From sequence record PV577657: a stretch of 64,000 nucleotides of DNA; one strand, given 5' to 3'. Shown here piece after piece: positions 1 through 64,000 of the stretch. Under the pieces are notes generated by a model, which was given only the letters and a program-made list of their open reading frames with translations, did not search any database and was not told the origin of the DNA. The translations under genes were made by a program, and so were the position numbers. Numbering within the stretch: position 1 is the first letter of the stretch; the number at the start of each line of letters is the position of its first letter. This stretch comes from Escherichia phage vB_EcoS_MM-1.

Positions 1-98
1 CTTCGCCTAAGCCATTCAGCCAACGGTCGATTTATCTTGTTCTGTCATGTTGCTTCTCCAGTTCAATTTATGTAATTATTATACAGAACTTTTGGAAA

Positions 99-386
99 CT
101 AAGCAACTACATTTTTTAAAAATTTGATGCCTTTCTTTTTCTTCTTATATTTCCACGTTAAGGGATTCTGTCGATTATGAACGCTTGAGATCTTTGTCTC
201 GTCAAAGTTCTTCAATATCATGTAATCACAGGATAATTGTTCTAATGGAATGTGATCACCGTCAAAAGCGTATACATAAGGCTGTTGACTAGCACGATAA
301 TGATAGACTTTGTTAATTCTACGTTTCAGCAACTTATCCGCGCAGTAAATAAAGAAGTTTTCAGGATGCATCAGCAGCTCCCTCAA
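99..386 (-). CDS. hypothetical early protein
   Basis: 95-aa ORF; GGAG-type RBS before internal Met suggests alternative start near 371; no recognisable motif. Confidence 0.55.
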   Translation of the reverse strand: MRELLMHPENFFIYCADKLLKRRINKVYHYRASQQPYVYAFDGDHIPLEQLSCDYMILKNFDETKISSVHNRQNPLTWKYKKKKKGIKFLKNVVA

Positions 387-469
387 TTTGGTGCACCCTG
401 TTCGTATCGAACGAACCTCTCAAGCTCTTCAGGCAAGCGCTAATCCATCTCAGCTAAAGGTGCAAATTT

Positions 470-546
470 TGGCAAACCTACTAGGACTTGAACCTAGACC
501 GTACGGTTTTGGAGACCGACATGCTGTCCAGTAACACTCTAGGAAT
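470..546 (-). tRNA. tRNA-like gene, possibly anticodon CCA (Trp); degenerate acceptor stem
   Basis: Encoded CCA (TGG on + strand), perfect T-arm CTAGG/TTCAAGT/CCTAG, anticodon-like loop CTCCAAA; acceptor stem has 2 mismatches. Confidence 0.4.
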
Positions 547-553
547 GCAGGAT

Positions 554-630
554 TGGCGTCCTGTGCGGGGATCGAACCCACAAATCCTACCTTGAAAGGG
601 TAGTGACTTTACCAGTTTGTCTAACAGGAC
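554..630 (-). tRNA. tRNA-Glu (anticodon UUC)
   Basis: 7-bp acceptor GTCCTGT/ACAGGAC, T-loop TTCGATC, anticodon stem CTACC/GGTAG with loop CUUUCAA, encoded CCA. Confidence 0.7.
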
Positions 631-637
631 TTAAATT

Positions 638-728
638 TGGTGTTGGATGATGGAGTCGAACCACCCGAGACCCTTCCGAGTCGGCAGATTTACAGTCTGC
701 TTCGCTACCTCTACGATACTAATCCAAC
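638..728 (-). tRNA. tRNA-Tyr (anticodon GUA), long variable arm
   Basis: Acceptor GTTGGAT/ATCCAAC, anticodon arm GCAGA-CUGUAAA-UCUGC (same as the E. coli tRNA-Tyr anticodon arm as I recall it), 88 nt class II, encoded CCA. Confidence 0.7.
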
Positions 729-856
729 ATATTTAAAAGTATTCAAATACTAGTTTAAACACTTTTAGATATGTTTCCAAATTAGATAACTATTATATCA
801 AGTTTTATGGCACTGAGCAAGTCAAATTTTAAAGAACTTGCTCAGTGCTGTATTAG

Positions 857-1132
857 TTAGTCGAACTTAGGAGCGACAGTTAAGGAGAATGGAAGTTCGA
901 AAACTTCTTCGCCCTCATCACTAACAGTAATTACACGACCTTTAAGTTCAGACATTGAAATATCAATATCAGCTTTTGCATCTGGAGCCATGCCAGCTTC
1001 AATACATTTAGCTTTAACTTCCGGCAGAAGTTCTACATCGTAGAAATAAAGCCATTCAATCTCACCTTCCCAGCCTTCCCAGGATTTACAGATTGCACTT
1101 TCAATACCAGTTGCTATAACACGATTTTGCAT
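857..1132 (-). CDS. hypothetical early protein
   Basis: 91-aa ORF with AAGGAG RBS and upstream T5-type promoter. Confidence 0.65.
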   Translation of the reverse strand: MQNRVIATGIESAICKSWEGWEGEIEWLYFYDVELLPEVKAKCIEAGMAPDAKADIDISMSELKGRVITVSDEGEEVFELPFSLTVAPKFD

Positions 1133-1139
1133 TCGTTAA

Positions 1140-1200
1140 CTCCTTCATCAATTTATATAACTATTATACCAGAAATTTAAAGCAAAAGGCAAGTACATTT
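1140..1200 (-). promoter_or_regulatory. T5-type early sigma70 promoter
   Basis: Minus-strand TATAAT followed by conserved ATAAATTGATGAAGGAG initial transcribed region/RBS. Confidence 0.5.
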
Positions 1201-1222
1201 TTAAAAATTCTGTTTGGAGGAG

Positions 1223-1429
1223 CTAAACTCCAGATTCTTCAGCTAAGTCTAGGCTAATAAGAGATATAGCCATAATTGCTGCTCCGTGTTCTCTTTCTCC
1301 TGTCTCTTTAGCTAGGGTTATAATATCAAGAAATTGCTTATGAAAGTCTGCAACCTCTTGAGTCATACCTGCCTCAGCAATCATGCCTTTAAGCATGAAA
1401 CGTTGTGCGGTAATTTCGGGATTAGCCAT
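1223..1429 (-). CDS. hypothetical protein
   Basis: 68-aa ORF, GGAGAAA RBS. Confidence 0.6.
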   Translation of the reverse strand: MANPEITAQRFMLKGMIAEAGMTQEVADFHKQFLDIITLAKETGEREHGAAIMAISLISLDLAEESGV

Positions 1430-1589
1430 GTTGTTTCTCCAGTTTCATGTTTAATAGTCTACAAATAAAATCAATGTCTTCATCTGTGCCTAGATCTCTA
1501 TCTTCAAGAGTTGCCTTGAAGTTTTTCGTCAATTCCATGAGGATAACTTCTCTAGAACGACGTGTTGGCGGAGGTGGATGTCTATACAT
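1422..1589 (-). CDS. small hypothetical protein (55 aa, PPPP motif)
   Basis: Hand-translated ORF MYRHPPPPTRRS... with AAGGA RBS; stop overlaps next start (ATGGCTAA); below ORF-track cutoff. Confidence 0.35.
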   Translation of the reverse strand: MYRHPPPPTRRSREVILMELTKNFKATLEDRDLGTDEDIDFICRLLNMKLEKQHG

Positions 1590-1604
1590 CTTATTTCCTT
1601 AAGT

Positions 1605-1681
1605 TGGTAGGGGTGGTGGGATTCGAACCCACAAAACCTGAATTTTAAGTCCAGTACCTATGCCAATTCGATTACACCCCC
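1605..1681 (-). tRNA. tRNA, anticodon tentatively UAA (Leu-like) but class I length
   Basis: Perfect T-arm GTGGG/TTCGAAT/CCCAC, G1-U72 acceptor, anticodon loop CUUAAAA; D-arm does not fold cleanly by hand. Confidence 0.5.
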
Positions 1682-1782
1682 ATGTAATCAGTTTATTAGT
1701 TGATACATATTATAGCCTAGTGAAAATCCTACTACTAGTCCCACAAACCAACCAATATAATAATCTTTTAGTTTCACAGGTA

Positions 1783-1968
1783 TTATCCTCGTTCAATATC
1801 TAGGGAAACACCGCAGTTAGGATTAATACCTGTACCGTTGCAATTTGAACAAATCCAGATATTGCAAAAAGTATCTCCTGCTTCTGCATCAGAACTTTCA
1901 CCAATTCCCCTACACTCAGGGCAGGCACATTCTTCTAGCTCTTGCTTGAGTTCTTGAAACTTGGACAT
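1783..1968 (-). CDS. small Cys-rich protein, putative zinc ribbon
   Basis: 61 aa with CxCPxC...CxxxxCxxC...C spacing. Confidence 0.6.
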   Translation of the reverse strand: MSKFQELKQELEECACPECRGIGESSDAEAGDTFCNIWICSNCNGTGINPNCGVSLDIERG

Positions 1969-2186
1969 ATAGTCTCCTTAGTCAATTACTTTTGAGGCTT
2001 CAAGGGAGTCGATATAGTATACGTTTTCTACCATAATCATATAATCTGCCACTTTATCCATAGCTTGGGCCTCAGAGGTAGCTCTGGCTAACCTATATCC
2101 TTTTTTATATTCATCCGGGTATTCTCTATCTTGAATAAATACAACATAAACTATGTATAATTCCACTTGTAATCCCCTAATTAAGT

Positions 2187-2264
2187 TGGTGGCTCCCCGA
2201 GGATTCGAACCTACGTACCTTCCGGTTATGAGCCGGGTGCTCATACCATATGAGCTTGAGAACC
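2187..2264 (-). tRNA. tRNA with CAU anticodon (Met or Ile2)
   Basis: D-arm GCTC-ATATGGTAT-GAGC, anticodon arm CCGG-CUCAUAA-CCGG, T-loop TTCGAAT, acceptor with two G-U pairs, encoded CCA. Confidence 0.6.
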
Positions 2265-2270
2265 AGAATT

Positions 2271-2359
2271 TGGCGGAAGAAGTGGGAATCGAACCCACAA
2301 GGCTATATTTCAAACCGACAGATTAGCAATCTGCTGCAATACCGTTATGCTATTCTTCC
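2271..2359 (-). tRNA. tRNA-Ser (anticodon GCU), class II
   Basis: Acceptor GGAAGAA/TTCTTCC, anticodon arm GCAGA-UUGCUAA-UCUGU, long variable arm, T-arm GTGGG/TTCGATT/CCCAC. Confidence 0.6.
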
Positions 2360-2380
2360 GAATTTATAAGATATATTATA

Positions 2381-2902
2381 TTAGAAATTTAGCTTCATAG
2401 CAAGAAAATTTTTCAAGTTTTCGGTAGACATCTCATCCACATCTACGGGAGAAACAAAGCCGTTTAATTTTCTAGCAAATTTTTCACCCGCAGGATCGTT
2501 GTCTCCGACAGCTACCAATTTAAAAGGTAATAATTTCAGTTGCTTTAATAACGCTTTTCCTGGAGAAGAACCTAACATTGCCAGGGCTGGATAACCAGCG
2601 TTATGTAGCGCAACTGCCTTAAATACAGATTCAGCGATCAATACTACTTTTTCATCTCCATTGAGAGTTTCTAGTCCCCATACACACTGGGTAGTAGAAT
2701 AAGTAAAATATTTAGCTTCAAAGGGACACTTACCATGACCTTTTGGAGCAGAAGGATTATACGTCTGATAGCCTCGCAACATCCCGGAGAAGTCATACAA
2801 CGGGACTGTTAGCCATCCTTCCGGACTTAACCAGCAATGATATTTATCTGTATCAAATCCTCTGGATAAGAGGTGCTGTGTTAGCTCATCAACATTCATA
2901 TT
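2381..2902 (-). CDS. Toprim-domain protein (stand-alone primase-like/nuclease-like fold)
   Basis: Conserved Glu (IAES) and GDNDPAG DxD motif; likely start MNVDELTQ after GAGAGGAA RBS. Confidence 0.6.
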   Translation of the reverse strand, partial: NMNVDELTQHLLSRGFDTDKYHCWLSPEGWLTVPLYDFSGMLRGYQTYNPSAPKGHGKCPFEAKYFTYSTTQCVWGLETLNGDEKVVLIAESVFKAVALHNAGYPALAMLGSSPGKALLKQLKLLPFKLVAVGDNDPAGEKFARKLNGFVSPVDVDEMSTENLKNFLAMKLNF

Positions 2903-2904
2903 TG

Positions 2905-2990
2905 GTTCCTCTCTCAAATTTATAGATATATTATACAGAGAATTTAGCATTCAAGCAATCAAATTTTTTAACTTTTTAGAGGAAAATCAT
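2905..2990 (-). promoter_or_regulatory. T5-type early promoter
   Basis: Minus-strand TTGCTT -17- TATAAT, then conserved ATCTATAAATTTGAGAGAGGAA. Confidence 0.6.
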
Positions 2991-3069
2991 AGGGCACTTA
3001 AGGGTAGCAGATAAGTGGGGAGGACCAAAATTTGTGACCCCACTAAAAATCCGGGGGCAATTTTTAAAG

Positions 3070-3110
3070 ACCCCTTGACATTTTCGCTGGGGTAGTGTAA
3101 AGTATATGTT
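3070..3110 (+). promoter_or_regulatory. sigma70-like promoter of counter-oriented island
   Basis: TTGACA at 3075-3080; AT-rich -10 candidates 17-23 bp downstream. Confidence 0.4.
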
Positions 3111-3165
3111 ATGGATGAGTGATCAAAGAGACACACATTTTCTATATACTAGGAGGTGTCAAAAT

Positions 3166-4155
3166 ATGACAGAAGAAGTAGCTAAGAGTCCTGAGACCGT
3201 CGCTAGCGTTGCAGCAGAACTGCACCGTCACGAGGAATCAGATAAGAAAAAGTGGGAGAAGGTCAGAGCCTACGAAGAAAAACATCGTGAACACGATGAT
3301 GAAGAAGAAGATGACGATGATGAACATTGTCATAAATATGGAAAACATAAAATGCAAGAACCAGTAAACGTATTCACTAGTGGCTTCCCTGGCCTACTGG
3401 GTGGTTACCCAGCAAACGCAGGTGCTTTCGGTGGTGAAGGTATGGGACTATTCGGAGCTATCCTAATCGGTGCTCTATTAACCGGCGGATTCGGTGGTTT
3501 CGGTGGATTCGGTGGACGTGGTGTAGTTGGTGAAGGTACCGCAGTTGATGCAGTACTTCAGAACCAAGATACCGCTAGTATTCTAGCAGCTATCAACACT
3601 ACTCGTACAGAGGCTAACCAGGGTACTGGAGCTGTTTTAAGCGCAGTTAACAATGGTTTTAGCCAGACAACCCAAAACCAGAGCCGTGATACTCAGTCTG
3701 TACTAACTACGATCTACGGTACAGATGCTAATCTGTCTAATCAGATCTGCCAGGAAACTCGCAACGTTATTCAGGGTCAGTTCGATCTTTCTCGCCAGAT
3801 TGATCAATCTTTCGCAGCTAACCAGATAGCTCGTGCACAAGATAAGTTTGATTCTGCACAGATCGCTTTCCAGCAGACTTTACAAACTAATAACCAGTTT
3901 GCCGCTGTTCAGGCTCAGATGTGTGCTAACCAGAACTCTCTGGAACGTCAGATCGCTGAATGTTGCTGTGAACTTCAGACTGCGATCGCTGGTGTAACTA
4001 CTGCGCGTATCCAGGATGAGTTAGACGCATGTCGCCTACGTGAAGCAATCGCTGCGGGTAGCGGTGCTAACGGTCAGGTAATTAATCAAATCGCTTTAAG
4101 TCTTGGTGCTATCACTCAGACTCTGGCTGGTCTGCAGGCTAAACTGCCGGCTTAA
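3166..4155 (+). CDS. acidic N-terminus / Gly-zipper hydrophobic segment / Q,N,T-rich coiled-coil protein
   Basis: AGGAGG RBS before MTEEV; D/E-rich N-terminus with HCH motif; GGFGGFGGFGG segment; host-optimal codons. Confidence 0.7.
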   Translation: MTEEVAKSPETVASVAAELHRHEESDKKKWEKVRAYEEKHREHDDEEEDDDDEHCHKYGKHKMQEPVNVFTSGFPGLLGGYPANAGAFGGEGMGLFGAILIGALLTGGFGGFGGFGGRGVVGEGTAVDAVLQNQDTASILAAINTTRTEANQGTGAVLSAVNNGFSQTTQNQSRDTQSVLTTIYGTDANLSNQICQETRNVIQGQFDLSRQIDQSFAANQIARAQDKFDSAQIAFQQTLQTNNQFAAVQAQMCANQNSLERQIAECCCELQTAIAGVTTARIQDELDACRLREAIAAGSGANGQVINQIALSLGAITQTLAGLQAKLPA

Positions 4156-4176
4156 TATTAAGGGGAGGAGCCCATT

Positions 4177-4593
4177 ATGAGTAAATATGGTTTTGTAAAT
4201 AACGGACTTAATCAAAGTATGGGCTCCCAGCAGCCCATTCCGGGTCTGGATAACCCCTACTTACAACAGTTGCAACAGCGTTTAGCAGAAGCGCAACAGA
4301 TGCAGCAACAACTCCAGCAAAACCCTGGAAGTGTGAGTCCTATGCAAATGATGCAGCAAATGAGCGGGCAGTCGCAAATGCCTCAACAAATGCAGCAACA
4401 GGTGCCTCAGCAGCAAGTTCAGCAACAAACCCAACAACCGCAGGTTTCTGCGGAAGGACAGGCAGTACTAGCCCTTTTCGAAGACTTCGCAAAGACAGAG
4501 GATGGGAAACAGCTTGTATCACTTATGGGTAAGTTTAATAGCTTCTGCCAAAGCCAAGTTGCAAAAGCTCAAAATGGGGGTAGTAACTCCTAA
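4177..4593 (+). CDS. glutamine-rich low-complexity protein
   Basis: 138 aa, long Q-rich tracts (QQMQQQLQQ..., QQVPQQQVQQQTQQPQ); strong RBS GGGGAGGAG. Confidence 0.7.
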   Translation: MSKYGFVNNGLNQSMGSQQPIPGLDNPYLQQLQQRLAEAQQMQQQLQQNPGSVSPMQMMQQMSGQSQMPQQMQQQVPQQQVQQQTQQPQVSAEGQAVLALFEDFAKTEDGKQLVSLMGKFNSFCQSQVAKAQNGGSNS

Positions 4594-4602
4594 GGAGGAA
4601 AT

Positions 4603-4797
4603 ATGTGTTGCAGAAAATCTGTTTCGTGCTGCCCAGTGCCTGTAGCACGTTGTTGCTCTCCAGCAATGTTTACGCAAATACCGGCGTTCAATCCCTTTGC
4701 CTTTAAGCCTACTCTTATCCTGCCCCCTAGAGTAGATTTTCAGTCAAGATTGGCCTCCCGTATGGGTGGTTGCTGTACACCGAGAGTATGGTTCTAA
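4603..4797 (+). CDS. small Cys-doublet-rich protein
   Basis: 64 aa with four CC doublets; RBS TAAGGAGG; directly precedes terminator. Confidence 0.55.
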   Translation: MCCRKSVSCCPVPVARCCSPAMFTQIPAFNPFAFKPTLILPPRVDFQSRLASRMGGCCTPRVWF

Positions 4798-4810
4798 ACC
4801 AAAAACAAAA

Positions 4811-4843
4811 GCCCCTGCCGAAAGGTAAGGGGCTTTTTCTTTT
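4811..4843 (+). terminator. rho-independent terminator
   Basis: GCCCCTGCC..GGTAAGGGGC hairpin followed by TTTTTCTTTT. Confidence 0.7.
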
Positions 4844-4850
4844 GCCTTAA

Positions 4851-4888
4851 ATACAGAAAAGCCCGCGCTCTCGTAGGAAACGCGGGCT
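4851..4888 (-). terminator. rho-independent terminator for SPFH gene
   Basis: GCCCGCG...CGCGGGC hairpin; T-run on minus strand. Confidence 0.65.
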
Positions 4889-4912
4889 TGGTTCGAAGAT
4901 TACGTGTAACTA

Positions 4913-5860
4913 TTACTTGTTACGCATATCCATGATCATTTGACCATCGTAGCCAGTACCTACCACAGTCTGAGGTACACCACCTTGATACTTCTGAGCA
5001 CGGATCATTTCAACTTCCAGTTGTTTCCAACGAATCATTTCAGGAGTAATGGTACGTTGCAATGCGGCGTTAGCTTCAGCTTCTTTCTTAGCTGCGTACA
5101 GTTTAGCATCTGCGTCACGTTCATTAGCAATAGCTTGGTTGTTACGAGCTTCACGATCTGCTTCTGCTTGTTTAACTTTTTGCTGTGCTTCCTGTTCAAC
5201 GCGAGCAAGTTCAGCTTTCGCAGCATTAACTTGCTCTTCACGAACTTTGGTATTCTGTACCTGTTCCATGATTACTGGCGGCAAGGTAATATCCTGAAGG
5301 AATACCTGCTTAACTGTGTAACCATATGGGCGCGCATACTCTTCAACTTCCTGTTGAATTGCAGTTTGCAATTGAGCCTGAATTTTAGCATCAAATAAAT
5401 CTTGTGCTTTAGGTACAGACTTACCAAACTCACGAATAGTAGACAGTAATTTTTCAGTTACATACTTGTCTAGTGCCTGATCCTGAGTACCTGCGTTAAT
5501 ACGGTTAATCGGTGCTTTAGAACCATCAAACTGCAACATAACAGTCAGGTCAACAGTGGATTTAAACTTATCCTGGCTAGGAACCTGAAGTTTATCTAAT
5601 TTTACAGCAATATCTTTTGTACTAAAAGTATCGAAAGATGCAAACGGGTTTACAAGATGGAAGCCCGGCAATACTGGATTAGGGTCTACTTTACCCAGGA
5701 ATGTTTGGGTTTTAACCGTACCATCAGAAACAATAGTATATGAATTAAAAGCTAGGATTAAACCTGCTAAACCAACTACAGCACCAATACCCCAACGTTT
5801 AATAGTACGAATTACTTTCTGCTCAGAAGTCAGTTCTTTCATATTTTTAGTAGCAAACAT
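4913..5860 (-). CDS. SPFH/band-7 (prohibitin/HflC-like) membrane protein
   Basis: N-terminal TM segment (WGIGAVVGLAGLILAF), SPFH-like core, C-terminal A/E/K/Q-rich coiled coil. Confidence 0.75.
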   Translation of the reverse strand: MFATKNMKELTSEQKVIRTIKRWGIGAVVGLAGLILAFNSYTIVSDGTVKTQTFLGKVDPNPVLPGFHLVNPFASFDTFSTKDIAVKLDKLQVPSQDKFKSTVDLTVMLQFDGSKAPINRINAGTQDQALDKYVTEKLLSTIREFGKSVPKAQDLFDAKIQAQLQTAIQQEVEEYARPYGYTVKQVFLQDITLPPVIMEQVQNTKVREEQVNAAKAELARVEQEAQQKVKQAEADREARNNQAIANERDADAKLYAAKKEAEANAALQRTITPEMIRWKQLEVEMIRAQKYQGGVPQTVVGTGYDGQMIMDMRNK

Positions 5861-5894
5861 ATATTTCCTTTGTTTTAGTTACAGTTAATAAAAT

Positions 5895-5969
5895 TGGCCG
5901 AGGTGACAGGATTCGAACCTGCATAAAGGAATTTAGAAGACTCCTGCCTCTCCCTTAGACTACACCCCG
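5895..5969 (-). tRNA. tRNA-Arg (anticodon UCU)
   Basis: Acceptor CGGGGTG/CACCTCG (1 mismatch), anticodon arm GGAGU-CUUCUAA-AUUCC, T-loop TTCGAAT, encoded CCA. Confidence 0.55.
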
Positions 5970-6472
5970 TTTAAGTATTTTTAAGAACTCTCGTAAAAAC
6001 TCTTAAAAATACAGACGATACCGGGAGAGTCATAAGTCTCACTCATTAAGTATTTCAAGACAAAATACAGTAACGTCTATTATTTTCCAGTTTAAGTCAG
6101 GGTGACTTAGTGGTTATGTCCTGCGGTATATTGAGGACTCGGTTAGGCTTGGGGTCATGACTTCCCACCTTTTGCTGCTACTCAACAGGAGTTATCGCGA
6201 ATTACCTGTGCTATTGTGCACCATTAGTGACATCTCTCATGTCAGCATTTCCCACTTTGTGGATAGCTTGAAAAACTACTCCGATATGGAGAAAGAACTT
6301 CACTATCCTAGAATACCTTCTAAAGTTCTTCTTTAGCCTGGACATAGTTAAATCGTAATAAAACTATTCAGCAGACTGGTTGGTTAGTCTGGAACCAACT
6401 ACCGCGTGGTTTAGGCAGTGCGCAACTAACCTCGGAAGCTTTTATGTTAAAAGCATCAGTTATCCAGTTCTT

Positions 6473-6545
6473 ACCGACCGTAGGATTCGAACCTACATCT
6501 TCCACCAGTTACGGCTTGATAATACCAATTATACTAGGACGGCAG
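6473..6545 (-). tRNA. tRNA-like element (perfect T-arm, no clean anticodon arm)
   Basis: GTAGG/TTCGAAT/CCTAC T-arm with partial acceptor pairing; possibly degenerate. Confidence 0.35.
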
Positions 6546-6744
6546 TGTTACTACATAAGTGATTTCCACACCCCACTATTTATAAATCAGAGAAGAGTTT
6601 AGGGGAGAGGTTTCAGACGCCTCATTTTACACGTTCTAGCCACTAACCGGGATTGCCGCCCCCTGTGTACTAGTTTTACAACTAACCCACCGACTCTATT
6701 CAATGCGCTCCGGTTGGGATTCTGCACTCAGCGTAATCGGCTCG

Positions 6745-6800
6745 CTGTTCCCTAATTTATGAATATATTATACAGAATTTATAAGCATTTAGCAAATGAA
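6745..6800 (-). promoter_or_regulatory. T5-type early promoter driving leftward transcript into noncoding/tRNA region
   Basis: Minus strand TTGCTA -17- TATAAT then ATATTCATAAATTAG. Confidence 0.55.
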
Positions 6801-6803
6801 TTT

Positions 6804-7238
6804 TTAGAAAAATTCACTAGCAATCAAAGCAGTTGTTTTACCGTCATAACGTCCGGGAAATTCTGCCTTAATAGTTTTCATTAATAGAGCTTTGGTAATA
6901 CCTGGGTTTAATTTAACCAGTTCTGCAAAATACTCACGAATCTGAACCTCAGTCAGTTGACTTGGCTGATACTCTTGCAGCATGGAATAAAGCAGTTGCT
7001 CATAGTCTACATCAGTAGGAACTTCCATACCAACTTTAATAGCGCGTTGTTTTGCATTTTCTAGAGCCTTAATCTGAGCTTTCAGATAGGCTACGAACTC
7101 GGTTCGAGTAACAATGTCTTTATCAATACGTTGCAGATCACCAATCATGGTCTGAAGATTAAGTGCCCGTTCCTTATCACCGTGAGTACGTGCTAGACTA
7201 AGTAGTGCACGAAGGGTCATTAGAATATTTTCACCCAT
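6804..7238 (-). CDS. hypothetical protein
   Basis: 144-aa ORF, no recognised motif. Confidence 0.7.
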   Translation of the reverse strand: MGENILMTLRALLSLARTHGDKERALNLQTMIGDLQRIDKDIVTRTEFVAYLKAQIKALENAKQRAIKVGMEVPTDVDYEQLLYSMLQEYQPSQLTEVQIREYFAELVKLNPGITKALLMKTIKAEFPGRYDGKTTALIASEFF

Positions 7239-7408
7239 TATTTCATCCCCAATGCTTGGTTAAAAGATTGTTCTGTCATAACTGCTGAGACTTTGGCGAA
7301 ATCAAACTTTTTAGGGTTCGTAGTTATTTCAGCAACGTTAGAAGTTTTAACAGTTTTCGTAGTACGAATACCGCGAGTGTTAACACCAATAATTACAACT
7401 GATTTCAT
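7238..7408 (-). CDS. small hypothetical protein (56 aa)
   Basis: Hand-translated MKSVVIIGVNTRG...; GAGAGGAAG RBS; stop overlaps downstream start. Confidence 0.4.
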   Translation of the reverse strand: MKSVVIIGVNTRGIRTTKTVKTSNVAEITTNPKKFDFAKVSAVMTEQSFNQALGMK

Positions 7409-7419
7409 ATTTCGCTTCC

Positions 7420-7476
7420 TCTCATTAATTTATGAAAGTATTATACAGAAATTTAAGTAGCTAAGCAAGTAAATTT
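7420..7476 (-). promoter_or_regulatory. T5-type early promoter
   Basis: Shared motif TTGCTTAGCTACTTAAATTTCTGTATAATACTTTCATAAATTAATGAGAGG (minus strand). Confidence 0.55.
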
Positions 7477-7944
7477 TTAAGTTTTAGTGACAACAGGTTT
7501 ATAGAATGTATGTCCCTTAATCTTAGTTGTTTTCTTAAACTTCTTTGTCCAGTAAGGTTTATCTTTACCACTATGGAAGTATAGTGCTCCATATGTAGGA
7601 TCTTGTGGTAAATCAACGTAGTATATCACTCTAGCTAAATTCTTAGCGGTTTGCCAAGCCTCATCAGTTTTATCAACTTTTGGTCTCTTAGATACCCAAG
7701 AGAACTGGTTAGACTGATATACTACTTTACAGTAGGAATCTGGGAATTTACCGGAGTTTACACGGTTTTTAGTAACATGTGCAATCGCCGTCATTCCCTT
7801 TATGCCCTCACCACGACTTTCGAAATAGATATTTTTAGCAATGCAATCTATTTCTTTTGCATCGTGCGATGCCTGACTACTAAAGCTGAAGGTAAGGGCA
7901 GCTACTAAAAGCAAAGCTGCCTTCATTCTTTTTACTCCTGCCAA
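7477..7944 (-). CDS. secreted SleB/CwlJ-like cell-wall hydrolase
   Basis: Signal peptide MKAALLLVAALTFSFSSQA; SleB-like motifs (NIYFES, VTKNRV, QFSW). Confidence 0.7.
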   Translation of the reverse strand: MAGVKRMKAALLLVAALTFSFSSQASHDAKEIDCIAKNIYFESRGEGIKGMTAIAHVTKNRVNSGKFPDSYCKVVYQSNQFSWVSKRPKVDKTDEAWQTAKNLARVIYYVDLPQDPTYGALYFHSGKDKPYWTKKFKKTTKIKGHTFYKPVVTKT

Positions 7945-8249
7945 TCATATTCAACACGATTGGGATTTTCTTTATACCCTAAGTCAAGCAAATCATTACG
8001 CATATTTTGCTTAGCTACTGGGTTCGAGGTTACTAGTACCACTTTCTTTGGTCTCTGCCCAAATTCTAAGAGTAAACGAAGAATTTGATAACCTTCCATA
8101 CCATCTACAGCCAAGTCATTATCCATATAAACGAAATGGCCGGTGGTATCAGTTTTATTCAGAAACTCTACAGCGGCTTCTGGGGTTCGAATGATAATGT
8201 CCATTCCGTGAAGATTACGCACATCATCAATCAAAATATGAAAAGTCAT
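7932..8249 (-). CDS. receiver (REC/CheY-like) domain protein
   Basis: ILIDDV acidic pocket, central MDNDL Asp, VVLVTSNP; CheY-fold spacing. Confidence 0.55.
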   Translation of the reverse strand: MTFHILIDDVRNLHGMDIIIRTPEAAVEFLNKTDTTGHFVYMDNDLAVDGMEGYQILRLLLEFGQRPKKVVLVTSNPVAKQNMRNDLLDLGYKENPNRVEYDWQE

Positions 8250-8320
8250 AATAGCCTCGTTTCATCAATTTAAAAATATATTATACAGATAACTTAGTAA
8301 ATTAGCAAATACATTTTTAA
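8250..8320 (-). promoter_or_regulatory. T5-type early promoter
   Basis: Minus strand TTGCTAATTTACTAAGTTATCTGTATAATATATTTTTAAATTGATGAAACGAGG. Confidence 0.55.
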
Positions 8321-8691
8321 ATTGTGAAACTAGTAAACCGATAAACAGCCTAGAGGCGCCACAGGCCATATCTTATGAGCCATGTACCTTTGATCTAGGG
8401 TTTGAATCATCAACGAATACTTTGCATCTTTTAGCTTTAGAAGTTTAGAAGTTTGAGTTCTTTAAACTTTTCAGCTTTCATACTTAAATGTTGATCTTTG
8501 AAGTTGTGTCGGTAATATCAACGACGCTTTGTTCTTACGTGTCAGCTTAAAAGGCTGGTGTAATAAACATAATCTCCAATAGATTATACTTTATAGTATG
8601 GTCAGCGGTCTTATTTAACCTCGTATTTCAACCGCTGCTGCGAGGTAAGATGCTTGGGCTTTCGTCTACCGATTTACTAGCTTTTAAATTA

Positions 8692-9330
8692 TTACTCTAC
8701 TTCAATGAAGGTAGAGGCGTTAGACTCGGACAGAACAAAATCAACATTTGTTGCAAAGTCCTGGTATTCCTCGTCATGCTGCTTAATCAGCTTCTCCAGT
8801 TCCAGCGGATCAATCAAGAATGGAGTATTCTTGAGTTCCAGCAGGTTGAGCTGCATTTTAACTTCATCTTCGGAAGTTTTCTTATCGCGGGTAGCCATGC
8901 TATCCTGCAAACGCTCATATTTAGCATCAAACTGTGCTTTCTGCGTATTAAACTTAACCGTGGCGGCATGGAACTGCTTACGCATGTTAGCCAGCAGTTG
9001 GGCTTTAAGTTCCATAGAACGCTTAGCTTCAATTGCTTCCGCAACAGTCATTTTACGAGAGCCTATCTCAACGATCGTTTCTGCATTGCTCTTAATCAGA
9101 GCAGCTTTGATACGATCACGCTGGGACATCATATCCAGCAGGGACTGGAAATCTGTCTTAATACGCTCAGATAAATCATCTACTTCGATTGCAGCGCCAA
9201 CTACAACCTTATTTTTATCCTTACCTTCACCAACAGCGATCAGAAGCTGTTGTTCAGTAGCTTTACGGATTTTAGCTTCCAGAGATTTGATAGTTGCCAG
9301 AGCGCGAGTTTTAGAGATACGAGTAGTCAT
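8692..9330 (-). CDS. hypothetical coiled-coil protein
   Basis: 212-aa ORF with AAGGAAG RBS; antisense shadow ORFs overlap. Confidence 0.7.
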   Translation of the reverse strand: MTTRISKTRALATIKSLEAKIRKATEQQLLIAVGEGKDKNKVVVGAAIEVDDLSERIKTDFQSLLDMMSQRDRIKAALIKSNAETIVEIGSRKMTVAEAIEAKRSMELKAQLLANMRKQFHAATVKFNTQKAQFDAKYERLQDSMATRDKKTSEDEVKMQLNLLELKNTPFLIDPLELEKLIKQHDEEYQDFATNVDFVLSESNASTFIEVE

Positions 9331-9383
9331 TATTTGCTTCCTTATATGAAGTTTGAGATTTGAATTTGTTTAAAGTTGGTCTA

Positions 9384-9566
9384 TTACAGACCAATTGCCA
9401 GCAGAGTGCGCAGAACAGTATCGTTACTGTTATCAATTTTAGGATTAGCACGATTTAGCAGATCAAAGATTTTCTGGATACCTGATTGACGTTCAGCCAT
9501 ACGACGGATACCCAGATTACGAGTAGCTTTCTTACCATTTTTACGAACATTTTTAGATACTGGCAT
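9384..9566 (-). CDS. small basic protein
   Basis: 60 aa, K/R-rich N-terminus. Confidence 0.5.
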   Translation of the reverse strand: MPVSKNVRKNGKKATRNLGIRRMAERQSGIQKIFDLLNRANPKIDNSNDTVLRTLLAIGL

Positions 9567-9574
9567 ATTTGTTT

Positions 9575-9636
9575 TCCTTTTATTGTTTTCTCAAATTTAT
9601 GAATATATTATACAGAATTTTGGAGCCGGAAGCAAA
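9575..9636 (-). promoter_or_regulatory. T5-type early promoter
   Basis: Shared motif with TATAAT and CATAAATTTGAG (minus strand). Confidence 0.55.
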
Positions 9637-10338
9637 TCAAATTTTCATTTTTTCGATCATAGCTGCAACACAATAGCTCTCAACTAAGGCATCAAATGCT
9701 GGGTCGTGCTTAACCGGATAGATCCCATAACGAATGGTGTCCATCTTCTCCATTTTAGCTATTGCCCAGCTAATACCTTCGGTCTCTAGAGCTTTATAAC
9801 TGTATCCAGCTTGCATCCAGAGGTTACGAAGAGATCGAACATTACCCAAATTCCAGAATTTCCACGGAACTACCTCTTCATTGGTTCCAGCATGGAACGT
9901 GTTTGCAGAGTAGATAGTCATATCAAACTCTGGACCGTTTCCATAATACAAAGCATTTTCGCCTAAAGCCAACTCCATAATATTTTTAGCCATAGAGTAG
10001 GCAGCATAGTTAGAGCCGAGTTTATTAGTGCAATGATGTTTACCATTTTGGAAGGCAATCAGTTTTGGATTACGTTCCTTCATAGCTTCCATAATGTGGA
10101 TAGCAGACGGGCTATTTTTAGCTTGATCCATCCAGAATGCTAGAGTAGATGCTGTAACTTTGGCACCAGAATTAAGTTGATCTTGTACATCCAAAGTAAC
10201 AAATATTAGATCAGGGTCTTTATCAATTCCATGCATAGCCACAAAAGCGAAAGAAGGCATTGCGATATGAGTAGTACCACAATCTCCTGGAGTTCCCAGA
10301 GATTCAATATCTAGCATACCAAATGGTTTTACTTTCAT
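9637..10338 (-). CDS. DEDDh-family 3'-5' exonuclease (DexA-like)
   Basis: Exo I LDIESLG, Exo II NGPEFD, Exo III HDPAFD motifs. Confidence 0.65.
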   Translation of the reverse strand: MKVKPFGMLDIESLGTPGDCGTTHIAMPSFAFVAMHGIDKDPDLIFVTLDVQDQLNSGAKVTASTLAFWMDQAKNSPSAIHIMEAMKERNPKLIAFQNGKHHCTNKLGSNYAAYSMAKNIMELALGENALYYGNGPEFDMTIYSANTFHAGTNEEVVPWKFWNLGNVRSLRNLWMQAGYSYKALETEGISWAIAKMEKMDTIRYGIYPVKHDPAFDALVESYCVAAMIEKMKI

Positions 10339-10366
10339 AACTTATCCTTTATTGTGTAGAAAACTA

Positions 10367-10603
10367 TTAAAGAGACAGCTCTTTAATAGACTCCCACTTC
10401 TTGGGGTCTTTAAAACCAGGAAGCATATCCTCACTGACATCCCAGTTCTCTTCCATAGAGAAGTCGGGCCACTCATTCCAGCTACCTTCCAGCTCTTCAT
10501 AACAGGTATCCATTACCTCATGACTAGAAAGTCGTGTATAATCTCTAGCGGACTTATGAGTGCTAGCACGGTTAAAATCATTCTTTGCTACAAAATTACG
10601 CAT
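10367..10603 (-). CDS. small acidic Trp-rich protein
   Basis: 78 aa; D/E- and W-rich C-terminal half. Confidence 0.55.
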   Translation of the reverse strand: MRNFVAKNDFNRASTHKSARDYTRLSSHEVMDTCYEELEGSWNEWPDFSMEENWDVSEDMLPGFKDPKKWESIKELSL

Positions 10604-10617
10604 AGTTTCTCCAAATA

Positions 10618-10642
10618 AGAGGGGCTTTCGCCCCCTGATTTA
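10618..10642 (-). terminator. stem-loop terminator
   Basis: AGGGGC-TTTC-GCCCCT hairpin. Confidence 0.5.
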
Positions 10643-10644
10643 AA

Positions 10645-10860
10645 TCATTTGCCCAGCAGTTTAAGGATATTTTCCATAATAGTTTGGGCAGATTTTTCAC
10701 TCTTGTTGGTTTCAGTCAACTTTAAAGCGAGTTCTTCCTGCTGTTTCTGAATATCAGCAGCGATTTTTTGATCAGCCTCAATACGAGCTTGAAGCTCATC
10801 AGTGATAGTGGTAAAGGAAGCAACGATTTCAGTAACGGAACGTGGTTTCTTAGAGAACAT
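10645..10860 (-). CDS. hypothetical coiled-coil protein
   Basis: 71-aa ORF. Confidence 0.55.
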   Translation of the reverse strand: MFSKKPRSVTEIVASFTTITDELQARIEADQKIAADIQKQQEELALKLTETNKSEKSAQTIMENILKLLGK

Positions 10861-10894
10861 AAAAGTATCCTTGATTAGTTAGAGAATCAGTAGA

Positions 10895-10920
10895 TTGTAG
10901 GGGCTTCTGCCCCTATTTAT
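10895..10920 (-). terminator. stem-loop terminator
   Basis: AGGGGC-TTCT-GCCCCT hairpin after stop of 10924..11439. Confidence 0.5.
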
Positions 10921-10923
10921 CTA

Positions 10924-11439
10924 TTACTTCGCTTTACGTTTGCGAGCTGGTTTAGCAGATTTACGAGCGGAATCACCCGTGAACTTAATGCCTACGCCGT
11001 AACACAGAGCACGAACATTATCTTTACTATACTCTACGCCAAAGATATTTGGCTTAACAGAACCAAACTGTCCACGAGTATCACGCAATACATCTGCTGT
11101 TGGTTTACGCTTCTGGTTAACTGCCTTCTCATAGTCTTTCATAGACATACCATTACGAGAGAACAATTCAGCCCCAGCGTTGAAGCTCAGGGAAACTGGG
11201 ACAGATTTGTGGCCGTAATTTTCTACATACATAACCATTTTGTAGGATTTACGGGTGGCATTTTTAGCTTTAGGCTTCTGACGAATCGGAGCCGGATTAT
11301 TCAGTGCTTGCGCAGCCTGAGCATCAGTAGGATGCTTACGCAGGTGACGTTCCAGACGAGCTTTGCGATTAGCCTCAGTCTTCGGGAAAGTTTTAACTGC
11401 CGGAGCTGCTTGAGTTTTTGCGTTTTTCTGCTTAGCCAT
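10924..11439 (-). CDS. basic (K/R-rich termini) protein, possible nucleic-acid binding
   Basis: 171-aa ORF with Lys/Arg-rich N- and C-termini. Confidence 0.65.
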   Translation of the reverse strand: MAKQKNAKTQAAPAVKTFPKTEANRKARLERHLRKHPTDAQAAQALNNPAPIRQKPKAKNATRKSYKMVMYVENYGHKSVPVSLSFNAGAELFSRNGMSMKDYEKAVNQKRKPTADVLRDTRGQFGSVKPNIFGVEYSKDNVRALCYGVGIKFTGDSARKSAKPARKRKAK

Positions 11440-11444
11440 TATTT

Positions 11445-11514
11445 GTTTTCCTTTTTGTTTATCAATTTATGAAGTATATTATACGAGAATTTGAAGCGTT
11501 TAGCAAATGAATTT
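11445..11514 (-). promoter_or_regulatory. T5-type early promoter
   Basis: Minus strand TTGCTAAACGCTTCAAATTCTCGTATAATATACTTCATAAATTGAT. Confidence 0.55.
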
Positions 11515-11964
11515 TTAATTTATTAACTGTAAGCTTCTTTTAATTTCAGACCTTACTTGCATCAAAAGGACTCCTAAAGTATTATCCCCGATGCCTCGGC
11601 AAACACCCCAATATGTATCTCCCCAGGTATTTCCTTCGATCAAAGTTGCATTTTCTGTTGCTAACAGTTTATCTCTTAAATCAGGAATTGCAAACTTTAA
11701 TCGTAAAAGCTCTAGCATTACATCATCTTTTACTTTATCCCAGTCAGAGCGTAGGGTTAATTTACGTCCTATACGTTTAGCAACTCCTGCATTTAGGGAG
11801 CGAAGTACATGAGCTACATCATCTTTTTGGTCGGATTTCATAGCCTGAAAAGCATGTTCTACAGTATCAGCATGCCATATCTCATTTAGATATTCGAAAG
11901 TAATTGGTGATAAATAAAAGTTAGATAAGAAACTATAAGTACCTTTAAATTCAGTAATCTTCAT
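11515..11964 (-). CDS. NADAR (YbiA-like) domain protein
   Basis: Collinear YbiA/NADAR family motifs: FLSNFY, EHAFQAMK, DTYWG, LGVLLMQVR. Confidence 0.7.
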   Translation of the reverse strand: MKITEFKGTYSFLSNFYLSPITFEYLNEIWHADTVEHAFQAMKSDQKDDVAHVLRSLNAGVAKRIGRKLTLRSDWDKVKDDVMLELLRLKFAIPDLRDKLLATENATLIEGNTWGDTYWGVCRGIGDNTLGVLLMQVRSEIKRSLQLIN

Positions 11965-12245
11965 TTTTTACGCCCCGCATCTTTAGCCTCCTCGGCTGTA
12001 TAGATATACTGATAAGCCCCTTTGGAGTAGGCTGGAGCAGTACACATTTTCTTACGCTCAATCTCTTCTTGAGCTTTTCTTTCGCGTTCCGCTAATTCTT
12101 CGTCCAAATAAACTAAACGTTGTTCTGGAGGAGGTGGAAGACGTGTTTCTGGCTCGCCAATATTAGCCTTTCTTATTTGACGAGGTGATTGTGCACGTTT
12201 TCTCAATGGTTTAAATCCTAATGAATTTGAGTTATAGATCCGCAT
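11961..12245 (-). CDS. hypothetical protein
   Basis: 94-aa ORF, start overlaps upstream stop. Confidence 0.55.
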   Translation of the reverse strand: MRIYNSNSLGFKPLRKRAQSPRQIRKANIGEPETRLPPPPEQRLVYLDEELAERERKAQEEIERKKMCTAPAYSKGAYQYIYTAEEAKDAGRKK

Positions 12246-12322
12246 AAAGCCCTCCTCACTTTCAATACGAATATTATACTAAATTATAGGGCTTTAAGCA
12301 AGAGAATTTTTTAATTTATTTA

Positions 12323-12811
12323 TCACATCTCAGCCATTTCAGCTTCAGTAATAACTGTATTACATAAGGCGTCTACAGCTTCATTACCACTAATACCAGA
12401 GTGCCCTTTAACCTTAATAAAGGTAGGATTAGTATTATGAAAGTTGATATACTGTTGTGTTAATTTAAATGCTTCCTGCCAAAGTTCTAGATTAAGAGGA
12501 ACTTCACCATCTGCTTTCTTCCAGCCTTTCCTTTGCCAAGAAAACATCCAACTTTCCATGCCATTTTTGCAATAAGCAGAGTCAGTATAGATAGCAATTG
12601 GTCTATTATCTTTTTTAACAGACCAACGTAGAGCTTCTACAATAGCTGTGAGTTCCATCTCATTATTTGTAGTTTTAGGATTATAACCAGATTTAGAACC
12701 TAAACGATCGTCGTTATCATCATAGACAATAAAACCCCAAGCACCCGGACCTGGGTTAGACTTACAAGCACCATCTGTATAAATGTGGAAAACCGACATT
12801 ATACCTCCCAA
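12323..12811 (-). CDS. rnhA: RNase H (RNase HI-like)
   Basis: HIYTDGAC...GAWGF motif, conserved acidic residues; alternative start at MSVFHIY (about 12799). Confidence 0.8.
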   Translation of the reverse strand: MGGIMSVFHIYTDGACKSNPGPGAWGFIVYDDNDDRLGSKSGYNPKTTNNEMELTAIVEALRWSVKKDNRPIAIYTDSAYCKNGMESWMFSWQRKGWKKADGEVPLNLELWQEAFKLTQQYINFHNTNPTFIKVKGHSGISGNEAVDALCNTVITEAEMAEM

Positions 12812-13080
12812 CTAATTTTAAGACCCATGTCTACAAAGGCGGCTTCTCGGTAGTATTGTGAGAGATGATACCCCTTATCCGATAAGGTTTTTAGTACTGA
12901 TTTAGCTGCTCCTGGCATTTCTCTAGGATTATATAGCCACCTAGCGTAAGGATTATCTCGAATAATTACTTCTGTATTTCCAGACTTAGCAGCTTCTACA
13001 ATCTTTTCTTCTATAAACTTTAGAAATGCGGGTACTTCTGTTAATCCTGCAAGTTCTTGGGCTTCTTTGGCTGAAATCAT
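12799..13080 (-). CDS. hypothetical protein
   Basis: 93-aa ORF. Confidence 0.55.
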   Translation of the reverse strand: MISAKEAQELAGLTEVPAFLKFIEEKIVEAAKSGNTEVIIRDNPYARWLYNPREMPGAAKSVLKTLSDKGYHLSQYYREAAFVDMGLKISWEV

Positions 13081-13280
13081 GGCTTTTCACCTTCTGCTAC
13101 ACTTCTGGTTTTTGGTGGGATGGGAGGGTTAGGTTTTATAGCCGCTAATTCCCTATCTAAGAATTCCTCTATTGCTCTATCTACAAAGTAGTCATAGGGT
13201 AAATGATAATGTTCTGATAGAGTAAGAAGTTTGTGCTCTTGGCTTTCTGTTAAATAAACTTTCTTTCTAAAGAGTCCCAT
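13077..13280 (-). CDS. hypothetical protein
   Basis: 67-aa ORF. Confidence 0.5.
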   Translation of the reverse strand: MGLFRKKVYLTESQEHKLLTLSEHYHLPYDYFVDRAIEEFLDRELAAIKPNPPIPPKTRSVAEGEKP

Positions 13281-13349
13281 ATGTGTATCTCCAATTTATA
13301 AAATATATTATATTTAAATTTCACTAAATAAGCAAATGAAATTTAAATA

Positions 13350-13372
13350 TAATAGCCCCGAAGGGCTATTTA
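13350..13372 (-). terminator. stem-loop terminator after thyA
   Basis: TAGCCC-CGAA-GGGCTA hairpin. Confidence 0.5.
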
Positions 13373-13374
13373 AA

Positions 13375-14229
13375 TTACACAGTGAATGGATATGCAATAG
13401 CAGGATGGTGTTCGTAACCACGAACAGTAAAATCATCCTTATTTACCCAGGTCAATACATCCTCCAGAGTTCGGATATTTGGATTGATTTCTAGAGTAGG
13501 AGGTGCAAAGGGTTCACGATCAAATTGCTTATGCTCCATCAAAACATTATACTGATCCTCATAGATATGAAGATTGATAATCTTCTGGCGTGCAATCCCT
13601 GGTTTAAGGCCTGTAATCTGTGCCATTAATGCTAGAAGCGTATAGCACTGAACCATGTTAAATACTTGGCCTAACAGGAAGTCATTAGATCTCTGGAAAG
13701 AGTTCAGATATAATGTATCTCCCAAAATAGAGAACTGATGAGTATGCATACATGGACGTAAGCAACCCTTTGAGAACTCCCCCGGATTCCAGAAGGTTAG
13801 AATTTCCCCACGATCATCAATGCCCTTTTTCAGATTATGATAAATCTTGGCTAGTTGGTCAAACATAAGACCATCGGAATTAGTCCACTGACGTCCTTGA
13901 ACACCATAGACTCGTCCCATATCATCCTCACCTTTACGGTATGGATTGTCTAGCCAAGCTAAGTTTTCATTTGCATTAGCATTCCATGTGTTAACACCAA
14001 TAGCGCGGAATTGTGCTGCTGAATCATACCCACGTAGATACCCAATCATTTCCATTATTGCTTGTTTTGCAAACGCCTTACGAGTAGTAATAAGTGGGAA
14101 TTCACCTGCACCTACGTTAAAAGTAAAATCTGCATCAATAATGGTGAGGCAACGAACCCCTGTTCTGGGATTCGTTACCCACTGACCTTCTGATAGAATA
14201 CGTTTTCCAACTTCTATATACTGATCCAT
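13375..14229 (-). CDS. thyA: thymidylate synthase
   Basis: Active-site [10 protein letters not shown] motif; 284 aa. Confidence 0.9.
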
Positions 14230-14762
14230 TAATAAGTAACCAATTCCTGTACAAATCGCAGGCTGTTATCACTGTTTGCGCCAGTTGCGTAAACTAAACG
14301 AGTAGATTCATAGTTGTAATCTAGAATCGTATTATCCAGATATACATCTGCCTCTAGTTTTTGATTACTAAAGATTGTGGATACAAAAGCACTTTCAATA
14401 TGACCATATTGATACATTTCTAGAAGAAGGTTAGCACCACCTAGAACTACTGTCTGCTGATCTTTCAGAAATGTAGGTAAAGCATCCCCAATCTTAGAAA
14501 TTGGGGTGTAAATATCATGTGTAATATCATCTGGCAGTGGACGATCAGCACGAATAAATAGGTCAGAAGCTCCAATCATACGTTCTCTAACGGCGTATGG
14601 AAGAGCTAAATAAGTACCCGCACCAATGATGATGTTATCTGGATTCAACACGTCCAGTTGAGAATAGAAAGCATCTAGTTCTTCTTTGAAGGAACCCCAT
14701 GGAAGTTTACCGCGGAGGCCGAACTCCCCATTCGGCCCAACTGCATACATTGCTGTAATCAT
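14229..14762 (-). CDS. dihydrofolate reductase
   Basis: 177 aa, DHFR N-terminal signature (GKLPW). Confidence 0.8.
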
Positions 14763-15904
14763 AAGAAATCTCCAAATTCATTACCCAGATCTTTCAGAGT
14801 ATCAGTAGAGGTCTCAGTTACCTGACCTACACGGTAGGCTGCACCAATCTGGATTTCTTGTGGAGCAGGCTGTAGAGAAGTAGTATCCAACCAGTTCATA
14901 ATCCACGGAATAGGGTTTTTGGTGATTACTGGTAAATGACTAGGCCATTCTACACCGATGTGCATAAATGCATTACGTCCCACAAAATACAGATATTCTT
15001 CTAGAAGTTCTGCATTCAAGCCAATCAGACTACGACCTTTGAAAATGAAATGACCCCATTCAATTTCAGTTTTCAGAGTTTTCAGGAGCTGTGCTGGTGC
15101 TTTAGCCACTGCTTCATCTACCAGATCTTTGTCAAATTGCTGAAACATAATCTGGATGATTGCTTTGGACATCTGAGTGTGCAGAGCTTCATCTTTAGCG
15201 ATTAATTGCAGATTTTTAGCAATACCTTGCAGAATATCGTTCTCTGCTAATGCAAAGGTACATGCAAAGGATGCGTAAAACTGCATTGCTTCCAGACCAT
15301 AGATCGCAAAGTAAGCGTCTAATAGTTTAGCCTGAGTTTCACGTTTAACTTCAGGGAACTCAGTTTCTGGATATGTATTGTCGCCACGATGATCGCGTAC
15401 TGCGATGAAATACTGACCTAACTGGTACAGTTCATCGAATAGTTCAACAGAATCAGCGATGCGCGCGAATGCTTCTTGGTTTTTGGTTACAGAATCAATA
15501 AATTCTGCTGGATCAGTCAGCACATTACGAATAATATTGCTATAAGCACGACTATGCAGGTCTTCAAAATAGCTCCACTGTTTGAGCATACCTTCCAATT
15601 CTGGACGACTTACAAGCGGCATAATAGCTGCTTCAGGGGCACGACTGATAAAGGAATCAGTTTGAGTTTGCCATGCTAAGTTCAGGAGTGTAATTTCCTG
15701 AATTTCTCGTGGGAGATTAGGCCATTGTTTCTTATCTGCTTCCAGACTGATTTCAGTTTCAGTCCAAAATTGAGAGCGCTGCAGAAGTGCCAGACGTTCT
15801 AGTTCTGGATGTGCTACACGTACATAATCTGCGATACCGAGAGAATCTCCCAGGAAAAGGTCGGCGTTAGTATGATCCCAATTCAGGTTTAGTAAAGTAG
15901 TCAT
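14759..15904 (-). CDS. nrdB: ribonucleotide reductase class Ia beta subunit
   Basis: 381 aa, ferritin-like di-iron ligand pattern (EALHT); overlaps DHFR start. Confidence 0.85.
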   Translation of the reverse strand: MTTLLNLNWDHTNADLFLGDSLGIADYVRVAHPELERLALLQRSQFWTETEISLEADKKQWPNLPREIQEITLLNLAWQTQTDSFISRAPEAAIMPLVSRPELEGMLKQWSYFEDLHSRAYSNIIRNVLTDPAEFIDSVTKNQEAFARIADSVELFDELYQLGQYFIAVRDHRGDNTYPETEFPEVKRETQAKLLDAYFAIYGLEAMQFYASFACTFALAENDILQGIAKNLQLIAKDEALHTQMSKAIIQIMFQQFDKDLVDEAVAKAPAQLLKTLKTEIEWGHFIFKGRSLIGLNAELLEEYLYFVGRNAFMHIGVEWPSHLPVITKNPIPWIMNWLDTTSLQPAPQEIQIGAAYRVGQVTETSTDTLKDLGNEFGDFL

Positions 15905-16010
15905 TGATTTTCCTCTTTCTCACTATTTCAGGAATATTATAGCAAATCTGGTAGCGATTAGCAAGTAAAATTTCAAAGAAAAAGGAGACCCGAAGATCTC
16001 CTTGTTTTTA

Positions 16011-18341
16011 TTAAATAGTACAACCGCCTGATGCACAACCAGCTGCTTCTTCTCCAGCACCACCACCATTTGCGGTGTTGAAGTTAGCATAATACCAAGT
16101 TTTCCACCCGTATTTAACAGCAGTCATGAAATCACGAACTACTACTGGGCCAGGAATAATTTCATTCTCAAACTTGGTGTAGTCGTAGTACATATTAGTA
16201 CTAACAGACTGGCTGAAGAATTTCTGCATAGTTGCTACCCATTTGATCCACTCGATACGATCTACATCATAAGCCAATTTATAGCTCATTAACGTTTCCC
16301 AATCGGTTGCACCTGGAGCAATTGCAATTACTTTATTTACTGCACTACCCTTGATAGATACAATCTTACGAGGTGGTTCGATAGAGTTAGTAACACCTAA
16401 CAGAACAGAAGAACTTTCTCCCGGCATCTGAGCAGTCAGAACAGAGTTACGCATACCATATTTCAGAATATCTGCACGCAGAGACTCCCAGTCCATTTCT
16501 AGACCTACGGATACCAGCTCATCAACAGTTTTCTTGTACGTGTCGATTACCAGAATTCCTTTAGATGGTTTAGTACGATCAAACCACTCACATGCACCCT
16601 GTTCCTTAGCCAGGCGTACAGAGGCTTTATGCAGGAAGTAAGACAGTTTTTCAGCCTCACGGTGGATCCAGTTACGAGCTTCAATACCTTCGTAAGCCAG
16701 ACCTTCTGCTGCCATTGCACCTGCTGCGTTCATTAGGCCAATACCGACATTACGACGTTTCTTGGCCGTATATTCCATAGTTGGGAACGGATAATCCTGA
16801 ATTTCAATAATTGTATCAACAAACTTCAGAAGGATGTAGCAAGTTTTTTCCCACTCAGCCAGAGATTCCATGCGTCCAAGTACAACACCACCTAAGTTAC
16901 ACAGAGATACTTCACCAATATCCTCCGGCTTCATTTGATCAAGCTGCTCTTTTGTCTTATACAGCTCTGTGATATGATGGAACGGGCGAGTAGGCTGAGT
17001 AATTTCAACACAAAGGTTTGTCATACGGATCGGATCAAGGAAATTACCGTGACGATTAGATTCCCCGATGTGATGAGCATACATACGTCCTGTTTCCATT
17101 CGGATACGTAGCCAAGTATCTAGAATTTCTTTTGCAGAGACTTTAGGAGCTGCTGGAACTGTTTTTCCTTCATGGTCGATCTTTGTAAGAGATGCCACAC
17201 GTTTCTCCGCTGCCACGTAGATTTCTTCAAATTTAGCCTCGTCATCACTATAAAACGCTTCATGAACTTCTGGAGCATAGAAGTATGACATTAGCGTAAT
17301 ATCTTCATTTTTCAGATAACGTTTTAACAAAAGATTGTTGAAGCTCAGAGAATAATCCATCTTATCGATTTTATTCTCATCTGTAGCACGTTGTTGCTTA
17401 ACCTGCATCAATTGAATGATTTCAGGATCGAAATACGGATAAGACACTGTAGCAGAACCACCACGAGTTTGCTGAGTATTGGCCTTTACTGAGCGGTCAA
17501 TGTGTCGATAATATGGCAGTTTTCCGGAATGCGGGAATGCCCCATTTCGCACCGGATCAGCAATTGATCGGCTTTCAAGATGATACCCGATTCCCGCTCT
17601 GGCTGCGACCATTTTGAAGACGATGTGCTCGGCGGTGTCGATTGAATCCAACGTGTCAGTGGAATCCACGAGGCAGCAACTAGCAAATCCACGGTCACTA
17701 GAGCGCAGGCCAACCAGTGGCGGCGTAGGAACGTTGATTTTGTGGAGCGACATTGCGTTGTAGAGGTCGATTGCATCTAAAATTGTCCAATTAGGTTGAG
17801 ATAACATCGCCATTGCCATACCCATGTAGGCAAACTGCGGGGTTTCATAAATTTCACCAGTGGCTATATTACGACGGGAATACTTATCAAAGAACTGCTT
17901 CAGCCCACCACTAGTAAAAAGACGGTCACGATCATGGTCGATAACCTGATTCAGAGCTTCAAATTGCTCATCGGTAATCCATGCACTCATATCTTCCCAT
18001 GCACCTACACTAACCATGTGGTCATGGAAGAAGCGTAGAGAAGGTGGTTCGAAAGAATCATAAAGACGTTTACGCATTTGCGCAAGACGTAATTCCTTTG
18101 CTGGCACATCGTATGCTGGGTTATCTTTGATAAGACTTTCAGCAGCTTTAATTAATGCGTCCATCAGAGTGTCGGAATCTACAACCCCTTTAGGTAGAGT
18201 TTTTTGAGCAGCCATAGTAATGGCTGACCAGCTTACATCAACTGTTTTGCAACCATACTCTGCCCAACCATTGAGTTTTTCAGGAGCAAAGTCTTCTACA
18301 GTACCGTCACGTTTAATTACTTTTTCAATGCGATGGCTCAT
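16011..18341 (-). CDS. nrdA: ribonucleotide reductase class Ia alpha subunit
   Basis: Long ORF with C-terminal GCASGGC redox cysteines; start placed at MSHRIEK after AAAGGAAAG RBS (ORF-track start 18446 is probably upstream read-through). Confidence 0.9.
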   Translation of the reverse strand: MSHRIEKVIKRDGTVEDFAPEKLNGWAEYGCKTVDVSWSAITMAAQKTLPKGVVDSDTLMDALIKAAESLIKDNPAYDVPAKELRLAQMRKRLYDSFEPPSLRFFHDHMVSVGAWEDMSAWITDEQFEALNQVIDHDRDRLFTSGGLKQFFDKYSRRNIATGEIYETPQFAYMGMAMAMLSQPNWTILDAIDLYNAMSLHKINVPTPPLVGLRSSDRGFASCCLVDSTDTLDSIDTAEHIVFKMVAARAGIGYHLESRSIADPVRNGAFPHSGKLPYYRHIDRSVKANTQQTRGGSATVSYPYFDPEIIQLMQVKQQRATDENKIDKMDYSLSFNNLLLKRYLKNEDITLMSYFYAPEVHEAFYSDDEAKFEEIYVAAEKRVASLTKIDHEGKTVPAAPKVSAKEILDTWLRIRMETGRMYAHHIGESNRHGNFLDPIRMTNLCVEITQPTRPFHHITELYKTKEQLDQMKPEDIGEVSLCNLGGVVLGRMESLAEWEKTCYILLKFVDTIIEIQDYPFPTMEYTAKKRRNVGIGLMNAAGAMAAEGLAYEGIEARNWIHREAEKLSYFLHKASVRLAKEQGACEWFDRTKPSKGILVIDTYKKTVDELVSVGLEMDWESLRADILKYGMRNSVLTAQMPGESSSVLLGVTNSIEPPRKIVSIKGSAVNKVIAIAPGATDWETLMSYKLAYDVDRIEWIKWVATMQKFFSQSVSTNMYYDYTKFENEIIPGPVVVRDFMTAVKYGWKTWYYANFNTANGGGAGEEAAGCASGGCTI

Positions 18342-18344
18342 TTG

Positions 18345-18440
18345 GCTTTCCTTTTTATAGTTATCAGGATTTAAGGAATATTCTACTTTATTATCGGTCA
18401 TTAGGCAAATAAAATTTTCTGATAGAAAAGGCCCGAGTAT
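18345..18440 (-). promoter_or_regulatory. T5-type early promoter for nrdA
   Basis: Minus strand TTGCCT ... GATAAT ... then RBS. Confidence 0.5.
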
Positions 18441-18482
18441 TTTCATACCCAGGCCTGTATATTACCAGTCTAGCTTTTTAGC

Positions 18483-18704
18483 TTATTCAATTACTTTAGC
18501 TCTAGCTACTTCTTTTAATAGAATATCTATGGAGGTGCTCAGCTCGTTATAATTGAATGGTTTATTTGGATTTGAGGTTACAATTTTCCACGCTAGGGTT
18601 GTCTTAGGACTTTCTTCCCCTTCCTTACGTGTAATCATATTAGCAGCACTCAGTGAAGTACGATGTATTTTAGTTTTACGGCTCAGATGAACGACGTTTC
18701 CCAT
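18483..18704 (-). CDS. hypothetical protein
   Basis: 73-aa ORF from MGNVVHLSRK directly after phoH stop; ORF-track N-terminal extension overlaps phoH. Confidence 0.45.
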   Translation of the reverse strand: MGNVVHLSRKTKIHRTSLSAANMITRKEGEESPKTTLAWKIVTSNPNKPFNYNELSTSIDILLKEVARAKVIE

Positions 18705-18705
18705 A

Positions 18706-19467
18706 TTACACCTTCCCCATGTCTTTAAAAATATCATAGAATGCTTTAGACTCAACAGAACGAACGTTATCAATCAATTCGATCATTGAGAATGGGGCAT
18801 TTTCGTATCTCTCATAGACTTCCATAAGGAGTGCTAGACCTGAGTCACCTTTAATGTCTTTCTGAGCTATATCTCCGCAGATAATTAAACGGCAGTCTTG
18901 TCCTACACGAGTTAGGAGACAAATCATTGCCTCAACGGAAATATTCTGAGCTTCATCGACAATTACATAGGAGTTGTTGAAAGTTCTGCCACGAGCATGT
19001 TCGATAGCCAAAAATTTAATTTTCTGACGTTCGACATATCCCTTATAGGCATGTTCGCCGATGGCCCATTTCATACCATCAGCTATTGGCTCCAACCAAG
19101 GCTCTAGCTTTTCTGCTAGATCACCAGGAAGCATACCAAGAGACTTACCTAGAGGTTCATTAGGACGTACGAGAATCACTTGCTCAATATCTGAGTGAAT
19201 GTCTACGAGTTCCTGAGCTGCAAGAACGGACGGAATAAAGGTTTTACCAGTACCTGGCTCACCGATACCCACAGTCACTGTGTTGTTCTTGATCATATTG
19301 ATATATGATTTTTGCTCGCGGTTTTTACCTACTAGGGATTTAGCAACTGGGTTAGCGTAATCATTAGAAAAATCAGCCTGAATTACGTTATTCTCATATT
19401 TGTTGCCACGCTTTCTTGAACCATTGCGGTTCTCTCTTTTTTGACGTGCTTTTCCCATAAATAACAC
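18706..19467 (-). CDS. phoH: PhoH-like ATPase
   Basis: Walker A GEPGTGKTF, Walker B VIVDEAQN. Confidence 0.85.
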   Translation of the reverse strand: MLFMGKARQKRENRNGSRKRGNKYENNVIQADFSNDYANPVAKSLVGKNREQKSYINMIKNNTVTVGIGEPGTGKTFIPSVLAAQELVDIHSDIEQVILVRPNEPLGKSLGMLPGDLAEKLEPWLEPIADGMKWAIGEHAYKGYVERQKIKFLAIEHARGRTFNNSYVIVDEAQNISVEAMICLLTRVGQDCRLIICGDIAQKDIKGDSGLALLMEVYERYENAPFSMIELIDNVRSVESKAFYDIFKDMGKV

Positions 19468-19752
19468 TCCTATAGTGTACTTCGCTAACAGAGGATCAAC
19501 AAAAAGATCTTGTTTATCAACTTACAAATATATTATACCAATATATACAGTAAAAAGCAACTACAATTTTAAATAAGCCTATGATATTGCATTTAAATAA
19601 AAAATTTGCTTGCTTTTAACGTGAGATGTGTGATACTAGATAATCATTTTATATCGCGTGTACGAGTGCGTGATTATACAATTTTTAATAGAGATTGGCA
19701 AATAAAATTTTTTGACTCAGATCATGTTACAGAACTTTATAGTAAAATATTG

Positions 19753-19790
19753 TTGACATCCGCCCTCGAATGAGTTATAATAGTAGTCTT
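19753..19790 (+). promoter_or_regulatory. consensus sigma70 promoter upstream of nrdD
   Basis: TTGACA -17 bp- TATAAT exact; inside 300-bp divergent AT-rich promoter region 19500-19810. Confidence 0.7.
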
Positions 19791-19810
19791 AGTTAGAGAA
19801 GGAGAGTATA

Positions 19811-21685
19811 ATGAATCGCAATGAAGAACTAAAGTATAAAGAAATGCAGGCGTTAATTAGAAACTGCAAAGAGATTATCGAAGGGTCAGCAGATGAAGAG
19901 CTGCTGTTTAATAATGCCAATAAACCCTCAGAACGTTTCCCTACTCAGAGGGATATGCTTGCAGGTGAATTGAGTAAGTATCTGATTCTAGAAGAAATGC
20001 CAATTCAGATTCGAAATGCTCATATGATTGGGGATATTCATTTCCATGATGCTGATTATGCTGCATTAGGCATGACTAATTGTTGTCTGGTAGCTCTGGA
20101 AGATATGTTGAAGAATGGTATGAAGGTTGGTAATGCTGAAATTAGCCCTCCAAACTCTATCACTACTGCAGCGGCTATTACTGCTCAGATTATCACTCAA
20201 GTTAGCTCCCATCAGTATGGTGGCACTTCCGTGGATCGCCTTGATGAAGTATTAGCTCCTTATGTTCGTAAATCCTATGACAAAAATCATGCGTTTGCAA
20301 AACGTTGGACTAAGGATGAGGCCAAAGCATCAGTAATGGCTACGGAGATGACTGAAAAAGAAGTCTATGATGCTTGTCAGGGTCTAGAGTATGAAATCAA
20401 TACGATGTTCAACTCTAATGGTCAGAGTCCATTTATTACCTTTGGTTTTGGTCTAGGAACTTCTTGGGAAGCACGTCTAGTACAGAAAGCAATACTGAAA
20501 GTACGCATGGATGGTTTAGGTATCAATAAACGTACAGCTATCTTCCCGAAACTGGTATTTGTACTTCGTGATGGCGTAAATATGAAACCAGGAGATGTTA
20601 ATTATGACATCAAGAAGTTAGCTATGAAATGTACTGCTGAACGTATGTATCCAGATTATATCAGCTATGACAAGGTTGTAGAAGTTACTGGAGACTATAA
20701 AGTTTCTATGGGCTGTCGTTCATTCCTAGCTGCTACAGAAGATGGTGAAACTGCCGGTCGTAATAACTTAGGTGTTGTTTCTGTAAACTTGCCTAGAATT
20801 GCTATCGAAGCTGAAGGAAATATTGATCTATTCTTTGATTTGCTTGAGCTACGTGTGGATACAGCGTTAAAAGCATTGGAGTGGAGAGTTGATCGCTTAA
20901 AATACATCCAAGCTAAAGCTGCACCTATCCTCTATATGTCAGGAGCCTTTGGTTTACGCTTGGAGCCTGATGAATATGTATTCGATCATTTCTATAACCG
21001 TGCTTCTGTATCTCTAGGGTATATTGGTTGTCATGAAATGCTACAGTTCATGTTTGGCAAAGATGTAGACACAATGTCCGAGACCTGCATCAAGTTTGTT
21101 CAGCGTGTATTGCAGTATATGCGAGATAGAGTCGATCAAAAGAAGGAAGAGACTAAGTTAGGTTATAGCCTATATGCTACACCATCAGAATCCCTATGTG
21201 ACCGGTTTTGTCGTCTAGACCGTGAATATTTTCCAGAGCATGAAGATATTCTGTCCAAAGGATACTATACTAACTCTCACCACCTTGATGTGGAACGTAA
21301 AGTTGCTCCTAACGTGAAATTTGATTATGAATCTAACTTTACTCCGATTGCTTCTGGTGGGTGTATTTCCTATGTAGAACTACCGGATATGAAACGATTC
21401 CCAGATGCACTGGAATGGGTTATTAATTATGCTGCTAGTAAGGTTCACTACTTCGGTATTAATACTCCAGTAGATTCTTGTGGTAAATGTGGATTCTTAG
21501 GTGAAACAATAGCATCCGAAGATGGATTTAAGTGCCCTATCTGTGGCAACCATGACCCCGAAACTCTTGAAGTGACTCGTCGAGTTTGTGGGTATCTTGG
21601 AAATCCAGGTGCTCGTCCATTTAACCCAGGCAAACAGCATGAGGTTATGAGCAGGGTGAAACATCAGGATATTCGAGCTAAATAA
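19811..21685 (+). CDS. nrdD: anaerobic ribonucleoside-triphosphate reductase
   Basis: C-terminal Zn-ribbon CGKCG...CPICG and glycyl-radical motif RVCGYLG; 624 aa. Confidence 0.9.
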   Translation: MNRNEELKYKEMQALIRNCKEIIEGSADEELLFNNANKPSERFPTQRDMLAGELSKYLILEEMPIQIRNAHMIGDIHFHDADYAALGMTNCCLVALEDMLKNGMKVGNAEISPPNSITTAAAITAQIITQVSSHQYGGTSVDRLDEVLAPYVRKSYDKNHAFAKRWTKDEAKASVMATEMTEKEVYDACQGLEYEINTMFNSNGQSPFITFGFGLGTSWEARLVQKAILKVRMDGLGINKRTAIFPKLVFVLRDGVNMKPGDVNYDIKKLAMKCTAERMYPDYISYDKVVEVTGDYKVSMGCRSFLAATEDGETAGRNNLGVVSVNLPRIAIEAEGNIDLFFDLLELRVDTALKALEWRVDRLKYIQAKAAPILYMSGAFGLRLEPDEYVFDHFYNRASVSLGYIGCHEMLQFMFGKDVDTMSETCIKFVQRVLQYMRDRVDQKKEETKLGYSLYATPSESLCDRFCRLDREYFPEHEDILSKGYYTNSHHLDVERKVAPNVKFDYESNFTPIASGGCISYVELPDMKRFPDALEWVINYAASKVHYFGINTPVDSCGKCGFLGETIASEDGFKCPICGNHDPETLEVTRRVCGYLGNPGARPFNPGKQHEVMSRVKHQDIRAK

Positions 21686-21686
21686 G

Positions 21687-21722
21687 CTAATCAGCCGGGT
21701 TGCTAGTCGACCTGGCTTTTAT
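21687..21722 (+). terminator. putative terminator
   Basis: Imperfect hairpin AGCCGGGT...ACCTGGCT followed by TTTTATTTTATTT. Confidence 0.45.
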
Positions 21723-21727
21723 TTTAT

Positions 21728-21784
21728 TTGCTTTCAGCCAAAAATTTATATATAATAGATTTATAAATTTGAGAGGAGAAAGAT
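21728..21784 (+). promoter_or_regulatory. T5-type early promoter
   Basis: TTGCTT -17- TATAAT then AGATTTATAAATTTGAGAGGAG. Confidence 0.7.
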
Positions 21785-22165
21785 ATGGAATTAAAGCCCT
21801 ATATAGTTGAATCTACATGTGGTAGTTTCCATCTGGGTGTAGATGATATTGCTGAGGCTGTCTTTGCTGCCACAGGTGATTACTCGCATATAGAGGGTGT
21901 TGCATATCCTACTATTATTGGCGATTGGGTGGGAACAAATCTAGATGTATCACCTTATAATCCATATTGCTTGTTTGATGAAGACAGAGATGAAGTAAAA
22001 TGTAATCTTGAATTTGTGTATAATAGAGTGCTAAAAGTATACCAACGTAGCCCCCATGGGTACGAAGATATTACTTGGAGTATTAAACAATATCTTAAAG
22101 ATGTATACTCTAGTTTTTCTGATGAAGACCTAGAAACAGTTGCAGTGGAGTTTAATAATGACTAA
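21785..22165 (+). CDS. hypothetical acidic protein
   Basis: 126-aa ORF behind strong promoter/RBS. Confidence 0.7.
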   Translation: MELKPYIVESTCGSFHLGVDDIAEAVFAATGDYSHIEGVAYPTIIGDWVGTNLDVSPYNPYCLFDEDRDEVKCNLEFVYNRVLKVYQRSPHGYEDITWSIKQYLKDVYSSFSDEDLETVAVEFNND

Positions 22166-22364
22166 GAATGTGAAACACCTTAAATATCGCTTAATTTACA
22201 ACGGACGTATGGAAACGGAAGACCTGGCCAAATTAGCTATTAACTCTAATGAGGTTACAGTGCGTGCGCTGGCAATTGAAAAGTTGCGTGCCTCTTATGA
22301 AAATCGTGTTATGGAACTAGAGGAGAAACTTTATGGCATTCTCGAAGCCGATGCTACCAGATAA
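22158..22364 (+). CDS. hypothetical protein
   Basis: ORF-track 22140..22364; start ambiguous (MTKNVKHL). Confidence 0.5.
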   Translation: MTKNVKHLKYRLIYNGRMETEDLAKLAINSNEVTVRALAIEKLRASYENRVMELEEKLYGILEADATR

Positions 22365-22554
22365 GGGTTTAAACGCCGCTTTGGAAAACGCATTAATGCA
22401 GCACTGGGAAACTGGCTATAAGGATGGTGTTGAATCCTGCGCTACTATGCTAGAAGTTATTGCTAATACCTTAATGGAGAAAGGCAATAAAGAATTAGCT
22501 GAGCTATTAGACAGTATTGGGCAAAACTTCAGAGAACAGGTGAAAAATGCGTAG
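22333..22554 (+). CDS. hypothetical protein
   Basis: 73-aa ORF. Confidence 0.5.
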   Translation: MAFSKPMLPDKGLNAALENALMQHWETGYKDGVESCATMLEVIANTLMEKGNKELAELLDSIGQNFREQVKNA

Positions 22555-23383
22555 ATTAATTATTATTAGCGGTGCAGGTTTGAGTGTTGAAAGTGGTGTA
22601 CGAGCTTTTCGTACTGATACTGCTAGTGGTAAAGCATTGTGGGATGACTATGATCTAGAAGAAGTATGTAATATTCATGCCTTTCGTGGTAATTTTTATC
22701 ATAAAACCCACATGTTTTACAACAAGCGTCGTGAAGAGCTAAAAACTGTTGAACCCAATCTTGCGCATTTGCGTATTGGTGAATGGTATAAACAATATCC
22801 AGGTCAAGTAGTAAACTTGACTACCAACGTTGATGACCTTATTGAGCGTGCTGGCGTCCCACATAGTGACATTCTGCACATTCACGGATATTTAAAAGAG
22901 GTTGTTGTAGCTGATAGCTACAATAGTAGCAATAAACGGATTATTGATGTAGGATACAATTCTATTGATCCAGATGATTATAAATGGGTTAAACCTAATG
23001 TAATCTTCTTTGGAGAGCATGCTCCTGCATACGCAGAAATGTATAATGTTTTTGATGGTATTACCAGTCAAGATATGATCATTGTGGTTGGTTGCTCTAA
23101 CCAAGTAATTAACTTCTACTGGGAATTATTTCCTGTTCTTAATTTGACTGCTGCGAAACTTATGGTTGTTAACTACTATGATAGTGCCCTCGCAGCGGAA
23201 CCGGTCTATCAAGGTATGACTCGTAGTGAGATGTACCAGCTGGAGGAACGCGGTATCCCTTACTGGAGTAAAGGTGCGGTAGATGCTTTCAGTGACCCTG
23301 ATTTTATTGCTCGTGTAGAAGCTCATTTAGAGGGTAGACCTTATGTGTCGAGAAGCAAGAGAAACAGGTATGTCCATAGTTAA
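22547..23383 (+). CDS. Sir2-family (sirtuin-like) NAD-dependent protein
   Basis: GAGLSVESGVRAFR NAD-binding motif, NVDDLIERAG, HIHG catalytic His; no obvious Zn-Cys module. Confidence 0.75.
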   Translation: MRRLIIISGAGLSVESGVRAFRTDTASGKALWDDYDLEEVCNIHAFRGNFYHKTHMFYNKRREELKTVEPNLAHLRIGEWYKQYPGQVVNLTTNVDDLIERAGVPHSDILHIHGYLKEVVVADSYNSSNKRIIDVGYNSIDPDDYKWVKPNVIFFGEHAPAYAEMYNVFDGITSQDMIIVVGCSNQVINFYWELFPVLNLTAAKLMVVNYYDSALAAEPVYQGMTRSEMYQLEERGIPYWSKGAVDAFSDPDFIARVEAHLEGRPYVSRSKRNRYVHS

Positions 23384-23552
23384 ATCTGTATATACACATC
23401 CCGACGATATATTTGTATGGGCAGATGGTAGTTGGTGCTATCGCTGTGAGCTGTGGGAGATGGACTATAAATCCGATGACTATGGTGTTATATATGTTGA
23501 TACGGTTGAGTATGATACGTTCTTAGAAAGGAACAAAAATGGAAATAAGTAA
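23370..23552 (+). CDS. small hypothetical protein
   Basis: ORF-track 23343..23552; probable start MSIVKSVY. Confidence 0.45.
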   Translation: MSIVKSVYTHPDDIFVWADGSWCYRCELWEMDYKSDDYGVIYVDTVEYDTFLERNKNGNK

Positions 23553-24045
23553 TACTCCAATTATTTTTCTAGATATTGATGGGGTGCTCAATTCGAGCAT
23601 CTCCCACCATCATGCACCTGATGACGAAAAGATTTTCTTTGGAAGTGACTGGGTTTTCAAGCCGCTTCTCAAGGCTTTTCAGGACTTTATTCGTCCTTCT
23701 CCAATAATGATTGTTGGAGTATCATCTTGGTTCTCTGTCAGAAATGAGATGGAGAACGTTCAGATTATGACCGGATTAGGTCTTATCGATCGTTTTCTTG
23801 GTACAACGGATTTTACTGGGGGTGGGTTATCTAGGGGTAATTCTGTCCTTCGCTTCGTTGAAAAGCATAAGCTCAAACATTGGTGTGTTCTGGATGACGC
23901 TGGTGCTATGATGTATCAGTATCCAACGGTTATAGTCAACGGTAGAACTGGAATAAATCTTCAAGATTTAATGGCTGTTAGCTATATGTTAGAGTTTAGT
24001 CCAGATCTTGAAATGTGTAAATCCTTACAACAATTTAAGGTGTAA
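23539..24045 (+). CDS. HAD-superfamily hydrolase-like protein
   Basis: N-terminal FLDIDGVLN motif (HAD motif I); 168 aa. Confidence 0.65.
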   Translation: MEISNTPIIFLDIDGVLNSSISHHHAPDDEKIFFGSDWVFKPLLKAFQDFIRPSPIMIVGVSSWFSVRNEMENVQIMTGLGLIDRFLGTTDFTGGGLSRGNSVLRFVEKHKLKHWCVLDDAGAMMYQYPTVIVNGRTGINLQDLMAVSYMLEFSPDLEMCKSLQQFKV

Positions 24046-24047
24046 AT

Positions 24048-24476
24048 ATGTTCAATAATGTATTCTCTAAAGAAGCTAACCCAATTTTGGTTAACTTTTG
24101 GCGTACTCTCCCAGCTAGCCTGTATAATGAGGCTATTAACTCCTTGAAAATATGGTGTGAGAATAACGAAATCTCCTTTGCTTTTAAAGATGATATTGAT
24201 GAGGCCCCCTGTATTGGTTTAATTGTGCAGGTAGAGGATGGTCTTGAAGAGATTGTCGGCTGGAAAGAGTTAGATGAAATGGGCTTAATTTTTGCGTTAA
24301 ACTATAAGCTGTTTATGCCTGCTAAGCATCGCCTAGTTGTTAACTATAAAACTAGTGAATCTCCTGGTTTTCAGGTTAATGAACGTTATGGTTGGTCTTA
24401 CTCACCGGAAGAAGTAAATGAGGGGATTCAGAAACTTCGACGTTTCGGGTATATGATCCCAGGTTTAACTGCTTAA
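24048..24476 (+). CDS. hypothetical protein (paralog 1 of tandem pair)
   Basis: 142 aa; clear similarity to the disrupted downstream copy. Confidence 0.7.
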   Translation: MFNNVFSKEANPILVNFWRTLPASLYNEAINSLKIWCENNEISFAFKDDIDEAPCIGLIVQVEDGLEEIVGWKELDEMGLIFALNYKLFMPAKHRLVVNYKTSESPGFQVNERYGWSYSPEEVNEGIQKLRRFGYMIPGLTA

Positions 24477-24485
24477 GGAGGCAGA

Positions 24486-24877
24486 ATGGAACAAGTATAT
24501 TGGCGTCAGATTGACCCTAGTTTGGTGAAACGTGCGGAGAAGCTGCTACAACGTTGGTTGTGGGTAAGACAAGCCTCCTTCACTTTTCCGAGCAGCAAAC
24601 AGATGATCCCTGTATTGGTGTTTTCCTATCCGGCTACGCCGGGGAATGGGAATTGGATTGGAATGAATTGTCTGCTATGGGTTTAATTGTTGCCCTAAAT
24701 TTCTCTTTGTTCCATCCACGTGGGTTGGCCATACGTCGTGTGCCGGGTGATGGTTGTTCGCCCCATTTTTTACAGGTGGAAGATGATATTTGGGAGTACA
24801 CTCCAGATATTCTCGCAGAAGCTAAAGAACAATTAAATCGTGTTGGGATTTATGTTCCAGGCCTAAATGATGAATGA
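24486..24877 (+). pseudogene. frameshifted paralog 2 (or -1 frameshift gene)
   Basis: N-terminal homology to paralog 1 in frame of 24486, C-terminal homology in frame of 24554; frames join at CTTTTC run near 24584-24587. Confidence 0.55.
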
Positions 24878-25016
24878 TTTTTATTAGCTGAAATTTGTAA
24901 TCCGGGCTATTAGTGCTCGGATTATTACATAATCTTTTCAGTCGATTGACAGTCAAAATAAATTGTCGTTGACAATTTGGATGGATTATGTAATAATATA
25001 TGTATTGGAGGTGAGG

Positions 25017-25469
25017 ATGTCATTCACACAGCAAGAACTTTTAGATAACTTCCGATATGAAGATGGTAAGTTATTTAGAACTACAGGAAGAAATGCAGGG
25101 AAAGAATGTTGTGTTTCTACAGGTAACGGATATTATCGTATATCTCTAGGGAATAGGACTATGCTTCGGCATAGAGCAATATTTTTAATGCATCATGGAT
25201 ACTTACCTGATTTAGTAGATCATGTGAATACTATAAAAGGTGATGATCGTATTGAAAATCTTAGAGAGCAGACAGTATCCGGTAATCTAAGAAATATCAA
25301 ATATAAGAAAGGAATGCATGTTTACCCTTCTGGTAGTAAGAACTGGCAAGTGGTATTTACTATTAACCGTAAACGTATAGTTAAAGGAACATATGACAAC
25401 TATGAGGTTGCATGTTCTATGGCCAAGATGTTTAGAGGTCAATTATACGGTAGGGAATCAATCCAGTAA
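25017..25469 (+). CDS. HNH homing endonuclease (HNH + AP2-like DNA-binding)
   Basis: VDHVNTIKGDDRIENLR HNH motif; GGAGGTGAGG RBS before MSFTQQ. Confidence 0.8.
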   Translation: MSFTQQELLDNFRYEDGKLFRTTGRNAGKECCVSTGNGYYRISLGNRTMLRHRAIFLMHHGYLPDLVDHVNTIKGDDRIENLREQTVSGNLRNIKYKKGMHVYPSGSKNWQVVFTINRKRIVKGTYDNYEVACSMAKMFRGQLYGRESIQ

Positions 25470-25481
25470 AATTTCATTTGC

Positions 25482-25520
25482 AAGGGAGTATTATTTTATA
25501 GTATAATATTCCCATAAATG
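25482..25520 (+). promoter_or_regulatory. T5-type early promoter reading into untranslated leader
   Basis: TTGCAA -18- TATAAT then ATTCCCATAAATGAGAG; no start codon follows. Confidence 0.6.
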
Positions 25521-26004
25521 AGAGACATTAGTAAAAATTGATTTTGCTAATTTTTCTTGTTTACAATCCGCGATACGGAACAGTTAGGCTGCCCCATTAA
25601 GGGTTGTTTTAACTGTTACGTGTTAGTTTTTAAACAAATAGTTAATAGAATACTTAGCGATCTACATCCCGTAGGAACCCTGGTAAGGCCTCGAAGCAAC
25701 CTAGTGTGAGGTGGTTGTGAAGTGAGACGGGAAGAGTGAAAAACTCTGAGAAGTGATGACGTAAGGTATACTGCATCTAGTATGAGCTAGTACATGAAGC
25801 ATTAGGTGAGCAAATCTGGCTTAGCGGCCATCCTCAAGGATTTGTGCGGTATAGTGAAGCGGCAGTGTAGCGTGAAAGGGGAAGTTGCCACCCCCCTTCA
25901 GTATTTGCGATTAATTTGTTGAGAAATTGACAGTAACAGTTGTTCTATTCTTTCTGAATAGTCCTAAAGAAAACTTATTTCATTTCCAACACAGGAGTAT
26001 TGTT

Positions 26005-28791
26005 GTGTTCTCAATCCTACAAGGTCATGCAGGATTTCATCGCGATTTAGCCACAGGCATTTGGCGAGAAGTTAAAGCAGAAGACTATCTTTTTGCTAAA
26101 AGATTTTCCTCAAAGCATCCTGAAGGTAAACCAGCTTCAATGCCCTTCAAGTTTGATGTAATTGATGAAGTTGATCCTCAAACCCTAGTAGAAATGCTCC
26201 CTCTTATGAGACGTTTAACGTCTGACCCTCATATCGTTGCGGTACGAGGTCGATGTCTTGCACCCAAAAATAATGTGCGGCGTAAGAAGGGCAACTTTAA
26301 TGTATCTAACCCAAGTCATATAATTGCAATGGACGTGGATGGTATTGTAGATACAGGTGGTTGTAACAAGTTTGATCTTGTTGGCATGGCTCGACATATT
26401 ATTAGAATGTTAAATAGTATTAGTGAGGATATGTTTCCTCTTGATGCAGGGTTTATTGCTCATGCATCGTCTTCGGCTGGGCTAAAACCAGGTATCCGAA
26501 TGCACTTAATACTAGAATCTAATGTTAAAGTAACTCAGGGTCAAATCAAATTCTTATTTACATCTATCAATGAAAGTAGTAGACAAAAGTATGGCTTTGA
26601 TATTGCCGACTTAGCTTATTACTCTTCCGTACAGCTCCATTATTTTGCAGATCCGTTATTTACCGATGGTATAGTAGATCCGTTTAAGGCGGAGGGTGCT
26701 TCACGTCTGGTATTTGTTAAGGGTTCTAAAGTAAACTTACCTAATAATCTGGTTGACTATGAAACAACTAGAGGTGAGTTTAAGGAGGAGTTTTACTCTT
26801 TACTCGATCAAATTAAAGGTAAAAAAGCTGCCTCCGATAAAGTAGAGGAAACTATCAGCGAACTAGAAGAAGCTGAGGATGGAGTGTATCTACGTATCAT
26901 ACCTAAACTCTATCACAGAGCTTTAGAGGATGGTGTTGATTTTGCATGGCTAGAAAAAGAAATCCGTCCAGCCTTATCAGAATATATTGCAACCAAAGAT
27001 AATAGTCGTAATATTCAAGATTACTTTAATAACGGTCGTAAACAGGCTCTGAAAGCATTTGTTAATAATTCTAAACGCGATATACCTGATGTTTTAAAAG
27101 GTATTCCACTTAAAAAGCTAGAAACTAACTCTCTAGAAACTGATAACTTCTTGAAATTAAATACTGTACCACCAGAAGGTTATATGACTTTTGTAAAAGC
27201 AAGTCTAGGTACAGGTAAAACTACGGCGGTTGTGCGTTGGTTAGATTCAGGAGTTATTAAAGGTAATTTCTTAGCAATTACCAATACTCGAGCACTGGTA
27301 TCTTCAAATGCTAAGAAATTTAGTGCAGGACAATATGATAAGTCTGTAGATATGCTTAATTTTAAGCGTGGTGCTATTGACCGTATGTCCACAACTATTC
27401 ACTCTTTGCATAAGTTCAAGAGTTTTATTGGTCAAATCGATGCAATCTTTATAGATGAATGTGATGCTGTAATGAATGACCTATTATTCGCCCCGGTTGT
27501 TAAACAACGTCGTGAATGTATTCAGGTTCTTCGGGATATTCTTGCAACTGCAAAAATCATTATATTATCTGATGGGGATATTAGTGCAGAAACAATTGAA
27601 GCATATGGTTCTTTAATTGAGTTTGATAAACCGGTTGCATTTTATAATCATCACCGAAAAATGCTATCAAAAGCTCATGCCTACGAGTTCCCTGATGAAT
27701 CCAGTATTTGGGTTGCACTTCAGACTTCTCTAGAGATGGGTGAGAAATCTATCCTAGTATCTGACTGTGGGCCGGATGAACTGAATGAGAAGGGCATGGC
27801 GTTGCGTCGTAATACGGGTGCGTTAGTTAAGGAAATCCACTCAAACTCTACGTCTGATGTAGATATTCGACGTATTCTGGATTACACAACTAATGAGTTA
27901 ATTGACCAACAAATTGATTGCTTATTATGTAGTCCATCCGTAACGAGTGGTGTTGACTTCAACTATTTTGATAACGTATTCGTTATTACTAGAACCAGTA
28001 ACCAAGCGCCAAACATGCGTTTTCAAGCAATCAGGCGCGACCGTGGTGCTCAGAACATTTATTATTTTATTGATAAATCTACGAGTGGATTCTCCGCAGG
28101 CTCTGAACAATATAATATTGATGAAGGTTGGCTGGAGTTAGCACAGCAATTATACGCACGTCGTAGGGAGCTGGAGTCTAGGAACTATACTAGTACTTTA
28201 CGTTATTACTTGCTTGATCAGGGTGCAACTATTGATATTTTCAGTGAAAGCTGGGGAACTATCGAAGGTGCAGGTAAAGAGTATACAGAAGAGCGAATCA
28301 AAGCCATTTTGTATTCAACTCCTGATTATTGTGCTCCACGCCATGCAGATGCATATGAAGCTAAACTACTTCTTGTTCGCTATTATCATCTTGAGTCTAT
28401 TAAAGATGTAACAGTTGAGCATGTTGAGCAATACATTAAGGATAAACCGAATGATCGAGCGGCATTCTTCCATAAAATGCACGAGATGTTCTGGGAAGAT
28501 ATTAAGAAGTGTTCAAATGTCACTATCAAACCATTCATAGAAGCTCTGAAAGGCAAGAAGAAAGATTTCTTCCTTAAAACAGGTCAGAGTGCTAACCCAA
28601 AATATGCCAGAATGTATCTTGGTATGATGGGTATTGGCAAGGATATGAACACGGAGAATATTGTAGACTGGTACAGAACTTATTGTAAAATCGAGTGTAT
28701 GCCAATTCCTTTCAAATTCATGACAGAGGAAGAGAAGGCTATGGCAGAAGAAGTACTGTCCGAACTTGGAGCAACTAATGAAGACGCATAA
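26005..28791 (+). CDS. putative replication initiator: AEP/PrimPol-like N-terminal domain fused to P-loop NTPase (helicase-like)
   Basis: N-terminal IAMDVDG and GIRMHLIL (AEP motifs I/II-like); C-terminal Walker A SLGTGKTT and Walker B FIDECD; start at GTG 26005 after AGGAG (ORF-track 25927). Confidence 0.6.
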   Translation: MFSILQGHAGFHRDLATGIWREVKAEDYLFAKRFSSKHPEGKPASMPFKFDVIDEVDPQTLVEMLPLMRRLTSDPHIVAVRGRCLAPKNNVRRKKGNFNVSNPSHIIAMDVDGIVDTGGCNKFDLVGMARHIIRMLNSISEDMFPLDAGFIAHASSSAGLKPGIRMHLILESNVKVTQGQIKFLFTSINESSRQKYGFDIADLAYYSSVQLHYFADPLFTDGIVDPFKAEGASRLVFVKGSKVNLPNNLVDYETTRGEFKEEFYSLLDQIKGKKAASDKVEETISELEEAEDGVYLRIIPKLYHRALEDGVDFAWLEKEIRPALSEYIATKDNSRNIQDYFNNGRKQALKAFVNNSKRDIPDVLKGIPLKKLETNSLETDNFLKLNTVPPEGYMTFVKASLGTGKTTAVVRWLDSGVIKGNFLAITNTRALVSSNAKKFSAGQYDKSVDMLNFKRGAIDRMSTTIHSLHKFKSFIGQIDAIFIDECDAVMNDLLFAPVVKQRRECIQVLRDILATAKIIILSDGDISAETIEAYGSLIEFDKPVAFYNHHRKMLSKAHAYEFPDESSIWVALQTSLEMGEKSILVSDCGPDELNEKGMALRRNTGALVKEIHSNSTSDVDIRRILDYTTNELIDQQIDCLLCSPSVTSGVDFNYFDNVFVITRTSNQAPNMRFQAIRRDRGAQNIYYFIDKSTSGFSAGSEQYNIDEGWLELAQQLYARRRELESRNYTSTLRYYLLDQGATIDIFSESWGTIEGAGKEYTEERIKAILYSTPDYCAPRHADAYEAKLLLVRYYHLESIKDVTVEHVEQYIKDKPNDRAAFFHKMHEMFWEDIKKCSNVTIKPFIEALKGKKKDFFLKTGQSANPKYARMYLGMMGIGKDMNTENIVDWYRTYCKIECMPIPFKFMTEEEKAMAEEVLSELGATNEDA

Positions 28792-29296
28792 ACCAATGCC
28801 TCCTATGGCATTTATCCTAGAAAAGCTTAGGTATGACGAAAGTACTGGGGACTTAATTTGGTTATCTGGCCCAAGGAAGGGAAAGGTAGCGGGCTCCAAA
28901 ATGAAAACTGGGAGACAGCTAGAGTTTATGATAAATGGGGGGCGGACAGCTTACTTAGCCCATAGAATAATCTGGTTTATAAAGACAGGTGAAGATCCTG
29001 GAGATAAAACTATTGACCATAAAGACGGTGATAGTTTAAACAACTTGTGGGATAATTTACGTAAGGCTACCTATTCCGAAAATGGAAAGAATAAGAAGTG
29101 TTCTACTAATTCTACCGGATTCACTGGAGTTGTAAAACGAGGTAATAGGTATATGGCCTACGCTTACTGCGATGGAAAGCAACATATTTTTGGTAGACGA
29201 GATACCCCGGAAGAAGCCCATCAGCTATACCTTAGGGGAGTTAAAGAGCTGTTTGGTGAATTTAATCCCTCGGAGAGATATGACAGTGAAGAATAA
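28778..29296 (+). CDS. HNH homing endonuclease
   Basis: IDHKDGDSLNNLWDNLR HNH motif; overlaps 3' end of upstream gene. Confidence 0.8.
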   Translation: MKTHKPMPPMAFILEKLRYDESTGDLIWLSGPRKGKVAGSKMKTGRQLEFMINGGRTAYLAHRIIWFIKTGEDPGDKTIDHKDGDSLNNLWDNLRKATYSENGKNKKCSTNSTGFTGVVKRGNRYMAYAYCDGKQHIFGRRDTPEEAHQLYLRGVKELFGEFNPSERYDSEE

Positions 29297-29513
29297 AAAA
29301 TGGGAAACAAGGAAGTTTCCAGTAAAAGAACGTAAAGTTCCTGTTTATGATACTTCGGAGAAGCTATGTAGGGTGGTACCGCACAGATTAGCTGGCATCC
29401 CTAACATATCCGAGTGGTTACTTAAACAACGGAGGACTAGCGTATCCCTTCGCATAGGGTTTGAGTTAGATAAAGTATATGCTGAACTTTCTTCTTTGCT
29501 CAAGGAATCGTAA
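29280..29513 (+). CDS. small hypothetical protein
   Basis: ORF-track 29172..29513; probable start MTVKNKKW after GGAGAG. Confidence 0.4.
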   Translation: MTVKNKKWETRKFPVKERKVPVYDTSEKLCRVVPHRLAGIPNISEWLLKQRRTSVSLRIGFELDKVYAELSSLLKES

Positions 29514-29580
29514 AAATTTATTTGCATAGTGCAAAAAATTTCTGTATAATAGATTCATAAATTTGAGAGAGGAGTTTAAA
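29511..29580 (+). promoter_or_regulatory. PN25-like T5 early promoter
   Basis: AAAAATTTATTTGCAT...TTCTGTATAATAGATTCATAAATTTGAGAGAGGAG; near copy of classical T5 PN25 promoter as recalled. Confidence 0.8.
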
Positions 29581-29581
29581 T

Positions 29582-30286
29582 ATGGCTGGTTCTCGTAGAA
29601 AGAAACATATCCATGAAATCCCGGATGAAGTCTTTAAAAAGGTTATAGAGCATCTGGAGAACGGTGGTACTAAGAAAGCAGCATGTGAAATGCTCGGCGT
29701 ATCATCCAATCCAACTATGGAAAGGATGATTGAAGAATGGCAAGACCGCCAGATTCAAGTTGCCGAAATGAAGAAAAAGAAACGTGGCACACTCATTGAA
29801 GGCATTGAGTTAGCTAACGTTATTGAGCAGTATTTATCTGGTGATTCTTTTGAAGAAATTGCCGATCGTAATTACCGCTCTGTAGCAATGGTTAAATCTG
29901 TTCTGGAACGATATGGTGCTCTACTTCGTTTGAACGATATTGTAGATCCATTGAATCCTCCAATTATTCCTGATGATGCTGTAGCAGAAGAATTTGCAGT
30001 TGGTGAGCTTGTTTGGGTTCCTGGATACCAGTGTATCGGTGAAATCAAAAAAGCAATGGATAATCCTGTTGGTTGCTACCGTGTATGGCTTCTATCCGAA
30101 GGCAAACAACAGAACGTTCATTATATGAATTACGAGCTGGCTTCTGTTAAACATCTGGAAAAGTTAGGGGTAGACGTAAAATCTCTAGGGTATAAGTGGA
30201 CTCGTGAAGAAATTATTACGTTGATTAACGAAGCTGTTAAGGCTGCTCTGAAACTTGATAAAGAAAAAGGAAAACGCCGTGAGTAA
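29582..30286 (+). CDS. hypothetical early protein with N-terminal HTH-like segment
   Basis: 234-aa ORF immediately after PN25-like promoter. Confidence 0.75.
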   Translation: MAGSRRKKHIHEIPDEVFKKVIEHLENGGTKKAACEMLGVSSNPTMERMIEEWQDRQIQVAEMKKKKRGTLIEGIELANVIEQYLSGDSFEEIADRNYRSVAMVKSVLERYGALLRLNDIVDPLNPPIIPDDAVAEEFAVGELVWVPGYQCIGEIKKAMDNPVGCYRVWLLSEGKQQNVHYMNYELASVKHLEKLGVDVKSLGYKWTREEIITLINEAVKAALKLDKEKGKRRE

Positions 30287-30530
30287 GCTAACAGATTTGC
30301 TTAAGGATGGTGAAACAAAAACCGTGTATCGTAGAAGCTGGGATAATGACAATAATGGCTTAGTGTTACTAACTTTAGACGCTGACTCAGATGTAGCTAC
30401 CCAACATACCTGGGTAGCTGGTAATTATCCCTATAGTGAGGTTGTTACGTTAACAGTATGCGAAGCTATTGCCGACGATTGGGAGATTGCCAGCATTGAT
30501 GATATGCTTGCTGTTGGCCTGGTGGAGTAA
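30276..30530 (+). CDS. hypothetical protein
   Basis: ORF-track 30255..30530; GTG start after AAAGGAAAA plausible. Confidence 0.5.
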   Translation, partial: AVSKLTDLLKDGETKTVYRRSWDNDNNGLVLLTLDADSDVATQHTWVAGNYPYSEVVTLTVCEAIADDWEIASIDDMLAVGLVE

Positions 30531-30547
30531 CTACTGAAAAATTTCAG

Positions 30548-30592
30548 TTGCTTAATCCTATAATTCTTGATATAATATTCTCATAGTTTGAA
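30548..30592 (+). promoter_or_regulatory. T5-type early promoter
   Basis: TTGCTT -17- TATAAT; preceded by hairpin CTGAAAAATTTCAG. Confidence 0.55.
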
Positions 30593-30633
30593 AGAACTAT
30601 TCTGTTTAATTCTTAATTAAGGAAATATAAAAT

Positions 30634-31044
30634 ATGACTACTCCAACTCAGTGGACTGATGAACTGTTCGAAAAAATGTCTTCCGAATACGTTGCTCGTA
30701 TGGAGCAATTCCCAGAGGATGAACGTCCGGGTGTTAGCATGGAAATTGTTAGCGAAATTGCCCAGGAAAATGGTGTAACTCCGAACGGTTTTCGTATGAA
30801 GCTGACTAAAGCAGGTTTGTATATCAAGAAAGCTGCTGGCTCTGCTTCTAAATCTAGCGCATCTACTGGAGAAAAGGCTTCTGGTGGTTCTCGTACCTCC
30901 AAAGCTCAAGCTCATGCCGATCTTCGTTCAGCATTCTCTGATGCTGGCTTAGCACCGGATTTTCTGGATGATGCAATTATCGATAAACTGACCGGTAAAG
31001 CGGCTGCTCATCTGGCAGAAGCAATCCGAGCTATCACTAAGTAA
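30634..31044 (+). CDS. hypothetical protein, host-optimal codon usage
   Basis: 136-aa ORF; AAGGA RBS. Confidence 0.7.
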   Translation: MTTPTQWTDELFEKMSSEYVARMEQFPEDERPGVSMEIVSEIAQENGVTPNGFRMKLTKAGLYIKKAAGSASKSSASTGEKASGGSRTSKAQAHADLRSAFSDAGLAPDFLDDAIIDKLTGKAAAHLAEAIRAITK

Positions 31045-31080
31045 TTTTTAGATAAATCCACCAACAAAAGGAACACAGTT

Positions 31081-31377
31081 ATGACCAAAGCTGAAATTAT
31101 CGCACAATGTGAAAAATTTGGTGAGTTTTATCTTCATTACGAGAAACTTCGTCAGAAAGGAACCACGTATCTTCAGGGTACGATGGAATTTGATCCAGCC
31201 CAAGATAAATATCTAGCTGAGCGTATTAAACGTGAACGTATTCGTAAAGCGAAAGATGATGAGATCCTTGTCTTCTCTCGTACTAATGATAGCTTCCGTT
31301 TTATTCCTGTCGAAAAAGTCCGTCGTGTGACTAGCCTCCAATCAGAGTTAGATCGTGCTTCTCCAGTAGGCCGATAA
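31081..31377 (+). CDS. hypothetical protein
   Basis: 98-aa ORF followed by terminator. Confidence 0.65.
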   Translation: MTKAEIIAQCEKFGEFYLHYEKLRQKGTTYLQGTMEFDPAQDKYLAERIKRERIRKAKDDEILVFSRTNDSFRFIPVEKVRRVTSLQSELDRASPVGR

Positions 31378-31387
31378 GAAACCAATT

Positions 31388-31412
31388 AGCCCCTATATGG
31401 GGCTTTTTGTGT
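31388..31412 (+). terminator. rho-independent terminator
   Basis: AGCCCC-TATAT-GGGGCT + TTTTTG. Confidence 0.7.
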
Positions 31413-31427
31413 ATTTGGGATATGTAA

Positions 31428-31736
31428 ATGAGCGAACAGGTAAATCAAAACTATGAAGGACACGTTGATGACCAGTCCATCATACTTTGGGAGAAGGAGG
31501 GAGAACAAGTAAGATTAACAGTATCTGAATTTCGTGGGAATCTATACATGGGTATTCGTTACTGGCTTCTTGATATTAATGATGAGTGGTTTCCAACGAA
31601 ATCTGGCTTCTCTTTTCCTTACACCCTAGAAACAACATCACAGCTTTTCTATGCGTTTACACAGATTCTTAGCGAATCTGAGGTTTTACATGAAGTACAG
31701 AAACGAGCTGAAGAACTCAAAGCCAAGAATGCCTAG
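31428..31736 (+). CDS. hypothetical protein
   Basis: 102-aa ORF. Confidence 0.65.
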   Translation: MSEQVNQNYEGHVDDQSIILWEKEGEQVRLTVSEFRGNLYMGIRYWLLDINDEWFPTKSGFSFPYTLETTSQLFYAFTQILSESEVLHEVQKRAEELKAKNA

Positions 31737-31745
31737 TTCTTGGCT
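31711..31745 (+). terminator. rho-independent terminator overlapping stop codon
   Basis: AGCCAAGAA-TGCCTAG-TTCTTGGCT + TTTTTC. Confidence 0.6.
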
Positions 31746-31763
31746 TTTTCTTTATAAATGTAC

Positions 31764-31810
31764 TTGCTTTCAACTCAGTTTTGTTATATAATATTTATAT
31801 AAATTAATGA
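31764..31810 (+). promoter_or_regulatory. T5-type early promoter
   Basis: TTGCTT -17- TATAAT then TTTATATAAATTAATGAGAGGG. Confidence 0.65.
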
Positions 31811-31822
31811 GAGGGTTGCAAA

Positions 31823-32095
31823 GTGAAAAAGATAAGTATAAGTACACTTAAACCTTTCCCGTACATCGGACAGCCTCTTATACTTATGTGGGAGGAGAAG
31901 ATTAATGGGGAAAAGTATACTAAAACTAGAAGTGGGTATAAGCTGACTTCACTTCATTACGAAAAAGAAGTATTAGTAGCTGAAATATACTCTCCGTTGT
32001 CAGATAGGCTAGTAAAAACTACATATTTGCATCGTTGCAAAAATTATACATGGCACGGATCCACTAGACAACCCTCATACTGTGAGGCAGAATAA
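31823..32095 (+). CDS. hypothetical protein
   Basis: 90-aa ORF, GTG start after GAGGG. Confidence 0.6.
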   Translation: MKKISISTLKPFPYIGQPLILMWEEKINGEKYTKTRSGYKLTSLHYEKEVLVAEIYSPLSDRLVKTTYLHRCKNYTWHGSTRQPSYCEAE

Positions 32096-33067
32096 ATGAC
32101 CAATGTAAAAGACTTTATTAAACGCTGTCAAGAAGCATATTATCAAGGTATGTCTTTAATCTCTGACGAAGAATATGATCGTCTGATTAAAAGATTTCCG
32201 TTAGAAGAAGAGATCGGGCCTAAGGGCGATATTCCACATCTGTATCGTATGTATTCTTTACAGAAAGTTTATTATAATCGTGGAGATAAACCCCCGTTTA
32301 ACCCATTAGGTCAGGTAGAAACTGATAAGTTAGATGGTTGTGCAATTTCTCTGTTATATATTAATGGCGAATTTGTTCAAGCACTAACTCGTGGTAACGG
32401 TATTCTAGGGAATGATGTCACAAGCAACGTAAGATTGCTGAACATCCCTAAAAAGATTTCCCAAAAAGTACCTACTCAAATCACTGGTGAAGTTCTAATT
32501 ACAAAAGAAGTAGAAAATAAACGTAACTTTGCCTCTGGTGCTATTAACCTCAAAGATAGTGATGATTTTGTACAACGTATCGGAGAAGGTGGTTTAATCT
32601 TCGTTGCATATGGTATCCAGTGTTCTGCTGAATCTGTAGGTATTACAGAAGCATATTTAAAAGATATGCTTTGGCTGGAGAATGAGAACTTCTTAACAGT
32701 TGTTAATGTGCGTTCTTTCTTTAAATGGATTCCGACGGACGGTAAAGTTGTTCGTATTAATGATAACAACAAATTCTTCCGTGAAGGCTGGACTAATAAA
32801 TTCCCTCGTGGAGCATTCGCTATTAAAGAGGATGAAGAAGGCGAGATTACAACTCTTACTAAAGTTGAATGGCAGGTAGGAGCTTCTGGTAAAGTAACTC
32901 CAGTTGGTTATTTCGAACCGGTAATTATTGATGATGCTACAATTGTTAAAGCGACTCTTAATAACGTTGATTATATTAACTCTCTTGATCTAGAGATCGG
33001 TTGCCAGATTCGAGTGATTCGTGCTGGTGGTGTAATCCCGTGCATAGTAGAGCGAGTATATGATTAA
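32096..33067 (+). CDS. NAD-dependent DNA ligase, N-terminal fragment (adenylation + OB domains)
   Basis: KxDG adenylation motif (DKLDGCAISLLY); ends after OB-fold region; 323 aa. Confidence 0.85.
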   Translation: MTNVKDFIKRCQEAYYQGMSLISDEEYDRLIKRFPLEEEIGPKGDIPHLYRMYSLQKVYYNRGDKPPFNPLGQVETDKLDGCAISLLYINGEFVQALTRGNGILGNDVTSNVRLLNIPKKISQKVPTQITGEVLITKEVENKRNFASGAINLKDSDDFVQRIGEGGLIFVAYGIQCSAESVGITEAYLKDMLWLENENFLTVVNVRSFFKWIPTDGKVVRINDNNKFFREGWTNKFPRGAFAIKEDEEGEITTLTKVEWQVGASGKVTPVGYFEPVIIDDATIVKATLNNVDYINSLDLEIGCQIRVIRAGGVIPCIVERVYD

Positions 33068-33210
33068 TACATAGCCCTTTGCTACCCATCTACCATATCG
33101 GAATTATAAAGTGGTTATTGACATTTTCGCCGCTTAGGTATATACTATTATCATTCAGTTGAGGGATAGAAAGTTATGGCGAGGGTAAGCAAAGTTAGTT
33201 AAAATTGTAG

Positions 33211-33266
33211 TTGCTAAATGCTTAAATACTTGTTATAATATTTATATAAATTGATAAGGAAGAAAT
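33211..33266 (+). promoter_or_regulatory. T5-type promoter inside ligase split
   Basis: TTGCTA -17- TATAAT then ATTTATATAAATTGATAAGGAAG; second TTGACA-17-TATACT at 33116-33145. Confidence 0.6.
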
Positions 33267-34049
33267 TTGATGAAAATCGAAATTCCAACACAATGTCCCT
33301 CTTGTGGTTCTAAGCTAGATCTTGTCAACGGACAATTATTTTGTCGGAATAAGTCCAACTGTCCAGCGCAATCAAGTAAGTTAATTGAGAACTTCTGTAC
33401 AAAAATGAAGTTAAAGGGCTTTGGTCCAAAAACTATTGAAAAGCTGGAGCTGACGAAGATCTCAGAACTATTTTACCTAACCGAAGAAGATTTGGTTAGA
33501 GCCGTGGGTAGCAAGGTTGCCGCTAAGTTAATTAGCGAATTAAATACTAAAGTTCGCGGAGACATTGACTTTGGTTCAGTTCTCGGTTCTTTAGGAATCC
33601 CTCTAATTGGAGAGGTTGCAGCAAAGAAATTATCCCAAAATTGCACTAGCTTCCACGATGTGAAGGCTGACGGCAAGGCTGGAGAAAACTACAAAGCCTG
33701 GCTAAATTCCCCGCAAGGCAAGGATGTTATCGAACTACCGTGGAAATTCTCAACTGGTATTAAGGGCACTAAAGCTGACGTCATCATTACAGATGAATTA
33801 GTTGCCCAGCCAAATGGAATCGCGGTATGTATTACCGGATCTTTGCAAGATTTTGCAAATCGAACGGATGCAACAAACTATTTAGAAAGTCTAGGGTATA
33901 CGGTTAAGAAATCCGTTACCAAAGACGTAAAATACCTGATCTGTGAGGATGAATCAAAACGTTCTTCCTCATCTTATAAGAAAGCCGAAACGAATGGGAT
34001 AGAAATCCTGTCGATTAAAGAACTATTGGAGAAAAATAATAATGTCTAA
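33267..34049 (+). CDS. NAD-dependent DNA ligase, C-terminal fragment (Zn-finger, HhH, BRCT)
   Basis: Starts at LigA-type Zn finger CPSCGS...C..C; HhH-like GIPLIGEVAAKKL; 260 aa. Confidence 0.85.
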   Translation: MMKIEIPTQCPSCGSKLDLVNGQLFCRNKSNCPAQSSKLIENFCTKMKLKGFGPKTIEKLELTKISELFYLTEEDLVRAVGSKVAAKLISELNTKVRGDIDFGSVLGSLGIPLIGEVAAKKLSQNCTSFHDVKADGKAGENYKAWLNSPQGKDVIELPWKFSTGIKGTKADVIITDELVAQPNGIAVCITGSLQDFANRTDATNYLESLGYTVKKSVTKDVKYLICEDESKRSSSSYKKAETNGIEILSIKELLEKNNNV

Positions 34050-34809
34050 ACTGAACTGGAACGTAGAAGGTGTAACCGAGTCTCTGAAAGCAAAAGCCAC
34101 TGCTCTGGGTGTTTCTGTAATCTCTCAAGAACAAGTAGCTGCTATCGCTGCTGAACTGGCTGCTGAAACTGGCAAAGATGTTACTGCTCGCTCTGTTGGC
34201 TCTAAACTGCGTAAAGAAGGTTTTGAAGTACAGAAAGCTAACGAAGTACAGAAATCCCCGTGGACTCCTGAGCAGGAAGCTGAACTGGTTGATTTCCTGA
34301 ACGCTCATGCTGGTCAGTATACCTATGCTGAAATCGCTGCTGCTGTAGCTGGTGGTCAGTTCGGTGCTAAACAGGTACAGGGTAAGATCCTGAGTCTGGA
34401 AATGACCGCTTCTGTTAAACCAACTGAAAAAGCTGCTGCTGTTCGTTCCTTTACTCCGGATGAAGAAACTGATTTTGTTAATCAGGTTGTTGCTGGTGCT
34501 ACTATTGAAGCTATCGCTGCTCACTTCGGTCGTAATATCAAGCAGATCCGTGGTAAAGCTCTGAGCCTGCTTCGTGAAGGTCGTATCGCTGCTATGCCGG
34601 TACAGGAAACTTCCAGTGCTAAAACTCGTGAAGATCTGTTAGAAGGTCTGGATCTGGTTAACATGACTGTTGCTGAGATCGCTGAGAAAACTGGTAAGTC
34701 TGAGCGCGGTGTTAAATCTATGCTGTCTCGTCGTGGTCTGGTTGCTAAGGACTATGATGGTGCCGCTAAGCGTGCTAAACTGGATGCAAAAGCTGCGGCT
34801 GCTGAATAA
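34042..34809 (+). CDS. DNA-binding protein with four tandem HTH-like repeats (D5-like)
   Basis: Four internal repeats of about 40 aa; Ala-rich; host-optimal codons. Confidence 0.65.
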   Translation: MSKLNWNVEGVTESLKAKATALGVSVISQEQVAAIAAELAAETGKDVTARSVGSKLRKEGFEVQKANEVQKSPWTPEQEAELVDFLNAHAGQYTYAEIAAAVAGGQFGAKQVQGKILSLEMTASVKPTEKAAAVRSFTPDEETDFVNQVVAGATIEAIAAHFGRNIKQIRGKALSLLREGRIAAMPVQETSSAKTREDLLEGLDLVNMTVAEIAEKTGKSERGVKSMLSRRGLVAKDYDGAAKRAKLDAKAAAAE

Positions 34810-34825
34810 TCTGGTAAATTAAACC

Positions 34826-34860
34826 TAAGGGGAGGGGGCTATGCTCCTTCCCCTTTTTGC
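34826..34860 (+). terminator. rho-independent terminator
   Basis: AAGGGGAGGGGG...CTCCTTCCCCTT hairpin + TTTT. Confidence 0.65.
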
Positions 34861-34891
34861 ATTTAGAAGGCACGAAAGCGTGCAAAGGAGA

Positions 34892-36364
34892 ATGACCTTG
34901 TTTAACGTGCAAGCTGTAGTGTTGAAGATGCTTCTAGCTTCTGAACAGAAGCAAATAGCATTGGAAACATTCTCAAAACTGCATAAAGATCATTTTAATG
35001 ACGCTTTCTCCTCAATTTACCAAGCCGTCCAGAATTATTATAAAAAATATAACACAATGCCGTCCATTGACGCACTGATGCTTGAGGCTAATAGGAACGC
35101 CCGCCTTTCTCAAGCTCTAGTCGTTTTAGCTAACACTCAAATTCCAGAAGTGAGCATGGAACAGGCACTTGAAGTCCTAGAGGCCGAATATACACAGGAT
35201 TTATTCCTAAAGCTTCTAGAAACAGACGTGCTTCAAGATTTAACAATGCTGGATCAGGGAGAAATTCTCAACCGAGTTGCCTCCCTTCACTTAAAATTAG
35301 AAGAGAAAGTAACGAATACTGGAAAAGTATTCAACGCAGATAACATGCGTATTTTCCAGAGAGAAGAAGATACCAAACTGAACCTAATCGCTCTTGGTAT
35401 TTGTAATGAGTTCGACGCTCAAATTGGTTTAGCTCGCACAGAAACGTTACTGCTTGGTGGTTGGCGTGGTACTGGTAAATCCATTATCTGTTCAAACATA
35501 CAGGTTCAGCAATATTTGAATGGAGATATTGCTCCATACTTCTCAATTGAGATGAAAGAACATGAAGTATTTAGACGTAATCTAGCCATGCTAGCTGGTG
35601 TATCAGCACTAGCAATGCGTAATAATACTCTAGAAGGTGCAGCTCTGTTGAGACTAGCCAGAACTAGAGCTAGGATGTTCAACGGTGGTGAAGAGCTTTT
35701 CGATAACTTCGTTAAACAGTATACAATGGCTAAGATGAGTGATTTCTACGATATGGAGAGTAAGCTAATAGAAGGGTATGAGCTACATACTCCTATGATT
35801 ATTGTTTATGACCCTGAGTTGTCTATTACAACAGTTGACGTAGAATTAAATAAATTAGTTGCTAGATATGGTGATAAAGTTACAGTAGCTCTACTTGACT
35901 ATATTAACCAAACCCGACTTCCAGACTCTAAAACCATTGATATGTATGACTGGAAAGAACAGATGGTTGTTAGCTCGTCTTTCAAATCTATCTGCCAGAA
36001 ACATAACGTGGCTGGCGTAGCTCCTTACCAGATCGATCAAGACGGTAGAACACGTATGTCAAAGGGGATTCTTGATTCCGCAGACATGGCTGCTAATCTT
36101 AATGCTGCAAAAGCTGATAATGGTCAAGGTGCTATTATGTTTGACTTCGTTAAGACTCGTTCTTCTGATAGCGTGAAGTTTATGCCTAAAATGAACTGGG
36201 AAACTCTGCGAATGGATAACACTACCAACCTAGCAATGGAAGATATATCTCAAATGGAAGCTGAGTTCGTTATCCCTATTGAGAAGGATAAGCCGGCTCA
36301 ACCTAAACGTGCTAAGAAAGACAAAGCTGAAAATTCAACAGGTGAACAGGCCAGCGATATATGA
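34892..36364 (+). CDS. replicative helicase (DnaB/RecA-fold ATPase-like)
   Basis: Walker A GGWRGTGKS; start at MTLFNV after AAAGGAG (ORF-track 34841 overlaps terminator). Confidence 0.65.
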   Translation: MTLFNVQAVVLKMLLASEQKQIALETFSKLHKDHFNDAFSSIYQAVQNYYKKYNTMPSIDALMLEANRNARLSQALVVLANTQIPEVSMEQALEVLEAEYTQDLFLKLLETDVLQDLTMLDQGEILNRVASLHLKLEEKVTNTGKVFNADNMRIFQREEDTKLNLIALGICNEFDAQIGLARTETLLLGGWRGTGKSIICSNIQVQQYLNGDIAPYFSIEMKEHEVFRRNLAMLAGVSALAMRNNTLEGAALLRLARTRARMFNGGEELFDNFVKQYTMAKMSDFYDMESKLIEGYELHTPMIIVYDPELSITTVDVELNKLVARYGDKVTVALLDYINQTRLPDSKTIDMYDWKEQMVVSSSFKSICQKHNVAGVAPYQIDQDGRTRMSKGILDSADMAANLNAAKADNGQGAIMFDFVKTRSSDSVKFMPKMNWETLRMDNTTNLAMEDISQMEAEFVIPIEKDKPAQPKRAKKDKAENSTGEQASDI

Positions 36365-36894
36365 TAACACAGGAAAGGCTAAAAGAGTTATTTGATTACT
36401 CCCCAGGAACTGGGGAGTTTACTAGAAAAGTATCTAGAGGTAATCAGAAAGCTGGTAGTATAGCTGGTTCTTTAAGAAAAGATGATTATATATGTATATG
36501 GGTAGATGGAAAGCCTTACTATGCGCATCAACTAGCTTTTCTCTATATGGAAGGTTATTTACCTGAAGAAGTAGACCATATAAACCGTATACGAAGTGAT
36601 AATCGTTGGGTTAACCTTAAAGATTCTTCTCACCAAGAGAATAGCAGGAATAAAGCAGCTAAAAGTAAATCAGGGTATATAGGAGTTAGTTGGAATAAAC
36701 AAAGGCAAAAATGGCAAGTTCAACTAAGAGATACCAATAAAAAGAAAATATTCGGTGGATATTTTGAGTACCAGAATTTAGAATCAGCAGTAGATAAGAT
36801 TAATAATCTACGATTACAATTTCATGGGGAAAATGCTATTCAAGAAATATTCGACCCGTCTAATTATCCTGCATTAGAGGAGATAAATTCATGA
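36361..36894 (+). CDS. HNH homing endonuclease
   Basis: VDHINRIRSDNRWVNL HNH motif; overlaps helicase stop and primase start. Confidence 0.8.
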   Translation: MITQERLKELFDYSPGTGEFTRKVSRGNQKAGSIAGSLRKDDYICIWVDGKPYYAHQLAFLYMEGYLPEEVDHINRIRSDNRWVNLKDSSHQENSRNKAAKSKSGYIGVSWNKQRQKWQVQLRDTNKKKIFGGYFEYQNLESAVDKINNLRLQFHGENAIQEIFDPSNYPALEEINS

Positions 36895-37781
36895 GTAGAA
36901 TAACAGAATTACTTGATCTTAAGGGAATTGAGTATAAAGATACTGGTGGAGATATTTTAATCTGTTGCTTAAATCCATATCATGATGATAAACACCCAAG
37001 TTTGCGTATTGATCCTGAAACCGGGATTATGCACTGCTTGAGTTGCGGTTTTGGCAAAGGTATACCTAGTATTTATCATTATTTTAATGAGACTCAATAT
37101 AGACAATCTCCAAGACTATCCCAAGTACGTAAAAAGATTTCAGAGATTAGAAATGGATCTACGAATCTTGCAATCCCAGAATCTGCCTGCCTTTTCGAAG
37201 GTGATTTCCGAGGTATAAGTTCTAAGACCTTGAAGAAATATTTTGCTTTCCAACACCAAGAGAACTGGGAAGGCAGAATTGTATTCCCAATCACAGATGC
37301 TGTTGGACGCAATATCCTATTTTTGGGTCGTTCTATAAACAGTTCTGCCCCTCCTAAATACTTAGTAAAACCAAAACAGGTTTCACCACCAATTTTCCCT
37401 GTACGATATAATACTCCAGTTCTTATTCTAGTTGAAGGTATCTTTGATATGCTGAACCTAGAGGATAGTGGTATAGACTATGCTTCTTGCTGCTTTGGTA
37501 CACATCAGTTTACTTCAGACAACATTGCAGATAAGTTCAGTCCGTACATTATTGCTGGTGTTAAAGTTGTTGTTATCTTACTAGATAATGATGCTTCTGG
37601 TAATAAAGCTGCACAAGCACTGGCCAAGCTAATTCGTACAAAAACGCGTTTAACACCTGTAGTTGCTAACTTTCTTCTGCCTGAAGGTAAAGACCCAGGT
37701 GACTTAAATAAAGAAGAAATTGATATGTTAGCAAAACGTATTGAAATTTTAGTTGCTGAATCGCTTAAAGATTTGGTATAA
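36891..37781 (+). CDS. DnaG-type DNA primase (CHC2 Zn finger + Toprim)
   Basis: C-x2-H...C-x2-C zinc finger; Toprim EGIFD and LLDNDASG. Confidence 0.85.
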   Translation: MSRITELLDLKGIEYKDTGGDILICCLNPYHDDKHPSLRIDPETGIMHCLSCGFGKGIPSIYHYFNETQYRQSPRLSQVRKKISEIRNGSTNLAIPESACLFEGDFRGISSKTLKKYFAFQHQENWEGRIVFPITDAVGRNILFLGRSINSSAPPKYLVKPKQVSPPIFPVRYNTPVLILVEGIFDMLNLEDSGIDYASCCFGTHQFTSDNIADKFSPYIIAGVKVVVILLDNDASGNKAAQALAKLIRTKTRLTPVVANFLLPEGKDPGDLNKEEIDMLAKRIEILVAESLKDLV

Positions 37782-37807
37782 TAGTCCTAAATAACTGAGG
37801 AGTTACT

Positions 37808-38137
37808 ATGGAATATGTATATATTTATGCGGATGTTCCAGTGTATGATAGTATAACACACAAAGAGGTTAAACTAGAGCGGTTTACAACACTGGAGTCC
37901 CTTAACAAACGAAAGAATTTCCATTTATTTGGTGATCCTAAATTACCTGCATCTTATATTTACTTTAAAGTAAAAGATACAGGTCAAGAGGTATACCTAA
38001 CATATGATTGGGCTGTTGTAGAAAATACTGAGCAATCTATGAAAGCGCTAGATGCTTTTCTGCGCATAGATGAAGAATTTCGGGTACTAGAAAAGCAGCG
38101 CAATGAAATGCGTAAATTACTTCACACATATAAATAG
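37808..38137 (+). CDS. hypothetical protein
   Basis: 109-aa ORF. Confidence 0.6.
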   Translation: MEYVYIYADVPVYDSITHKEVKLERFTTLESLNKRKNFHLFGDPKLPASYIYFKVKDTGQEVYLTYDWAVVENTEQSMKALDAFLRIDEEFRVLEKQRNEMRKLLHTYK

Positions 38138-38140
38138 TAT

Positions 38141-38200
38141 TTGCTATTATCCCAATATTTTGATATAATATATTGGTAAGTTAGAGAAGAAACACTGAAG
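38141..38200 (+). promoter_or_regulatory. T5-type promoter upstream of DNA polymerase
   Basis: TTGCTA -17- TATAAT. Confidence 0.6.
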
Positions 38201-38230
38201 TTATACTTACTTACCAAGAGGAGATTAAAT

Positions 38231-40798
38231 TTGAAAATCGCAGTAGTTGATAAAGCTCTAAATAACACTCGTTACGATAAACATTTCCAGCTATATGGCG
38301 AGGAAGTTGATGTATTTCATATGTGTAACGAGAAGTTATCTGGTCGTTTGCTTAAAAAGCACATTACTATTGGAACACCAGAAAACCCATTTGATCCGAA
38401 TGATTACGATTTTGTTATACTAGTAGGTGCTGAACCTTTCCTGTATTTCGCAGGTAAGAAAGGCATTGGTGACTATACTGGTAAACGTGTAGAGTATAAT
38501 GGATATGCTAACTGGATTGCGAGTATCAGCCCAGCCCAGTTACACTTTAAACCTGAAATGAAACCAGTTTTCGATGCAACAGTAGAAAATATCCACGATA
38601 TTATCAATGGTCGTGAGAAGGTTGCAAAAGCTGGTGATTACCGTCCTATTACTGACCCTGACGAGGCGGAAGAATATATCAAGATGGTGTATAATATGGT
38701 TATCGGACCTGTCGCATTCGACTCCGAAACCTCAGCACTATACTGTCGAGATGGTTATCTGCTTGGTGTTTCTATGTCTCACCAAGAGTATCAGGGTGTA
38801 TATATCGATTCTGATTGTCTCACCGAGGTTGCAGTATATTATCTCCAGAAAATTCTGGATAGTGAAAACCACACTATTGTTTTTCACAACCTGAAGTTTG
38901 ATATGCACTTTTATAAGTACCATCTGGGACTTACTTTTGATAAAGCGCATAAAGAACGCAGGCTCCATGATACTATGTTGCAGCATTATGTTCTAGATGA
39001 ACGTCGTGGTACTCATGGCTTGAAATCTCTAGCAATGAAGTATACCGATATGGGTGACTATGACTTCGAACTAGATAAGTTCAAAGAGGATTACTGCAAA
39101 GCACATAAAATCAAGAAAGAAGATTTCACCTATGATTTAATTCCGTTTGATATTATGTGGCCTTACGCTGCGAAAGATACCGATGCTACCATACGTTTGC
39201 ACAACTTCTTCTTACCAAAAATTGAGAAGAATGAAAAACTTTGTAGTCTGTATTATGATGTCCTAATGCCTGGTTGTGTATTTCTCCAGCGTGTTGAGGA
39301 TCGTGGTGTACCTATTTCTATTGATCGTTTAAAAGAAGCTCAGTACCAGTTAACCCATAATCTGAATAAAGCTCGTGAAAAACTGTATACTTATCCAGAA
39401 GTCGTTCAGCTAGAGAAAGATCAGAACGAAGCGTTTAACCCAAACTCTGTTAAACAACTCCGTGTTCTTCTGTTTGATTATGTTGGCTTAACTCCAACAG
39501 GTAAATTGACGGATACTGGAGCAGATTCTACAGATGCAGAAGCTCTGAACGAATTGTCTACGCAGCATCCAATTGCTAAGACTCTACTAGAGATTCGTAA
39601 GCTAACTAAGCTGATCTCTACTTATGTTGAGAAGATTCTTCTGAGTATTGATGCAGATGGTTGCATTCGTACTGGTTTCCACGAACATATGACTACTTCT
39701 GGTCGTCTGAGTTCTTCCGGTAAACTGAACTTGCAACAGTTACCTCGTGATGAATCTATTATCAAGGGTTGTGTAGTAGCTCCTCCTGGGTATCGTGTAA
39801 TCGCATGGGACTTAACAACTGCGGAAGTTTATTATGCTGCTGTTCTATCTGGTGATAGAAATATGCAACAAGTATTTATCAACATGAGAAATGAACCAGA
39901 TAAATACCCCGACTTCCACTCTAACATCGCACACATGGTATTTAAGCTCCAATGCGAGCCTCGTGATGTTAAAAAGTTATTCCCAGCTCTGCGTCAAGCA
40001 GCTAAAGCAATCACCTTTGGTATTCTGTATGGTTCTGGCCCAGCTAAAGTAGCTCATTCTGTTAACGAAGCTCTTCTGGAACAGGCTGCTAAGACAGGCG
40101 AACCGTTTGTAGAGTGTACGGTTGCAGATGCTAAAGAGTATATAGAAACTTACTTCGGTCAGTTCCCGCAGCTTAAGCGTTGGATTGATAAGTGCCATGA
40201 TCAGATCAAGAATCATGGATTTATCTATAGTCACTTTGGTCGTAAACGTCGTCTGCATAATATCCACTCCGAAGACCGTGGTGTTCAAGGTGAAGAAATC
40301 CGTTCTGGATTTAACGCAATCATTCAGTCTGCTTCTTCTGATAGTCTCCTTTTAGGTGCTGTAGATGCAGATAATGAGATCATTTCTCTTGGCCTAGAAC
40401 AAGAGATGAAGATTGTTATGCTGGTTCACGACTCCGTAGTTGCTATTGTTCGTGAGGATTTGATCGACCAATACAATGAAATCCTAATTCGTAATATTCA
40501 GAAAGACCGCGGTATTAGTATTCCTGGCTGTCCGATTGGTATTGATTCAGATTCTGAAGCTGGAGGTTCTCGCGACTACTCTTGTGGTAAGATGAAGAAA
40601 CAGCACCCATCAATCGCTTGTATTGATGATGATGAATATACTCGTTATGTCAAGGGTGTATTACTTGATGCAGAATTCGAGTATAAGAAACTAGCTGCAA
40701 TGGATAAAGAGCATCCAGATCATAGCAAATACAAGGATGATAAGTTTATTGCTGTATGTAAAGATTTGGATAACGTGAGAAGGATTCTCGGTGCTTGA
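38231..40798 (+). CDS. family A DNA polymerase with 3'-5' exonuclease domain
   Basis: TTG start after AAGAGGAGA; exo and Pol A motifs; 855 aa, matching my recollection of T5 DNA polymerase. Confidence 0.9.
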   Translation: MKIAVVDKALNNTRYDKHFQLYGEEVDVFHMCNEKLSGRLLKKHITIGTPENPFDPNDYDFVILVGAEPFLYFAGKKGIGDYTGKRVEYNGYANWIASISPAQLHFKPEMKPVFDATVENIHDIINGREKVAKAGDYRPITDPDEAEEYIKMVYNMVIGPVAFDSETSALYCRDGYLLGVSMSHQEYQGVYIDSDCLTEVAVYYLQKILDSENHTIVFHNLKFDMHFYKYHLGLTFDKAHKERRLHDTMLQHYVLDERRGTHGLKSLAMKYTDMGDYDFELDKFKEDYCKAHKIKKEDFTYDLIPFDIMWPYAAKDTDATIRLHNFFLPKIEKNEKLCSLYYDVLMPGCVFLQRVEDRGVPISIDRLKEAQYQLTHNLNKAREKLYTYPEVVQLEKDQNEAFNPNSVKQLRVLLFDYVGLTPTGKLTDTGADSTDAEALNELSTQHPIAKTLLEIRKLTKLISTYVEKILLSIDADGCIRTGFHEHMTTSGRLSSSGKLNLQQLPRDESIIKGCVVAPPGYRVIAWDLTTAEVYYAAVLSGDRNMQQVFINMRNEPDKYPDFHSNIAHMVFKLQCEPRDVKKLFPALRQAAKAITFGILYGSGPAKVAHSVNEALLEQAAKTGEPFVECTVADAKEYIETYFGQFPQLKRWIDKCHDQIKNHGFIYSHFGRKRRLHNIHSEDRGVQGEEIRSGFNAIIQSASSDSLLLGAVDADNEIISLGLEQEMKIVMLVHDSVVAIVREDLIDQYNEILIRNIQKDRGISIPGCPIGIDSDSEAGGSRDYSCGKMKKQHPSIACIDDDEYTRYVKGVLLDAEFEYKKLAAMDKEHPDHSKYKDDKFIAVCKDLDNVRRILGA

Positions 40799-41288
40799 TT
40801 TCAAATTGCCCGTATATGCTTTACGGGCTTTTGTATCAATTGAGCAAGAAGGTGATTATTCCGTAATTACAACAAGATATAATAAATATGTACTAGATAA
40901 CAGGAAGTTGCCTGGCACTTTTTCTCAACGTAGGCTTATTCTATTTGAGAAACGGAAAGAATTACCATATAAGCTCTATCCTATTAGGGGCAGAATATCC
41001 ATGTTGTCTCAATTAGTTGGGTCAAAGCGTAGCCAATTTATAGATTCTGATGGAAATCTTATTAACTGGAAGAAAACTACGTTTTATGATGTTGTCACCT
41101 CTAAAGTTTTGCATTCAGCTAGAATTTACAACGGAAAATACCAATGCTATGTAGCTAAAGTTCCATATCCATTTGTATTATCCTATGTTCCAGCTTATAT
41201 AAGCTATATTCTGGTAAATAATAGCCCTGTTATTTACCAAGTCCATCAAGAGGAGCCTGAAATTCCTAGACTTAGAATAAAATTATGA
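40791..41288 (+). CDS. hypothetical protein
   Basis: 165-aa ORF between polymerase and helicase. Confidence 0.65.
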   Translation: MLDFKLPVYALRAFVSIEQEGDYSVITTRYNKYVLDNRKLPGTFSQRRLILFEKRKELPYKLYPIRGRISMLSQLVGSKRSQFIDSDGNLINWKKTTFYDVVTSKVLHSARIYNGKYQCYVAKVPYPFVLSYVPAYISYILVNNSPVIYQVHQEEPEIPRLRIKL

Positions 41289-42637
41289 AGGTTGTTATAT
41301 CTAATAAAGCCTATTTCAAGCCCGATGATGAACTTTGGGATTATTGTAGTAAACAAACCACTTATCACATTGAGACAATGACTAGTAAATACCCTATTAT
41401 GTATAAGAATAGTGGTGTTGTTGCCAAAGAGATTAAGTGGATTCCTATCACGCGTCTGGATTTACTAGATGCTAAAGGAGTAAAATACGAATTAGTCGAT
41501 AAACGCACATTAGCTCCAGTAGATATACCAAGACCTAAGTTCAAGCTGCGTGAAGAAGACCAGCTCCCAATATATGAAGAGTGCGATGATACCTGTATTA
41601 TTAATGGTAAGCCTGGATTTGGCAAAACTATCCTAGCCCTGGCACTTGCGTATAAATTTGGCCAGAAAACTTTGGTAATTTGTACCAACACATCTATTCG
41701 TGAAATGTGGGCGGCAGAAGTTCGTAAATGGTTTGGGTTTGAACCAGGTATCATAGGTTCTGGAAAATACAATATTGATCCACCAATTGTGGTCAGTAAT
41801 ATTCAAACAGTGAATAAACATGCGAATAATCTTTCTAAAGTATTCGGTACTGTTATAGTTGATGAAGTTCACCATTGTGTGGCTACAACTTTCACTAACT
41901 TCCTAGAAATATCATGTGCTCGCTATAAGATTGGGCTATCTGGAACATTAAAACGTAAAGATGGTCTACAAGTTATGTTCAAAGATTTCTTTGGATATAA
42001 GATCTTTAGCCCACCGGTTAATAATACTGTTGCACCTACAATCCATAGGTATTCCGTACCTGTTGAGTTATCAGGAAATCAGAATGTGCCATGGGCATTA
42101 CGTGCTAACGATGTATACAACCATCCTGAGTATCGAGAGACTATTATAAATCTAGCACATTTATACGTGAATATGGGACATAAAGTACTCATTGTAAGTG
42201 ATAGAACAGAGCTAATCCAAACAGTACTAGAAGCTCTTACACAACGTGGTGTTACAACGTATGAAATTATAGGGGCAACCCACTTGGATGACCGATTAAA
42301 AATTCAGGAAGATATAGCAAAAGGTGGACCTTGTGTACTTGCAGCCGCTCAAAGTATCTTCTCTGAAGGTATTTCTCTTAATGAGTTGTCTTGTTTAATA
42401 ATGGGAAGTCTTATTAATAATGAGTCTCTCATTGAACAGCTTGCAGGTCGTGTTCAACGTATTGTTGATGGTAAACTCGACCCGATTGTTGTAGATCTAA
42501 TTATGAAAGGTGGCACTGGGCTAAGGCAGGCTTCTGGACGTATGGCAGTATATCGTAACAACGGGTGGAAAACTATTACTATGACTCCAGAGAAAGCAGT
42601 TCAATTAGCTAAAATTGCATTTGGCAACAGCTCATAA
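41285..42637 (+). CDS. SF2 DEAD/DEAH-box helicase
   Basis: Walker A GKPGFGKT, DExH box VIVDEVHH. Confidence 0.85.
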   Translation: MKVVISNKAYFKPDDELWDYCSKQTTYHIETMTSKYPIMYKNSGVVAKEIKWIPITRLDLLDAKGVKYELVDKRTLAPVDIPRPKFKLREEDQLPIYEECDDTCIINGKPGFGKTILALALAYKFGQKTLVICTNTSIREMWAAEVRKWFGFEPGIIGSGKYNIDPPIVVSNIQTVNKHANNLSKVFGTVIVDEVHHCVATTFTNFLEISCARYKIGLSGTLKRKDGLQVMFKDFFGYKIFSPPVNNTVAPTIHRYSVPVELSGNQNVPWALRANDVYNHPEYRETIINLAHLYVNMGHKVLIVSDRTELIQTVLEALTQRGVTTYEIIGATHLDDRLKIQEDIAKGGPCVLAAAQSIFSEGISLNELSCLIMGSLINNESLIEQLAGRVQRIVDGKLDPIVVDLIMKGGTGLRQASGRMAVYRNNGWKTITMTPEKAVQLAKIAFGNSS

Positions 42638-42660
42638 ATGATGTATAATATATACATAAA
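42621..42660 (+). promoter_or_regulatory. T5-type promoter (first of tandem pair)
   Basis: TTGGCA -17- TATAAT then ATATACATAAATTTGAGAGAG. Confidence 0.55.
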
Positions 42661-42720
42661 TTTGAGAGAGAAAGTTTCGGATTGATAAGAAAGTCCGAAG
42701 CAGAAAAATAAAAATTTTAG

Positions 42721-42770
42721 TTGCTAAATTCTCTCGAAATCTAGTATAATATATACATAAATTCGAGGAG
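42721..42770 (+). promoter_or_regulatory. T5-type promoter (second of tandem pair)
   Basis: TTGCTA -18- TATAAT then ATATACATAAATTCGAGGAG. Confidence 0.55.
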
Positions 42771-42857
42771 AAAACAAAAATTAAATTCTTCGATTATGAA
42801 AAGCTATACTTACTAGCTAGAGGAAATTCCGACCTAATTATTAAGTTATTCAAAAGA

Positions 42858-43142
42858 ATGCTTACAGAGCCTGATGCTCACCAATTGTTGGTCGGTTCCT
42901 CATTCATTTTGAATGAATCAACTATTGTTGATAATCCAAATAAATTGTCTAATAGACAACTGGCAGAATATCTAGGAATTTTAAGTCTACGAAATTATGC
43001 CGAATACAAGTTTACAAACGATCCTAGTTTGGACATGCAATATGTTCCAGTATGGATACCACGTTTAGTAATCGACACTAACCCATTAATCGCAATTAAC
43101 AAATCAAAATTAATCTTTAAAGAGGAAATAAAATATGGCTAA
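42858..43142 (+). CDS. hypothetical protein
   Basis: 94-aa ORF. Confidence 0.55.
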   Translation: MLTEPDAHQLLVGSSFILNESTIVDNPNKLSNRQLAEYLGILSLRNYAEYKFTNDPSLDMQYVPVWIPRLVIDTNPLIAINKSKLIFKEEIKYG

Positions 43143-43908
43143 GTCTTGGGGCGAAACTACTGGCGGTTCTAACGATAAAATCGAATTCCTGAAGTTCAAC
43201 AACGGTATCACTCGTGTTCGTATCGTTTCTGGTGTTCTTCCACGTTATGTCTATTGGCTGACTAATAAAGAGGGTAACGTAGCTCCTTTCGAATGTCTCC
43301 GTTTTAATCGTGACAAAGAGAGCTTCGTTCGCGGTAAAGCTGATCCGGTTCATGAGATGGGCTTCTTCGAGAAAGAGCTGGATAAAGATGGTAATCGTGT
43401 TCCGCTGAAACCGAAGAAAAACTATATCGCTTTTGTTATCGATCGCTCTGATAACAAACTGAAAGTAATGGAAGTCAAGGCTACTATTCTGAAAGGCATC
43501 CAGTCTATCATGAAGCAGTTGAGTCTGGCAACTCCGTTTGATATTGATATTTCTATCGAGAAAAAAGGTAAAGGTTTCGATACTGAGTATGATGTACAGC
43601 AGATTGCTGCTATGCAGTTCCAGATTAAGCTGCAAGATCCTAACAGTGCAGAATCTAAGCAATATGCTGCAGATGTAGATCTGATCGGTGAAGCTATGTG
43701 TGATGAAGATGGCGACATCATTAAGTTCGAAAAAGTTCCTTCTCTGGAACAAACCTATCCGGTTCCTACCTATGAAGAGCAGAAAGAAGCAATTCTAGCC
43801 TTCATGGAGGGTCGTGAGAATAAAGATGATGATGCCAAATCTGGTAATAGCAATGCAGGCTCCCAGAAAGGTATTGACACAGAAGCTGCAAGCGATCTGG
43901 ACGACTAA
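43135..43908 (+). CDS. abundant early protein, possible ssDNA/DNA-binding
   Basis: 257 aa, host-optimal codons, acidic C-terminal tail (SSB-like feature). Confidence 0.6.
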   Translation: MAKSWGETTGGSNDKIEFLKFNNGITRVRIVSGVLPRYVYWLTNKEGNVAPFECLRFNRDKESFVRGKADPVHEMGFFEKELDKDGNRVPLKPKKNYIAFVIDRSDNKLKVMEVKATILKGIQSIMKQLSLATPFDIDISIEKKGKGFDTEYDVQQIAAMQFQIKLQDPNSAESKQYAADVDLIGEAMCDEDGDIIKFEKVPSLEQTYPVPTYEEQKEAILAFMEGRENKDDDAKSGNSNAGSQKGIDTEAASDLDD

Positions 43909-43915
43909 TAAATAG

Positions 43916-43942
43916 AGGGGCTTCGGCCCCTTTCTTTTTAAC
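43916..43942 (+). terminator. rho-independent terminator
   Basis: AGGGGC-TTCG-GCCCCT + TTCTTTTT. Confidence 0.75.
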
Positions 43943-43944
43943 CA

Positions 43945-44922
43945 ATGAGAATATTATTTAGTGCTGATCATCATATCAAACTAGGACAAGATAAAGTTCC
44001 AAAGGAATGGCAGAAGCGTCGCTTCCTGATGCTAGGAGAACGGTTAAATGATATATTCCATAATCATAACTGTGATCTTCATATTGCTGGTGGTGATATA
44101 CTTGATGTTGCCGACCCGTCATCAGAAGAAGTAGAACTGCTTGAACAGTTCATGTCAAGACTTGACCATCCAGGCAAAATCTTTACTGGAAATCATGAAA
44201 TGTTAACGAAAACCATTTCATGCCTATATCATTATGCAGGAGTTATTAATAAAGTAACGAGTGGTAAGTGGGAAGTAATTACCAAACCATATCGTTCCCC
44301 TGAATTTGATATTGTTCCGTATGACGAAATCCATAAATCTAAGTGGAAACCATCTGAATCAAAACTATGTTTCACGCATGTTCGCGGTGAAATCCCTCCG
44401 CATGTAAAACCAGAAATTAATCTAACTAAGTACAACTGTTATGATACTGTAATTGCTGGTGATTTACATTCTTATACTAATAGCCAGACTATCGGGTCTA
44501 CTAGACTCCTCTACCCAGGGTCTCCATTAACTACATCGTTCCATAGAGAACGCACAAAAGGTACAAATGGTTGCTTTATAGTTGATACCGACACATTAAA
44601 AGTAGAATGGATTGAACTCGGTGATTTACCACAACTGATTCGTAAAACAATCGGAGCTGGTGAAGAGATGGAACCTAGTGATTATGATCGTGTAGTCTAT
44701 GAAGTTACTGGTGACGTTGTTCAATTAAAGTCTATCAAAGACTCTGATTTATTAGATAAGAAGATTAACCATCGAGTTACTAAAGACGCTAAGTTAAATC
44801 TTGTTGATCTTGATATGTTAGGCGAACTTGAACTTTACTTCCGTGAAGTTGAGAAGCTATCTCAAGGTGACATTGATAGAATCTTGGCTAGAGCTGCGAA
44901 ATATGTCAAAGATTACAATTAA
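43945..44922 (+). CDS. SbcD/Mre11-like nuclease
   Basis: Calcineurin-like phosphoesterase motifs DHH and GNHE; 325 aa. Confidence 0.8.
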   Translation: MRILFSADHHIKLGQDKVPKEWQKRRFLMLGERLNDIFHNHNCDLHIAGGDILDVADPSSEEVELLEQFMSRLDHPGKIFTGNHEMLTKTISCLYHYAGVINKVTSGKWEVITKPYRSPEFDIVPYDEIHKSKWKPSESKLCFTHVRGEIPPHVKPEINLTKYNCYDTVIAGDLHSYTNSQTIGSTRLLYPGSPLTTSFHRERTKGTNGCFIVDTDTLKVEWIELGDLPQLIRKTIGAGEEMEPSDYDRVVYEVTGDVVQLKSIKDSDLLDKKINHRVTKDAKLNLVDLDMLGELELYFREVEKLSQGDIDRILARAAKYVKDYN

Positions 44923-46741
44923 GACACTAAAATTTAGTAACGTTATGTCTTACGGTAAGGACATCGTAATTCATTTCGACAAGAATCCAGTTACTCAACT
45001 AATTGGTGGCAATGGGCTAGGGAAATCCACCATCGCTACGGTTATCGAGGAATTGTTTTATAACAAGAACTCACGGGGTATTAAGAAGGATGCTCTGTTC
45101 TCTTGGTCTTCTCCGAAAAAAGAGTATGATATGCACGCTTACTTCTCAAAAGATGAAGATGAGTATGAATTGCATAAAGTAGTTAAATCAACTGCTAAAG
45201 TAACCCTTATTAAGAATGGAGAAGATATTAGTGGACACACGGCGACCCAAACATACAAGATGATTGAAGAAATTATGGGTGGTGACTTCCAAACATTCAC
45301 CAAACTTATTTATCAATCAGTGGGTTCTAATCTAGACTTTCTAAAAGCAACAGATGCAACACGTAAGGCTTTTCTTGTCAACTTGTTCAATCAAGAACAG
45401 TACAAAGAAATGTCAGAAACTATTAAGGCTGACCGTAAAGAAATAGCAAATACCTTAAATAATTTGCAGGGCCAAATGGCTGTAATTACGAAAATTCTTA
45501 ATGGAAAGAATAACTTGGGAACTTTGCAGGAACCTGTAGAAGTACCGGAGTTTGATGAAGAGCCGTTAGCACAAGAACTTACTGAATCGAAAATTAAGGC
45601 GGCATTAGCCAAGTCTCAAGAGGCTAATATTACTAAATTGCGTAATTTGGACAAAGCTGTACAAGTTGCCGAACAATCTTTCGAGCCTTTCAAAAATTTA
45701 CCCGCGCCCACTGACCAAAATGAAGAGATCTCGAGTGTTACGCGTGACCTAACGATTGTGACCTCACGTGCGAGCGAAGTTAAGAAACGTTATCAGAAGT
45801 TCAAGCAAGAGGCTTCAAATACTGAATGTCCTACCTGTGGTACTCATCTGGATACAACTGCTGCGCAAAAAGCAATGGATATGGCTAGAACAGAATATGA
45901 TCCTCTGTTCAAAGAGAAGCAATCTCTTGAAGCTAAGCTAGAACAGTTGAAGAAGGAACAACTTGAGTACGTTGCGTATACTAGAGCAAAGGATGCTTTG
46001 GATAAGGCAGTGGTAGCTAGAGACGAGTTCAAAAATTCAATGAGTGATGCTTCTTTTGAAGAACTCAATGTGCAAATCCTACAGGTGCAAATCCGACAAT
46101 TAGAACAGGAAATAGCTGATGGACGTTCTAAGGTTGCAATTGCTAAAGAACATAATGCAAATATTGAGTTAGCCAATGCAAAATATAAGGCGAAACTAGA
46201 ACAGATTGAGAAAGCTGAGGCAGAAATGTCTGAGATTACATCCAAACTGGATGGAGTATCAGAAGCTGTTGCTGATCTCGATATTCTGATTGCTGCATTA
46301 AAGAATCTAGTAGGATATAAGCTAGAGCATAGTGTGAAAGTATTTGAAGAACTTATCAATAAATACCTTTCTATTATGACTGGCGGTAAGTTCGCACTTG
46401 GATTTGAACTTGATGAAACGAAATTGCAAGTAGTAATCTTCAATGATGGAAACCGTACCAGTATGGAGAATTGCTCTACTGGTCAGCAAAGTCGAATCAA
46501 CCTAGCAACTCTGTTAGCTATTCGAATGCTACTAACATCTATTAGTAAAGTTAATATTAATCTTCTATTCCTTGATGAAGTAATTAGCTTTATTGATACT
46601 AAAGGACTTGACACCCTTGTTGAATTATTAAATGAGGAAGAAAGTCTAAATTCTATCATTGTTTCTCATGGGCATACGCATCCATTAGCCCATAAGATTA
46701 CTGTCAAAAAAGATGCAGAAGGATTTTCCTACTTAGAATAA
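44903..46741 (+). CDS. SbcC/Rad50-like ATPase
   Basis: N-terminal Walker A GGNGLGKST, long coiled coil, C-terminal signature region; start MSKITIK overlaps SbcD end. Confidence 0.8.
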   Translation: MSKITIKTLKFSNVMSYGKDIVIHFDKNPVTQLIGGNGLGKSTIATVIEELFYNKNSRGIKKDALFSWSSPKKEYDMHAYFSKDEDEYELHKVVKSTAKVTLIKNGEDISGHTATQTYKMIEEIMGGDFQTFTKLIYQSVGSNLDFLKATDATRKAFLVNLFNQEQYKEMSETIKADRKEIANTLNNLQGQMAVITKILNGKNNLGTLQEPVEVPEFDEEPLAQELTESKIKAALAKSQEANITKLRNLDKAVQVAEQSFEPFKNLPAPTDQNEEISSVTRDLTIVTSRASEVKKRYQKFKQEASNTECPTCGTHLDTTAAQKAMDMARTEYDPLFKEKQSLEAKLEQLKKEQLEYVAYTRAKDALDKAVVARDEFKNSMSDASFEELNVQILQVQIRQLEQEIADGRSKVAIAKEHNANIELANAKYKAKLEQIEKAEAEMSEITSKLDGVSEAVADLDILIAALKNLVGYKLEHSVKVFEELINKYLSIMTGGKFALGFELDETKLQVVIFNDGNRTSMENCSTGQQSRINLATLLAIRMLLTSISKVNINLLFLDEVISFIDTKGLDTLVELLNEEESLNSIIVSHGHTHPLAHKITVKKDAEGFSYLE

Positions 46742-46744
46742 AAC

Positions 46745-47227
46745 ATGGCTGTAGATAGTAGAGAGAAAGGTAAACGTGGTGAATATCAGGTAAGAGATAT
46801 TCTACGTGAGCGTACAGGTCTTGAGTGGGAACGTGTTCCTGGCTCTGGTGCTTTTGGCCAGAGCCACGGACTGAAGGGTGACATCTACCTTCCACCACAA
46901 AGTGGACACATTAGTAAATACTGCTTCGAAGTTAAGTGGTATAAAGATGATAATATCTCAAGTAATTTATTTAATGTTGGTGAATCCACTCTAGAGAAGT
47001 GGTGGCAGCAGTGCTCACGTGAAGGTGAGCAGATGAACTCCAAACCTGCATTAATATTCAAAAAAGACAGAGGACAGTGGTTAATAGCTTTGGATAGCTC
47101 AGACCCGATGGTTGACAACTTAATGAGTCGTACCCATATGGTGTTAAATAAAAAAGACATGGAAATCGTAATTGGTTTATTTGAGCCGTGGCTACATCAT
47201 GCATCTGTTGAGGACTTAATTAAATAA
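46745..47227 (+). CDS. Holliday-junction resolvase-like nuclease (Hjc/PD-(D/E)xK fold)
   Basis: GKRGEYQVRDIL...PGSG...D...EVK pattern resembling archaeal Hjc. Confidence 0.55.
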   Translation: MAVDSREKGKRGEYQVRDILRERTGLEWERVPGSGAFGQSHGLKGDIYLPPQSGHISKYCFEVKWYKDDNISSNLFNVGESTLEKWWQQCSREGEQMNSKPALIFKKDRGQWLIALDSSDPMVDNLMSRTHMVLNKKDMEIVIGLFEPWLHHASVEDLIK

Positions 47228-48102
47228 TGAGTAAATCCTGGGGAAAATTTATTGAAGAAGAGGAAGCTGAAATGGCTTCCCGTCGTAACCTAATGATTGT
47301 CGATGGAACTAACTTAGGCTTTCGCTTCAAACATAACAATAGTAAAAAACCATTTGCCTCAAGTTATGTTTCCACTATTCAGTCTCTAGCAAAATCTTAT
47401 TCTGCTAGAACTACAATAGTTTTAGGAGATAAGGGGAAGTCTGCATTCCGCTTAGAGCATTTACCTGAGTATAAGGGTAATCGAGATGAGAAATACTCTC
47501 AGCGTACGGAAGAGGAGAAAGCGTTAGATGAGCAGTTCTTCGAGTATTTGAAAGATGCTTTCGAGTTATGTGAAACTACATTCCCAACTTTCACTATTCG
47601 GGGTGTAGAAGCAGATGATATGGCAGCTTATATTGTTAAACTGATCGGGCATCTATATGATCACGTTTGGCTGATTTCTACTGACGGTGACTGGGATACT
47701 TTATTAACTGATAAAGTATCTCGCTTCTCTTTCACAACACGTCGTGAATACCATCTTCGTGATATGTATGAGCATCATAATGTTGACGATGTAGAGCAGT
47801 TTATCTCCCTGAAAGCAATTATGGGTGATTTAGGGGATAATATCCGAGGTGTTGAAGGTATTGGGGCAAAGCGCGGGTATAATATTATTCGTGAATTTGG
47901 TAACGTTCTGGATATTATTGATCAGCTTCCACTGCCTGGAAAACAGAAATATATACAGAATTTAAATGCTTCGGAAGAATTGCTTTATCGAAACCTAATT
48001 CTGGTTGATTTACCTACCTACTGTGTGGATGCTATTGCTGCTGTAGGTCAAGATGTATTAGATAAATTTACAAAAGATATTTTGGAGATTGCAGAACAAT
48101 GA
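47227..48102 (+). CDS. 5'-3' flap endonuclease/exonuclease
   Basis: FEN/5'-nuclease fold; 291 aa; N-terminus matches my recollection of T5 D15 exonuclease. Confidence 0.9.
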   Translation: MSKSWGKFIEEEEAEMASRRNLMIVDGTNLGFRFKHNNSKKPFASSYVSTIQSLAKSYSARTTIVLGDKGKSAFRLEHLPEYKGNRDEKYSQRTEEEKALDEQFFEYLKDAFELCETTFPTFTIRGVEADDMAAYIVKLIGHLYDHVWLISTDGDWDTLLTDKVSRFSFTTRREYHLRDMYEHHNVDDVEQFISLKAIMGDLGDNIRGVEGIGAKRGYNIIREFGNVLDIIDQLPLPGKQKYIQNLNASEELLYRNLILVDLPTYCVDAIAAVGQDVLDKFTKDILEIAEQ

Positions 48103-48545
48103 TTAAAATTAAATTAACTCATCCAGATTGTATGCCTAAGATTGGTTCCGAAGATGCCGCAGGTATGGATCTGCGAGCATTCTTTGGTACTAATCCTGCC
48201 GCAGACTTACGCGCTATTGCACCAGGCAAATCTCTTATGATTGACACCGGTGTCGCGGTAGAAATTCCGCGAGGTTGGTTCGGTTTGGTAGTTCCGCGTA
48301 GTTCTTTAGGTAAACGCCATTTGATGATTGCAAATACCGCAGGAGTGATTGACTCAGACTATCGTGGAACTATTAAGATGAATCTGTTTAACTACGGTTC
48401 TGAAATTCAAACTCTGGAGAATTTTGAAAGACTTTGTCAGCTAGTAGTAGTACCACACTACTCAACTCATAATTTTGAAATCGTTGACGAACTAGGGGAG
48501 ACTGATCGTGGGGAAGACGGATTTGGAAGTTCAGGAAGCAAATAA
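48099..48545 (+). CDS. dut: dUTPase
   Basis: dUTPase motifs (AAGMDL, DSDYRGTI); 148 aa. Confidence 0.85.
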   Translation: MIKIKLTHPDCMPKIGSEDAAGMDLRAFFGTNPAADLRAIAPGKSLMIDTGVAVEIPRGWFGLVVPRSSLGKRHLMIANTAGVIDSDYRGTIKMNLFNYGSEIQTLENFERLCQLVVVPHYSTHNFEIVDELGETDRGEDGFGSSGSK

Positions 48546-48771
48546 TTTTACTGATCCTAATATGATAGGTATTGATACTAATATGTCAACTTATCAGATT
48601 AAAACTGCTGAACCAGAAACGTTTGTGCTAAAAACAGATAAAGAAGGTAATGTTACTTTCTGGGACCCTGAAGGTTTTGTAGAGCTTTGTACTAATACGG
48701 ATAATGAGCATTTAAAACTACTATTAGCTATTTATAATCTTGGTATTATAGAAGGTTGTAGAAGCAAGTAA
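48508..48771 (+). CDS. hypothetical protein
   Basis: 87-aa ORF; start ambiguous. Confidence 0.45.
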   Translation: MGKTDLEVQEANNFTDPNMIGIDTNMSTYQIKTAEPETFVLKTDKEGNVTFWDPEGFVELCTNTDNEHLKLLLAIYNLGIIEGCRSK

Positions 48772-48779
48772 TAGAAAAA

Positions 48780-48815
48780 CCCCGGTGGATTTTGTCCACC
48801 GGGGTTTCTTTGTAC
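48780..48815. terminator. bidirectional terminator at early/late boundary
   Basis: CCCCGGTGGA-TTTT-GTCCACCGGGG hairpin with T-runs on both strands. Confidence 0.75.
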
Positions 48816-48827
48816 TATGTATATGTA

Positions 48828-51596
48828 CTATGAGTTATCTGGCTTAATAAGCTCGCTAACAAGTTTCTTCAGTTCGGTTAATTCTTGCTCAAGTTTGTTA
48901 ACTTTATCAGCTTGATAACGAAATGCGCAAGCTAGGTCTGCCATAATGACGTTGTTATCAAGCGCTAATGTGTCATCTGCTTTGTCAACAACAATTTGAC
49001 GATCTACATATTCTTCACCTTCATCGTTAACACCTACAACATCTGCAAAAATATCACCTCCCGGGATTAATTTTACGTATTCGGGATCTATTTTTAGCAG
49101 GTCTTGGGCTATTAAGCCGAATCGTTGGATATCGCTACCGTTGTATTTAAACATCGTTGGCAACCACTGCATAACTCGGTCATAGCTTTCTTTTCCATCT
49201 GTATAAATTATATCGTGCTTTAAATCTCTGTCAGAGTTAGCGGCCTTTTGAAAAATGAAATTTCCACTTGATGACCATGTGGTTATATCGTTTGAGGCTG
49301 GCTGAAACTGGAAGTTACAGAAAAAATTACCATCACCACGAAGTCTTAGCGAGCAAAAAGGCCAAGCATTATTTCCCTGTGGGATAAGTCCCCAAGTTGC
49401 GCGAATTGGATAACCACCAGTGGATTGTGTACCCCATGAAAGGCCAGGTGCCCATCCACCATCATTGTTAGCAATAGTCTCACCCCAAACAAGAGCATTA
49501 CCCCAATAGTTAGGAGCATCCCATCCCATTTGTTGGGTTTTGCCAGTGTATTGAGCAGAATGCGTTCTGCCGTCAGGGTAAAACTTGTGCATATAGGACC
49601 GTATCCCTGCTTGATACAACTCTATTCCAAAAGATTCAACGTGTGTGTCGCCTCTTCTGATTAAACCAGCGATAGCGTAATCGTCATACCAGTTGTAACG
49701 ACTTACACCAGTCCATGTGTTTATTGGTGGATTCATGATTGAAAATAGTTGTGACGCATTGCGTTCATTCCCATCTGCATAAATACCAGCCCCAGGAGCT
49801 AAGGAAATACTTTTCGCTCCTGAAAAAGTACCATTTTCATTAAACTGATAATACTGTGATGCCCCATTATGAAATACGCCTATTGTATGCTTTCCTACGC
49901 CTACTTGAGTCTCAAAATAAGACTGAGAAGAACCAATATCTTCGCCTTGTGTATTCTTTAATTTTGAATGATATATACCTGCATTTGCAGTAGTTGCATT
50001 TTCCGTTTCGTTTTCAACATTAAGACTTAGGAACTTTGGTGCATGTTTCTCACCAAGCCCTATATTATTTCTGATACCATTCGCATCCTTAGCACCTGTA
50101 CCACCAAATTGAATACCTAGTGGTAGCCATTGATTGGTTGTAGCATCATAAACGCCCCAATGATCCCCACCATCTGGAATGGTTAGATACTTGTTTTTAT
50201 TTGGAGAATATAAAATTGTTTCACCAGAATTCTGAAACAGCCTATCAACTCCTAAATTATATCTAGCACCTTCAGGAGTATCTGCTCCTGTACCACCAGC
50301 CGCAGTTGATAATGGAAGAGTTTCCCATGATATTCCATCACCTTTTGTATCTCTCTGAAGTACAATAAGACCATCATCTCTAATAACAAATCTATATAAT
50401 CTATTATGTGAATATAGAAAAGTATGAACCCCATCTTGTACAAGTGAGTCTATAAGGAGTGTCTGACGAGAAGCATTGATATTTGACAGATCTGAGAGAT
50501 TATTTTCTTTTAGTAACGATTTACTAATGATACCTTCAGCTTTTCCAGCAGCTACTTCCGCACGCCCAGCGTCTGTAGATGCACTTTGTGCGCTACCAGC
50601 AGCATTGCTAGCTTGTTGTCCTGCTTCGGTAGCGCTATTACTTGCTTGTGCAGCCGAGGCTGCAGCAGCATCTTTTAGCACTGTAGTTTCCGTTACCGCA
50701 CTATCCTTAATACCTTGTGTGTCTGTTTTTAATTGCTCAACATCAGATTTTAAAGCCGTTGTTTCACCTATAGTGCTGTCTTTAATTAGTTGAGTATCTG
50801 TTTTTAATTGCTCAACATCTGATTTTAAGCCTTGAATAGTAGTTACTGATTGGTTAGCTGAGGCTGCGGAATGGGCTGCATTAGTCTCACTAGTTTTTGC
50901 ATTGGTTTCACTAGTTTTTGCATTGGCTTCACTAGCTTTTGCATTAGTTTCCGAGGTTTTTGCAGCGGATGCTGATGCGGCGGCTTGTGCAGAGAATATT
51001 TCTGCCCCATCTCTATAGCCTTTAGAATCCGAAGCAGAAGCAGCAGCATTAGTTTCACTAGCCTTTGCCTTATCTTCACTAGTCTTTGCTGCAATAGCAG
51101 AAGCAGCAGCATTAGTTTCACTAGCCTTTGCCTTATCTTCGCTAGCCTTTGCATTAGTCTCACTAGTTTTTGCGTTAGTCTCACTAGTTTTTGCATTAGT
51201 TTCACTAGCCTTTGCCTTATCTTCGCTAGTTTTAGCATTAGTCTCAGATATTTTAGCTGCAGCTGCTGATTCCTCCGATTTAGTAGCTGATGCAGCAGAT
51301 TGAGTAGCAGATGTAGCGGACTGAGTGGCAGAGGCTTCAGAAGCTCCAGCAGAAATAGCAGCTTCCTGTTCAGAGTTCTTAGCATTAAGCTCCGAAGTTT
51401 TAGCCGCTATCTCAGAATCTTTTGCAGCTGCAGCAGACTTAGCTGCAGCCTCAATAGAAGATACTAACTCACTTGCAGTAATAGAGCTAATAGAATTACC
51501 TAGAGTTACTGTATATCTAGGAAACTTACTAGCAGTAGCTTTAGTATCATCAATATTTAATATTTGTTGTACAATAATTTTAGTAGTTACTGCCAT
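48828..51596 (-). CDS. L-shaped tail fibre protein with phage-fibre repeats and C-terminal chaperone-like domain
   Basis: SETNAKT heptad repeats; C-terminus resembles intramolecular chaperone/S74 auto-cleaving domain; 922 aa. Confidence 0.8.
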   Translation of the reverse strand: MAVTTKIIVQQILNIDDTKATASKFPRYTVTLGNSISSITASELVSSIEAAAKSAAAAKDSEIAAKTSELNAKNSEQEAAISAGASEASATQSATSATQSAASATKSEESAAAAKISETNAKTSEDKAKASETNAKTSETNAKTSETNAKASEDKAKASETNAAASAIAAKTSEDKAKASETNAAASASDSKGYRDGAEIFSAQAAASASAAKTSETNAKASEANAKTSETNAKTSETNAAHSAASANQSVTTIQGLKSDVEQLKTDTQLIKDSTIGETTALKSDVEQLKTDTQGIKDSAVTETTVLKDAAAASAAQASNSATEAGQQASNAAGSAQSASTDAGRAEVAAGKAEGIISKSLLKENNLSDLSNINASRQTLLIDSLVQDGVHTFLYSHNRLYRFVIRDDGLIVLQRDTKGDGISWETLPLSTAAGGTGADTPEGARYNLGVDRLFQNSGETILYSPNKNKYLTIPDGGDHWGVYDATTNQWLPLGIQFGGTGAKDANGIRNNIGLGEKHAPKFLSLNVENETENATTANAGIYHSKLKNTQGEDIGSSQSYFETQVGVGKHTIGVFHNGASQYYQFNENGTFSGAKSISLAPGAGIYADGNERNASQLFSIMNPPINTWTGVSRYNWYDDYAIAGLIRRGDTHVESFGIELYQAGIRSYMHKFYPDGRTHSAQYTGKTQQMGWDAPNYWGNALVWGETIANNDGGWAPGLSWGTQSTGGYPIRATWGLIPQGNNAWPFCSLRLRGDGNFFCNFQFQPASNDITTWSSSGNFIFQKAANSDRDLKHDIIYTDGKESYDRVMQWLPTMFKYNGSDIQRFGLIAQDLLKIDPEYVKLIPGGDIFADVVGVNDEGEEYVDRQIVVDKADDTLALDNNVIMADLACAFRYQADKVNKLEQELTELKKLVSELIKPDNS
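50870..51300 (-). repeat. tandem ~21-bp repeat array inside tail-fibre gene
   Basis: Reiterated TTTTGCATTAGT(C/T)TCACTAG units on + strand. Confidence 0.8.
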
Positions 51597-52018
51597 TATT
51601 TAGTTACCCCATCACTGATAAATACTTTACCCTCCATTATACGAAAGGAGCTAATTGCAGATCCTATAACATCTCTAGTCATAATTATATCATAGTATCC
51701 TGCGAATCGCTGACGAGGGTTATATTTATCTCTATCTTTAGATGCTCTAGCCCCTATATTTTCCACAGATTCTACTGGCAAACTTATAGCTACAGCCCCT
51801 TGAGCAGCATCAATAATATTAGTAGTAAAGGATGCTAATATCTCCGCATTCTCATCTAGGCTATTTTTTATAGTACCCCTTAGAGAATACCCGGTTAAGT
51901 TAACGGGGGTATTTGTAGGTGGATAAGTACTATCATCAACATCTAAGAACCGCATCATTAAACCATATGGTACTTTCTCATCTATTACTAAATCTATAAC
52001 TCTATTTTCAGTACTCAT
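51596..52018 (-). CDS. tail collar-like protein (p132-like)
   Basis: 140-aa ORF between fibre and baseplate genes. Confidence 0.6.
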
Positions 52019-52021
52019 TAT

Positions 52022-54094
52022 TTACCTTATATGGATGTACCCGTTTTGCAGGTCTATCTTCATTCTGTAATAGGCTTCCGGATTATCAGATAATGCAGCG
52101 TTTCTATCATAAATAACGTTAACACCGATCTGAGATAAGAAGGCATTATTTGCTACAATCTTACTGGCGGTTACCGTACCATTAACTATCATATCGCCAT
52201 GCAGTACCATTGCTGGGTTAACCCAACCGGAACCATTCCATTGACGAGTAAATGCAGATTGCGGAGCATTACTATTAAACTCTGTCAATACATCATATCT
52301 AACTGGAGGACTACCAAAGTTATTCTGGAAGAAGGCATTAGCCTGCCCATCATCCCAACCACCAAGACCAGGAATACCTAAGGAATACATTCCAGGACCA
52401 CGTTGTCCATCATGTCCTATAGTACCTTCAGTACCACTCCACTGAACTACATCAGACCAGCTAGTACCTGCAAGTAGCTTATTAGTAACTGGGTCAAGTG
52501 TACCCGTAGTCGCATAGATATTTTGTGTCATATCTGTACGATTAGGTGGAGTTTTTGACCAACCAGGAGGCGGATAATCTTGTTCTAGTGGCTTTGCTGG
52601 AAGTGCAGTTGATATCTTATAAACAAATACTGTTTGCTTGCCCTGTATACCTGTTTGGATATCTACATCGCCATTTGGTGTTCCAATTACTACTCCACTA
52701 GAAATACGTAGTACATCACCATCATAACGAATCCACTGTGTGGCATTACCAATGTCTAACTTAGCTTTGGCAGAGGTATTATCCATGCCCATCCAAATAC
52801 CGGAGTTATTATCCCCCCAAGATTTACCTTGAGTGTAAATTGCTGGATTATCCTTACCGGATAAGTTAGTCATGATAAAATTCGCAGCATTAATATCTCT
52901 AGTAATTACTTTACCATCAACGTTAACAACACGGTTTATAGGATCAAAAGAAATAGGTGCTTTTCCCTCTTCATCTAGCAGACCAATGTTAATAGCACCA
53001 GTAGCTGCATCGATTAAGAATGTCTGTCTCCAGATTTCTCCATCTTTCATGCTGCCCTTAATAAAGGCATAGTTAACATCAATACCAGTCTCATTGACAA
53101 AGCTGTTATCTAGAGGAGTATCTTCATTCAATATAAATGTTACAGGAGCTGATTCTGTTATATCTTGTTTATTTGGTCCCCAGGCAATTGATGATACCTT
53201 AAAGGTATGTTCAACTTTCCATGGGAATGATATAATTGTTGCAGCTCTGGCAGCACCAACGTTTATCTTTTGAGCTTTAGCCCAGCCAGTCTTAGCGTAT
53301 TCTTCAGAATTTATATATGTAACCAAGAACTCACGAACATTAGCACCACCACCGCGTTCCCAATCCCACTCAATTCTAACATCATATCGTTCTTTACCAT
53401 CAGCAATTCGTGCAGCTTTAAAAACAATATTGATAGGTGCAGTAGGAGGAACAAAATTATAAGCTACTGTTAAAATATTAGGGAATTCATAGTACCCAGA
53501 AGAATCAACTGTAACACCATCAGGCATAGTTACTTGACCAGATATTCTGATCTTATAATCTCCGATAGGAACTCCACCAAATTTAATAGTAGAACCTAAA
53601 GCCCCAATGTAATACTTAGTCCAAGGACTGTCTTCAGTAGCTGTACTTTTTAACTCAATAGTACAGTAGCTTGCTTCACCAGTTGTTTCTACGACAACTA
53701 TCGGTGCACCTACCCCAACATCCACAGGTTCTGATTCAGATCTTGCTGCAACAATTATTGGCTTCTCTTTTGTCCTAAAGTTAGTCTCATTAGAGAGATT
53801 GATACCAATCTTAGCCTCTAGCAGTTCAGAATCAATAATAGAGTCGTAGAAAGCCCCTTGAATCTCGTAAGAGGTTGAAGGGGTCAGGTTATTAATCATT
53901 ATGAAGAAAGTATCTATACCAGTATAATCACGTCTATCTATACTTTCTCCTGTCTTTAACCAAAAAGATCTACCAATAACGTCATAGTCAGTATATATAG
54001 AGTGCTGGACATATGCCATTGTATATCCAGTCATTATACTATTTAAAACCATTTTGGCTGGTGCATTATTCGAAATCATTAAATGGATGCCCAC
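52022..54094 (-). CDS. baseplate/tail tip protein (pb4-like)
   Basis: 690-aa ORF; position and size match T5 tail module as recalled. Confidence 0.7.
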   Translation of the reverse strand: MGIHLMISNNAPAKMVLNSIMTGYTMAYVQHSIYTDYDVIGRSFWLKTGESIDRRDYTGIDTFFIMINNLTPSTSYEIQGAFYDSIIDSELLEAKIGINLSNETNFRTKEKPIIVAARSESEPVDVGVGAPIVVVETTGEASYCTIELKSTATEDSPWTKYYIGALGSTIKFGGVPIGDYKIRISGQVTMPDGVTVDSSGYYEFPNILTVAYNFVPPTAPINIVFKAARIADGKERYDVRIEWDWERGGGANVREFLVTYINSEEYAKTGWAKAQKINVGAARAATIISFPWKVEHTFKVSSIAWGPNKQDITESAPVTFILNEDTPLDNSFVNETGIDVNYAFIKGSMKDGEIWRQTFLIDAATGAINIGLLDEEGKAPISFDPINRVVNVDGKVITRDINAANFIMTNLSGKDNPAIYTQGKSWGDNNSGIWMGMDNTSAKAKLDIGNATQWIRYDGDVLRISSGVVIGTPNGDVDIQTGIQGKQTVFVYKISTALPAKPLEQDYPPPGWSKTPPNRTDMTQNIYATTGTLDPVTNKLLAGTSWSDVVQWSGTEGTIGHDGQRGPGMYSLGIPGLGGWDDGQANAFFQNNFGSPPVRYDVLTEFNSNAPQSAFTRQWNGSGWVNPAMVLHGDMIVNGTVTASKIVANNAFLSQIGVNVIYDRNAALSDNPEAYYRMKIDLQNGYIHIR

Positions 54095-56928
54095 TCCACA
54101 GACTGTTCTCCATCATCTCCTTCTGCTCTAATACGAAAATATAGTTTTCTATTTATTCCTAGAGCATCACTGTTATGAAGAGCAAAATCTGCCTTATTAT
54201 ACATTAATAAATAGTCATAAGTATACTGATTTTCAATACGTACACTTCTTAGCATTCTATTCTGGGAGTCATAGATTTCCAGAGTATAGAATATACTTTC
54301 TATTATATCTTCTTCTGGTATCCTATCCCAAGCTAGTTTTACATCTGGGCCTACAAATTCAGTTACATCCCCAGAAGCCGTATTAGTTACCCTAAAATTA
54401 GATACTATACTTAGGTTTTTAGCAGAGTTAAGTTCTATAGATAAGGTTACTGGAGAACTTCTTCTACCATTTATATCCACAGCCCTTATTTCAAATATCG
54501 CTAAGCCTGCAGGCTCTCCAATTATCTCTTGGATCATGCGTTCATTGGGATTTGTTTCTAGTTGCTGCACAATATAAGGCTCAGCATGCCCGGAATGCAC
54601 GATAGAGTAATAAACTACGTTATTAGTTAAGCTTGGAAGCCAAGATAACTCACCATTTTTTCCTATAGAACCAACTAAACCACCGGGTGTAGGAGTATAT
54701 TTAAAATCTCTAGGAGGAAGAACGTTGTTACTAATATCTGGTATATCATTACCACTATTATCTACTTGATCAGAGTTGATAAATACATCTTCCCCATACT
54801 CCTGTAGAGTAACATTTATCTTTCCTTCTCTAGAGTTTTCGACTTCATCTACTAAAAAGTACTTCTTATCCCATCCGTAACGGTCGTATGTAAATGCAAT
54901 AGCATCGTTAGGCTCAATACCAATGAATTGATATGGTAAAGAAAATGAGAGGGTTCTAGAATACCTAGATTTCTTAAGTTCTCTGTCTGCAAAACTTCTA
55001 GCAGTATAGTAGTTAGTTATATTTGCAAAAGATAATTGTAATTTTTTATCTAAATTTTTATCCTGCTCTTTATATTTAGAGTTATAAAAGGTAATAGAGT
55101 TAGTTTTCCAGCTAAGAGCTGGGTCTACTATGGATGCTTGAACTGAGTTGAATTTATTTCTACCAGTAGTATCTGATAGCTCTAAATCACCATAAGTATC
55201 CAGAAAATTAATCTCTAATGGAGTATTAGAATATTTTTCTACAGTAATCCTATATTGACCAGATAAGTTGTTAATAGCCCCACCGTAGGATTCTAGTAAA
55301 CCTTGCACATTTTTAAATACTGATTCAGATGTATCTAGAATAGTATTCATTTGTACTATTTGTCTATTTTCTGCTAATGGATCAGTCCACCCAACATATC
55401 TCCAGTATGGCTGCCAGGATACTTGGTAAGATTCATCTATAATATCTAAGATAGCAGCTTCTTGTACCAATTGTTGTAGGGGGAACTGATCAATAGCAAT
55501 GTTTGCACCATACCTATCTGAAGTTAAGTAGTCAAGTGTTTGCCAAATACCATTTAAACTAGTACTATTAGCAGTTACTCTACCATCAGGATGATAGATT
55601 TTTATCTTCTTACCCTGAATCTCAGCACTAACTTCTGGAATCTCAGTTCTATTTTCATTAATAGTAAAGCGTACTACCGCGTATGCAGTATCTAATAGTT
55701 TATATCTAGCATCCCAGTACTCAGGCCCATTACCGTTCATATTTTGGAGATAGAACCCACGTTCCTTCGCTATATTTACTAATACTTCAGAAGCCGTTTG
55801 ATCAGCTTTTCCATGATAAGTCCAAATCCTTATATCACCATTACCATCATTATATTTATATTCCTGACCGTGCACAGAAGGACTACTAGAAGATATTCCT
55901 GATGCTATTCTTTGCATGGTGTCTCCTGCTACTTTTTTAACACCGAAACAGGTTCTAGCAGAGCTATCATTAGAGTCCATACAAATCATAGGGTTATCCC
56001 CAAAGGAAAAGTCAAGAAAACCGTCTATCTCTCCTTCAGCAAAAGCGTATACTACGTAAACTATATTAGGATTGTGTAATTCCGTATCCGCAAAAATAGG
56101 TATTCCCGGTATTTTCTGTACACCATAAACTACTGGTATATACTTAGCAGCAAGGTTAAAATCTATATCTACTTCTTTAGTAACAGTCTCATAATACTTT
56201 TTAAGACTATAACTTCTAGATAGTCCAAATAGCTTTTTCTTAGACTTTAGCTTGTATCTTTCTTCCTGTACCTGATACTTTGCTAGAATAGAGATACTTT
56301 TATTGGCATGAAAGAACCCATAATCTTCCTGGTACTCAAGTCTTTTAGCCCCGTTAGATGGAACTAATTGTCCTGCTACAACCTCAAGCCCTCTATGAGA
56401 AGCATCATCAGTAAACCTACCGTTAACCCTATCAAAATCATAGAATTGGTTAGAACAATTCCAAGTAATTGTAGAGGTTCCAACCCCAGAAGTACTAATG
56501 TTGTCCTTAATACCTCCACCAGTAATTCTCCCTCTAAAGTATAATAAAGGGCCATTTGTGTCTGGGTCTACAGGTAAAATAGAACCATCCTCTGTAATAA
56601 TTGCTTGATGAATTGATACTAGTCTATCTAAAAAGGACACACCATTCTGCACTAATTTCAGTACTTCATCCTGCGCTGTACCTGTAATAGTAAAGGATAG
56701 GCTGCCAATAGATAAATCTCTATTTTGTTTATGTGTGCTAATAGACTTAACTTTACCGGCCTGGTACAAAATACCATTATATAGTACATCTCTAAAATAG
56801 TCAGTTAAGTAAATAAAAGCAGTACTAGTACCAGTAGAGCCGGGTAATTCTAGAGAAATTAGACTAGCAGTTTTTATTCTGCTATTATTTTTTAAGTAGT
56901 TTCTAGCACTATCTAATATTTTTTTCAT
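54079..56928 (-). CDS. baseplate hub protein (pb3-like)
   Basis: 949-aa ORF downstream of distal tail protein gene. Confidence 0.7.
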   Translation of the reverse strand: MKKILDSARNYLKNNSRIKTASLISLELPGSTGTSTAFIYLTDYFRDVLYNGILYQAGKVKSISTHKQNRDLSIGSLSFTITGTAQDEVLKLVQNGVSFLDRLVSIHQAIITEDGSILPVDPDTNGPLLYFRGRITGGGIKDNISTSGVGTSTITWNCSNQFYDFDRVNGRFTDDASHRGLEVVAGQLVPSNGAKRLEYQEDYGFFHANKSISILAKYQVQEERYKLKSKKKLFGLSRSYSLKKYYETVTKEVDIDFNLAAKYIPVVYGVQKIPGIPIFADTELHNPNIVYVVYAFAEGEIDGFLDFSFGDNPMICMDSNDSSARTCFGVKKVAGDTMQRIASGISSSSPSVHGQEYKYNDGNGDIRIWTYHGKADQTASEVLVNIAKERGFYLQNMNGNGPEYWDARYKLLDTAYAVVRFTINENRTEIPEVSAEIQGKKIKIYHPDGRVTANSTSLNGIWQTLDYLTSDRYGANIAIDQFPLQQLVQEAAILDIIDESYQVSWQPYWRYVGWTDPLAENRQIVQMNTILDTSESVFKNVQGLLESYGGAINNLSGQYRITVEKYSNTPLEINFLDTYGDLELSDTTGRNKFNSVQASIVDPALSWKTNSITFYNSKYKEQDKNLDKKLQLSFANITNYYTARSFADRELKKSRYSRTLSFSLPYQFIGIEPNDAIAFTYDRYGWDKKYFLVDEVENSREGKINVTLQEYGEDVFINSDQVDNSGNDIPDISNNVLPPRDFKYTPTPGGLVGSIGKNGELSWLPSLTNNVVYYSIVHSGHAEPYIVQQLETNPNERMIQEIIGEPAGLAIFEIRAVDINGRRSSPVTLSIELNSAKNLSIVSNFRVTNTASGDVTEFVGPDVKLAWDRIPEEDIIESIFYTLEIYDSQNRMLRSVRIENQYTYDYLLMYNKADFALHNSDALGINRKLYFRIRAEGDDGEQSVEWASI

Positions 56929-57539
56929 AGACTTTCCCGTAAATTTAATGAGATGTTGGAGTATGTTCCGTTATTATTTAGTGTAGATCCAAAAGCATCA
57001 CCATTCATGAGTTTTGTTCTAAATAGTATTCCATTAAATACTGGCTTCTCCGCTCCAGTAGTAGTTATAAATAAATCAGGGTATAAGTTTATGGACCATG
57101 TATTACCTGATTTGTTAAATGATGTTATTTTATATACTTTTGGGTGGTTAGACAGCTTAAACAGATCTCCCGGTTTTGGAGTACCTGTAAGAAGTCCTTT
57201 TGTATCCATAGTTATATTAGAACCTTTCTGTCCAGCAGGTATATTTACTAGACTAGTATTACCTCTAACTCTAAAAGCTTCGTATTGGGGTAATATAACA
57301 TCTATATAACCACCAGTCCTTTTGTATTCTAGAATAAAAGCATCTAGAACACTATATTCATCTGGAAATAATTCTGGATAAGAAATATTTATACCCCAGT
57401 ATTGAGCAGATACCTTAACTTCGTTAACTTTACCATTTGGTAACTCATCACGAATTACTGGGTCATTATCAATCAGGTTAACACTTTCGAATCCTAAGCC
57501 TGAAAGTTCTGGATTCGTGTATGGGTCTGGTAATCTCAT
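56925..57539 (-). CDS. distal tail protein (Dit, pb9-like)
   Basis: 204-aa ORF immediately downstream of tape measure gene. Confidence 0.7.
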   Translation of the reverse strand: MRLPDPYTNPELSGLGFESVNLIDNDPVIRDELPNGKVNEVKVSAQYWGINISYPELFPDEYSVLDAFILEYKRTGGYIDVILPQYEAFRVRGNTSLVNIPAGQKGSNITMDTKGLLTGTPKPGDLFKLSNHPKVYKITSFNKSGNTWSINLYPDLFITTTGAEKPVFNGILFRTKLMNGDAFGSTLNNNGTYSNISLNLRESL

Positions 57540-57619
57540 AGTTAATTTCTCCTCTTTAATAACAATATTATAATAGTATTAGAAAATTTTATCAAGAAAT
57601 TTTTATTTTTCCATAAAGA

Positions 57620-57645
57620 AAAGGAGGACTCAAAGTCCTCCTCCA
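57620..57645. terminator. stem-loop after tape measure gene
   Basis: AGGAGGACT-CAAAG-AGTCCTCCT hairpin. Confidence 0.55.
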
Positions 57646-57648
57646 GTT

Positions 57649-60600
57649 TTAAGAGTTTCCTAATGTTTTCAGACTAGCACCGTTCTCATTCAGAGCTAAT
57701 TCTACTGCGTCTCTTAGAGCACTACTATTACTAGAAGCAAACTCTCTGAAACTTGCGGCATCCATAGCACTAATATTCAAGATGATAGGTCTTCCTGAAG
57801 TTGAGTTAGATGAGGCTTTTAGCTCATCATTAGGTGTAGCTTTCATAGGAACCATAGGGGTAACTACTTCTGTACCATGTTCACCCATTTGGTAACTAAC
57901 CCCTGGGTACATATTACCACCTTCAGCACGAGGAACGAAAGAGTTGGCACTACCTATACCTTGATCGCCACGAATATAAGATAGTTCACCTGCATTAGCA
58001 GACATGGACACATCTATATTCTTTTGACGCTCTCCTAAGGTTAAGTAACTAGTTGTATCAGCTCCCGAATCAGCAATACTCGACATACTCGATGCAGAGG
58101 ATGCTTGGGCGAGGGCCAGAGCACCTGCCAAACCTGCCGCTACCATCAGAGGGATAGAGAACGGGTATGGAACAGCTGTTGCCGCCTGCATTACAGCTAC
58201 TGCAGTTTGGATGATAATCTGCTTCTTAGCTGCGTCTTGTTGAATCTTCAGCTTTTCAGCTTCTAACTTTTTCAGTTTAGCTTTAGATGCCTCAGATTTA
58301 CCATCTCGTTTCTGCTCTGCTGCAATAGCCTGATCAATTGCACTAACCTGTTGACTAGTACTATATTGAATCATAGAGGCCACAGTCTGCATACCTGAAG
58401 CAATCATAGATGTAGTATCTAAAGATCCCTGGGAGAATTGAATCATAGCATTGGTTAGGTTACCCATGCTTTGAGCTACAGCGGTTGCTTCAGAGTTTAG
58501 CTCAGATAGTTTAGAGATTGCCTGATCATAAGAAGCCATTCTATTTTGCATATCAGCAAAATCTTTATCTTCTCCAGATAATCCAGTTGTAGGGGTATAC
58601 ACAGCACCTACAGAAGACCCTACCTGTTGCTGCATCTGGCTATCTCTCTGTTTTCTAAGCTGTTCTAAGGCTGCTGAAGTTTTATAAATCTCATTACGAT
58701 ATTTAATTTCTTCTTCAGTATTACCTTTAGACAGCTCCAGCTGCTGCTGCAGAATAGATAACCTTTCAGTGAGAATCTGGGACTGACCAGTGACATTTCT
58801 CTGCGTTTGGCTAACCTCTAAGGCATCCATAAGGGCGGATACATGAGTAGCAGTAGCTTGTTTCTCTGCTTCCCATAACTCTCTACTTATCTGTGCTTGA
58901 GCACGTCTAGACTGTTCTGCCTCTTTTTGTTTATCCGCTTGTTTTAAGTACCACTCATATTTTTCTTCCTCTATAGTTAGTTCTAGCTTTAACTGTGCTA
59001 ATCTATACTGAGTGCTAGTCATAGTACGGTCATTCAGAAGAGCTATCTCACGATCTACACCCAGAATTTTATCTGTGTAATCCTTGACCTTTTTCTGGGC
59101 TTCCATACCCTGATTAGTAAGCTTAAGTTTCTCCAGCTGAATTTTTTCAATTTCTTTCTCAACAGCTTTATTTCCCTGGTTTGTTTGAAGAACACGGCGT
59201 AAAGCAGCTTCTTGCTCTTCTAACTGTTGGAGTTCTAAATGCCTACCAGCTTCCTGTGCTTTTTCTTTATCCTTAGTTTGGTTATATACATCAGCTATCT
59301 TCTGTTGAACTGCTAACTGATTTTTAGTTTCATTACCAGTTAGTTTAACATACTCAGATAGAGCCTGAGATGCAGTTTTCATTTCAGATAGGGTGTTAAA
59401 CCCTAAGTTGAGACTTTTAACGTACTCATCAGCACTCTTACCAGTTCCTGCGGATAGAGACGATACGTTTTTAATTACTTCTTCAAAAGTTGCACTGGTT
59501 TTAGCGGCAGTATCTGTGCTAGTAGCTATATTTTGAAAGTCATTAGCTAAATCACTAGACGTTTTCTTAGTTTGGTTATATGCTTTTTGTTGCTCTGTCA
59601 GACCCTTTAGAGCAGCAGAATTAAAGTCATATACAGCATCTGGGTCATATACATCTTTCTGTAGATTAATCTGTTTCTGGAACTCCGGATTAGCCTTTGC
59701 AGCAGCAGCTCCTGCAGTTTGGAAGGCCGATTTCCAAGCAGTAAGGTTTTCAGTAGAATCTTCTACTTCTTTATCTAACCTACTTACTTGTAGACCCATA
59801 GCGGCGGTTTCTGCTACAAATTGCTTATTGGCCTCCGAAGCACCTGCTGCTGCAAGACCAACAGGAATACCTTCACCAACTTGACGTATAGCTAGTTTTG
59901 TATAGAAATCTGCTTGTTCCATTCGTTTATCGAACTCAGATTTTAGCTTATTACGCTTATCAAGAGATTCCTTATACATATCTAGAGCTTTATTATAGCC
60001 TTCTTCAGAAGCAGCTAAACTTAAAGCAACAGCACCAACGTTGGTAGGGTCTATCTGTCTATTAGTTTTTTCTTGGGCCCTAGCTGCCTCAGCAGATATA
60101 GAAGCCTGAGATGTATAAAATACTGTGTTGATAGCATCAATTACTGGCCCTAAATACTTAGCAGCAGCTTGTTGTATTTTTCTTAGTGCAGCATCTGCAT
60201 TAGCAGCAAATTGCTCCCATGGGGTTGCACGTAGTACTTCATCTAGGTAGCCAAACCGCTTAGTAGATTCAGCAATTACCGCGTTAGCATATGCTTGTTG
60301 TTTCTGGAAAGTGGTAAGACTATTAACATTATATGTTATACCTGTGTTTGCAGCATTTAACTGTTTAACATAATCAGCGTATGCGTCATTAAGACGGATG
60401 GTGACACCAAGTTCATCCAGAAGTTCAATTTCTTGTTTAGATACGCCCTTAATTACACGGTTAAGTGCATCAGTCATATCAACGCCAAGAACAGCAGCAG
60501 CACGACGAGCTACTAAACCAAATTTATTAAGTTGTTCAGCATCAAATCCATAAGCAGATGCTGAAGATGCCTGTCTCATTGCTTCCTCAAAAGAAATAGC

Positions 60601-61329
60601 ATATCCAGCAGCTTCTTGTAGTGATCTAGCAAGGGTCTGAACAGGAGTACCTGTCTGAGTACCTACTATAACACCAAATTTTTCTAGACGATTTAGCTGA
60701 TCACCTAGTTTAAGTTGTTCAAATGCTGATTGCAAAACGAAGATGTTGGAAGCAAGAGCTGCGTACATAATAGGTAAACTACCACCTATCTTAGCCATTG
60801 CCGCAAAATCACGAGTTGCACCACGTGCTGAACCAGAAGTATTACCAATAGCTCTAGAAGCTCTACCAGCGGCACCAGCAGTGTCGTTAAAACCTCTAGC
60901 TGTACCACCTAATGCTCTATTAGTATCGTATAATCTATCCTGGACTTTTTCTGTTGCAGCTGCAACATCATTACCCATTGTTTTAACAGATCTAGAAACT
61001 CCATCAAATCCGACTTCTAATTTATCTGCTACTTCAATCATTGTAATAGCGAGGTCGTCTAACTTAGCCCCTATATCATTAATAGATTTAGTAACACTAA
61101 GCATACCCCTACTAGCTTGCATTTTAGTAAGACTTTTCGCTGCTCTGTCTGCTGCCCTCTCAATGGAATAAAGAGTTCTGGGCATTTTACCTAACTGCTC
61201 ATTTGTCAGTTCGGAAGCAGCAGCAGCATTTTCCAACGCATCAGATACGTTTTCAATAGACTTTGCAGTACGAGTTGCCCCCTTCTGTTTAACGTCTATT
61301 AGTAATTCTCGTATTAGCTTATCAGTCAT
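57649..61329 (-). CDS. tail tape measure protein
   Basis: 1226 aa, long coiled coil, hydrophobic C-terminal region. Confidence 0.85.
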   Translation of the reverse strand: MTDKLIRELLIDVKQKGATRTAKSIENVSDALENAAAASELTNEQLGKMPRTLYSIERAADRAAKSLTKMQASRGMLSVTKSINDIGAKLDDLAITMIEVADKLEVGFDGVSRSVKTMGNDVAAATEKVQDRLYDTNRALGGTARGFNDTAGAAGRASRAIGNTSGSARGATRDFAAMAKIGGSLPIMYAALASNIFVLQSAFEQLKLGDQLNRLEKFGVIVGTQTGTPVQTLARSLQEAAGYAISFEEAMRQASSASAYGFDAEQLNKFGLVARRAAAVLGVDMTDALNRVIKGVSKQEIELLDELGVTIRLNDAYADYVKQLNAANTGITYNVNSLTTFQKQQAYANAVIAESTKRFGYLDEVLRATPWEQFAANADAALRKIQQAAAKYLGPVIDAINTVFYTSQASISAEAARAQEKTNRQIDPTNVGAVALSLAASEEGYNKALDMYKESLDKRNKLKSEFDKRMEQADFYTKLAIRQVGEGIPVGLAAAGASEANKQFVAETAAMGLQVSRLDKEVEDSTENLTAWKSAFQTAGAAAAKANPEFQKQINLQKDVYDPDAVYDFNSAALKGLTEQQKAYNQTKKTSSDLANDFQNIATSTDTAAKTSATFEEVIKNVSSLSAGTGKSADEYVKSLNLGFNTLSEMKTASQALSEYVKLTGNETKNQLAVQQKIADVYNQTKDKEKAQEAGRHLELQQLEEQEAALRRVLQTNQGNKAVEKEIEKIQLEKLKLTNQGMEAQKKVKDYTDKILGVDREIALLNDRTMTSTQYRLAQLKLELTIEEEKYEWYLKQADKQKEAEQSRRAQAQISRELWEAEKQATATHVSALMDALEVSQTQRNVTGQSQILTERLSILQQQLELSKGNTEEEIKYRNEIYKTSAALEQLRKQRDSQMQQQVGSSVGAVYTPTTGLSGEDKDFADMQNRMASYDQAISKLSELNSEATAVAQSMGNLTNAMIQFSQGSLDTTSMIASGMQTVASMIQYSTSQQVSAIDQAIAAEQKRDGKSEASKAKLKKLEAEKLKIQQDAAKKQIIIQTAVAVMQAATAVPYPFSIPLMVAAGLAGALALAQASSASSMSSIADSGADTTSYLTLGERQKNIDVSMSANAGELSYIRGDQGIGSANSFVPRAEGGNMYPGVSYQMGEHGTEVVTPMVPMKATPNDELKASSNSTSGRPIILNISAMDAASFREFASSNSSALRDAVELALNENGASLKTLGNS

Positions 61330-61339
61330 GTTTTATTTT

Positions 61340-61380
61340 TCCCAATAAAAAAGGCTCTGGGCAAATCACCCAGAGCCAAG
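61340..61380 (-). terminator. intra-operon stem-loop upstream of tape measure gene
   Basis: GGCTCTGGG-CAAATCAC-CCAGAGCC hairpin, T-run on minus strand. Confidence 0.55.
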
Positions 61381-61412
61381 CCTCATCGTGGAACGCCCAT
61401 TGGAGGAAACTT

Positions 61413-61781
61413 TTACCGTGCACGAGATCTAGCATGTGGCTTAACGTTAGGAATCCTTCCGTTTTGCGGTTTATGCTTCTCAGCACGTTTACGTGCAGCA
61501 TCTACAGCTTTAGCATCAAATATATTGATAATGTGTAGAACAAATTCTTTTTCTATAGGATCAGTAATCCCATAAATATCAAATAAAACACCTAGTGCAG
61601 CCTTATCCTTACCTATAAAAATAGGAAAGTCACCCGGTATGAAACAGTCAATCAGACTGTTATAAATATTCATACTAATAGATACAATAGGTGGAAAATC
61701 TTCGAGTTCAACGGGCATAGCCTTAGGATCAGGCTCTATACCCATTGACTCGCAAAGTATTAAATATTGTTGTTTAGTCAT
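61413..61781 (-). CDS. tail assembly chaperone-like protein (distal)
   Basis: 122-aa ORF with basic C-terminus, directly upstream of tape measure gene. Confidence 0.55.
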   Translation of the reverse strand: MTKQQYLILCESMGIEPDPKAMPVELEDFPPIVSISMNIYNSLIDCFIPGDFPIFIGKDKAALGVLFDIYGITDPIEKEFVLHIINIFDAKAVDAARKRAEKHKPQNGRIPNVKPHARSRAR

Positions 61782-61842
61782 TTTAGATGCTGAGCTTTTA
61801 ATACATTTGTCTGCAAAATCAGCAACAGCATCTAGAAGTTCT

Positions 61843-62247
61843 TTACGCTTTTGAGCTACGAAAAGTGTCTAAGTGGAACACTGTCTGGTTGATCCAAGAA
61901 TCAAACGCAGCAGAGTTCTGCATGAGCATTACAGCATTATCGCGGCTAAAAGGAACTTCAGTAGCAGGATCAGCATCTGTTTCAATCAGCATCAGTTTTT
62001 CAACGTCACCTACAGTCAAACCAGTCCAACCTTTAATAGCTGCGTCAACAAAGGCTTCAATGAACTTATCATCATCCTGTACCTGAACCAAAGTACCATT
62101 AACCCATTCATCGCGTTTAGCAGAAGAAATAACACGTTTAGAGGTAGCACGAGACATATAGTTAAGTTCTAGTTTAAAGTTCGGCATACCTGGGTAGGAA
62201 AGAGTAATAGTACGAGTATCAAGAGTAATATCTTTTAAATTAATCAT
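61843..62247 (-). CDS. tail assembly chaperone-like protein (proximal)
   Basis: 134-aa ORF between tail tube-side genes and tape measure. Confidence 0.55.
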   Translation of the reverse strand: MINLKDITLDTRTITLSYPGMPNFKLELNYMSRATSKRVISSAKRDEWVNGTLVQVQDDDKFIEAFVDAAIKGWTGLTVGDVEKLMLIETDADPATEVPFSRDNAVMLMQNSAAFDSWINQTVFHLDTFRSSKA

Positions 62248-63143
62248 TTTTTAATTTCTCCAAAGAAATCTATTCTCACTGGGTCTGAAGAAGCAGTAGG
62301 TATAATGTCCCACTCAACTCTATACACATCTGAGAACTCTAGGCGTTTTGTAATACGTGCTGAAGGAAAATCTATAGAAATATTATTATTTCTTATCGTT
62401 AAAGGTAGATCTGTCTCCGGTTCGATAGTGTAAACCATATCTCCTGCAAAACGTTTTAAGTAATATAGAGAAATGGTTGCCGAAGCATTCATTTCATTTA
62501 CATAAGCTCTTTTATTATTATAAATTTTATTTATATCAAAAACACTCTTATCTTCTCTCCAAGAGCACTGCTGTTGGAAAGATAAAGAGGCAGAAATAAG
62601 ACCGGGTAAGATGCTGCCATTAGTAGAAGCTATTACTGGGCTGTAAGACATTACTTCACCCTGTATAATAGAAGCTGCTTCTCTATACGTAGATACTTCG
62701 GAAAATTTTCCCGATTCAATACCAACATTAAGAATTGGTATGTTCTTATCTAAAGAAAAATCTACCGTAGATACATAACAGTTTTCAAAATATACACAGT
62801 TATTATCTTTATTTACTATATAGATATTGAACATAATAGGTTCAATATTACTACTATATAGTGGGAGTAAGAAAGTATTACCTTTTCTATCAAAACCTAA
62901 CCATTCAAAGAAGTTAGCCTCAGTAAGAGTATTACTGAAATTTACTGCTAGAGAGATAGAAGAGGGGGTTTGAGCATTTATAATAGAGTCTGCATAGTTA
63001 GTTCTACGATGAACAGTCCTACGAAGAGTCTTGAATTCCTCGTAGGAAGTCTGTATATCATAGTTTGATAGGGCATCAAAATGAAATGCCCTACCATCAT
63101 ACTCAACTATAACTTTTGACTCTCTCATTAGAGAGTAGTACAT
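62244..63143 (-). CDS. tail protein (p140-like)
   Basis: 299-aa ORF adjacent to major tail tube gene. Confidence 0.6.
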   Translation of the reverse strand: MYYSLMRESKVIVEYDGRAFHFDALSNYDIQTSYEEFKTLRRTVHRRTNYADSIINAQTPSSISLAVNFSNTLTEANFFEWLGFDRKGNTFLLPLYSSNIEPIMFNIYIVNKDNNCVYFENCYVSTVDFSLDKNIPILNVGIESGKFSEVSTYREAASIIQGEVMSYSPVIASTNGSILPGLISASLSFQQQCSWREDKSVFDINKIYNNKRAYVNEMNASATISLYYLKRFAGDMVYTIEPETDLPLTIRNNNISIDFPSARITKRLEFSDVYRVEWDIIPTASSDPVRIDFFGEIKK

Positions 63144-63147
63144 TTAA

Positions 63148-64000
63148 TTAGCCACCTGCTGTTACAGTAATCTGTTTAGTACCTTTAACTCCAGAACCAT
63201 CTTTAGCAGTAGCTTCTACAGTAACTGCACCAGTTTTACTAGCATCTGCTGTTAACAGTCCGGTCGCACTGATAGTAGCTGCATCGCCGGCAGTGATAGC
63301 CCAAGTAACTTCCTTATTCTTTGCGGAAGAAGGAGTAACTTCAACACTCATTTGAAGAGTAGCCGAGTTGTTTACTGTAGTAGCATCACCAGCAGATTTA
63401 ACAGTAATTGCGGTTACAGCATTAGTAGCACCATCACCATTAACAATCAAGTTATTAATAGTTGTTTTGGTATATTTACTAGAGAAGCCTAAGTAACCTT
63501 CATCACCAGCATCCAGATCAGATGGAATAGCTTTAAACTCTACTGAAGTACCAAGTACATCATCAGTTTCAATAGTAGGAATATTAACGTGTGCTTGTTT
63601 AGCTACCAAAATAGCCGCAGGACGTTCTTCATCGTATTCGCCACCAAGTACTAGAGCAATTTCGAAGCGGTTAACTACCTTCAGAGTTTTGATAAGATCT
63701 TTATACAGCTCCATAGAACCAAGAGATTTATCATTCAGATAAGCAGTTAATGAACCAGTTAGTTCAAATGCGCCAGTAAATGAACCGATCGGAATATTTA
63801 CACGGGACATAATATTTGGGGTTAGATACGTGATATTATTATTAATGGTGAAAGTACCACCAGTAATAGGTATGTCATAAGACTTATTGGTATCCATATC
63901 CTTAATTTTCAAGATAGTCAGTTTGTTCTTAATATAAGAACCCTGGATAGTCATATAAGTTTCATCATCAATACCTACCTCATCTGGATCAAATGGTTGC
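63148..64000 (-). CDS. major tail tube protein, C-terminal part with Ig-like domain (5' end beyond window)
   Basis: C-terminal Big_2-like Ig domain (TAITVKSAGD...VTVEATAKDGSG); ORF open to window edge. Confidence 0.75.
   Translation of the reverse strand, partial: QPFDPDEVGIDDETYMTIQGSYIKNKLTILKIKDMDTNKSYDIPITGGTFTINNNITYLTPNIMSRVNIPIGSFTGAFELTGSLTAYLNDKSLGSMELYKDLIKTLKVVNRFEIALVLGGEYDEERPAAILVAKQAHVNIPTIETDDVLGTSVEFKAIPSDLDAGDEGYLGFSSKYTKTTINNLIVNGDGATNAVTAITVKSAGDATTVNNSATLQMSVEVTPSSAKNKEVTWAITAGDAATISATGLLTADASKTGAVTVEATAKDGSGVKGTKQITVTAGG

Follow-up and report, generated by a model that had tools for sequence, protein, structure and literature searches.

A predicted AEP primase domain precedes the UL9/CyRepA-type helicase in the replication protein 'D2' of T5-type phages

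Introduction

Among the classical model phages is T5, of which a single initiator-like helicase has been characterised, the D2 protein (T5.108; accession number AAU05245), shown to be a bipolar SF2 helicase by Wong et al. (2013, PMC3632103). The purified protein is a DNA-dependent ATPase and unwinds tailed and forked substrates in an ATP-dependent manner, more strongly in the 3'-5' than in the 5'-3' direction and with no sequence requirement reported, while its K405E mutant is dead. Its behaviour is that of a monomer or low oligomer, its processivity is modest, and D2 amber mutants show no net DNA synthesis, as cited in the same work. The published features of the protein are a match to PF02399 (residues 392-532), an HTH and coiled coils, and residues 1-390 carry no enzymatic assignment there. 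Databases disagree on which ORF corresponds to the genetic 'D2', and the amber phenotype may therefore belong to the neighbouring gene.

Fusions and combinations of primases with helicases have been described elsewhere. CyRepA is a validated plasmid Rep whose N-terminus carries, at the corresponding place, a primase domain of Toprim-like type, and the members of the all3500 family of AEPs from Anabaena include fusions to UL9-like SF2 helicases (Kazlauskas 2018); T5-type proteins are absent from those supplements of that paper that were examined. In the survey of Kazlauskas (2016), Rhodothermus phage RM378 stands alone among viruses in having both an AEP and a DnaG primase. Here we describe the orthologue of T5 D2 in the Tequintavirus genome of Escherichia phage vB_EcoS_MM-1 (PV577657), using a window (the whole stretch of DNA analysed) of 64,000 nucleotides.

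Results

The obp gene and its relatives

The gene, called obp in the following, is a single ORF encoding 928 amino acids plus stop (Table 1), and all the motifs that a first-pass annotation had read from the letters alone were found where it had put them. The start codon is GTG with AGGAG 6 nt upstream, and both start and stop are those used in cloning the T5 orthologue. The protein is 100% identical to that of phage MM-2 and shares 94% amino acid identity with T5 D2, which has the same length, start, stop and Walker A position, with no biological difference between these two orthologues. Moreover, phrog_3712 ('replication origin binding') matches the protein over its full length. The gene is present in all Demerecviridae sampled (905 phage records) and, in those compared, is universal and syntenic, heading the replication module. 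The AEP domain and the helicase are kept together in about 30 clusters (50% identity), in most of which the helical and the C-terminal domains are also detectable. A single-sequence AlphaFold model of the full protein reached a pLDDT of 36 and was unusable. In the databases the gene goes by inconsistent names ('origin binding', 'DNA primase C', 'repA' and 'hypothetical'), and the neighbouring HTH gene is wrongly labelled 'helicase'.

Table 1. Features of the obp region and of the second priming system (positions in the window)
Feature	Coordinates	Strand	Remarks
Upstream free-standing HNH endonuclease gene	25017..25469	+	HNH_3, E 2.3e-11
obp / 'D2' gene	26005..28791	+	AEP, helical, SF2 helicase and C-terminal domains; replication initiator candidate
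AEP (primase-polymerase type) catalytic domain, aa 1-250 (predicted)	26005..26754	+	fold, motifs, partner domains of homologues
AEP motif I, IAMDVDG, aa 107-113 (D110, D112)	26323..26343	+	model beta strand E104-114
AEP motif II, SSSAGLKPGIRMHLIL (S155, S157, G159, H167)	26467..26514	+	model beta hairpin E150-154/E164-176
AEP motif III region, DIADLAYY...VQLHYFADP (D202, Y206, Q210, H212, P217)	26599..26655	+	D202 invariant
Candidate motif IV 'Rh' (R234-L235)	26701..26718	+	R234 in 69/75
Helical-bundle domain, aa ~252-382, between primase and helicase	26758..27150	+	
SF2 helicase core, aa 388-722	27166..28170	+	PF02399, UL9 and CyRepA1 matches
Walker A, SLGTGKTT, aa 400-407	27202-27225	+	G402/G404/K405/T406 invariant, 9 orthologues
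Walker B, FIDECD, aa 482-487	27448-27465	+	D484/E485/D487 invariant, 9 orthologues
Helicase motif V, SPSVTSGVDF	27931-27960	+	S643-F652 invariant, 9 orthologues
Helicase motif VI, RFQAIRRDRG (QxxxRxxR)	28018-28047	+	R672/Q674/R678/R680 invariant, 9 orthologues
C-terminal domain, aa 723-928	28171..28788	+	candidate domain for binding of DNA/the origin or of a partner
Downstream free-standing HNH endonuclease gene (T5 hegI orthologue), in obp 3' end	28778..29296	+	HNH_3, E 1.3e-12
DnaB-like helicase	34841..36364	+	Pfam DnaB_C, E 7.8e-9
DnaG-type primase	36891..37781	+	Pfam Zn_ribbon_DnaG, DNAG_N, Toprim_2/4

The N-terminal domain

Residues 1-250 were modelled by MSA-based AlphaFold with a pLDDT of 93.8, and the predicted structure has the AEP catalytic fold: its matches among PDB and viral structures are AEP primases, and its structural neighbours include PrimPol and the LigD PolDom repair enzymes. 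The first-pass annotation had called the N-terminal 400 residues AEP-like; the motifs hold, whereas the extent does not, as an AEP core of about 250 residues is followed by a helical domain. Conservation was read from 75 diverged homologues, taken from an exhaustive representative search and with representatives down to about 20% identity. In motif I, D110 is kept in 73 and D112 in 74 of the 75 sequences. In motif II, part of which is GIRMHLIL (within aa 163-170), S155 is kept in 70/75 and position 167 is His in 69 and Arg in 6; the His of sxH is known to be replaced by Gln, Arg or Lys in some AEP families. D202 and P217 of the motif III region are found in all 75, and the candidate motif IV follows the definition of Kazlauskas (2018), its putative counterpart in PolpTN2 being R231. 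Furthermore, nine Demerecviridae orthologues (down to 27% identity) show no change at D110, D112, H167, K405, D484 and E485. As judged from these alignments, the AEP and Walker motifs are not chance strings. The acidic triad of D110, D112 and D202, the loss of which had been named beforehand as the mark of a non-catalytic origin-binding fold, is thus present and conserved.

The domain partners of the homologues point in the same direction. In distant homologues the same AEP domain is followed by PriCT_2, D5_N, DUF5906/Pox_D5 (SF3) or VapE/VirE modules, and a reciprocal tblastn search that started from such a distant primase-helicase led back to the OBPs of T5-type phages (about 1e-11) and to the Xfas53 'DNA primase' (1e-38). 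No AEP model of Pfam or NCBIfam matches the obp protein, and no AEP family was found with 31 homologous domain sequences searched against Pfam at E<=1. Against PDB sequences, a profile of the AEP domain found no AEP, and the hits of a mixed full-length profile were confined to P-loops of the helicase, VapE and KaiC types. When the homologous-protein index was searched with the AEP domain and its alignment, only short fragments were returned, and the family seems to be almost absent there. Taken together, fold, motif conservation and domain partners, as in the proposal of an AEP/PrimPol-like N-terminus, support that aa 1-250 is an AEP domain with predicted primase activity. The assignment is new relative to Wong et al. 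(2013), and in our literature search no paper was found that reports an AEP domain for phages of the T5 type.

The helicase and the flanking domains

The C-terminal half is, by profile and motif matches, an SF2 helicase of the herpes UL9/plasmid CyRepA type, and the P-loop ATPase with Walker A and B motifs proposed for it is real, these motifs being invariant in the orthologues. It scores 29.2 bits with Pfam PF02399 Herpes_ori_bp (cut-off 20), covering only profile positions 51-197 of 820, and UL9 in the PDB (9hgj) matches it with an E value of 2e-5. The NCBIfam model CyRepA1 (NF042913) aligns over 330 residues with an E value of 4.7e-35, and the score of 121.6 bits lies below the equivalog cut-off of 200, which makes the obp protein a relative rather than an equivalog. 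The SF3/D5 families, which had been suggested for comparison, gave no D5_N, DUF5906, Pox_D5 or VirE match in the obp protein with Pfam and NCBIfam; such matches occur only in the distant homologues of the AEP domain. In phages, tblastn with the helicase core at 1e-5 found Demerecviridae only, so it is Wong et al. and the CyRepA1 model that provide the link to the N15/PhiHAP-1 RepA proteins.

Between the two enzymatic modules, the helical bundle gave no Pfam match to PriCT-2, and its identification as PriCT-2 was rejected with an hhalign probability of 0.2% (against a small profile of four PriCT-2 sequences). The 206 residues at the C-terminus have no match in Pfam, NCBIfam or PDB sequences, and this domain accompanies the other ones in most full-length representatives (among P0003-P0038). 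No C-terminal origin-binding domain of the UL9 type was found by sequence and profile search, the alignment with UL9 being limited to the first helicase lobe.

These features bear on whether the obp protein could be a PrimPol-type enzyme of fork restart or repriming and no origin initiator, which would unwind stalled or broken forks (those at recombination intermediates or at the nicks that T5 DNA naturally carries, for instance) and then prime anew downstream. Such a role would suit a bipolar helicase that unwinds tailed and forked DNA and for which no sequence requirement is reported, the PrimPol and LigD PolDom structures near the aa 1-250 model and the missing match to an origin-binding domain. 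However, the UL9/CyRepA1 helicases are replication initiators, the D2 amber mutants cited by Wong et al. make no net DNA, and obp is found in every family member compared at the same place at the head of the replication module; we consider a dedicated restart enzyme quite unlikely.

A second priming system

The DnaG-type primase and the DnaB-like helicase that the first-pass annotation had also reported were both recovered with Pfam. Because their genes sit 6-9 kb downstream of obp, the presence of two primase types in the gene content is real, and the DnaB-like/DnaG-like pair is conserved beside the polymerase gene. Given an AEP fold with an intact active site in aa 1-250, T5-type phages probably carry two unrelated primases, with the activity of the AEP one being predicted.

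The presence of a complete DnaB/DnaG pair nearby is also what one would expect if the AEP fold no longer primed and served the helicase as a DNA-binding/origin-recognition or polymerase-recruitment module, the DnaG-type primase doing all priming, in parallel to SF3 initiators, whose origin-binding domains derive from inactivated nucleases. It agrees with this that the work on T5 D2 (PMC3632103) reports neither a primase nor a polymerase activity and that, according to Kazlauskas (2016), the two primase types hardly ever occur together in a virus. On the other side, an inactivated domain would normally lose its metal-binding Asp residues and motif II His, and here these positions hardly vary even between very deeply diverged sequences. 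The same domain family also holds the primase position in the PriCT-2/D5/VirE primase-helicases. We think it rather improbable that the domain has ceased to prime.

A third possibility, to which we give very little credence, is that the fusion protein, in the manner of N15 RepA or poxvirus D5, serves the phage as main replicative primase-helicase, with the DnaB/DnaG pair as an accessory. AEP-helicase and Toprim-SF2 fusions do act as replicative helicases in other phages (Kazlauskas 2016), but the T5 protein behaves like a monomer or low oligomer of modest processivity, and the pair beside the polymerase gene is full and conserved.

HNH genes and the obp leader

Both HNH genes match phrog_99, with Pfam HNH_3 above threshold. 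They had been thought to abut both ends of obp, which is right downstream, where 14 nt are shared between the HNH gene and the obp 3' end; on the other side, 535 nt separate the end of the upstream gene from the obp start, so that this gene is near but does not abut. The block 24893-25501 with the upstream gene is absent in T5, which has there about 100 nt with a terminator and a promoter, the block 28782-29275 with the downstream gene is absent from phage ECOP18, and both are absent in My1 and in the Klebsiella and Vibrio phages. The HNH genes are genuine, and their presence or absence is independent of each other in close relatives. The polymorphism, the sharp borders and the otherwise collinear relatives bear out the earlier suggestion of HNH mobility around obp. 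The last 21 nt of the downstream gene match the ancestral obp 3' end, and by this comparison it was inserted into the last obp codons. As part of the explanation that we prefer below, and jointly with it fairly probable, both genes would be independent selfish homing-endonuclease insertions with predicted cleavage activity and no functional part of obp.

In the 5' leader of obp, searches for a structured RNA gave no Rfam match and no tRNA, the MFE z score was -2.1, and RNAalifold with five sequences gave no consensus. In an iteron test, the conserved 12-mer GGCTTAGCGGCC was not enriched in the window.

Discussion

We regard it as fairly probable that obp encodes the replication initiator of the Demerecviridae, composed of a predicted-competent AEP domain, a helical bundle, a UL9/CyRepA-type SF2 helicase and a lineage-specific C-terminal domain. 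The helicase would bind and open the phage DNA at internal origins, the unwinding being the activity shown for the T5 orthologue. The AEP domain would then provide the T5 DNA polymerase with its first primer or primers, made on the single-stranded DNA thus exposed, after which the DnaB-like helicase and the DnaG-type primase would run the forks and prime the Okazaki fragments. An initiator primase is favoured by the selection that has kept D110/D112/H167/D202/R234 across deep divergence, and an initiator by a helicase module of the replication-initiator type (UL9, CyRepA1). Against it stand the silence of the literature on primase or polymerase activity of T5 D2, the missing match of the AEP domain in Pfam, NCBIfam and PDB sequences, the canonical DnaG primase of the phage, which could do all priming, the doubt over which ORF is the genetic 'D2', and the fact that no sequence-specific origin binding is reported and no UL9-like origin-binding domain is detectable.

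Tailed phages and herpesviruses both belong to the Duplodnaviria. In a stronger form, which we put forward as a speculation with a low probability, one polypeptide would unite the two herpesvirus initiation functions, a UL9-type origin helicase and a UL52-type AEP primase. At internal origins it would synthesise the initial primers, which might contain dNTPs, and a bacterial-type DnaB/DnaG fork would then take over. In that case the Demerecviridae would routinely use both primase superfamilies, and the module would be a relic that connects tailed phages with herpesviruses in their replication apparatus.

For the initiator that we prefer, the intact AEP active site turns the vague 'origin-binding protein' of T5 into a hypothesis testable with mutants, namely that one protein both unwinds and primes. 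If true, a very abundant phage family with more than 900 sequenced genomes would join the single virus reported with AEP and DnaG primases. In addition, there is a gap in the AEP coverage of Pfam and NCBIfam: the domain, which has no model there, occurs in about 45 clusters of primase-helicases from bacteria and mobile elements.

Among the known systems, the AEP-helicase fusion initiators (pRN1 ORF904, poxvirus D5/E5, ASFV PrimPol and the PriCT-2/D5/VirE phage primases) share with the obp protein the order of an AEP domain (DxD / H / D), a helical domain and a P-loop helicase, and it is among such proteins that the T5 AEP domain has its closest relatives in sequence. The obp protein differs from them in that its helicase is SF2 of the UL9/CyRepA type and not SF3, PriCT-2 is undetectable and the AEP domain has no Pfam match. 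By its domain order and motifs, it is an addition to this known class of initiators, with AEP activity predicted. With herpesvirus UL9 (PF02399; PDB 9hgj and 9vjh) it has a homologous SF2 lobe 1 with Walker A and B, aligned over about 140 residues, and the T5 protein is also like UL9 in its 3'-5' helicase polarity and its proposed initiator role; however, UL9 has no AEP domain, the AEP primase of herpesviruses (UL52) being encoded by a gene of its own. The CyRepA1/CyRepA2 Reps of cyanobacterial plasmids and the RepA of N15 and PY54 have a helicase of the same family with a primase-type domain N-terminal to it, but in these proteins that domain is Toprim-related (DUF3854 or DnaG-like), whereas in the obp protein it is of the AEP type. 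Finally, Rhodothermus phage RM378 has both primase superfamilies in one genome, as in the T5 group, where the AEP domain is, in contrast, fused to an SF2 helicase and conserved across the whole phage family.

Gene context and the T5 D2 protein

Between positions 24900 and 29400 the window (record position minus 31892) matches Escherichia phage vB_EcoS_MM-2 (Demerecviridae, Tequintavirus) at 100% identity and many T5-like phages at 95–97%. PHROG 3712 "replication origin binding" aligns with the obp product over its full length, and the identity of that product to T5 T5.108 is 94%. The primers used to clone T5 "D2" (AAU05245, 928 aa; Wong et al. 2013, PMC3632103) encode the ends VFSILQG... and ...TNEDA*, which are also the termini of the obp ORF. 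According to that study, T5 D2 is a bipolar helicase (3'-5' > 5'-3') with DNA-dependent ATPase activity, binds as a monomer or low oligomer, has its Walker A motif at aa 399-406 and loses both ATPase and helicase activities in the K405E mutant; older genetics cited there found no net DNA synthesis in D2 amber mutants. Since the protein was purified and characterised in that work, the C-terminal helicase half is established biology, while the N-terminal half is not: the sequence analysis of the same paper reports only PF02399 (392-532), an HTH (308-329) and coiled coils, and the word "primase" is confined to one reference title. Several GenBank records label the obp-type gene "DNA primase" or "DNA primase C", so some annotators saw a primase signal; our literature searches found no paper describing such a signal in the T5-type protein.

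Features of the replication region in window coordinates
Feature	Position	Strand	Remarks
222-nt CDS beside phoH	18483-18704	-	record 50375-50596; "tail length tape measure protein" in the MM-2 record
Upstream HNH gene	25017..25469	+	
Promoter-like sites before obp	25478-25507 / 25538-25567		
obp 5' leader region	25570-25960	+	between promoter-like sites and obp start 26005
obp	26005..28791	+	GTG start, AGGAG 6 nt upstream, 928 aa
Downstream HNH gene	28778..29296	+	T5 hegI orthologue
234-aa ORF	29582-30286	+	annotated "helicase" (phrog_3611); gene D2 in T5 RefSeq record (T5.111)
NAD-dependent DNA ligase, two ORFs	32096-33067, 33270-34049	+	~200 nt apart
DnaB-like helicase	34841..36364		DnaB_C
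Third HNH_3 endonuclease gene	36361-36894	+	between DnaB-like helicase and DnaG-type primase genes
DnaG-type primase	36891..37781		CHC2 zinc ribbon, DNAG_N, Toprim

The name D2 was applied to the 928-aa protein by Wong et al. (2013, PMC3632103), and its genetic identity is ambiguous between this protein and the 234-aa ORF. The latter gave only helix-turn-helix signals in Pfam and no NTPase motif was found in it; its "helicase" label looks like a name-transfer error. The "tape measure" label is probably a misannotation as well, because it fits neither so short a CDS nor a place among nucleotide-metabolism genes. The two ligase ORFs are the subunits that Wong et al. (2013, PMC3632103) name ligA and ligB in T5.

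A very probable AEP domain at the N-terminus

Residues 1-390 have no Pfam, NCBIfam or PHROG annotation except the family's own, and the domain was found in all sampled Demerecviridae (905 phage records, identity down to 25%). An exhaustive HMMER search over 1.84 billion cluster representatives matched 81 proteins, which form two clean groups. Those of the first (P0003-P0038), short fragments aside, are ~900–1050 aa long and carry both the AEP domain and the helicase, most of them matching in the helical and C-terminal domains too, whereas in the second (P0039-P0083) the likeness is limited to the first ~250 residues, and the partner domains are VapE-like (11/44), DUF5906/SF3 (9), PriCT_2 (4), and also D5_N and Pox_D5. 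In one of these, P0045, the N-terminal domain is followed by PriCT_2, D5_N, DUF5906 and Pox_D5, the standard layout of mobile-element AEP primase-helicases. In a reciprocal tblastn the P0045 domain reached 1e-38 against the "DNA primase" of Xylella phage Xfas53 and, with 95% of the query covered, about 1e-11 against T5-type OBPs.

Over 75 sequences of the domain, D202 and P217 are kept in all, D112 in 74, K32 and D110 in 73, R93 in 71, S155 and G159 in 70 and R234 in 69, and position 167 is His in 69 and Arg in the other six. Compared with the AEP motifs of Kazlauskas 2018 (I, DxD; II, sxH; III, hD; IV, "Rh"), these residues read as an AEP signature comprising motifs I–III and a candidate motif IV. 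The two N-terminal motifs noticed in the first-pass annotation thus correspond to motifs I (D110/D112) and II (H167), and the acidic triad, whose absence had been set beforehand as the refuting result, is present with D202 as the third acid.

The AlphaFold2 model of aa 1-382, built from the 75-sequence alignment, has a pLDDT of 93.8 and a pTM of 0.79; strand 104-114 carries D110 and D112, and the stretch from S155 to H167 folds into a hairpin (150-154 / 164-176). Nearly all of the best 50 Foldseek matches in the PDB are AEPs, headed by the M. tuberculosis LigD PolDom (E 2.8e-3, probability 0.98) and including ASFV PrimPol, RepB', cyanophage S-2L PrimPol, HP0184, Prim-PolC, human PrimPol, the vaccinia D5 and mpox E5 AEP domains and HSV helicase-primase; the only non-AEPs are two AAV2 Rep68 chains. 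Structural comparison gave 6.4, 143 and 3.7 for human PrimPol, 6.2, 138 and 3.6 for the mpox E5 AEP domain, 5.8, 169 and 4.4 for HSV-1 UL52, 5.7, 113 and 3.9 for pRN1 ORF904, and 5.4, 126 and 3.7 for HP0184. Among viral predicted structures there were 54 matches at E<=1e-3, and the names beyond orthologues include "Primase, C-terminal 2", "DNA primase", "DNA primase/helicase", "Virulence associated protein E", "NrS-1 polymerase-like" and "AE_Prim_S_like", besides the generic "AAA domain" and "helicase". Because these structural scores are modest, the predicted fold by itself is suggestive. Taking fold, motifs and the homologues' domain partners together, we consider it very probable that the domain belongs to the AEP superfamily, as the PrimPol-like reading had proposed; it has no model in the domain databases and escaped notice in the experimental work.

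The helicase half

Pfam places Herpes_ori_bp (PF02399) above threshold at aa 394-533, the only PDB sequence matches are herpesvirus UL9 structures (E 2e-5, or 2e-6 with the family profile), and the plasmid replication protein family CyRepA1 matches aa 393-722 with an E-value of 4.7e-35, though scoring below its equivalog cut-off (NCBIfam). Nine orthologues, from phages of Escherichia, Klebsiella, Pectobacterium, Vibrio and Aeromonas, show no variation in Walker A, Walker B (DECD), motif V or motif VI (RFQAIRRDRG). The P-loop half is thus real, in agreement with the demonstrated ATPase and helicase of T5 D2, and its matches and motifs assign it to SF2 and not to the SF3/D5 families against which a check had been suggested. 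The final 206 aa have no detectable relatives outside their own family in Pfam or NCBIfam.

Flanking HNH genes and the 5' leader

Both HNH genes flanking obp carry HNH_3 and are members of phrog_99; they share only 28% identity. The presence of each differs from relative to relative independently of the other: the upstream block (24893-25501) is missing from T5, which has hegI, ECOP18 has the upstream gene and lacks 28782-29275, and both are absent in the My1, Klebsiella, Vibrio and Aeromonas relatives. In ECOP18 obp ends with ...GGTGCT AGAAATGACAGTGAAGAATAA; in the window, 21 near-identical nucleotides (AGATATGACAGTGAAGAATAA) now terminate the downstream HNH gene, and obp has gained a new end (ACTAATGAAGACGCATAA) that also holds the HNH start codon. 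Comparison of the two junctions indicates that the downstream element entered obp some seven codons ahead of its stop and took the place of the C-terminal tail, which supports homing-type mobility. HNH genes had been proposed to abut both ends of obp; both are genuine and the downstream one lies in the obp 3' end, but the upstream one is 535 nt away, with its own promoter-like site. The third HNH_3 gene overlaps each neighbour by 4 nt and is 27% identical to the downstream gene; insertions of homing endonucleases seem to be concentrated in the replication module.

In addition, obp is preceded by a ~440-nt 5' leader, of which ~284 nt give no blastn alignment between the window phage and T5, at equal length. 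The leader holds conserved islands (GAGAAGTGATG; GGCTTAGCGGCC; GTTGCCACCCC) that Klebsiella and Pectobacterium relatives also have, and in the MM-2 record two very short CDS are placed there as hypothetical. The MFE z is -2.1; no Rfam match or tRNA was found in the leader, RNAalifold on five leader sequences gave no consensus structure, and a leader 12-mer showed no enrichment elsewhere. Either a regulatory function or proximity to an origin could explain it.

A possible role at initiation and comparison with known systems

The T5 orthologue has been shown to unwind DNA with an ATP-driven, non-ring SF2 motor of preferred 3'-5' direction (Wong et al. 2013, PMC3632103). We propose that the obp protein opens DNA at internal origins, where the AEP domain, placed by the helical bundle, would make the first primer on the exposed strand for extension by the T5 polymerase, and that fork movement and lagging-strand priming would then pass to the DnaB-like/DnaG-like pair, both members of which, as annotated earlier, are encoded in the window by domain matches. 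We favour this initiator-primase because the active-site residues are strictly conserved, bona fide primase-helicases use the same AEP family, and initiators of plasmids and phages join a helicase of the same family to primase-type domains. An inactivated AEP serving DNA binding is unlikely beside that conservation, an enzyme of restart or repriming is less likely still, and a main replicative primase-helicase, in a phage that also encodes the DnaB-like/DnaG-like pair, is the least probable.

The obp protein probably belongs to a known class, the AEP primase-helicase initiators. CyRepA proteins, plasmid Rep proteins with experimental validation, carry a Toprim-related DUF3854 domain N-terminal to a helicase like that of obp, and the RepA proteins of N15 and PY54 are fusions of a DnaG-type primase and an SF2 helicase acting in replication (Kazlauskas 2016). 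According to Kazlauskas et al. 2016, AEP and DnaG homologues exclude one another in dsDNA viruses, phage RM378 being the sole exception; if the T5 AEP is counted, this rule is broken by a whole phage family.

Follow-up and report, generated by a model that had tools for sequence, protein, structure and literature searches.

Bacterial NAD+-dependent DNA ligases (LigA), such as those of E. coli (PDB 2OWO) and Thermus filiformis (1DGS/1V9P), consist of six modules in a fixed order, which in E. coli form a single chain of 671 amino acids. [quoted passage not shown] The T5 genome record (GenBank AY692264; Wang et al. 2005, Virology 332:45, as cited in PMC1684257) lists ligA (T5p114, AAU05253), the promoters P-K 28b and P-K 28a, and ligB (T5p115, AAU05254). 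The split ligase and its two promoters are thus already known, having been part of the T5 annotation since 2005. A homologous enzyme from Providencia phage PR1/PSTCR5 (Demerecviridae) has been deposited as PDB 9HU3 and 9I5I, with 'DNA ligase (NAD+)' as chain A and 'DNA ligase subunit B' as chain B. When chain B was rebuilt from our alignment, it matched Providencia phages PR1 and PSTCR5 at 100% identity. Our literature search returned no publication on these two entries, and it is the deposit, with its two chains per entry, that supports the biochemical claim.

Here we analyzed a 64,000-nucleotide stretch of Escherichia phage vB_EcoS_MM-1 (PV577657), referred to as the window. The window derives from a T5-like phage and shows 100% identity to Escherichia phage vB_EcoS_MM-2. 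In addition, 428 T5-like records span most of the region of interest. Very probably, this region encodes the NAD+-dependent DNA ligase of a T5-like phage (Demerecviridae) in its two-subunit form, with the spacer between the two genes serving as a conserved regulatory region (Table 1).

Table 1. Coordinates of the features at the ligA-ligB locus (positions in the window).
Feature	Coordinates	Strand	Description
Intrinsic-terminator-like hairpin	31719..31747	+	12-pair stem followed by T run; closes the upstream unit, right ahead of the ligA promoter
Promoter of the orf90-ligA unit (predicted)	31764..31792	+	TTGCTT-17-TATAAT; aligns with a 'putative promoter' of T5 st0
90-aa accessory ORF	31823..32095	+	phrog_35018 (function unknown); between the ligA promoter and ligA
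ligA	32096..33067	+	ATG start, 323 aa; short domain Ia, adenylation domain (KLDG, Lys78), OB fold
Intergenic spacer	33068..33269	+	199 bp to TTG 33267, 202 bp to ATG 33270
Promoter P-K28b (predicted)	33118..33146	+	TTGACA-17-TATACT, 11/12 matches; annotated in T5 st0 and S114
Promoter P-K28a (predicted)	33211..33239	+	TTGCTA-17-TATAAT, 10/12 matches, TG extended -10, then ATATT; annotated in T5 st0 and S114
ligB ribosome-binding site	33256..33262	+	AAGGAAG, from sequence; conserved; ATG 33270 lies 7 nt downstream
ligB	33270..34049	+	259 aa from the conserved ATG; Cys4 Zn finger, HhH domain, BRCT domain
D5-like DNA-binding protein gene	34042..34809	+	Sigma70_r4_2 HTH; ATG overlaps the ligB stop (ATGTCTAA)
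Terminator-like hairpin	34827..34855	+	13 pairs, 8 of them GC, followed by T run; ends the ligB-D5-like unit

Gene order, break point, length of the 199-bp spacer and promoters are the same in T5 as in the window; the preliminary description of this DNA had likewise named a two-ORF ligase as the annotated arrangement of T5. LigA is identical to its T5 counterpart at 321 of 323 positions and LigB at 252 of 259, and 197 of 199 spacer positions agree (T5 st0); the record of phage S114 is annotated like that of T5 st0. T5 differs only upstream, where the 90-aa ORF of the window is missing, as it is from most T5-like relatives. The same two-chain architecture is found in 9HU3/9I5I, which the window proteins match end to end (chain A, E = 4e-104; chain B, E = 5e-81), although the source phages belong to another genus and are well diverged: window LigB shows 55% identity to the PR1/PSTCR5 contigs (L043 and L047 in our set; tblastn). 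Thus, the locus has adjacent ligA and ligB genes on the same strand, orthology to T5 and 9HU3, and predicted promoters close to ligB, as in the T5-type two-subunit ligase.

Pfam assigned DNA_ligase_aden (PF01653; 83.5 bits) and DNA_ligase_OB (PF03120; 78.4 bits) to the ligA ORF and a BRCT domain to the ligB ORF (33.3 bits, above the cut-off of 21.3). Matches to HhH families in LigB fell under the curated cut-offs (HHH_2, 24.5 bits at a cut-off of 27). Concatenated LigA and LigB align colinearly with E. coli LigA: the OB fold of LigA corresponds to residues 284-390 of 2OWO, and residues 4-123 of LigB to residues 402-529 (E = 8e-11). The cut falls into the linker between the OB fold and the Zn finger, at E. 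coli residues ~392-400, confirming the claim of the preliminary description that the ligase is encoded as two ORFs separated at this junction. The adenylation, Ia and OB modules as well as the Zn finger, HhH and BRCT modules of the LigA family are all present; only the single polypeptide is not. The phage enzyme is more compact than bacterial LigA (323 + 259 aa), with deletions in domain Ia, the nucleotidyltransferase domain and the HhH domain.

Lys78 of the KLDG motif of LigA aligns with K115 of E. coli LigA, and K314 is likewise conserved. In the shortened domain Ia, the phage sequence AYY...SDEEYD corresponds by alignment to LYH...PDAEYD of E. coli; residues Y22, D32, Y35 and D36 are retained, and H23 is replaced by Tyr. 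At the position of E. coli Lys290 (motif IV), the phage enzymes have Arg. All four cysteines of the Zn finger are present in LigB (C9, C12, C25 and C31 in ATG numbering, corresponding to E. coli C408, C411, C426 and C432).

The start of ligB differs between annotations, being TTG in the T5 st0 record and ATG in the S114 record. The preliminary description had placed it at TTG 33267 (ORF 33267..34049, + strand, 260 aa) behind a ribosome-binding site of its own. The ribosome-binding site is conserved and stands; the start codon is better placed at ATG 33270, which is the conserved one, while TTG 33267 is not kept in Sugarlandvirus. At its 3' end ligB overlaps the D5-like gene, an overlap that distant relatives share and that also follows some of the fused ligases (see below). 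Given this overlap, the D5-like gene would be co-transcribed with ligB and is probably translationally coupled to it.

Could the two ORFs nevertheless yield one polypeptide, by read-through, frameshifting, RNA splicing or protein trans-splicing? Nothing in the data spoke for this. The ORFs lie in different reading frames, and the gap (33068-33266, 31% GC) contains multiple stop codons in all three. A search of positions 31500-34600 against Rfam gave no match at E values up to 1, and thus no group I or II intron; the predicted fold of the spacer RNA is unremarkable (z = -1.0), and Pfam detects no intein or Hint domain. Moreover, the gap measures anything between 62 and 1359 bp among the loci surveyed and differs in content, some gaps holding unrelated genes, and the homologue is deposited as two chains. 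We therefore consider a single product extremely improbable, and the halves hold up as separate polypeptides.

The split was present in every Demerecviridae-like genome that we examined. A relative of LigB is carried by ~960 phage records, and ligA was found directly upstream, as a separate gene on the same strand, in 80 of 80 IMG/VR loci. Among the best 120 LigA homologues (down to 46% identity), all carry the adenylation and OB domains only and all are 310-337 aa long, except for one 240-aa partial sequence. The break falls into the same alignment column in each of the 10 lineages aligned. On these sequence comparisons, the split is of family-wide age.

This distribution also bears on whether the locus is a broken gene, with one half decaying as a pseudogene and the phage relying on the LigA of its host. 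A bacterial LigA truncated after the OB fold (LigN-deltaC) self-adenylates but cannot ligate (PMC1684257), so LigA on its own would be useless, as expected of a pseudogene. However, both halves are intact and keep their catalytic and Zn-binding residues across the ~960 records, down to ~40% identity; each half has its own ribosome-binding site and predicted promoter; and the homologous pair has been solved structurally. No frequent frameshifts or raised dN/dS were seen in either half in the loci examined. Decay of one half is accordingly hardly credible.

We next consider the spacer. The two promoter-like elements noted there in the preliminary description were recovered by our scan, correspond to P-K28b and P-K28a of the T5 annotation, and are conserved across genera. 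Promoter-like sites are no more frequent in the region as a whole than in shuffled sequence (8 found, 8.8 expected), and the significance of the spacer elements therefore rests on their conservation. Both hexamer pairs are invariant from the T5-like phages to Klebsiella, Pectobacterium and Aeromonas phages, while the flanking sequence diverges. In nearly all lineages a TTGnnn-17-TATAAT element is located ~50-58 nt 5' of ligB, even where the gap measures only 62-107 bp, and it stays beside ligB where extra genes have been inserted. Among the non-coding elements of the junction, the promoter adjoining ligB is the best conserved, as judged by sequence. Based on conservation and the T5 annotation, P-K28b and P-K28a are predicted to function as promoters. 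The T5 annotation of these promoters derives from older in vitro work. A literature search for P-K28a and P-K28b returned no paper, and the supplement of PMC7472727 has no K28 entry.

In its -10 element and leader, the predicted promoter of the orf90-ligA unit closely matches P-K28a, and a 25-nt direct repeat of promoter/leader sequence (31787-31811 and 33234-33258) is 92% identical between the two sites. The hairpin that precedes this upstream promoter is conserved in T5 and in a Klebsiella phage. A candidate mini-ORF in the spacer (ATG 33176, MARVSKVS, with GAGGGA as ribosome-binding site) was dropped for lack of conservation in Sugarlandvirus, Pectobacterium and Aeromonas phages.

These features suggest how the two-subunit ligase may work. 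LigA, comprising domain Ia, the nucleotidyltransferase domain and the OB fold, would perform the adenylation chemistry, using Lys78 of the KLDG motif and the NAD-specific residues of domain Ia. LigB, with Zn finger, HhH and BRCT domains, would provide the DNA-binding and clamping part that is covalently attached in bacterial LigA. The two chains would assemble non-covalently and seal nicks during replication of the phage DNA. The occurrence of both homologous chains in the same PDB entries points indirectly to an active LigA-LigB complex, and we infer that the heterodimer is active in the present phage as well. At the level of transcription, ligA would be the last gene of the preceding unit, driven by the P-K28a-like promoter upstream of the 90-aa ORF, while P-K28b and P-K28a would act as tandem early promoters in vivo and start a unit of ligB and the D5-like gene that ends at the downstream hairpin. 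No terminator was found between ligA and ligB, so up to three promoters would contribute to ligB mRNA, as against a single one for ligA mRNA. LigB may consequently be made in excess over LigA. Differential expression of the halves, as proposed in the preliminary description, is thus plausible, considering the two additional conserved promoters of ligB and the lack of a terminator between ligA and ligB.

In Aeromonas phage Aeh1, nrdA-a, mobE and nrdA-b represent 'genes in pieces' generated by a free-standing homing endonuclease. The ligase locus is similar in that the gene of an essential enzyme is present as two adjacent ORFs whose products reassemble. The preliminary description had viewed the spacer as looking like the scar of a mobile-element insertion. 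In this scenario, a free-standing homing endonuclease gene or another cassette would have broken the ligase linker and later been lost, with the promoters gained or retained. Indeed, the ligase halves of some relatives enclose an endonuclease gene, as the nrdA halves do in Aeh1. In Salmonella phages SP3 (L039:3184-3840; PF01541, 26 bits) and vB_Sen_SG_WM_RUS_R2, and in one unrelated environmental lineage (L088), a GIY-YIG gene is placed precisely between ligA and the promoters; the L088 protein scores 22.2 bits for GIY-YIG, just below the cut-off of 22.6, and 29.3 bits for an I-HmuI NUMOD-like domain. The final ~90 nt of SP3 ligA show only 76% identity to the window, compared to 96.5% on the 3' side of the insertion, which resembles a co-conversion footprint. 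Other cargo is accepted as well, including a DprA-like gene and various small ORFs. Since GIY-YIG genes occupy the gap in relatives, the ligA-ligB junction is a landing site for mobile genes.

In contrast to Aeh1, however, the window and nearly all of its relatives contain neither an endonuclease gene nor a remnant of one between the halves, but a conserved promoter region. The window spacer showed no similarity to either GIY-YIG protein (tblastn, E > 0.6), save for a short stretch that is read through by the SP3 ORF, and none to any other endonuclease or any transposase. It lacks insertion-element repeats or termini, a search for direct and inverted repeats returning only the 25-nt promoter/leader repeat. 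The endonuclease gene is confined to two phages among 437 T5-like records, and it follows the stop codon of ligA, indicating that it arrived in an already split gene. No GIY-YIG remnant was detected in the insert of 8sent65 (tblastn with the two GIY-YIG proteins), and small ORFs in the gaps of Vibrio and Salmonella phages, screened for endonuclease remnants with Pfam and PHROGs, gave only a DprA-like protein and crAss001_48-like proteins. Finally, the split is of family-wide age, and it is the promoter that is conserved, with a predicted one also present inside the linker of some unsplit relatives, offering an origin that involves no mobile element. An origin of the split and spacer as a scar is therefore unlikely, and the spacer is better described as an old promoter region shared by the family.

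The unsplit relatives (P0152, P0188 and others) come from uncultured T5-like phages. They are encoded by one ORF of 555-586 aa, with the same compact domain set as LigA plus LigB, a linker of 15-30 aa, and 39-46% identity to LigA. Their neighborhood is that of the split locus, consisting of a PC4-like gene, the ligase, a D5-like gene, DnaB and primase; this T5-like gene order was found for all 10 fused ligases looked up. Fused ligases are interleaved with split forms. These relatives suggest, as a tentative possibility, less likely than not, that split and fused states are interchangeable around a promoter in the OB-to-Zn linker. The sequence-tolerant linker of an ancestral compact ligase would have held a promoter for the downstream replication genes, the split would have arisen by gain of a stop codon, a ribosome-binding site and a start codon around it, and re-fusion by their loss; either change would be nearly neutral, as the halves assemble anyway. 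This proposal would extend the two-subunit explanation by an origin and does not contradict it.

The linker codons of P0188 contain a perfect 12/12 site (TTGACA-17-TATAAT), for which shuffling gave a chance of 0.001 of occurring in any of ten linker windows, and those of P0152 contain TTGAAT-18-TGcTATAAT followed by ATATT. Five further fused genes have a site with at least 10/12 matches located 10-80 codons past the first Zn cysteine, in a broader window that was set after the data had been seen. In 17 kb of fused genes, only 2 of 9 sites are found at other positions. On the other hand, the predicted promoter is strictly in the linker in only 2 of 10 fused genes, and two genes have none. Fitch parsimony required 6-11 changes between split and fused states in 60 of 60 bootstrap neighbor-joining replicates, but all pairwise identities are 40-50%, so that the tree is near star-like and the number of changes provisional. 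The loci compared include no close split/fused pair for an alignment of the junction at the DNA level. That the selected feature at the OB/Zn junction is the early promoter for the downstream replication genes rather than the split, and that the states have switched several times, is a speculative and somewhat doubtful conclusion from sequence comparison.

As first described, the split ligase of this phage adds little to what was available, given the T5 annotation of 2005 and the solved structure of a homologous two-chain enzyme. What the survey adds is a single cut position throughout the family, a promoter that hugs ligB, a junction that serves as a landing pad, and unsplit relatives in the same gene order. 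Together, the split and fused enzymes provide a natural set of ligases for analyzing how fission of a multidomain enzyme is tolerated, and whether the position of promoters drives the splitting of phage genes. If the selected feature is indeed the promoter, the two-subunit ligase of T5 would be a by-product of a promoter embedded in a protein linker, and internal transcripts may yield a free Zn-HhH-BRCT protein in phages with the fused enzyme.

The split ligase of the window is an already known feature. The window is from a T5-like phage with hundreds of relatives and is 100% identical to Escherichia phage vB_EcoS_MM-2. In the T5 st0 record (AY692264), ligA (T5p114), 'promoter P-K 28b', 'promoter P-K 28a' and ligB (T5p115) follow one another in the same order and spacing, with identities to the window of 197/199 in the spacer between the genes, 321/323 in LigA and 252/259 in LigB, confirming the statement in the preliminary description that a two-ORF ligase is the T5 arrangement. 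The annotation of Salmonella phage S114 matches this layout. The gene products are given as subunits A and B (PMC3632103). In PDB entries 9HU3 and 9I5I, chain A, named 'DNA ligase (NAD+)', and chain B, named 'DNA ligase subunit B', match window LigA and LigB end to end (E 4e-104 and 5e-81, respectively). Chain B, reconstructed from the alignment, matches Providencia phages PR1 and PSTCR5, also Demerecviridae, at 100% identity. A literature search for a paper accompanying these entries found none.

The observation is confirmed, and both ORFs lie where they were first read from the sequence. By Pfam, the ligA product carries the NAD-ligase adenylation and OB domains, and the ligB product a BRCT match and weaker HhH matches, with a Cys4 zinc finger readable directly from the sequence. 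A ligB restart at 33267 with its own RBS had been proposed; the RBS is present (AAGGAAG, 7 nt before ATG 33270), but the start kept in relatives is this ATG and not the TTG at 33267. Splicing or read-through to a single polypeptide had been named as the case against a split. We set aside read-through, frameshifting and splicing because the 199-bp, AT-rich spacer (31% GC) has stops in all three frames, ligA and ligB lie in different reading frames, an Rfam search at the ligase locus gave no match, and folding of the spacer RNA does not stand out from that of shuffled sequence (z = -1.0).

Features of the ligase locus and its relatives (window coordinates unless a locus of a relative, L-number, or a gene is named)
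Feature	Position	Detail
Terminator-like hairpin	31719-31747	sequence scan
ligA promoter	31764-31792	TTGCTT-17-TATAAT
90-aa ORF	31823-32095	GTG start; phrog_35018, function unknown
ligA	32096-33067	323 aa
Promoter P-K28b	33118-33146	TTGACA-17-TATACT
Mini-ORF	33176-33202	8 codons (MARVSKVS)
Promoter P-K28a	33211-33239	TTGCTA-17-TATAAT, TG extended -10
ligB	33267 (TTG) or 33270 (ATG) to 34049	260 or 259 aa
Terminator-like hairpin	34827-34855	sequence scan
DnaB-like helicase ORF	34841-36364	longest-ORF start (ATG)
GIY-YIG homing endonuclease gene	L039:3184-3840	SP3 (MG387042 / NC_048001); also PQ002169; upstream of P-K28b
GIY-YIG + I-HmuI NUMOD-like endonuclease gene	L088:3127-3936	IMGVR_UViG_3300035670_000065; ligA-ligB gap
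DprA-like gene (phrog_768)	L006:1817-2344, L010:1840-2412, L005:783-1346	
64-aa ORF	L002:1970-2164	Salmonella phage 8sent65
Putative linker promoter, fused ligase P0188		perfect TTGACA-17-TATAAT; encodes VDNLSSDEYNN
Putative linker promoter, fused ligase P0152		TTGAAT-18-TGcTATAAT, then ATATT
Sites past first Zn cysteine, fused genes	L097:3355; in gene: L100 1132, L103 1177, L099 1151, L098 992	at least 10/12 sigma-70-like

Concatenated LigA and LigB are colinear with E. coli LigA across Ia, nucleotidyltransferase, OB, Zn, HhH and BRCT; the phage enzyme is the more compact of the two. Counterparts of Ia residues Y22, D32, Y35 and D36, the KxDG lysine (phage Lys78), K314 and all four zinc-finger cysteines are kept. 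E. coli K290 aligns with Arg. The break stands in place of ~6-10 linker residues between OB and Zn (E. coli LigA ~392-400), and the ten lineages compared all have it in one and the same alignment column.

Relatives of LigB occur in ~960 phage records, with Escherichia, Salmonella, Klebsiella, Pectobacterium, Proteus, Providencia, Serratia, Aeromonas and Vibrio as hosts, and ligA and ligB are separate in every representative phage inspected. Among 80 IMG/VR loci (LigB identity 38-100%), ligA lies directly upstream of ligB on the same strand in all 80, with a gap of 62 to 1359 bp, and none is fused. The best 120 LigA homologues (lowest identity 46%) in a set of 5.8 billion proteins all contain adenylation and OB domains only and, one 240-aa partial excepted, measure 310-337 aa. 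OR847187.1 ('Listeria phage LM 4-11-1', 4772 bp) and P0012 ('Enterococcus faecalis', partial) carry T5-like ligase sequence at 97-100% identity; these labels probably reflect contamination or mislabelled fragments.

The spacer had been said to look like the scar of a mobile-element insertion, a reading that was not borne out: it has no similarity to endonucleases or transposases, and no terminal repeats were found at it. It is instead a conserved promoter region. Both promoter-like elements noticed earlier were found by the scan, and their hexamers are invariant in T5-like, Sugarlandvirus, Hongcheonvirus and Shenzhenvirus phages, in contrast to the intervening and flanking sequence, which diverges. 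In a wider survey, nearly every lineage has a TTGnnn-17-TATAAT site that begins ~50-58 nt ahead of the ligB start, including environmental phages with a gap of only 62-107 bp; cultured Demerecviridae have an extra promoter ~146-154 nt upstream of ligB. A mini-ORF with a GAGGGA RBS downstream of P-K28b is kept only in close T5-like phages, not in other genera, and is probably not a gene.

Other genes have nevertheless landed at the junction, in a gene already split. Only two of 437 T5-like records, Salmonella phages SP3 and vB_Sen_SG_WM_RUS_R2, have a 218-aa GIY-YIG gene, which directly follows the ligA stop. Identity of SP3 to the window is only 76% over the final ~90 nt of ligA, compared to 96.5% downstream of the insertion, a pattern that, judged from sequence, looks like co-conversion during homing. 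The endonuclease of an environmental T5-like phage (L088) is a different one, distant from that of SP3 (25% identity). In further lineages the gap is occupied by a DprA-like gene or by small ORFs without known function. In Vibrio phages pVp-1 and phi 3 the DprA-like gene is located in the ligA-ligB gap, but in Pectobacterium phage DU_PP_V it directly precedes ligA. The 8sent65 ORF, made by a ~159-bp insertion after the ligA stop, has no match in Pfam or PHROG and no similarity to the GIY-YIG genes. Inserted genes in the Vibrio phages and SP3 follow the ligA stop and precede the promoters, which still adjoin ligB. On the evidence of these insertions, an endonuclease-driven origin of the split itself is possible, though unlikely.

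Among 1.84 billion cluster representatives searched, there are fused ligases 555-586 aa long (39-46% identity to LigA), interleaved with split forms. All ten looked up have the T5-like gene order (PC4-like gene, ligase, D5-like gene, DnaB, primase), one being found on three independent contigs. Two of the ten (P0188, P0152) have a predicted sigma-70 promoter inside the linker codons; by shuffling, a 12/12 site would turn up somewhere in the ten linker windows with a probability of 0.001. Five more have a site of at least 10/12 located 10-80 codons past the first Zn cysteine, which may be an internal promoter for downstream genes, and two have no such site. Bootstrap NJ trees need 6-11 changes between split and fused states, a provisional count because all pairwise identities are 40-50%. 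That the promoter at the junction is the selected feature, and fission its tolerated by-product, is a tentative reading that we hold with considerable doubt.

Between the ligA promoter and ligA lies a 90-aa ORF whose stop abuts the ligA ATG (TAAATG). It is missing from T5 and most T5-like phages, and is carried by MM-2, SelmaRatti, Tennessee, KookSpook and Klebsiella Sugarlandvirus phages. The ligA promoter repeats the -10 and leader of P-K28a at 92% identity. This early-promoter -10/leader cassette, TATAATATTTATATAAATT, occurs at 14 sites in the window at ≤3 mismatches, compared to 0.2 expected by chance, and agrees with the ATATT discriminator signature that PMC7472727 reports for early promoters of T5. 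The sites lie on the minus strand at 65-9612, on the plus strand at 21751-42763 and on the minus strand at 62369, switches that would mark divergent early transcription blocks. The scan found no terminator between ligA and ligB. The longest-ORF ATG of the DnaB-like helicase (34841), also used in the T5 annotation, falls in the loop of the terminator-like hairpin (34827-34855) behind the D5-like gene; translation may really start at a Met further downstream, or helicase expression may be modulated by the hairpin.

The next gene, which encodes a D5-like sigma-70 region-4 HTH protein, has an ATG that overlaps the ligB stop. We propose that ligA would be the last gene of one early transcription unit and that ligB would open the next, consisting of ligB and the D5-like gene, with up to three putative promoters for ligB and one for ligA. 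The conserved promoters adjoining ligB, together with ligA's own, point to the suggested potential for separate expression of the two halves.

Follow-up and report, generated by a model that had tools for sequence, protein, structure and literature searches.

Homing endonucleases related to the locus

Free-standing endonucleases of T-even phages, such as SegB, SegF and MobE, cut the neighbouring gene in relatives that lack the endonuclease, the cleavage site being different in the carrier. SegB brings about intronless homing, with preferential inheritance of its gene and of flanking markers in co-infection (PMC2330249). The HNH gene studied here lies in a 64,000-nt stretch of Escherichia phage vB_EcoS_MM-1 (PV577657; the whole stretch is called the window below). 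It resembles the T-even genes, which lie between or beside conserved genes, in its placement and in the mechanism that we propose for it. However, Seg enzymes are of the GIY-YIG family, Mob enzymes form another HNH group and their hosts are T4-like; moreover, their activity was demonstrated experimentally, whereas that of the window enzyme is predicted from sequence.

I-HmuI of Bacillus phage SPO1 (PDB 1U3E; isoschizomer I-BasI) is a structural relative of the window enzyme at 22% sequence identity but, unlike I-HmuI, the window enzyme is free-standing between genes and has an AP2-fold domain. The HNH-AP2 homing endonucleases, known chiefly from cyanobacteria, ciliates and other phages, have the same domain pair, in which AP2 gives the HNH_3 nuclease its specificity. 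They were proposed as the source of plant AP2/ERF domains (Magnani et al. 2004 and Wessler 2005, both cited in PMC5714182).

Differences in gene content between T5-like phages are recognised to stem mainly from homing endonuclease genes (PMC10644984). T5 hegJ ('putative H-N-H-endonuclease P-TflX'; AAS77166; AY543070, 69614-70147) shares with the window gene the insertion site between the helicase gene D6 and the primase gene pri (D6|pri), the ATGA overlaps, the length of 177 aa, the first 34 residues and the domain layout. However, the two proteins are only 65% identical (58% in the core, residues 36-100, and 55% in the AP2 domain), and synonymous divergence between the genes is near saturation, the window allele representing a distinct type, type A. 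The T5 record itself labels hegJ as putative, by the 'P-' prefix in P-TflX. T5 hegE/F-TflV (64% aa identity) and BF23 hegE (60%) are as close to the window protein as the same-site hegJ. Both have the HNH_3 plus AP2 layout and the EELN C-terminal tail, and BF23 hegE also shows a 4-nt overlap with its downstream gene, rnh. They are inserted elsewhere, however (in the T5 early region and beside rnh in BF23), and presumably have different targets. We take the 'F-' prefix of F-TflV in the T5 record to denote an activity-tested enzyme. A literature search found no experimental report on the window HNH protein or on T5 hegJ.

An HNH gene at the helicase-primase junction

Between D6 and pri the window carries an intact ORF of 177 aa with an ATG start (Table 1). 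The helicase TGA is contained in the ATGA at the HNH start and the HNH TGA in the ATGA at the primase start, confirming the overlapping start and stop codons noted in a sequence-only reading of this DNA. Because the junction tetranucleotide ATGA is duplicated, the insert measures exactly 530 bp. The gene is an ORF of its own between the two host genes, outside any intron or intein. Its product matches PHROG 99, 'HNH endonuclease' (E 9e-66), and has 318 homologues at E<=1e-5; together with the Pfam match and the dN/dS values given below, these rule out a chance ORF. The gene is a known kind of element and was annotated previously, since the window matches Escherichia phage vB_EcoS_MM-2 at 100% identity, and there the same CDS is labelled 'HNH endonuclease'. 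Neither host reading frame is disrupted, helicase and primase being 95-100% identical to their counterparts in HNH-free phages; among close relatives, the helicase protein is 99-100% identical whether the HNH gene is present or absent.

Table 1. Features of the D6-HNH-pri locus and of the obp region, in window coordinates
Feature	Position	Strand	Basis or remark
HNH_3 ORF, one side of origin-binding protein gene	25017-25469		
Origin-binding protein gene (obp)	26005-28791		flanked by two HNH_3 ORFs
HNH_3 ORF, other side of origin-binding protein gene	28778-29296		
DnaB-like replicative helicase (T5 D6), upstream host gene	34841..36364	+	Pfam DnaB_C
Free-standing HNH-AP2 endonuclease gene, 'type A' allele of the D6|pri slot	36361..36894	+	ORF, Pfam HNH_3, PHROG 99
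ATGA, HNH start codon overlapping helicase stop	36361..36364	+	sequence, GATATATGATAACA
N-terminal I-HmuI-like region and HNH (beta-beta-alpha-metal) core	36361..36669	+	residues 1 to ~103
Family-invariant D72-H73	36574-36579	+	
Family-invariant N97	36649-36651	+	
C-terminal AP2/ERF-fold DNA-binding domain	36670..36825	+	residues ~104-155, three strands and a helix
GAGGAG, putative Shine-Dalgarno sequence of primase	36877..36882	+	sequence; last HNH codons (..L-E-E-I-N-S), 8 nt before primase ATG
ATGA, HNH stop codon overlapping primase start	36891..36894	+	sequence, AATTCATGAGTAG
DnaG-type primase, downstream host gene	36891..37781	+	Pfam Zn_ribbon_DnaG (CHC2 zinc finger) and Toprim
Primase nt 49-75, predicted self-protected homing/cleavage site	36939..36965	+	codons 17-25, start of CHC2 zinc finger

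Residues 53-96 of the HNH protein cover the whole 46-position profile of Pfam HNH_3 (PF13392) with 50.4 bits (E 1.7e-13; curated cut-off 24.8 bits). Six residues that are invariant in 38 homologues (D72, H73, D80, N81, N85 and N97) are present in the window protein and are kept in 21/21 alleles at D6|pri. By analogy with I-HmuI, the Asp-His pair would act as general base and the downstream Asn as metal ligand. The N-terminal strands and beta-beta-alpha-metal core of an I-HmuI-like fold are both found in the protein, for which the PDB gave no sequence-level match. The C-terminal region matches Pfam PF00847 (AP2) below threshold (18.8 bits against a cut-off of 33.3; partial, residues 104-130), and many homologues do have a precomputed PF00847 match. 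Its three-stranded sheet on a helix can be superimposed on solved AP2 domains, and the AP2 assignment is clear at the fold level only. The enzyme is probably small and monomeric and is predicted to nick or cleave DNA site-specifically; like I-HmuI and T5 F-TflII, it may cut a single strand at its homing site.

An HNH gene occupies D6|pri in roughly 16-23% of about 440 T5-like genomes. The boundaries of the insert are identical, the 40 nt upstream of the HNH ATGA are identical in HNH-positive and HNH-free genomes, and both states are found in both genera. In HNH-free T5-like genomes the helicase-primase junction is exactly as if the insert had been excised: of 58 T5-like records sampled, 48 aligned with a synthetic precise-deletion junction over an uninterrupted 800 nt, and 10 carried the insert. 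Among close IMG/VR loci, the HNH gene was present in 9/28, and helicase and primase genes abutted in 19/28. These counts bear out the earlier expectations that the two host genes are normally adjacent and that the HNH gene varies between relatives. Helicase and primase also abut in most distant relatives; the small ORFs that separate them in two of these (L072 and L076) gave no Pfam match and were rejected as endonucleases. The sequence-only reading had further placed two HNH genes beside the initiator gene and had called the replication module an HNH hotspot. Indeed, HNH_3 ORFs lie on either side of obp, and the three HNH genes of the window are variably present in T5 and BF23.

The HNH genes found in the D6|pri slot are of three or more diverged types that recombine with one another (A, B, B', C and chimeras). 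All are under purifying selection, with dN/dS of about 0.3 between types and 0.03-0.09 within types. None of the 21 alleles is truncated or has lost a catalytic motif, and cassette-like exchange is seen between types. The type A allele of the window occurs in about 14 T5-like records, and a 98% identical copy is present in phage S132 of another genus. A derivation of the HNH N-terminus (MITQE..) from the primase N-terminus (MSRITE..) was considered and rejected; a fusion of the two was found in NG_A1 only, where it would represent one recombination event and not the origin of the HNH gene.

No canonical Shine-Dalgarno (SD) sequence was found upstream of the HNH start or at HNH-free helicase-primase junctions, where the primase start lies in the same context as the HNH start does here. 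Within the last HNH codons, GAGGAG may be an SD sequence that the insert gives to primase. GGAGGAG is retained in all HNH types at D6|pri, and the C-terminal EELN[KS] tail is common to paralogues at other sites. A scan of D6-HNH-pri gave weak promoter consensus matches only and no terminator between the three genes, which suggests that HNH is co-transcribed with D6 and pri. On this arrangement, primase in HNH-free phages would start without an SD sequence, coupled to the helicase; the HNH gene would take over this start, and primase would gain a new ribosome-binding site from the last codons of HNH. Since the start would be taken over and GAGGAG supplied, the insert probably costs the phage little.

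Primase substitutions that accompany the HNH gene

Local divergence from HNH-free alleles is confined to one flank, the first ~300 nt of the primase gene, with identities of 83, 90 and 88% in the first three 100-nt bins and 97-99% thereafter. Within this region, where the diverged tracts are of variable length, nt 49-75 form a block that is invariant in 24/24 HNH-free alleles (GACACAGGTGGGGACATCCTCATCTGT). The window version (GATACTGGTGGAGATATTTTAATCTGT) differs from it at seven positions, all synonymous, and 6-7 synonymous changes are found in 21/21 HNH-positive alleles. Positions 51, 66 and 69 are changed in 21/21 HNH-positive versus 0/24 HNH-free alleles, and no HNH-positive genome of the collection has an intact block beside the gene. 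The association, which is new here, is perfect in the 45 alleles sampled (21 HNH-positive, 24 HNH-free, out of ~440 T5-like genomes). An IMG/VR scan for the unsubstituted block returned only 19 contigs that were already part of the sample, which was enlarged from INPHARED records. The Fisher test of this association ignores the shared ancestry of the alleles, and all HNH-positive alleles could stem from a single old insertion tightly linked to the primase block. With up to 3 mismatches allowed, the unsubstituted block has no other occurrence in the window and, therefore, these 64 kb hold no ectopic second target.

We consider it likely that the HNH gene is a free-standing homing endonuclease gene inserted at D6|pri, as the sequence-only reading had proposed and the intact catalytic residues support, and that primase nt 49-75 are its best candidate target. 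The precise insert occupies the 4-nt overlap of D6 and pri. When a carrier and an HNH-free relative infect the same cell, the enzyme would recognise the beginning of the relative's primase gene, most plausibly at the unsubstituted block, 49-75 bp downstream of the insertion point, and would introduce a nick or a double-strand cut there. Repair by recombination with the carrier genome would then transfer the HNH gene, along with nearby markers, to the recipient; the carrier itself would be protected by its 6-7 synonymous substitutions. The variable tracts in primase nt 1-300, together with the S132 allele, are indirect hints of such a non-reciprocal transfer.

We also considered whether each HNH type has its own protective haplotype. 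This was rejected, as types A, B and C all occur with haplotype A at nt 49-75. HNH types whose AP2 domains are ~55% identical have the same protective haplotypes, which is unexpected if AP2 reads the primase block. Just downstream of the block, T78C/C79T/C81A is found in 8/8 type A/C genomes versus 1/12 type B genomes. We tentatively raise the possibility that D6|pri is a long-lived battleground, in which HNH-AP2 alleles are swapped, all of them aimed at a conserved primase hairpin, and carriers recode it. Modular alleles would be exchanged by recombination over their common 5' and 3' ends, and the target would be a hairpin constrained at the nucleotide level where the primase zinc finger begins. 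At least one lineage, that of H8 and L017, would have escaped and then rebuilt the hairpin with a different sequence, and T78C/C79T/C81A could mark allele-specific recognition by competing endonucleases, as with I-HmuI and I-HmuII.

Because the block is also a conserved hairpin, the primase substitutions may have another cause. In all 24 HNH-free alleles, even those 8-9% diverged elsewhere, an identical 37-nt stretch folds at -19.4 kcal/mol. L027 and L028 maintain the hairpin through a compensatory A54G/U73C change, and in five other lineages a hairpin of different sequence occupies the same place, where no other segment of their primase gene folds more stably. The hairpin is lost from the window block (-3.2 kcal/mol) and weakened in HNH-positive alleles (-3 to -7 kcal/mol), except for H8 and L017 (probably SHSML-45), which have a different hairpin of -12.4 kcal/mol. 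The HNH gene could be a homing gene whose cleavage site lies elsewhere, say spanning the D6|pri junction, which the insert splits, with the changes at nt 49-75 reflecting decay of the hairpin and not self-protection. In HNH-free phages the strong hairpin, formed in mRNA or DNA, may be linked to how the primase gene, SD-less and helicase-coupled, is translated, and the GAGGAG of the insert would make it unnecessary or harmful. In line with decay, the substituted codons shift to the AT-rich ones that the genome typically uses. However, the change is all-or-none: every HNH-positive allele has 6-7 of ~10 possible synonymous sites changed, no intermediates were seen, and several HNH-positive haplotypes have only 0-1 changes in nt 1-48, which lie nearer to HNH. 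Moreover, many distant relatives have no hairpin at the start of their primase gene, and the apparently rebuilt hairpin of H8 and L017 suggests that the structure is still useful while its sequence must differ. Two readings of primase nt 49-75 result: a cleavage site protected in the carrier, or a hairpin that the insert has rendered superfluous. We regard decay with a cleavage site elsewhere as rather unlikely.

Dispensability, natural nicks and probable gene conversion in T5-like phages

A gene so tightly embedded in the translation of two essential replication genes might also be a domesticated accessory replication factor or an inactive, immobile leftover, and the mobility of the HNH gene is itself deduced from sequence comparison. 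Nevertheless, since most relatives, including the classical phage BF23, do without it, the gene is dispensable. Full-length alleles under purifying selection, the exchange of cassettes between types and the S132 allele argue for continuing movement, and domestication or decay is therefore very improbable. Universal conservation of catalytically dead HNH genes, which the sequence-only reading had named as evidence against its proposal, was looked for and does not apply.

The sequence-only reading had also suggested these HNH enzymes as candidate nickases. Strand-specific nicking would fit the enzyme class: I-HmuI and I-BasI nick a single strand (PMC3017599), single-strand breaks by T5 F-TflII have been described (PMC6105707), and T5, a nicked phage, has an HNH gene at D6|pri. 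However, BF23 is reported to have natural nicks (PMC10644984), and there D6 and pri overlap directly with no HNH gene between them and none on either side of obp. The gene at D6|pri is missing from about 80% of T5-like genomes and lies in the early D-region, whereas the nick-determining genes sciA/sciB are placed in the late region by PMC3517423. The T5 nick consensus R/GCGCRGG has no occurrence in the HNH gene or its flanks, and the putative recognition block in primase has no GCGC. Conserved minus-strand matches at 4862-4869 and 45701-45708 coincide with T5's annotated nick positions; the latter, homologous to the annotated nick in D13, is the nearest to the gene, at 8.8 kb. On these three counts (BF23, the sci map position and the consensus) the suggestion is not supported, and it is extremely unlikely that this HNH enzyme and the two flanking obp produce the natural single-strand interruptions of T5-type virion DNA.

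By itself, the HNH gene is of little importance. The shortlist for the T5 nicking enzyme, however, loses the three HNH genes of the replication module, and a 27-bp recognition block can be predicted for the HNH-AP2 enzyme family, members of which may cut rarely and on one strand and could serve as tools. The hairpin that is conserved early in the primase gene may explain the preference for this site as a landing place. Finally, the first ~300 nt of the primase gene would be a gene-conversion zone, which calls for caution in phylogenies and in the engineering of T5-like phages.

An HNH gene between helicase and primase

The HNH ORF is tied to both neighbours by ATGA sequences: at 36361-36364 the helicase TGA stop lies inside the HNH start codon, and at 36891-36894 the HNH stop is joined to the primase start. 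The downstream gene carries a CHC2 zinc ribbon and a Toprim domain and is therefore a DnaG-type primase. Pfam HNH_3 matches the ORF at 50.4 bits (threshold 24.8), an AP2 match is sub-threshold, and the ORF is assigned to PHROG 99, 'HNH endonuclease'. The sequence-only reading had described a gene wedged between helicase and primase with overlapping starts and stops, and the two ATGA junctions and the HNH_3 match bear this out. Escherichia phage vB_EcoS_MM-2 (PV577658.1, Tequintavirus; record position minus 31892 gives window position) matches the surrounding 3.1 kb at 100% identity, and its record annotates an 'HNH endonuclease' flanked by 'DnaB-like replicative helicase' and 'DNA primase'. 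The T5 reference (AY543070) has hegJ, 'putative H-N-H-endonuclease P-TflX', at this position. The feature is thus already in the databases, as a putative enzyme; a literature search found no paper characterising the window HNH or T5 hegJ.

Features of the replication region and related sites (window positions)
Feature	Position	Strand	Remarks
Nick-consensus match	4862-4869	-	homologous to T5 major interruption 39746/7
HNH_3 gene upstream of origin-binding protein	25017-25469	+	absent from T5 and BF23
Origin-binding protein	26005-28791		flanked by two HNH_3 genes
HNH_3 gene downstream of origin-binding protein	28778-29296	+	97.7% to T5 hegI (P-TflIX); absent from BF23
NAD-dependent DNA ligase, part 1	32096-33067	+	adenylation and OB domains
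NAD-dependent DNA ligase, part 2	33267-34049	+	HhH and BRCT
Helicase (D6)	34841-36364		DnaB_C match
HNH ORF	36361-36894	+	177 codons, ATG start
Primase (pri)	36891-37781		
Window version of substituted block	36939-36965		GATACTGGTGGAGATATTTTAATCTGT
Nick-consensus match	45701-45708	-	homologous to T5 major interruption 78573/4, in D13

To follow the gene among relatives, we built a precise-excision junction by joining the final 400 nt of helicase, ATGA included, to primase. In 58 full-length rows, evenly spaced among 440 matching T5-like records, the junction gave a single unbroken 800-nt alignment in 48 and a two-piece alignment with a 530 bp gap in 10. Nine of 28 close IMG/VR loci carry HNH and 19 show direct helicase/primase overlap, while a junction-spanning query of INPHARED returned 71 records with HNH adjoining primase. 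A reasonable estimate is that carriers make up about 16-23% of sequenced T5-like phages; the window's own allele, type A, is found in only about 14 records. Both states occur in Tequintavirus (carriers T5 and MM-2, non-carrier BF23) and in Epseptimavirus (carriers S132 and JN-S202001, non-carriers GSW6 and Ob_P), and the 40 nt of helicase preceding the insert are identical with and without it. No HNH gene preceded primase in the more distant relatives examined (primase at most 72% identical). The presence/absence comparison proposed in the sequence-only reading therefore shows a gene that varies between related phages, as had been expected there. This pattern is classical for a free-standing homing endonuclease gene and fits earlier publications (PMC10644984; PMC8594841), in which T5-like phages are said to differ in gene content mainly by such genes.

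Sequence, motif and fold all place the protein in the HNH_3/His-Me group 2, and both gene organisation and sporadic distribution support the earlier proposal of a homing endonuclease. We conclude that HNH is a real, intact gene, a type A allele of an already known kind of element. The two HNH genes said to flank the initiator were also recovered, as HNH_3 ORFs that share just 27-31% identity with the HNH between helicase and primase. The distant metagenomic relative L059 (primase 37% identical) has a 253-aa GIY-YIG ORF (2265-3026, +; Pfam score barely above threshold) that sits immediately 5' of primase and overlaps its start, and the same slot therefore holds a different endonuclease family.

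Several other features of the region were seen. The ligase ORFs are separated by about 200 bp, like T5 ligA/ligB, whose gap has two annotated promoters. The annotated helicase ATG at 34841 lies within a strong terminator-like hairpin after D5 (34827-34855; 13 pairs followed by a T-run). The ATG at 34892, with AAAGGAGA just 5', looks the better start, and helicase matches in some relatives begin only near residue 20.

Diverged alleles in one slot

At the helicase/primase site, the 21 HNH genes were grouped into type A (MM-2, VAH1, DaisyDussoix, S132, NR01), type B (T5 and the majority of the others), B' (JLBYU43, with a differing AP2 domain) and type C (T5_ev219, NG_A1). vB_Sen_I1 (L107, 1562-2095) is a chimera of a type A core, 97% identical to the window, and a type C AP2 domain. 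The first 34 residues are common to all 21. Between types A and B, dS is 0.045 at nt 1-105 and about 1.5 at nt 106-528, compared to 0.23 in the adjoining primase. T5 hegJ (65% identity) is no nearer to the window protein than are paralogues from other sites, T5 hegE/F-TflV (64%) and BF23 hegE (60%). The dN/dS values, 0.26-0.33 across types and 0.03-0.09 inside each type, mark these as working genes rather than wrecks. On the simplest reading, old, diverged HNH cassettes would have been swapped across conserved ends. In the NG_A1 gene (L111, 1562-2083) the first residues, MSRITEL, are those of the primase N-terminus, a sign that HNH and primase have recombined through their similar 5' ends.

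A substitution cluster and a hairpin at the start of primase

We compared 21 alleles with HNH and 24 without over the flanking 400 nt of helicase and 396 nt of primase. No HNH-linked differences were found on the helicase side. In primase they are limited to nt 19-81 from the ATG, with a maximum at nt 51-75. Positions 51, 66 and 69 are changed in all 21 carriers and in no non-carrier, position 63 in 20 and position 60 in 17 of the carriers, and all five changes are synonymous. Carriers fall into at least four haplotypes, which alter the same codons with different bases (e.g. CTC to TTA or CTT). In GSP044, JLBYU43, SP01 and NR01, the 48 nt nearest HNH hold 0-1 differences, compared to 7 in nt 49-75. 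All 24 non-carriers have GACACAGGTGGGGACATCCTCATCTGT, even alleles 8-9% diverged elsewhere. No record in the whole collection joins HNH to the unsubstituted block; the best identity to a chimeric query, 93.2%, is T5 itself. Past the block, carriers diverge over tracts that vary in length and reach about 300 nt in the window, whose primase is 83, 90 and 88%, then 97-99%, identical to HNH-free alleles. These tracts look like co-conversion tracts.

Primase nt 46-82 of non-carriers (e.g. L002, a relative's locus, 3046-3082) form a 14-bp hairpin of -19.4 kcal/mol, and this 37-nt stretch is identical in all 24 HNH-free alleles. In L027/L028 (primase 72% identical) the hairpin is kept at -22.7 through the compensatory pair A54G/U73C. 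At the same codons, five further lineages (L032/33, L034, L038, L060, L076) form a hairpin from a different sequence, in each the most stable 45-nt window of the primase gene; in many other relatives the site has no hairpin. In the window (36936-36972) the hairpin is lost, and in carriers generally it is reduced to -3 to -7 kcal/mol, except in H8 and L017 (probably SHSML-45), whose extra changes make another hairpin of -12.4 kcal/mol.

No terminator-like sites were found between D6, HNH and pri. Since HNH-free junctions have no canonical Shine-Dalgarno sequence before the primase ATG, primase synthesis in these phages probably relies on translational coupling to helicase. With the insert present, HNH itself would use this start context. 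GAGGAG within the last HNH codons (36877-36882, 8 nt 5' of the primase ATG) would supply primase with a Shine-Dalgarno sequence; the EELN tail that it encodes also occurs in paralogues elsewhere.

Because the invariant block is also a hairpin, two readings stand. We favor one in which HNH targets a structurally constrained, drift-resistant block that carriers recode, since the recoding is all-or-none and much more concentrated there than in the 48 nt closer to HNH, and since a hairpin seems to have been remade in one lineage. In non-carriers the enzyme would recognise codons 17-25, where the zinc finger begins; carriers, recoded there, would avoid self-cleavage. The pattern is the one that such a target would be expected to leave. 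Against this, the block doubles as a conserved hairpin, and the association of block with HNH (Fisher P = 2.6e-13) comes from a test that ignores shared ancestry. The less favored reading is that the hairpin aids expression of a primase lacking a Shine-Dalgarno sequence and decays once that of the insert makes it redundant.

Other differences were noted near the block. T78C, C79T and C81A (window 36968-36971, primase nt 78-81) occur in 8/8 type A, C or chimeric carriers and 1/12 of type B, and may reflect allele-specific recognition or linkage alone. At window 36978 (codon 30), within the CHC2 zinc-finger motif, primase reads NPYH (D30Y) where other alleles examined (28 over one stretch; 45 over nt 1-120) read NPDH. 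In BF23 (L081), rnh (11993-12469, -; compared with window 12323-12799, -) adjoins the 3' side of hegE, the 60%-identical paralogue, with a 4-nt overlap. Compared with T5 rnh it has about 17 differences in nt 4-54 and only 1-3 per 90 nt beyond; MM-2 rnh, with no hegE there, also has 7 in nt 4-54. The BF23 cluster resembles the primase pattern as a single case.

Natural interruptions and related systems

T5-type virion DNA carries single-strand interruptions at fixed sites, and the HNH enzymes had been put forward as candidate nickases. T5-like nicks are reported for BF23 (PMC10644984), but in that phage D6 overlaps pri directly and no HNH lies on either side of the origin-binding protein gene. 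sciA and sciB, which affect nicking, reportedly lie in the late region (PMC3517423), whereas HNH lies in the early D-region. The T5 major-nick consensus, 5'-R/GCGCRGG (PMC3517423), is absent in and near HNH, the nearer of two T5-homologous matches being 8.8 kb off; the window holds six RGCGCRGG matches (1.9 expected). The proposed recognition block contains no GCGC. For these four reasons, the three HNH genes of the replication module make poor candidates for the enzyme behind the natural nicks, and that proposal is not supported.

By analogy, HNH would act in the manner of the free-standing homing endonucleases known from T-even phages, by 'intronless homing'. As an enzyme it is similar to I-HmuI-type nicking HNH enzymes, and it has an AP2 module like the HNH-AP2 class. 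To this our analysis adds a specific target prediction in primase, evidence of cassette shuffling among HNH alleles, and a conserved hairpin at the primase start.
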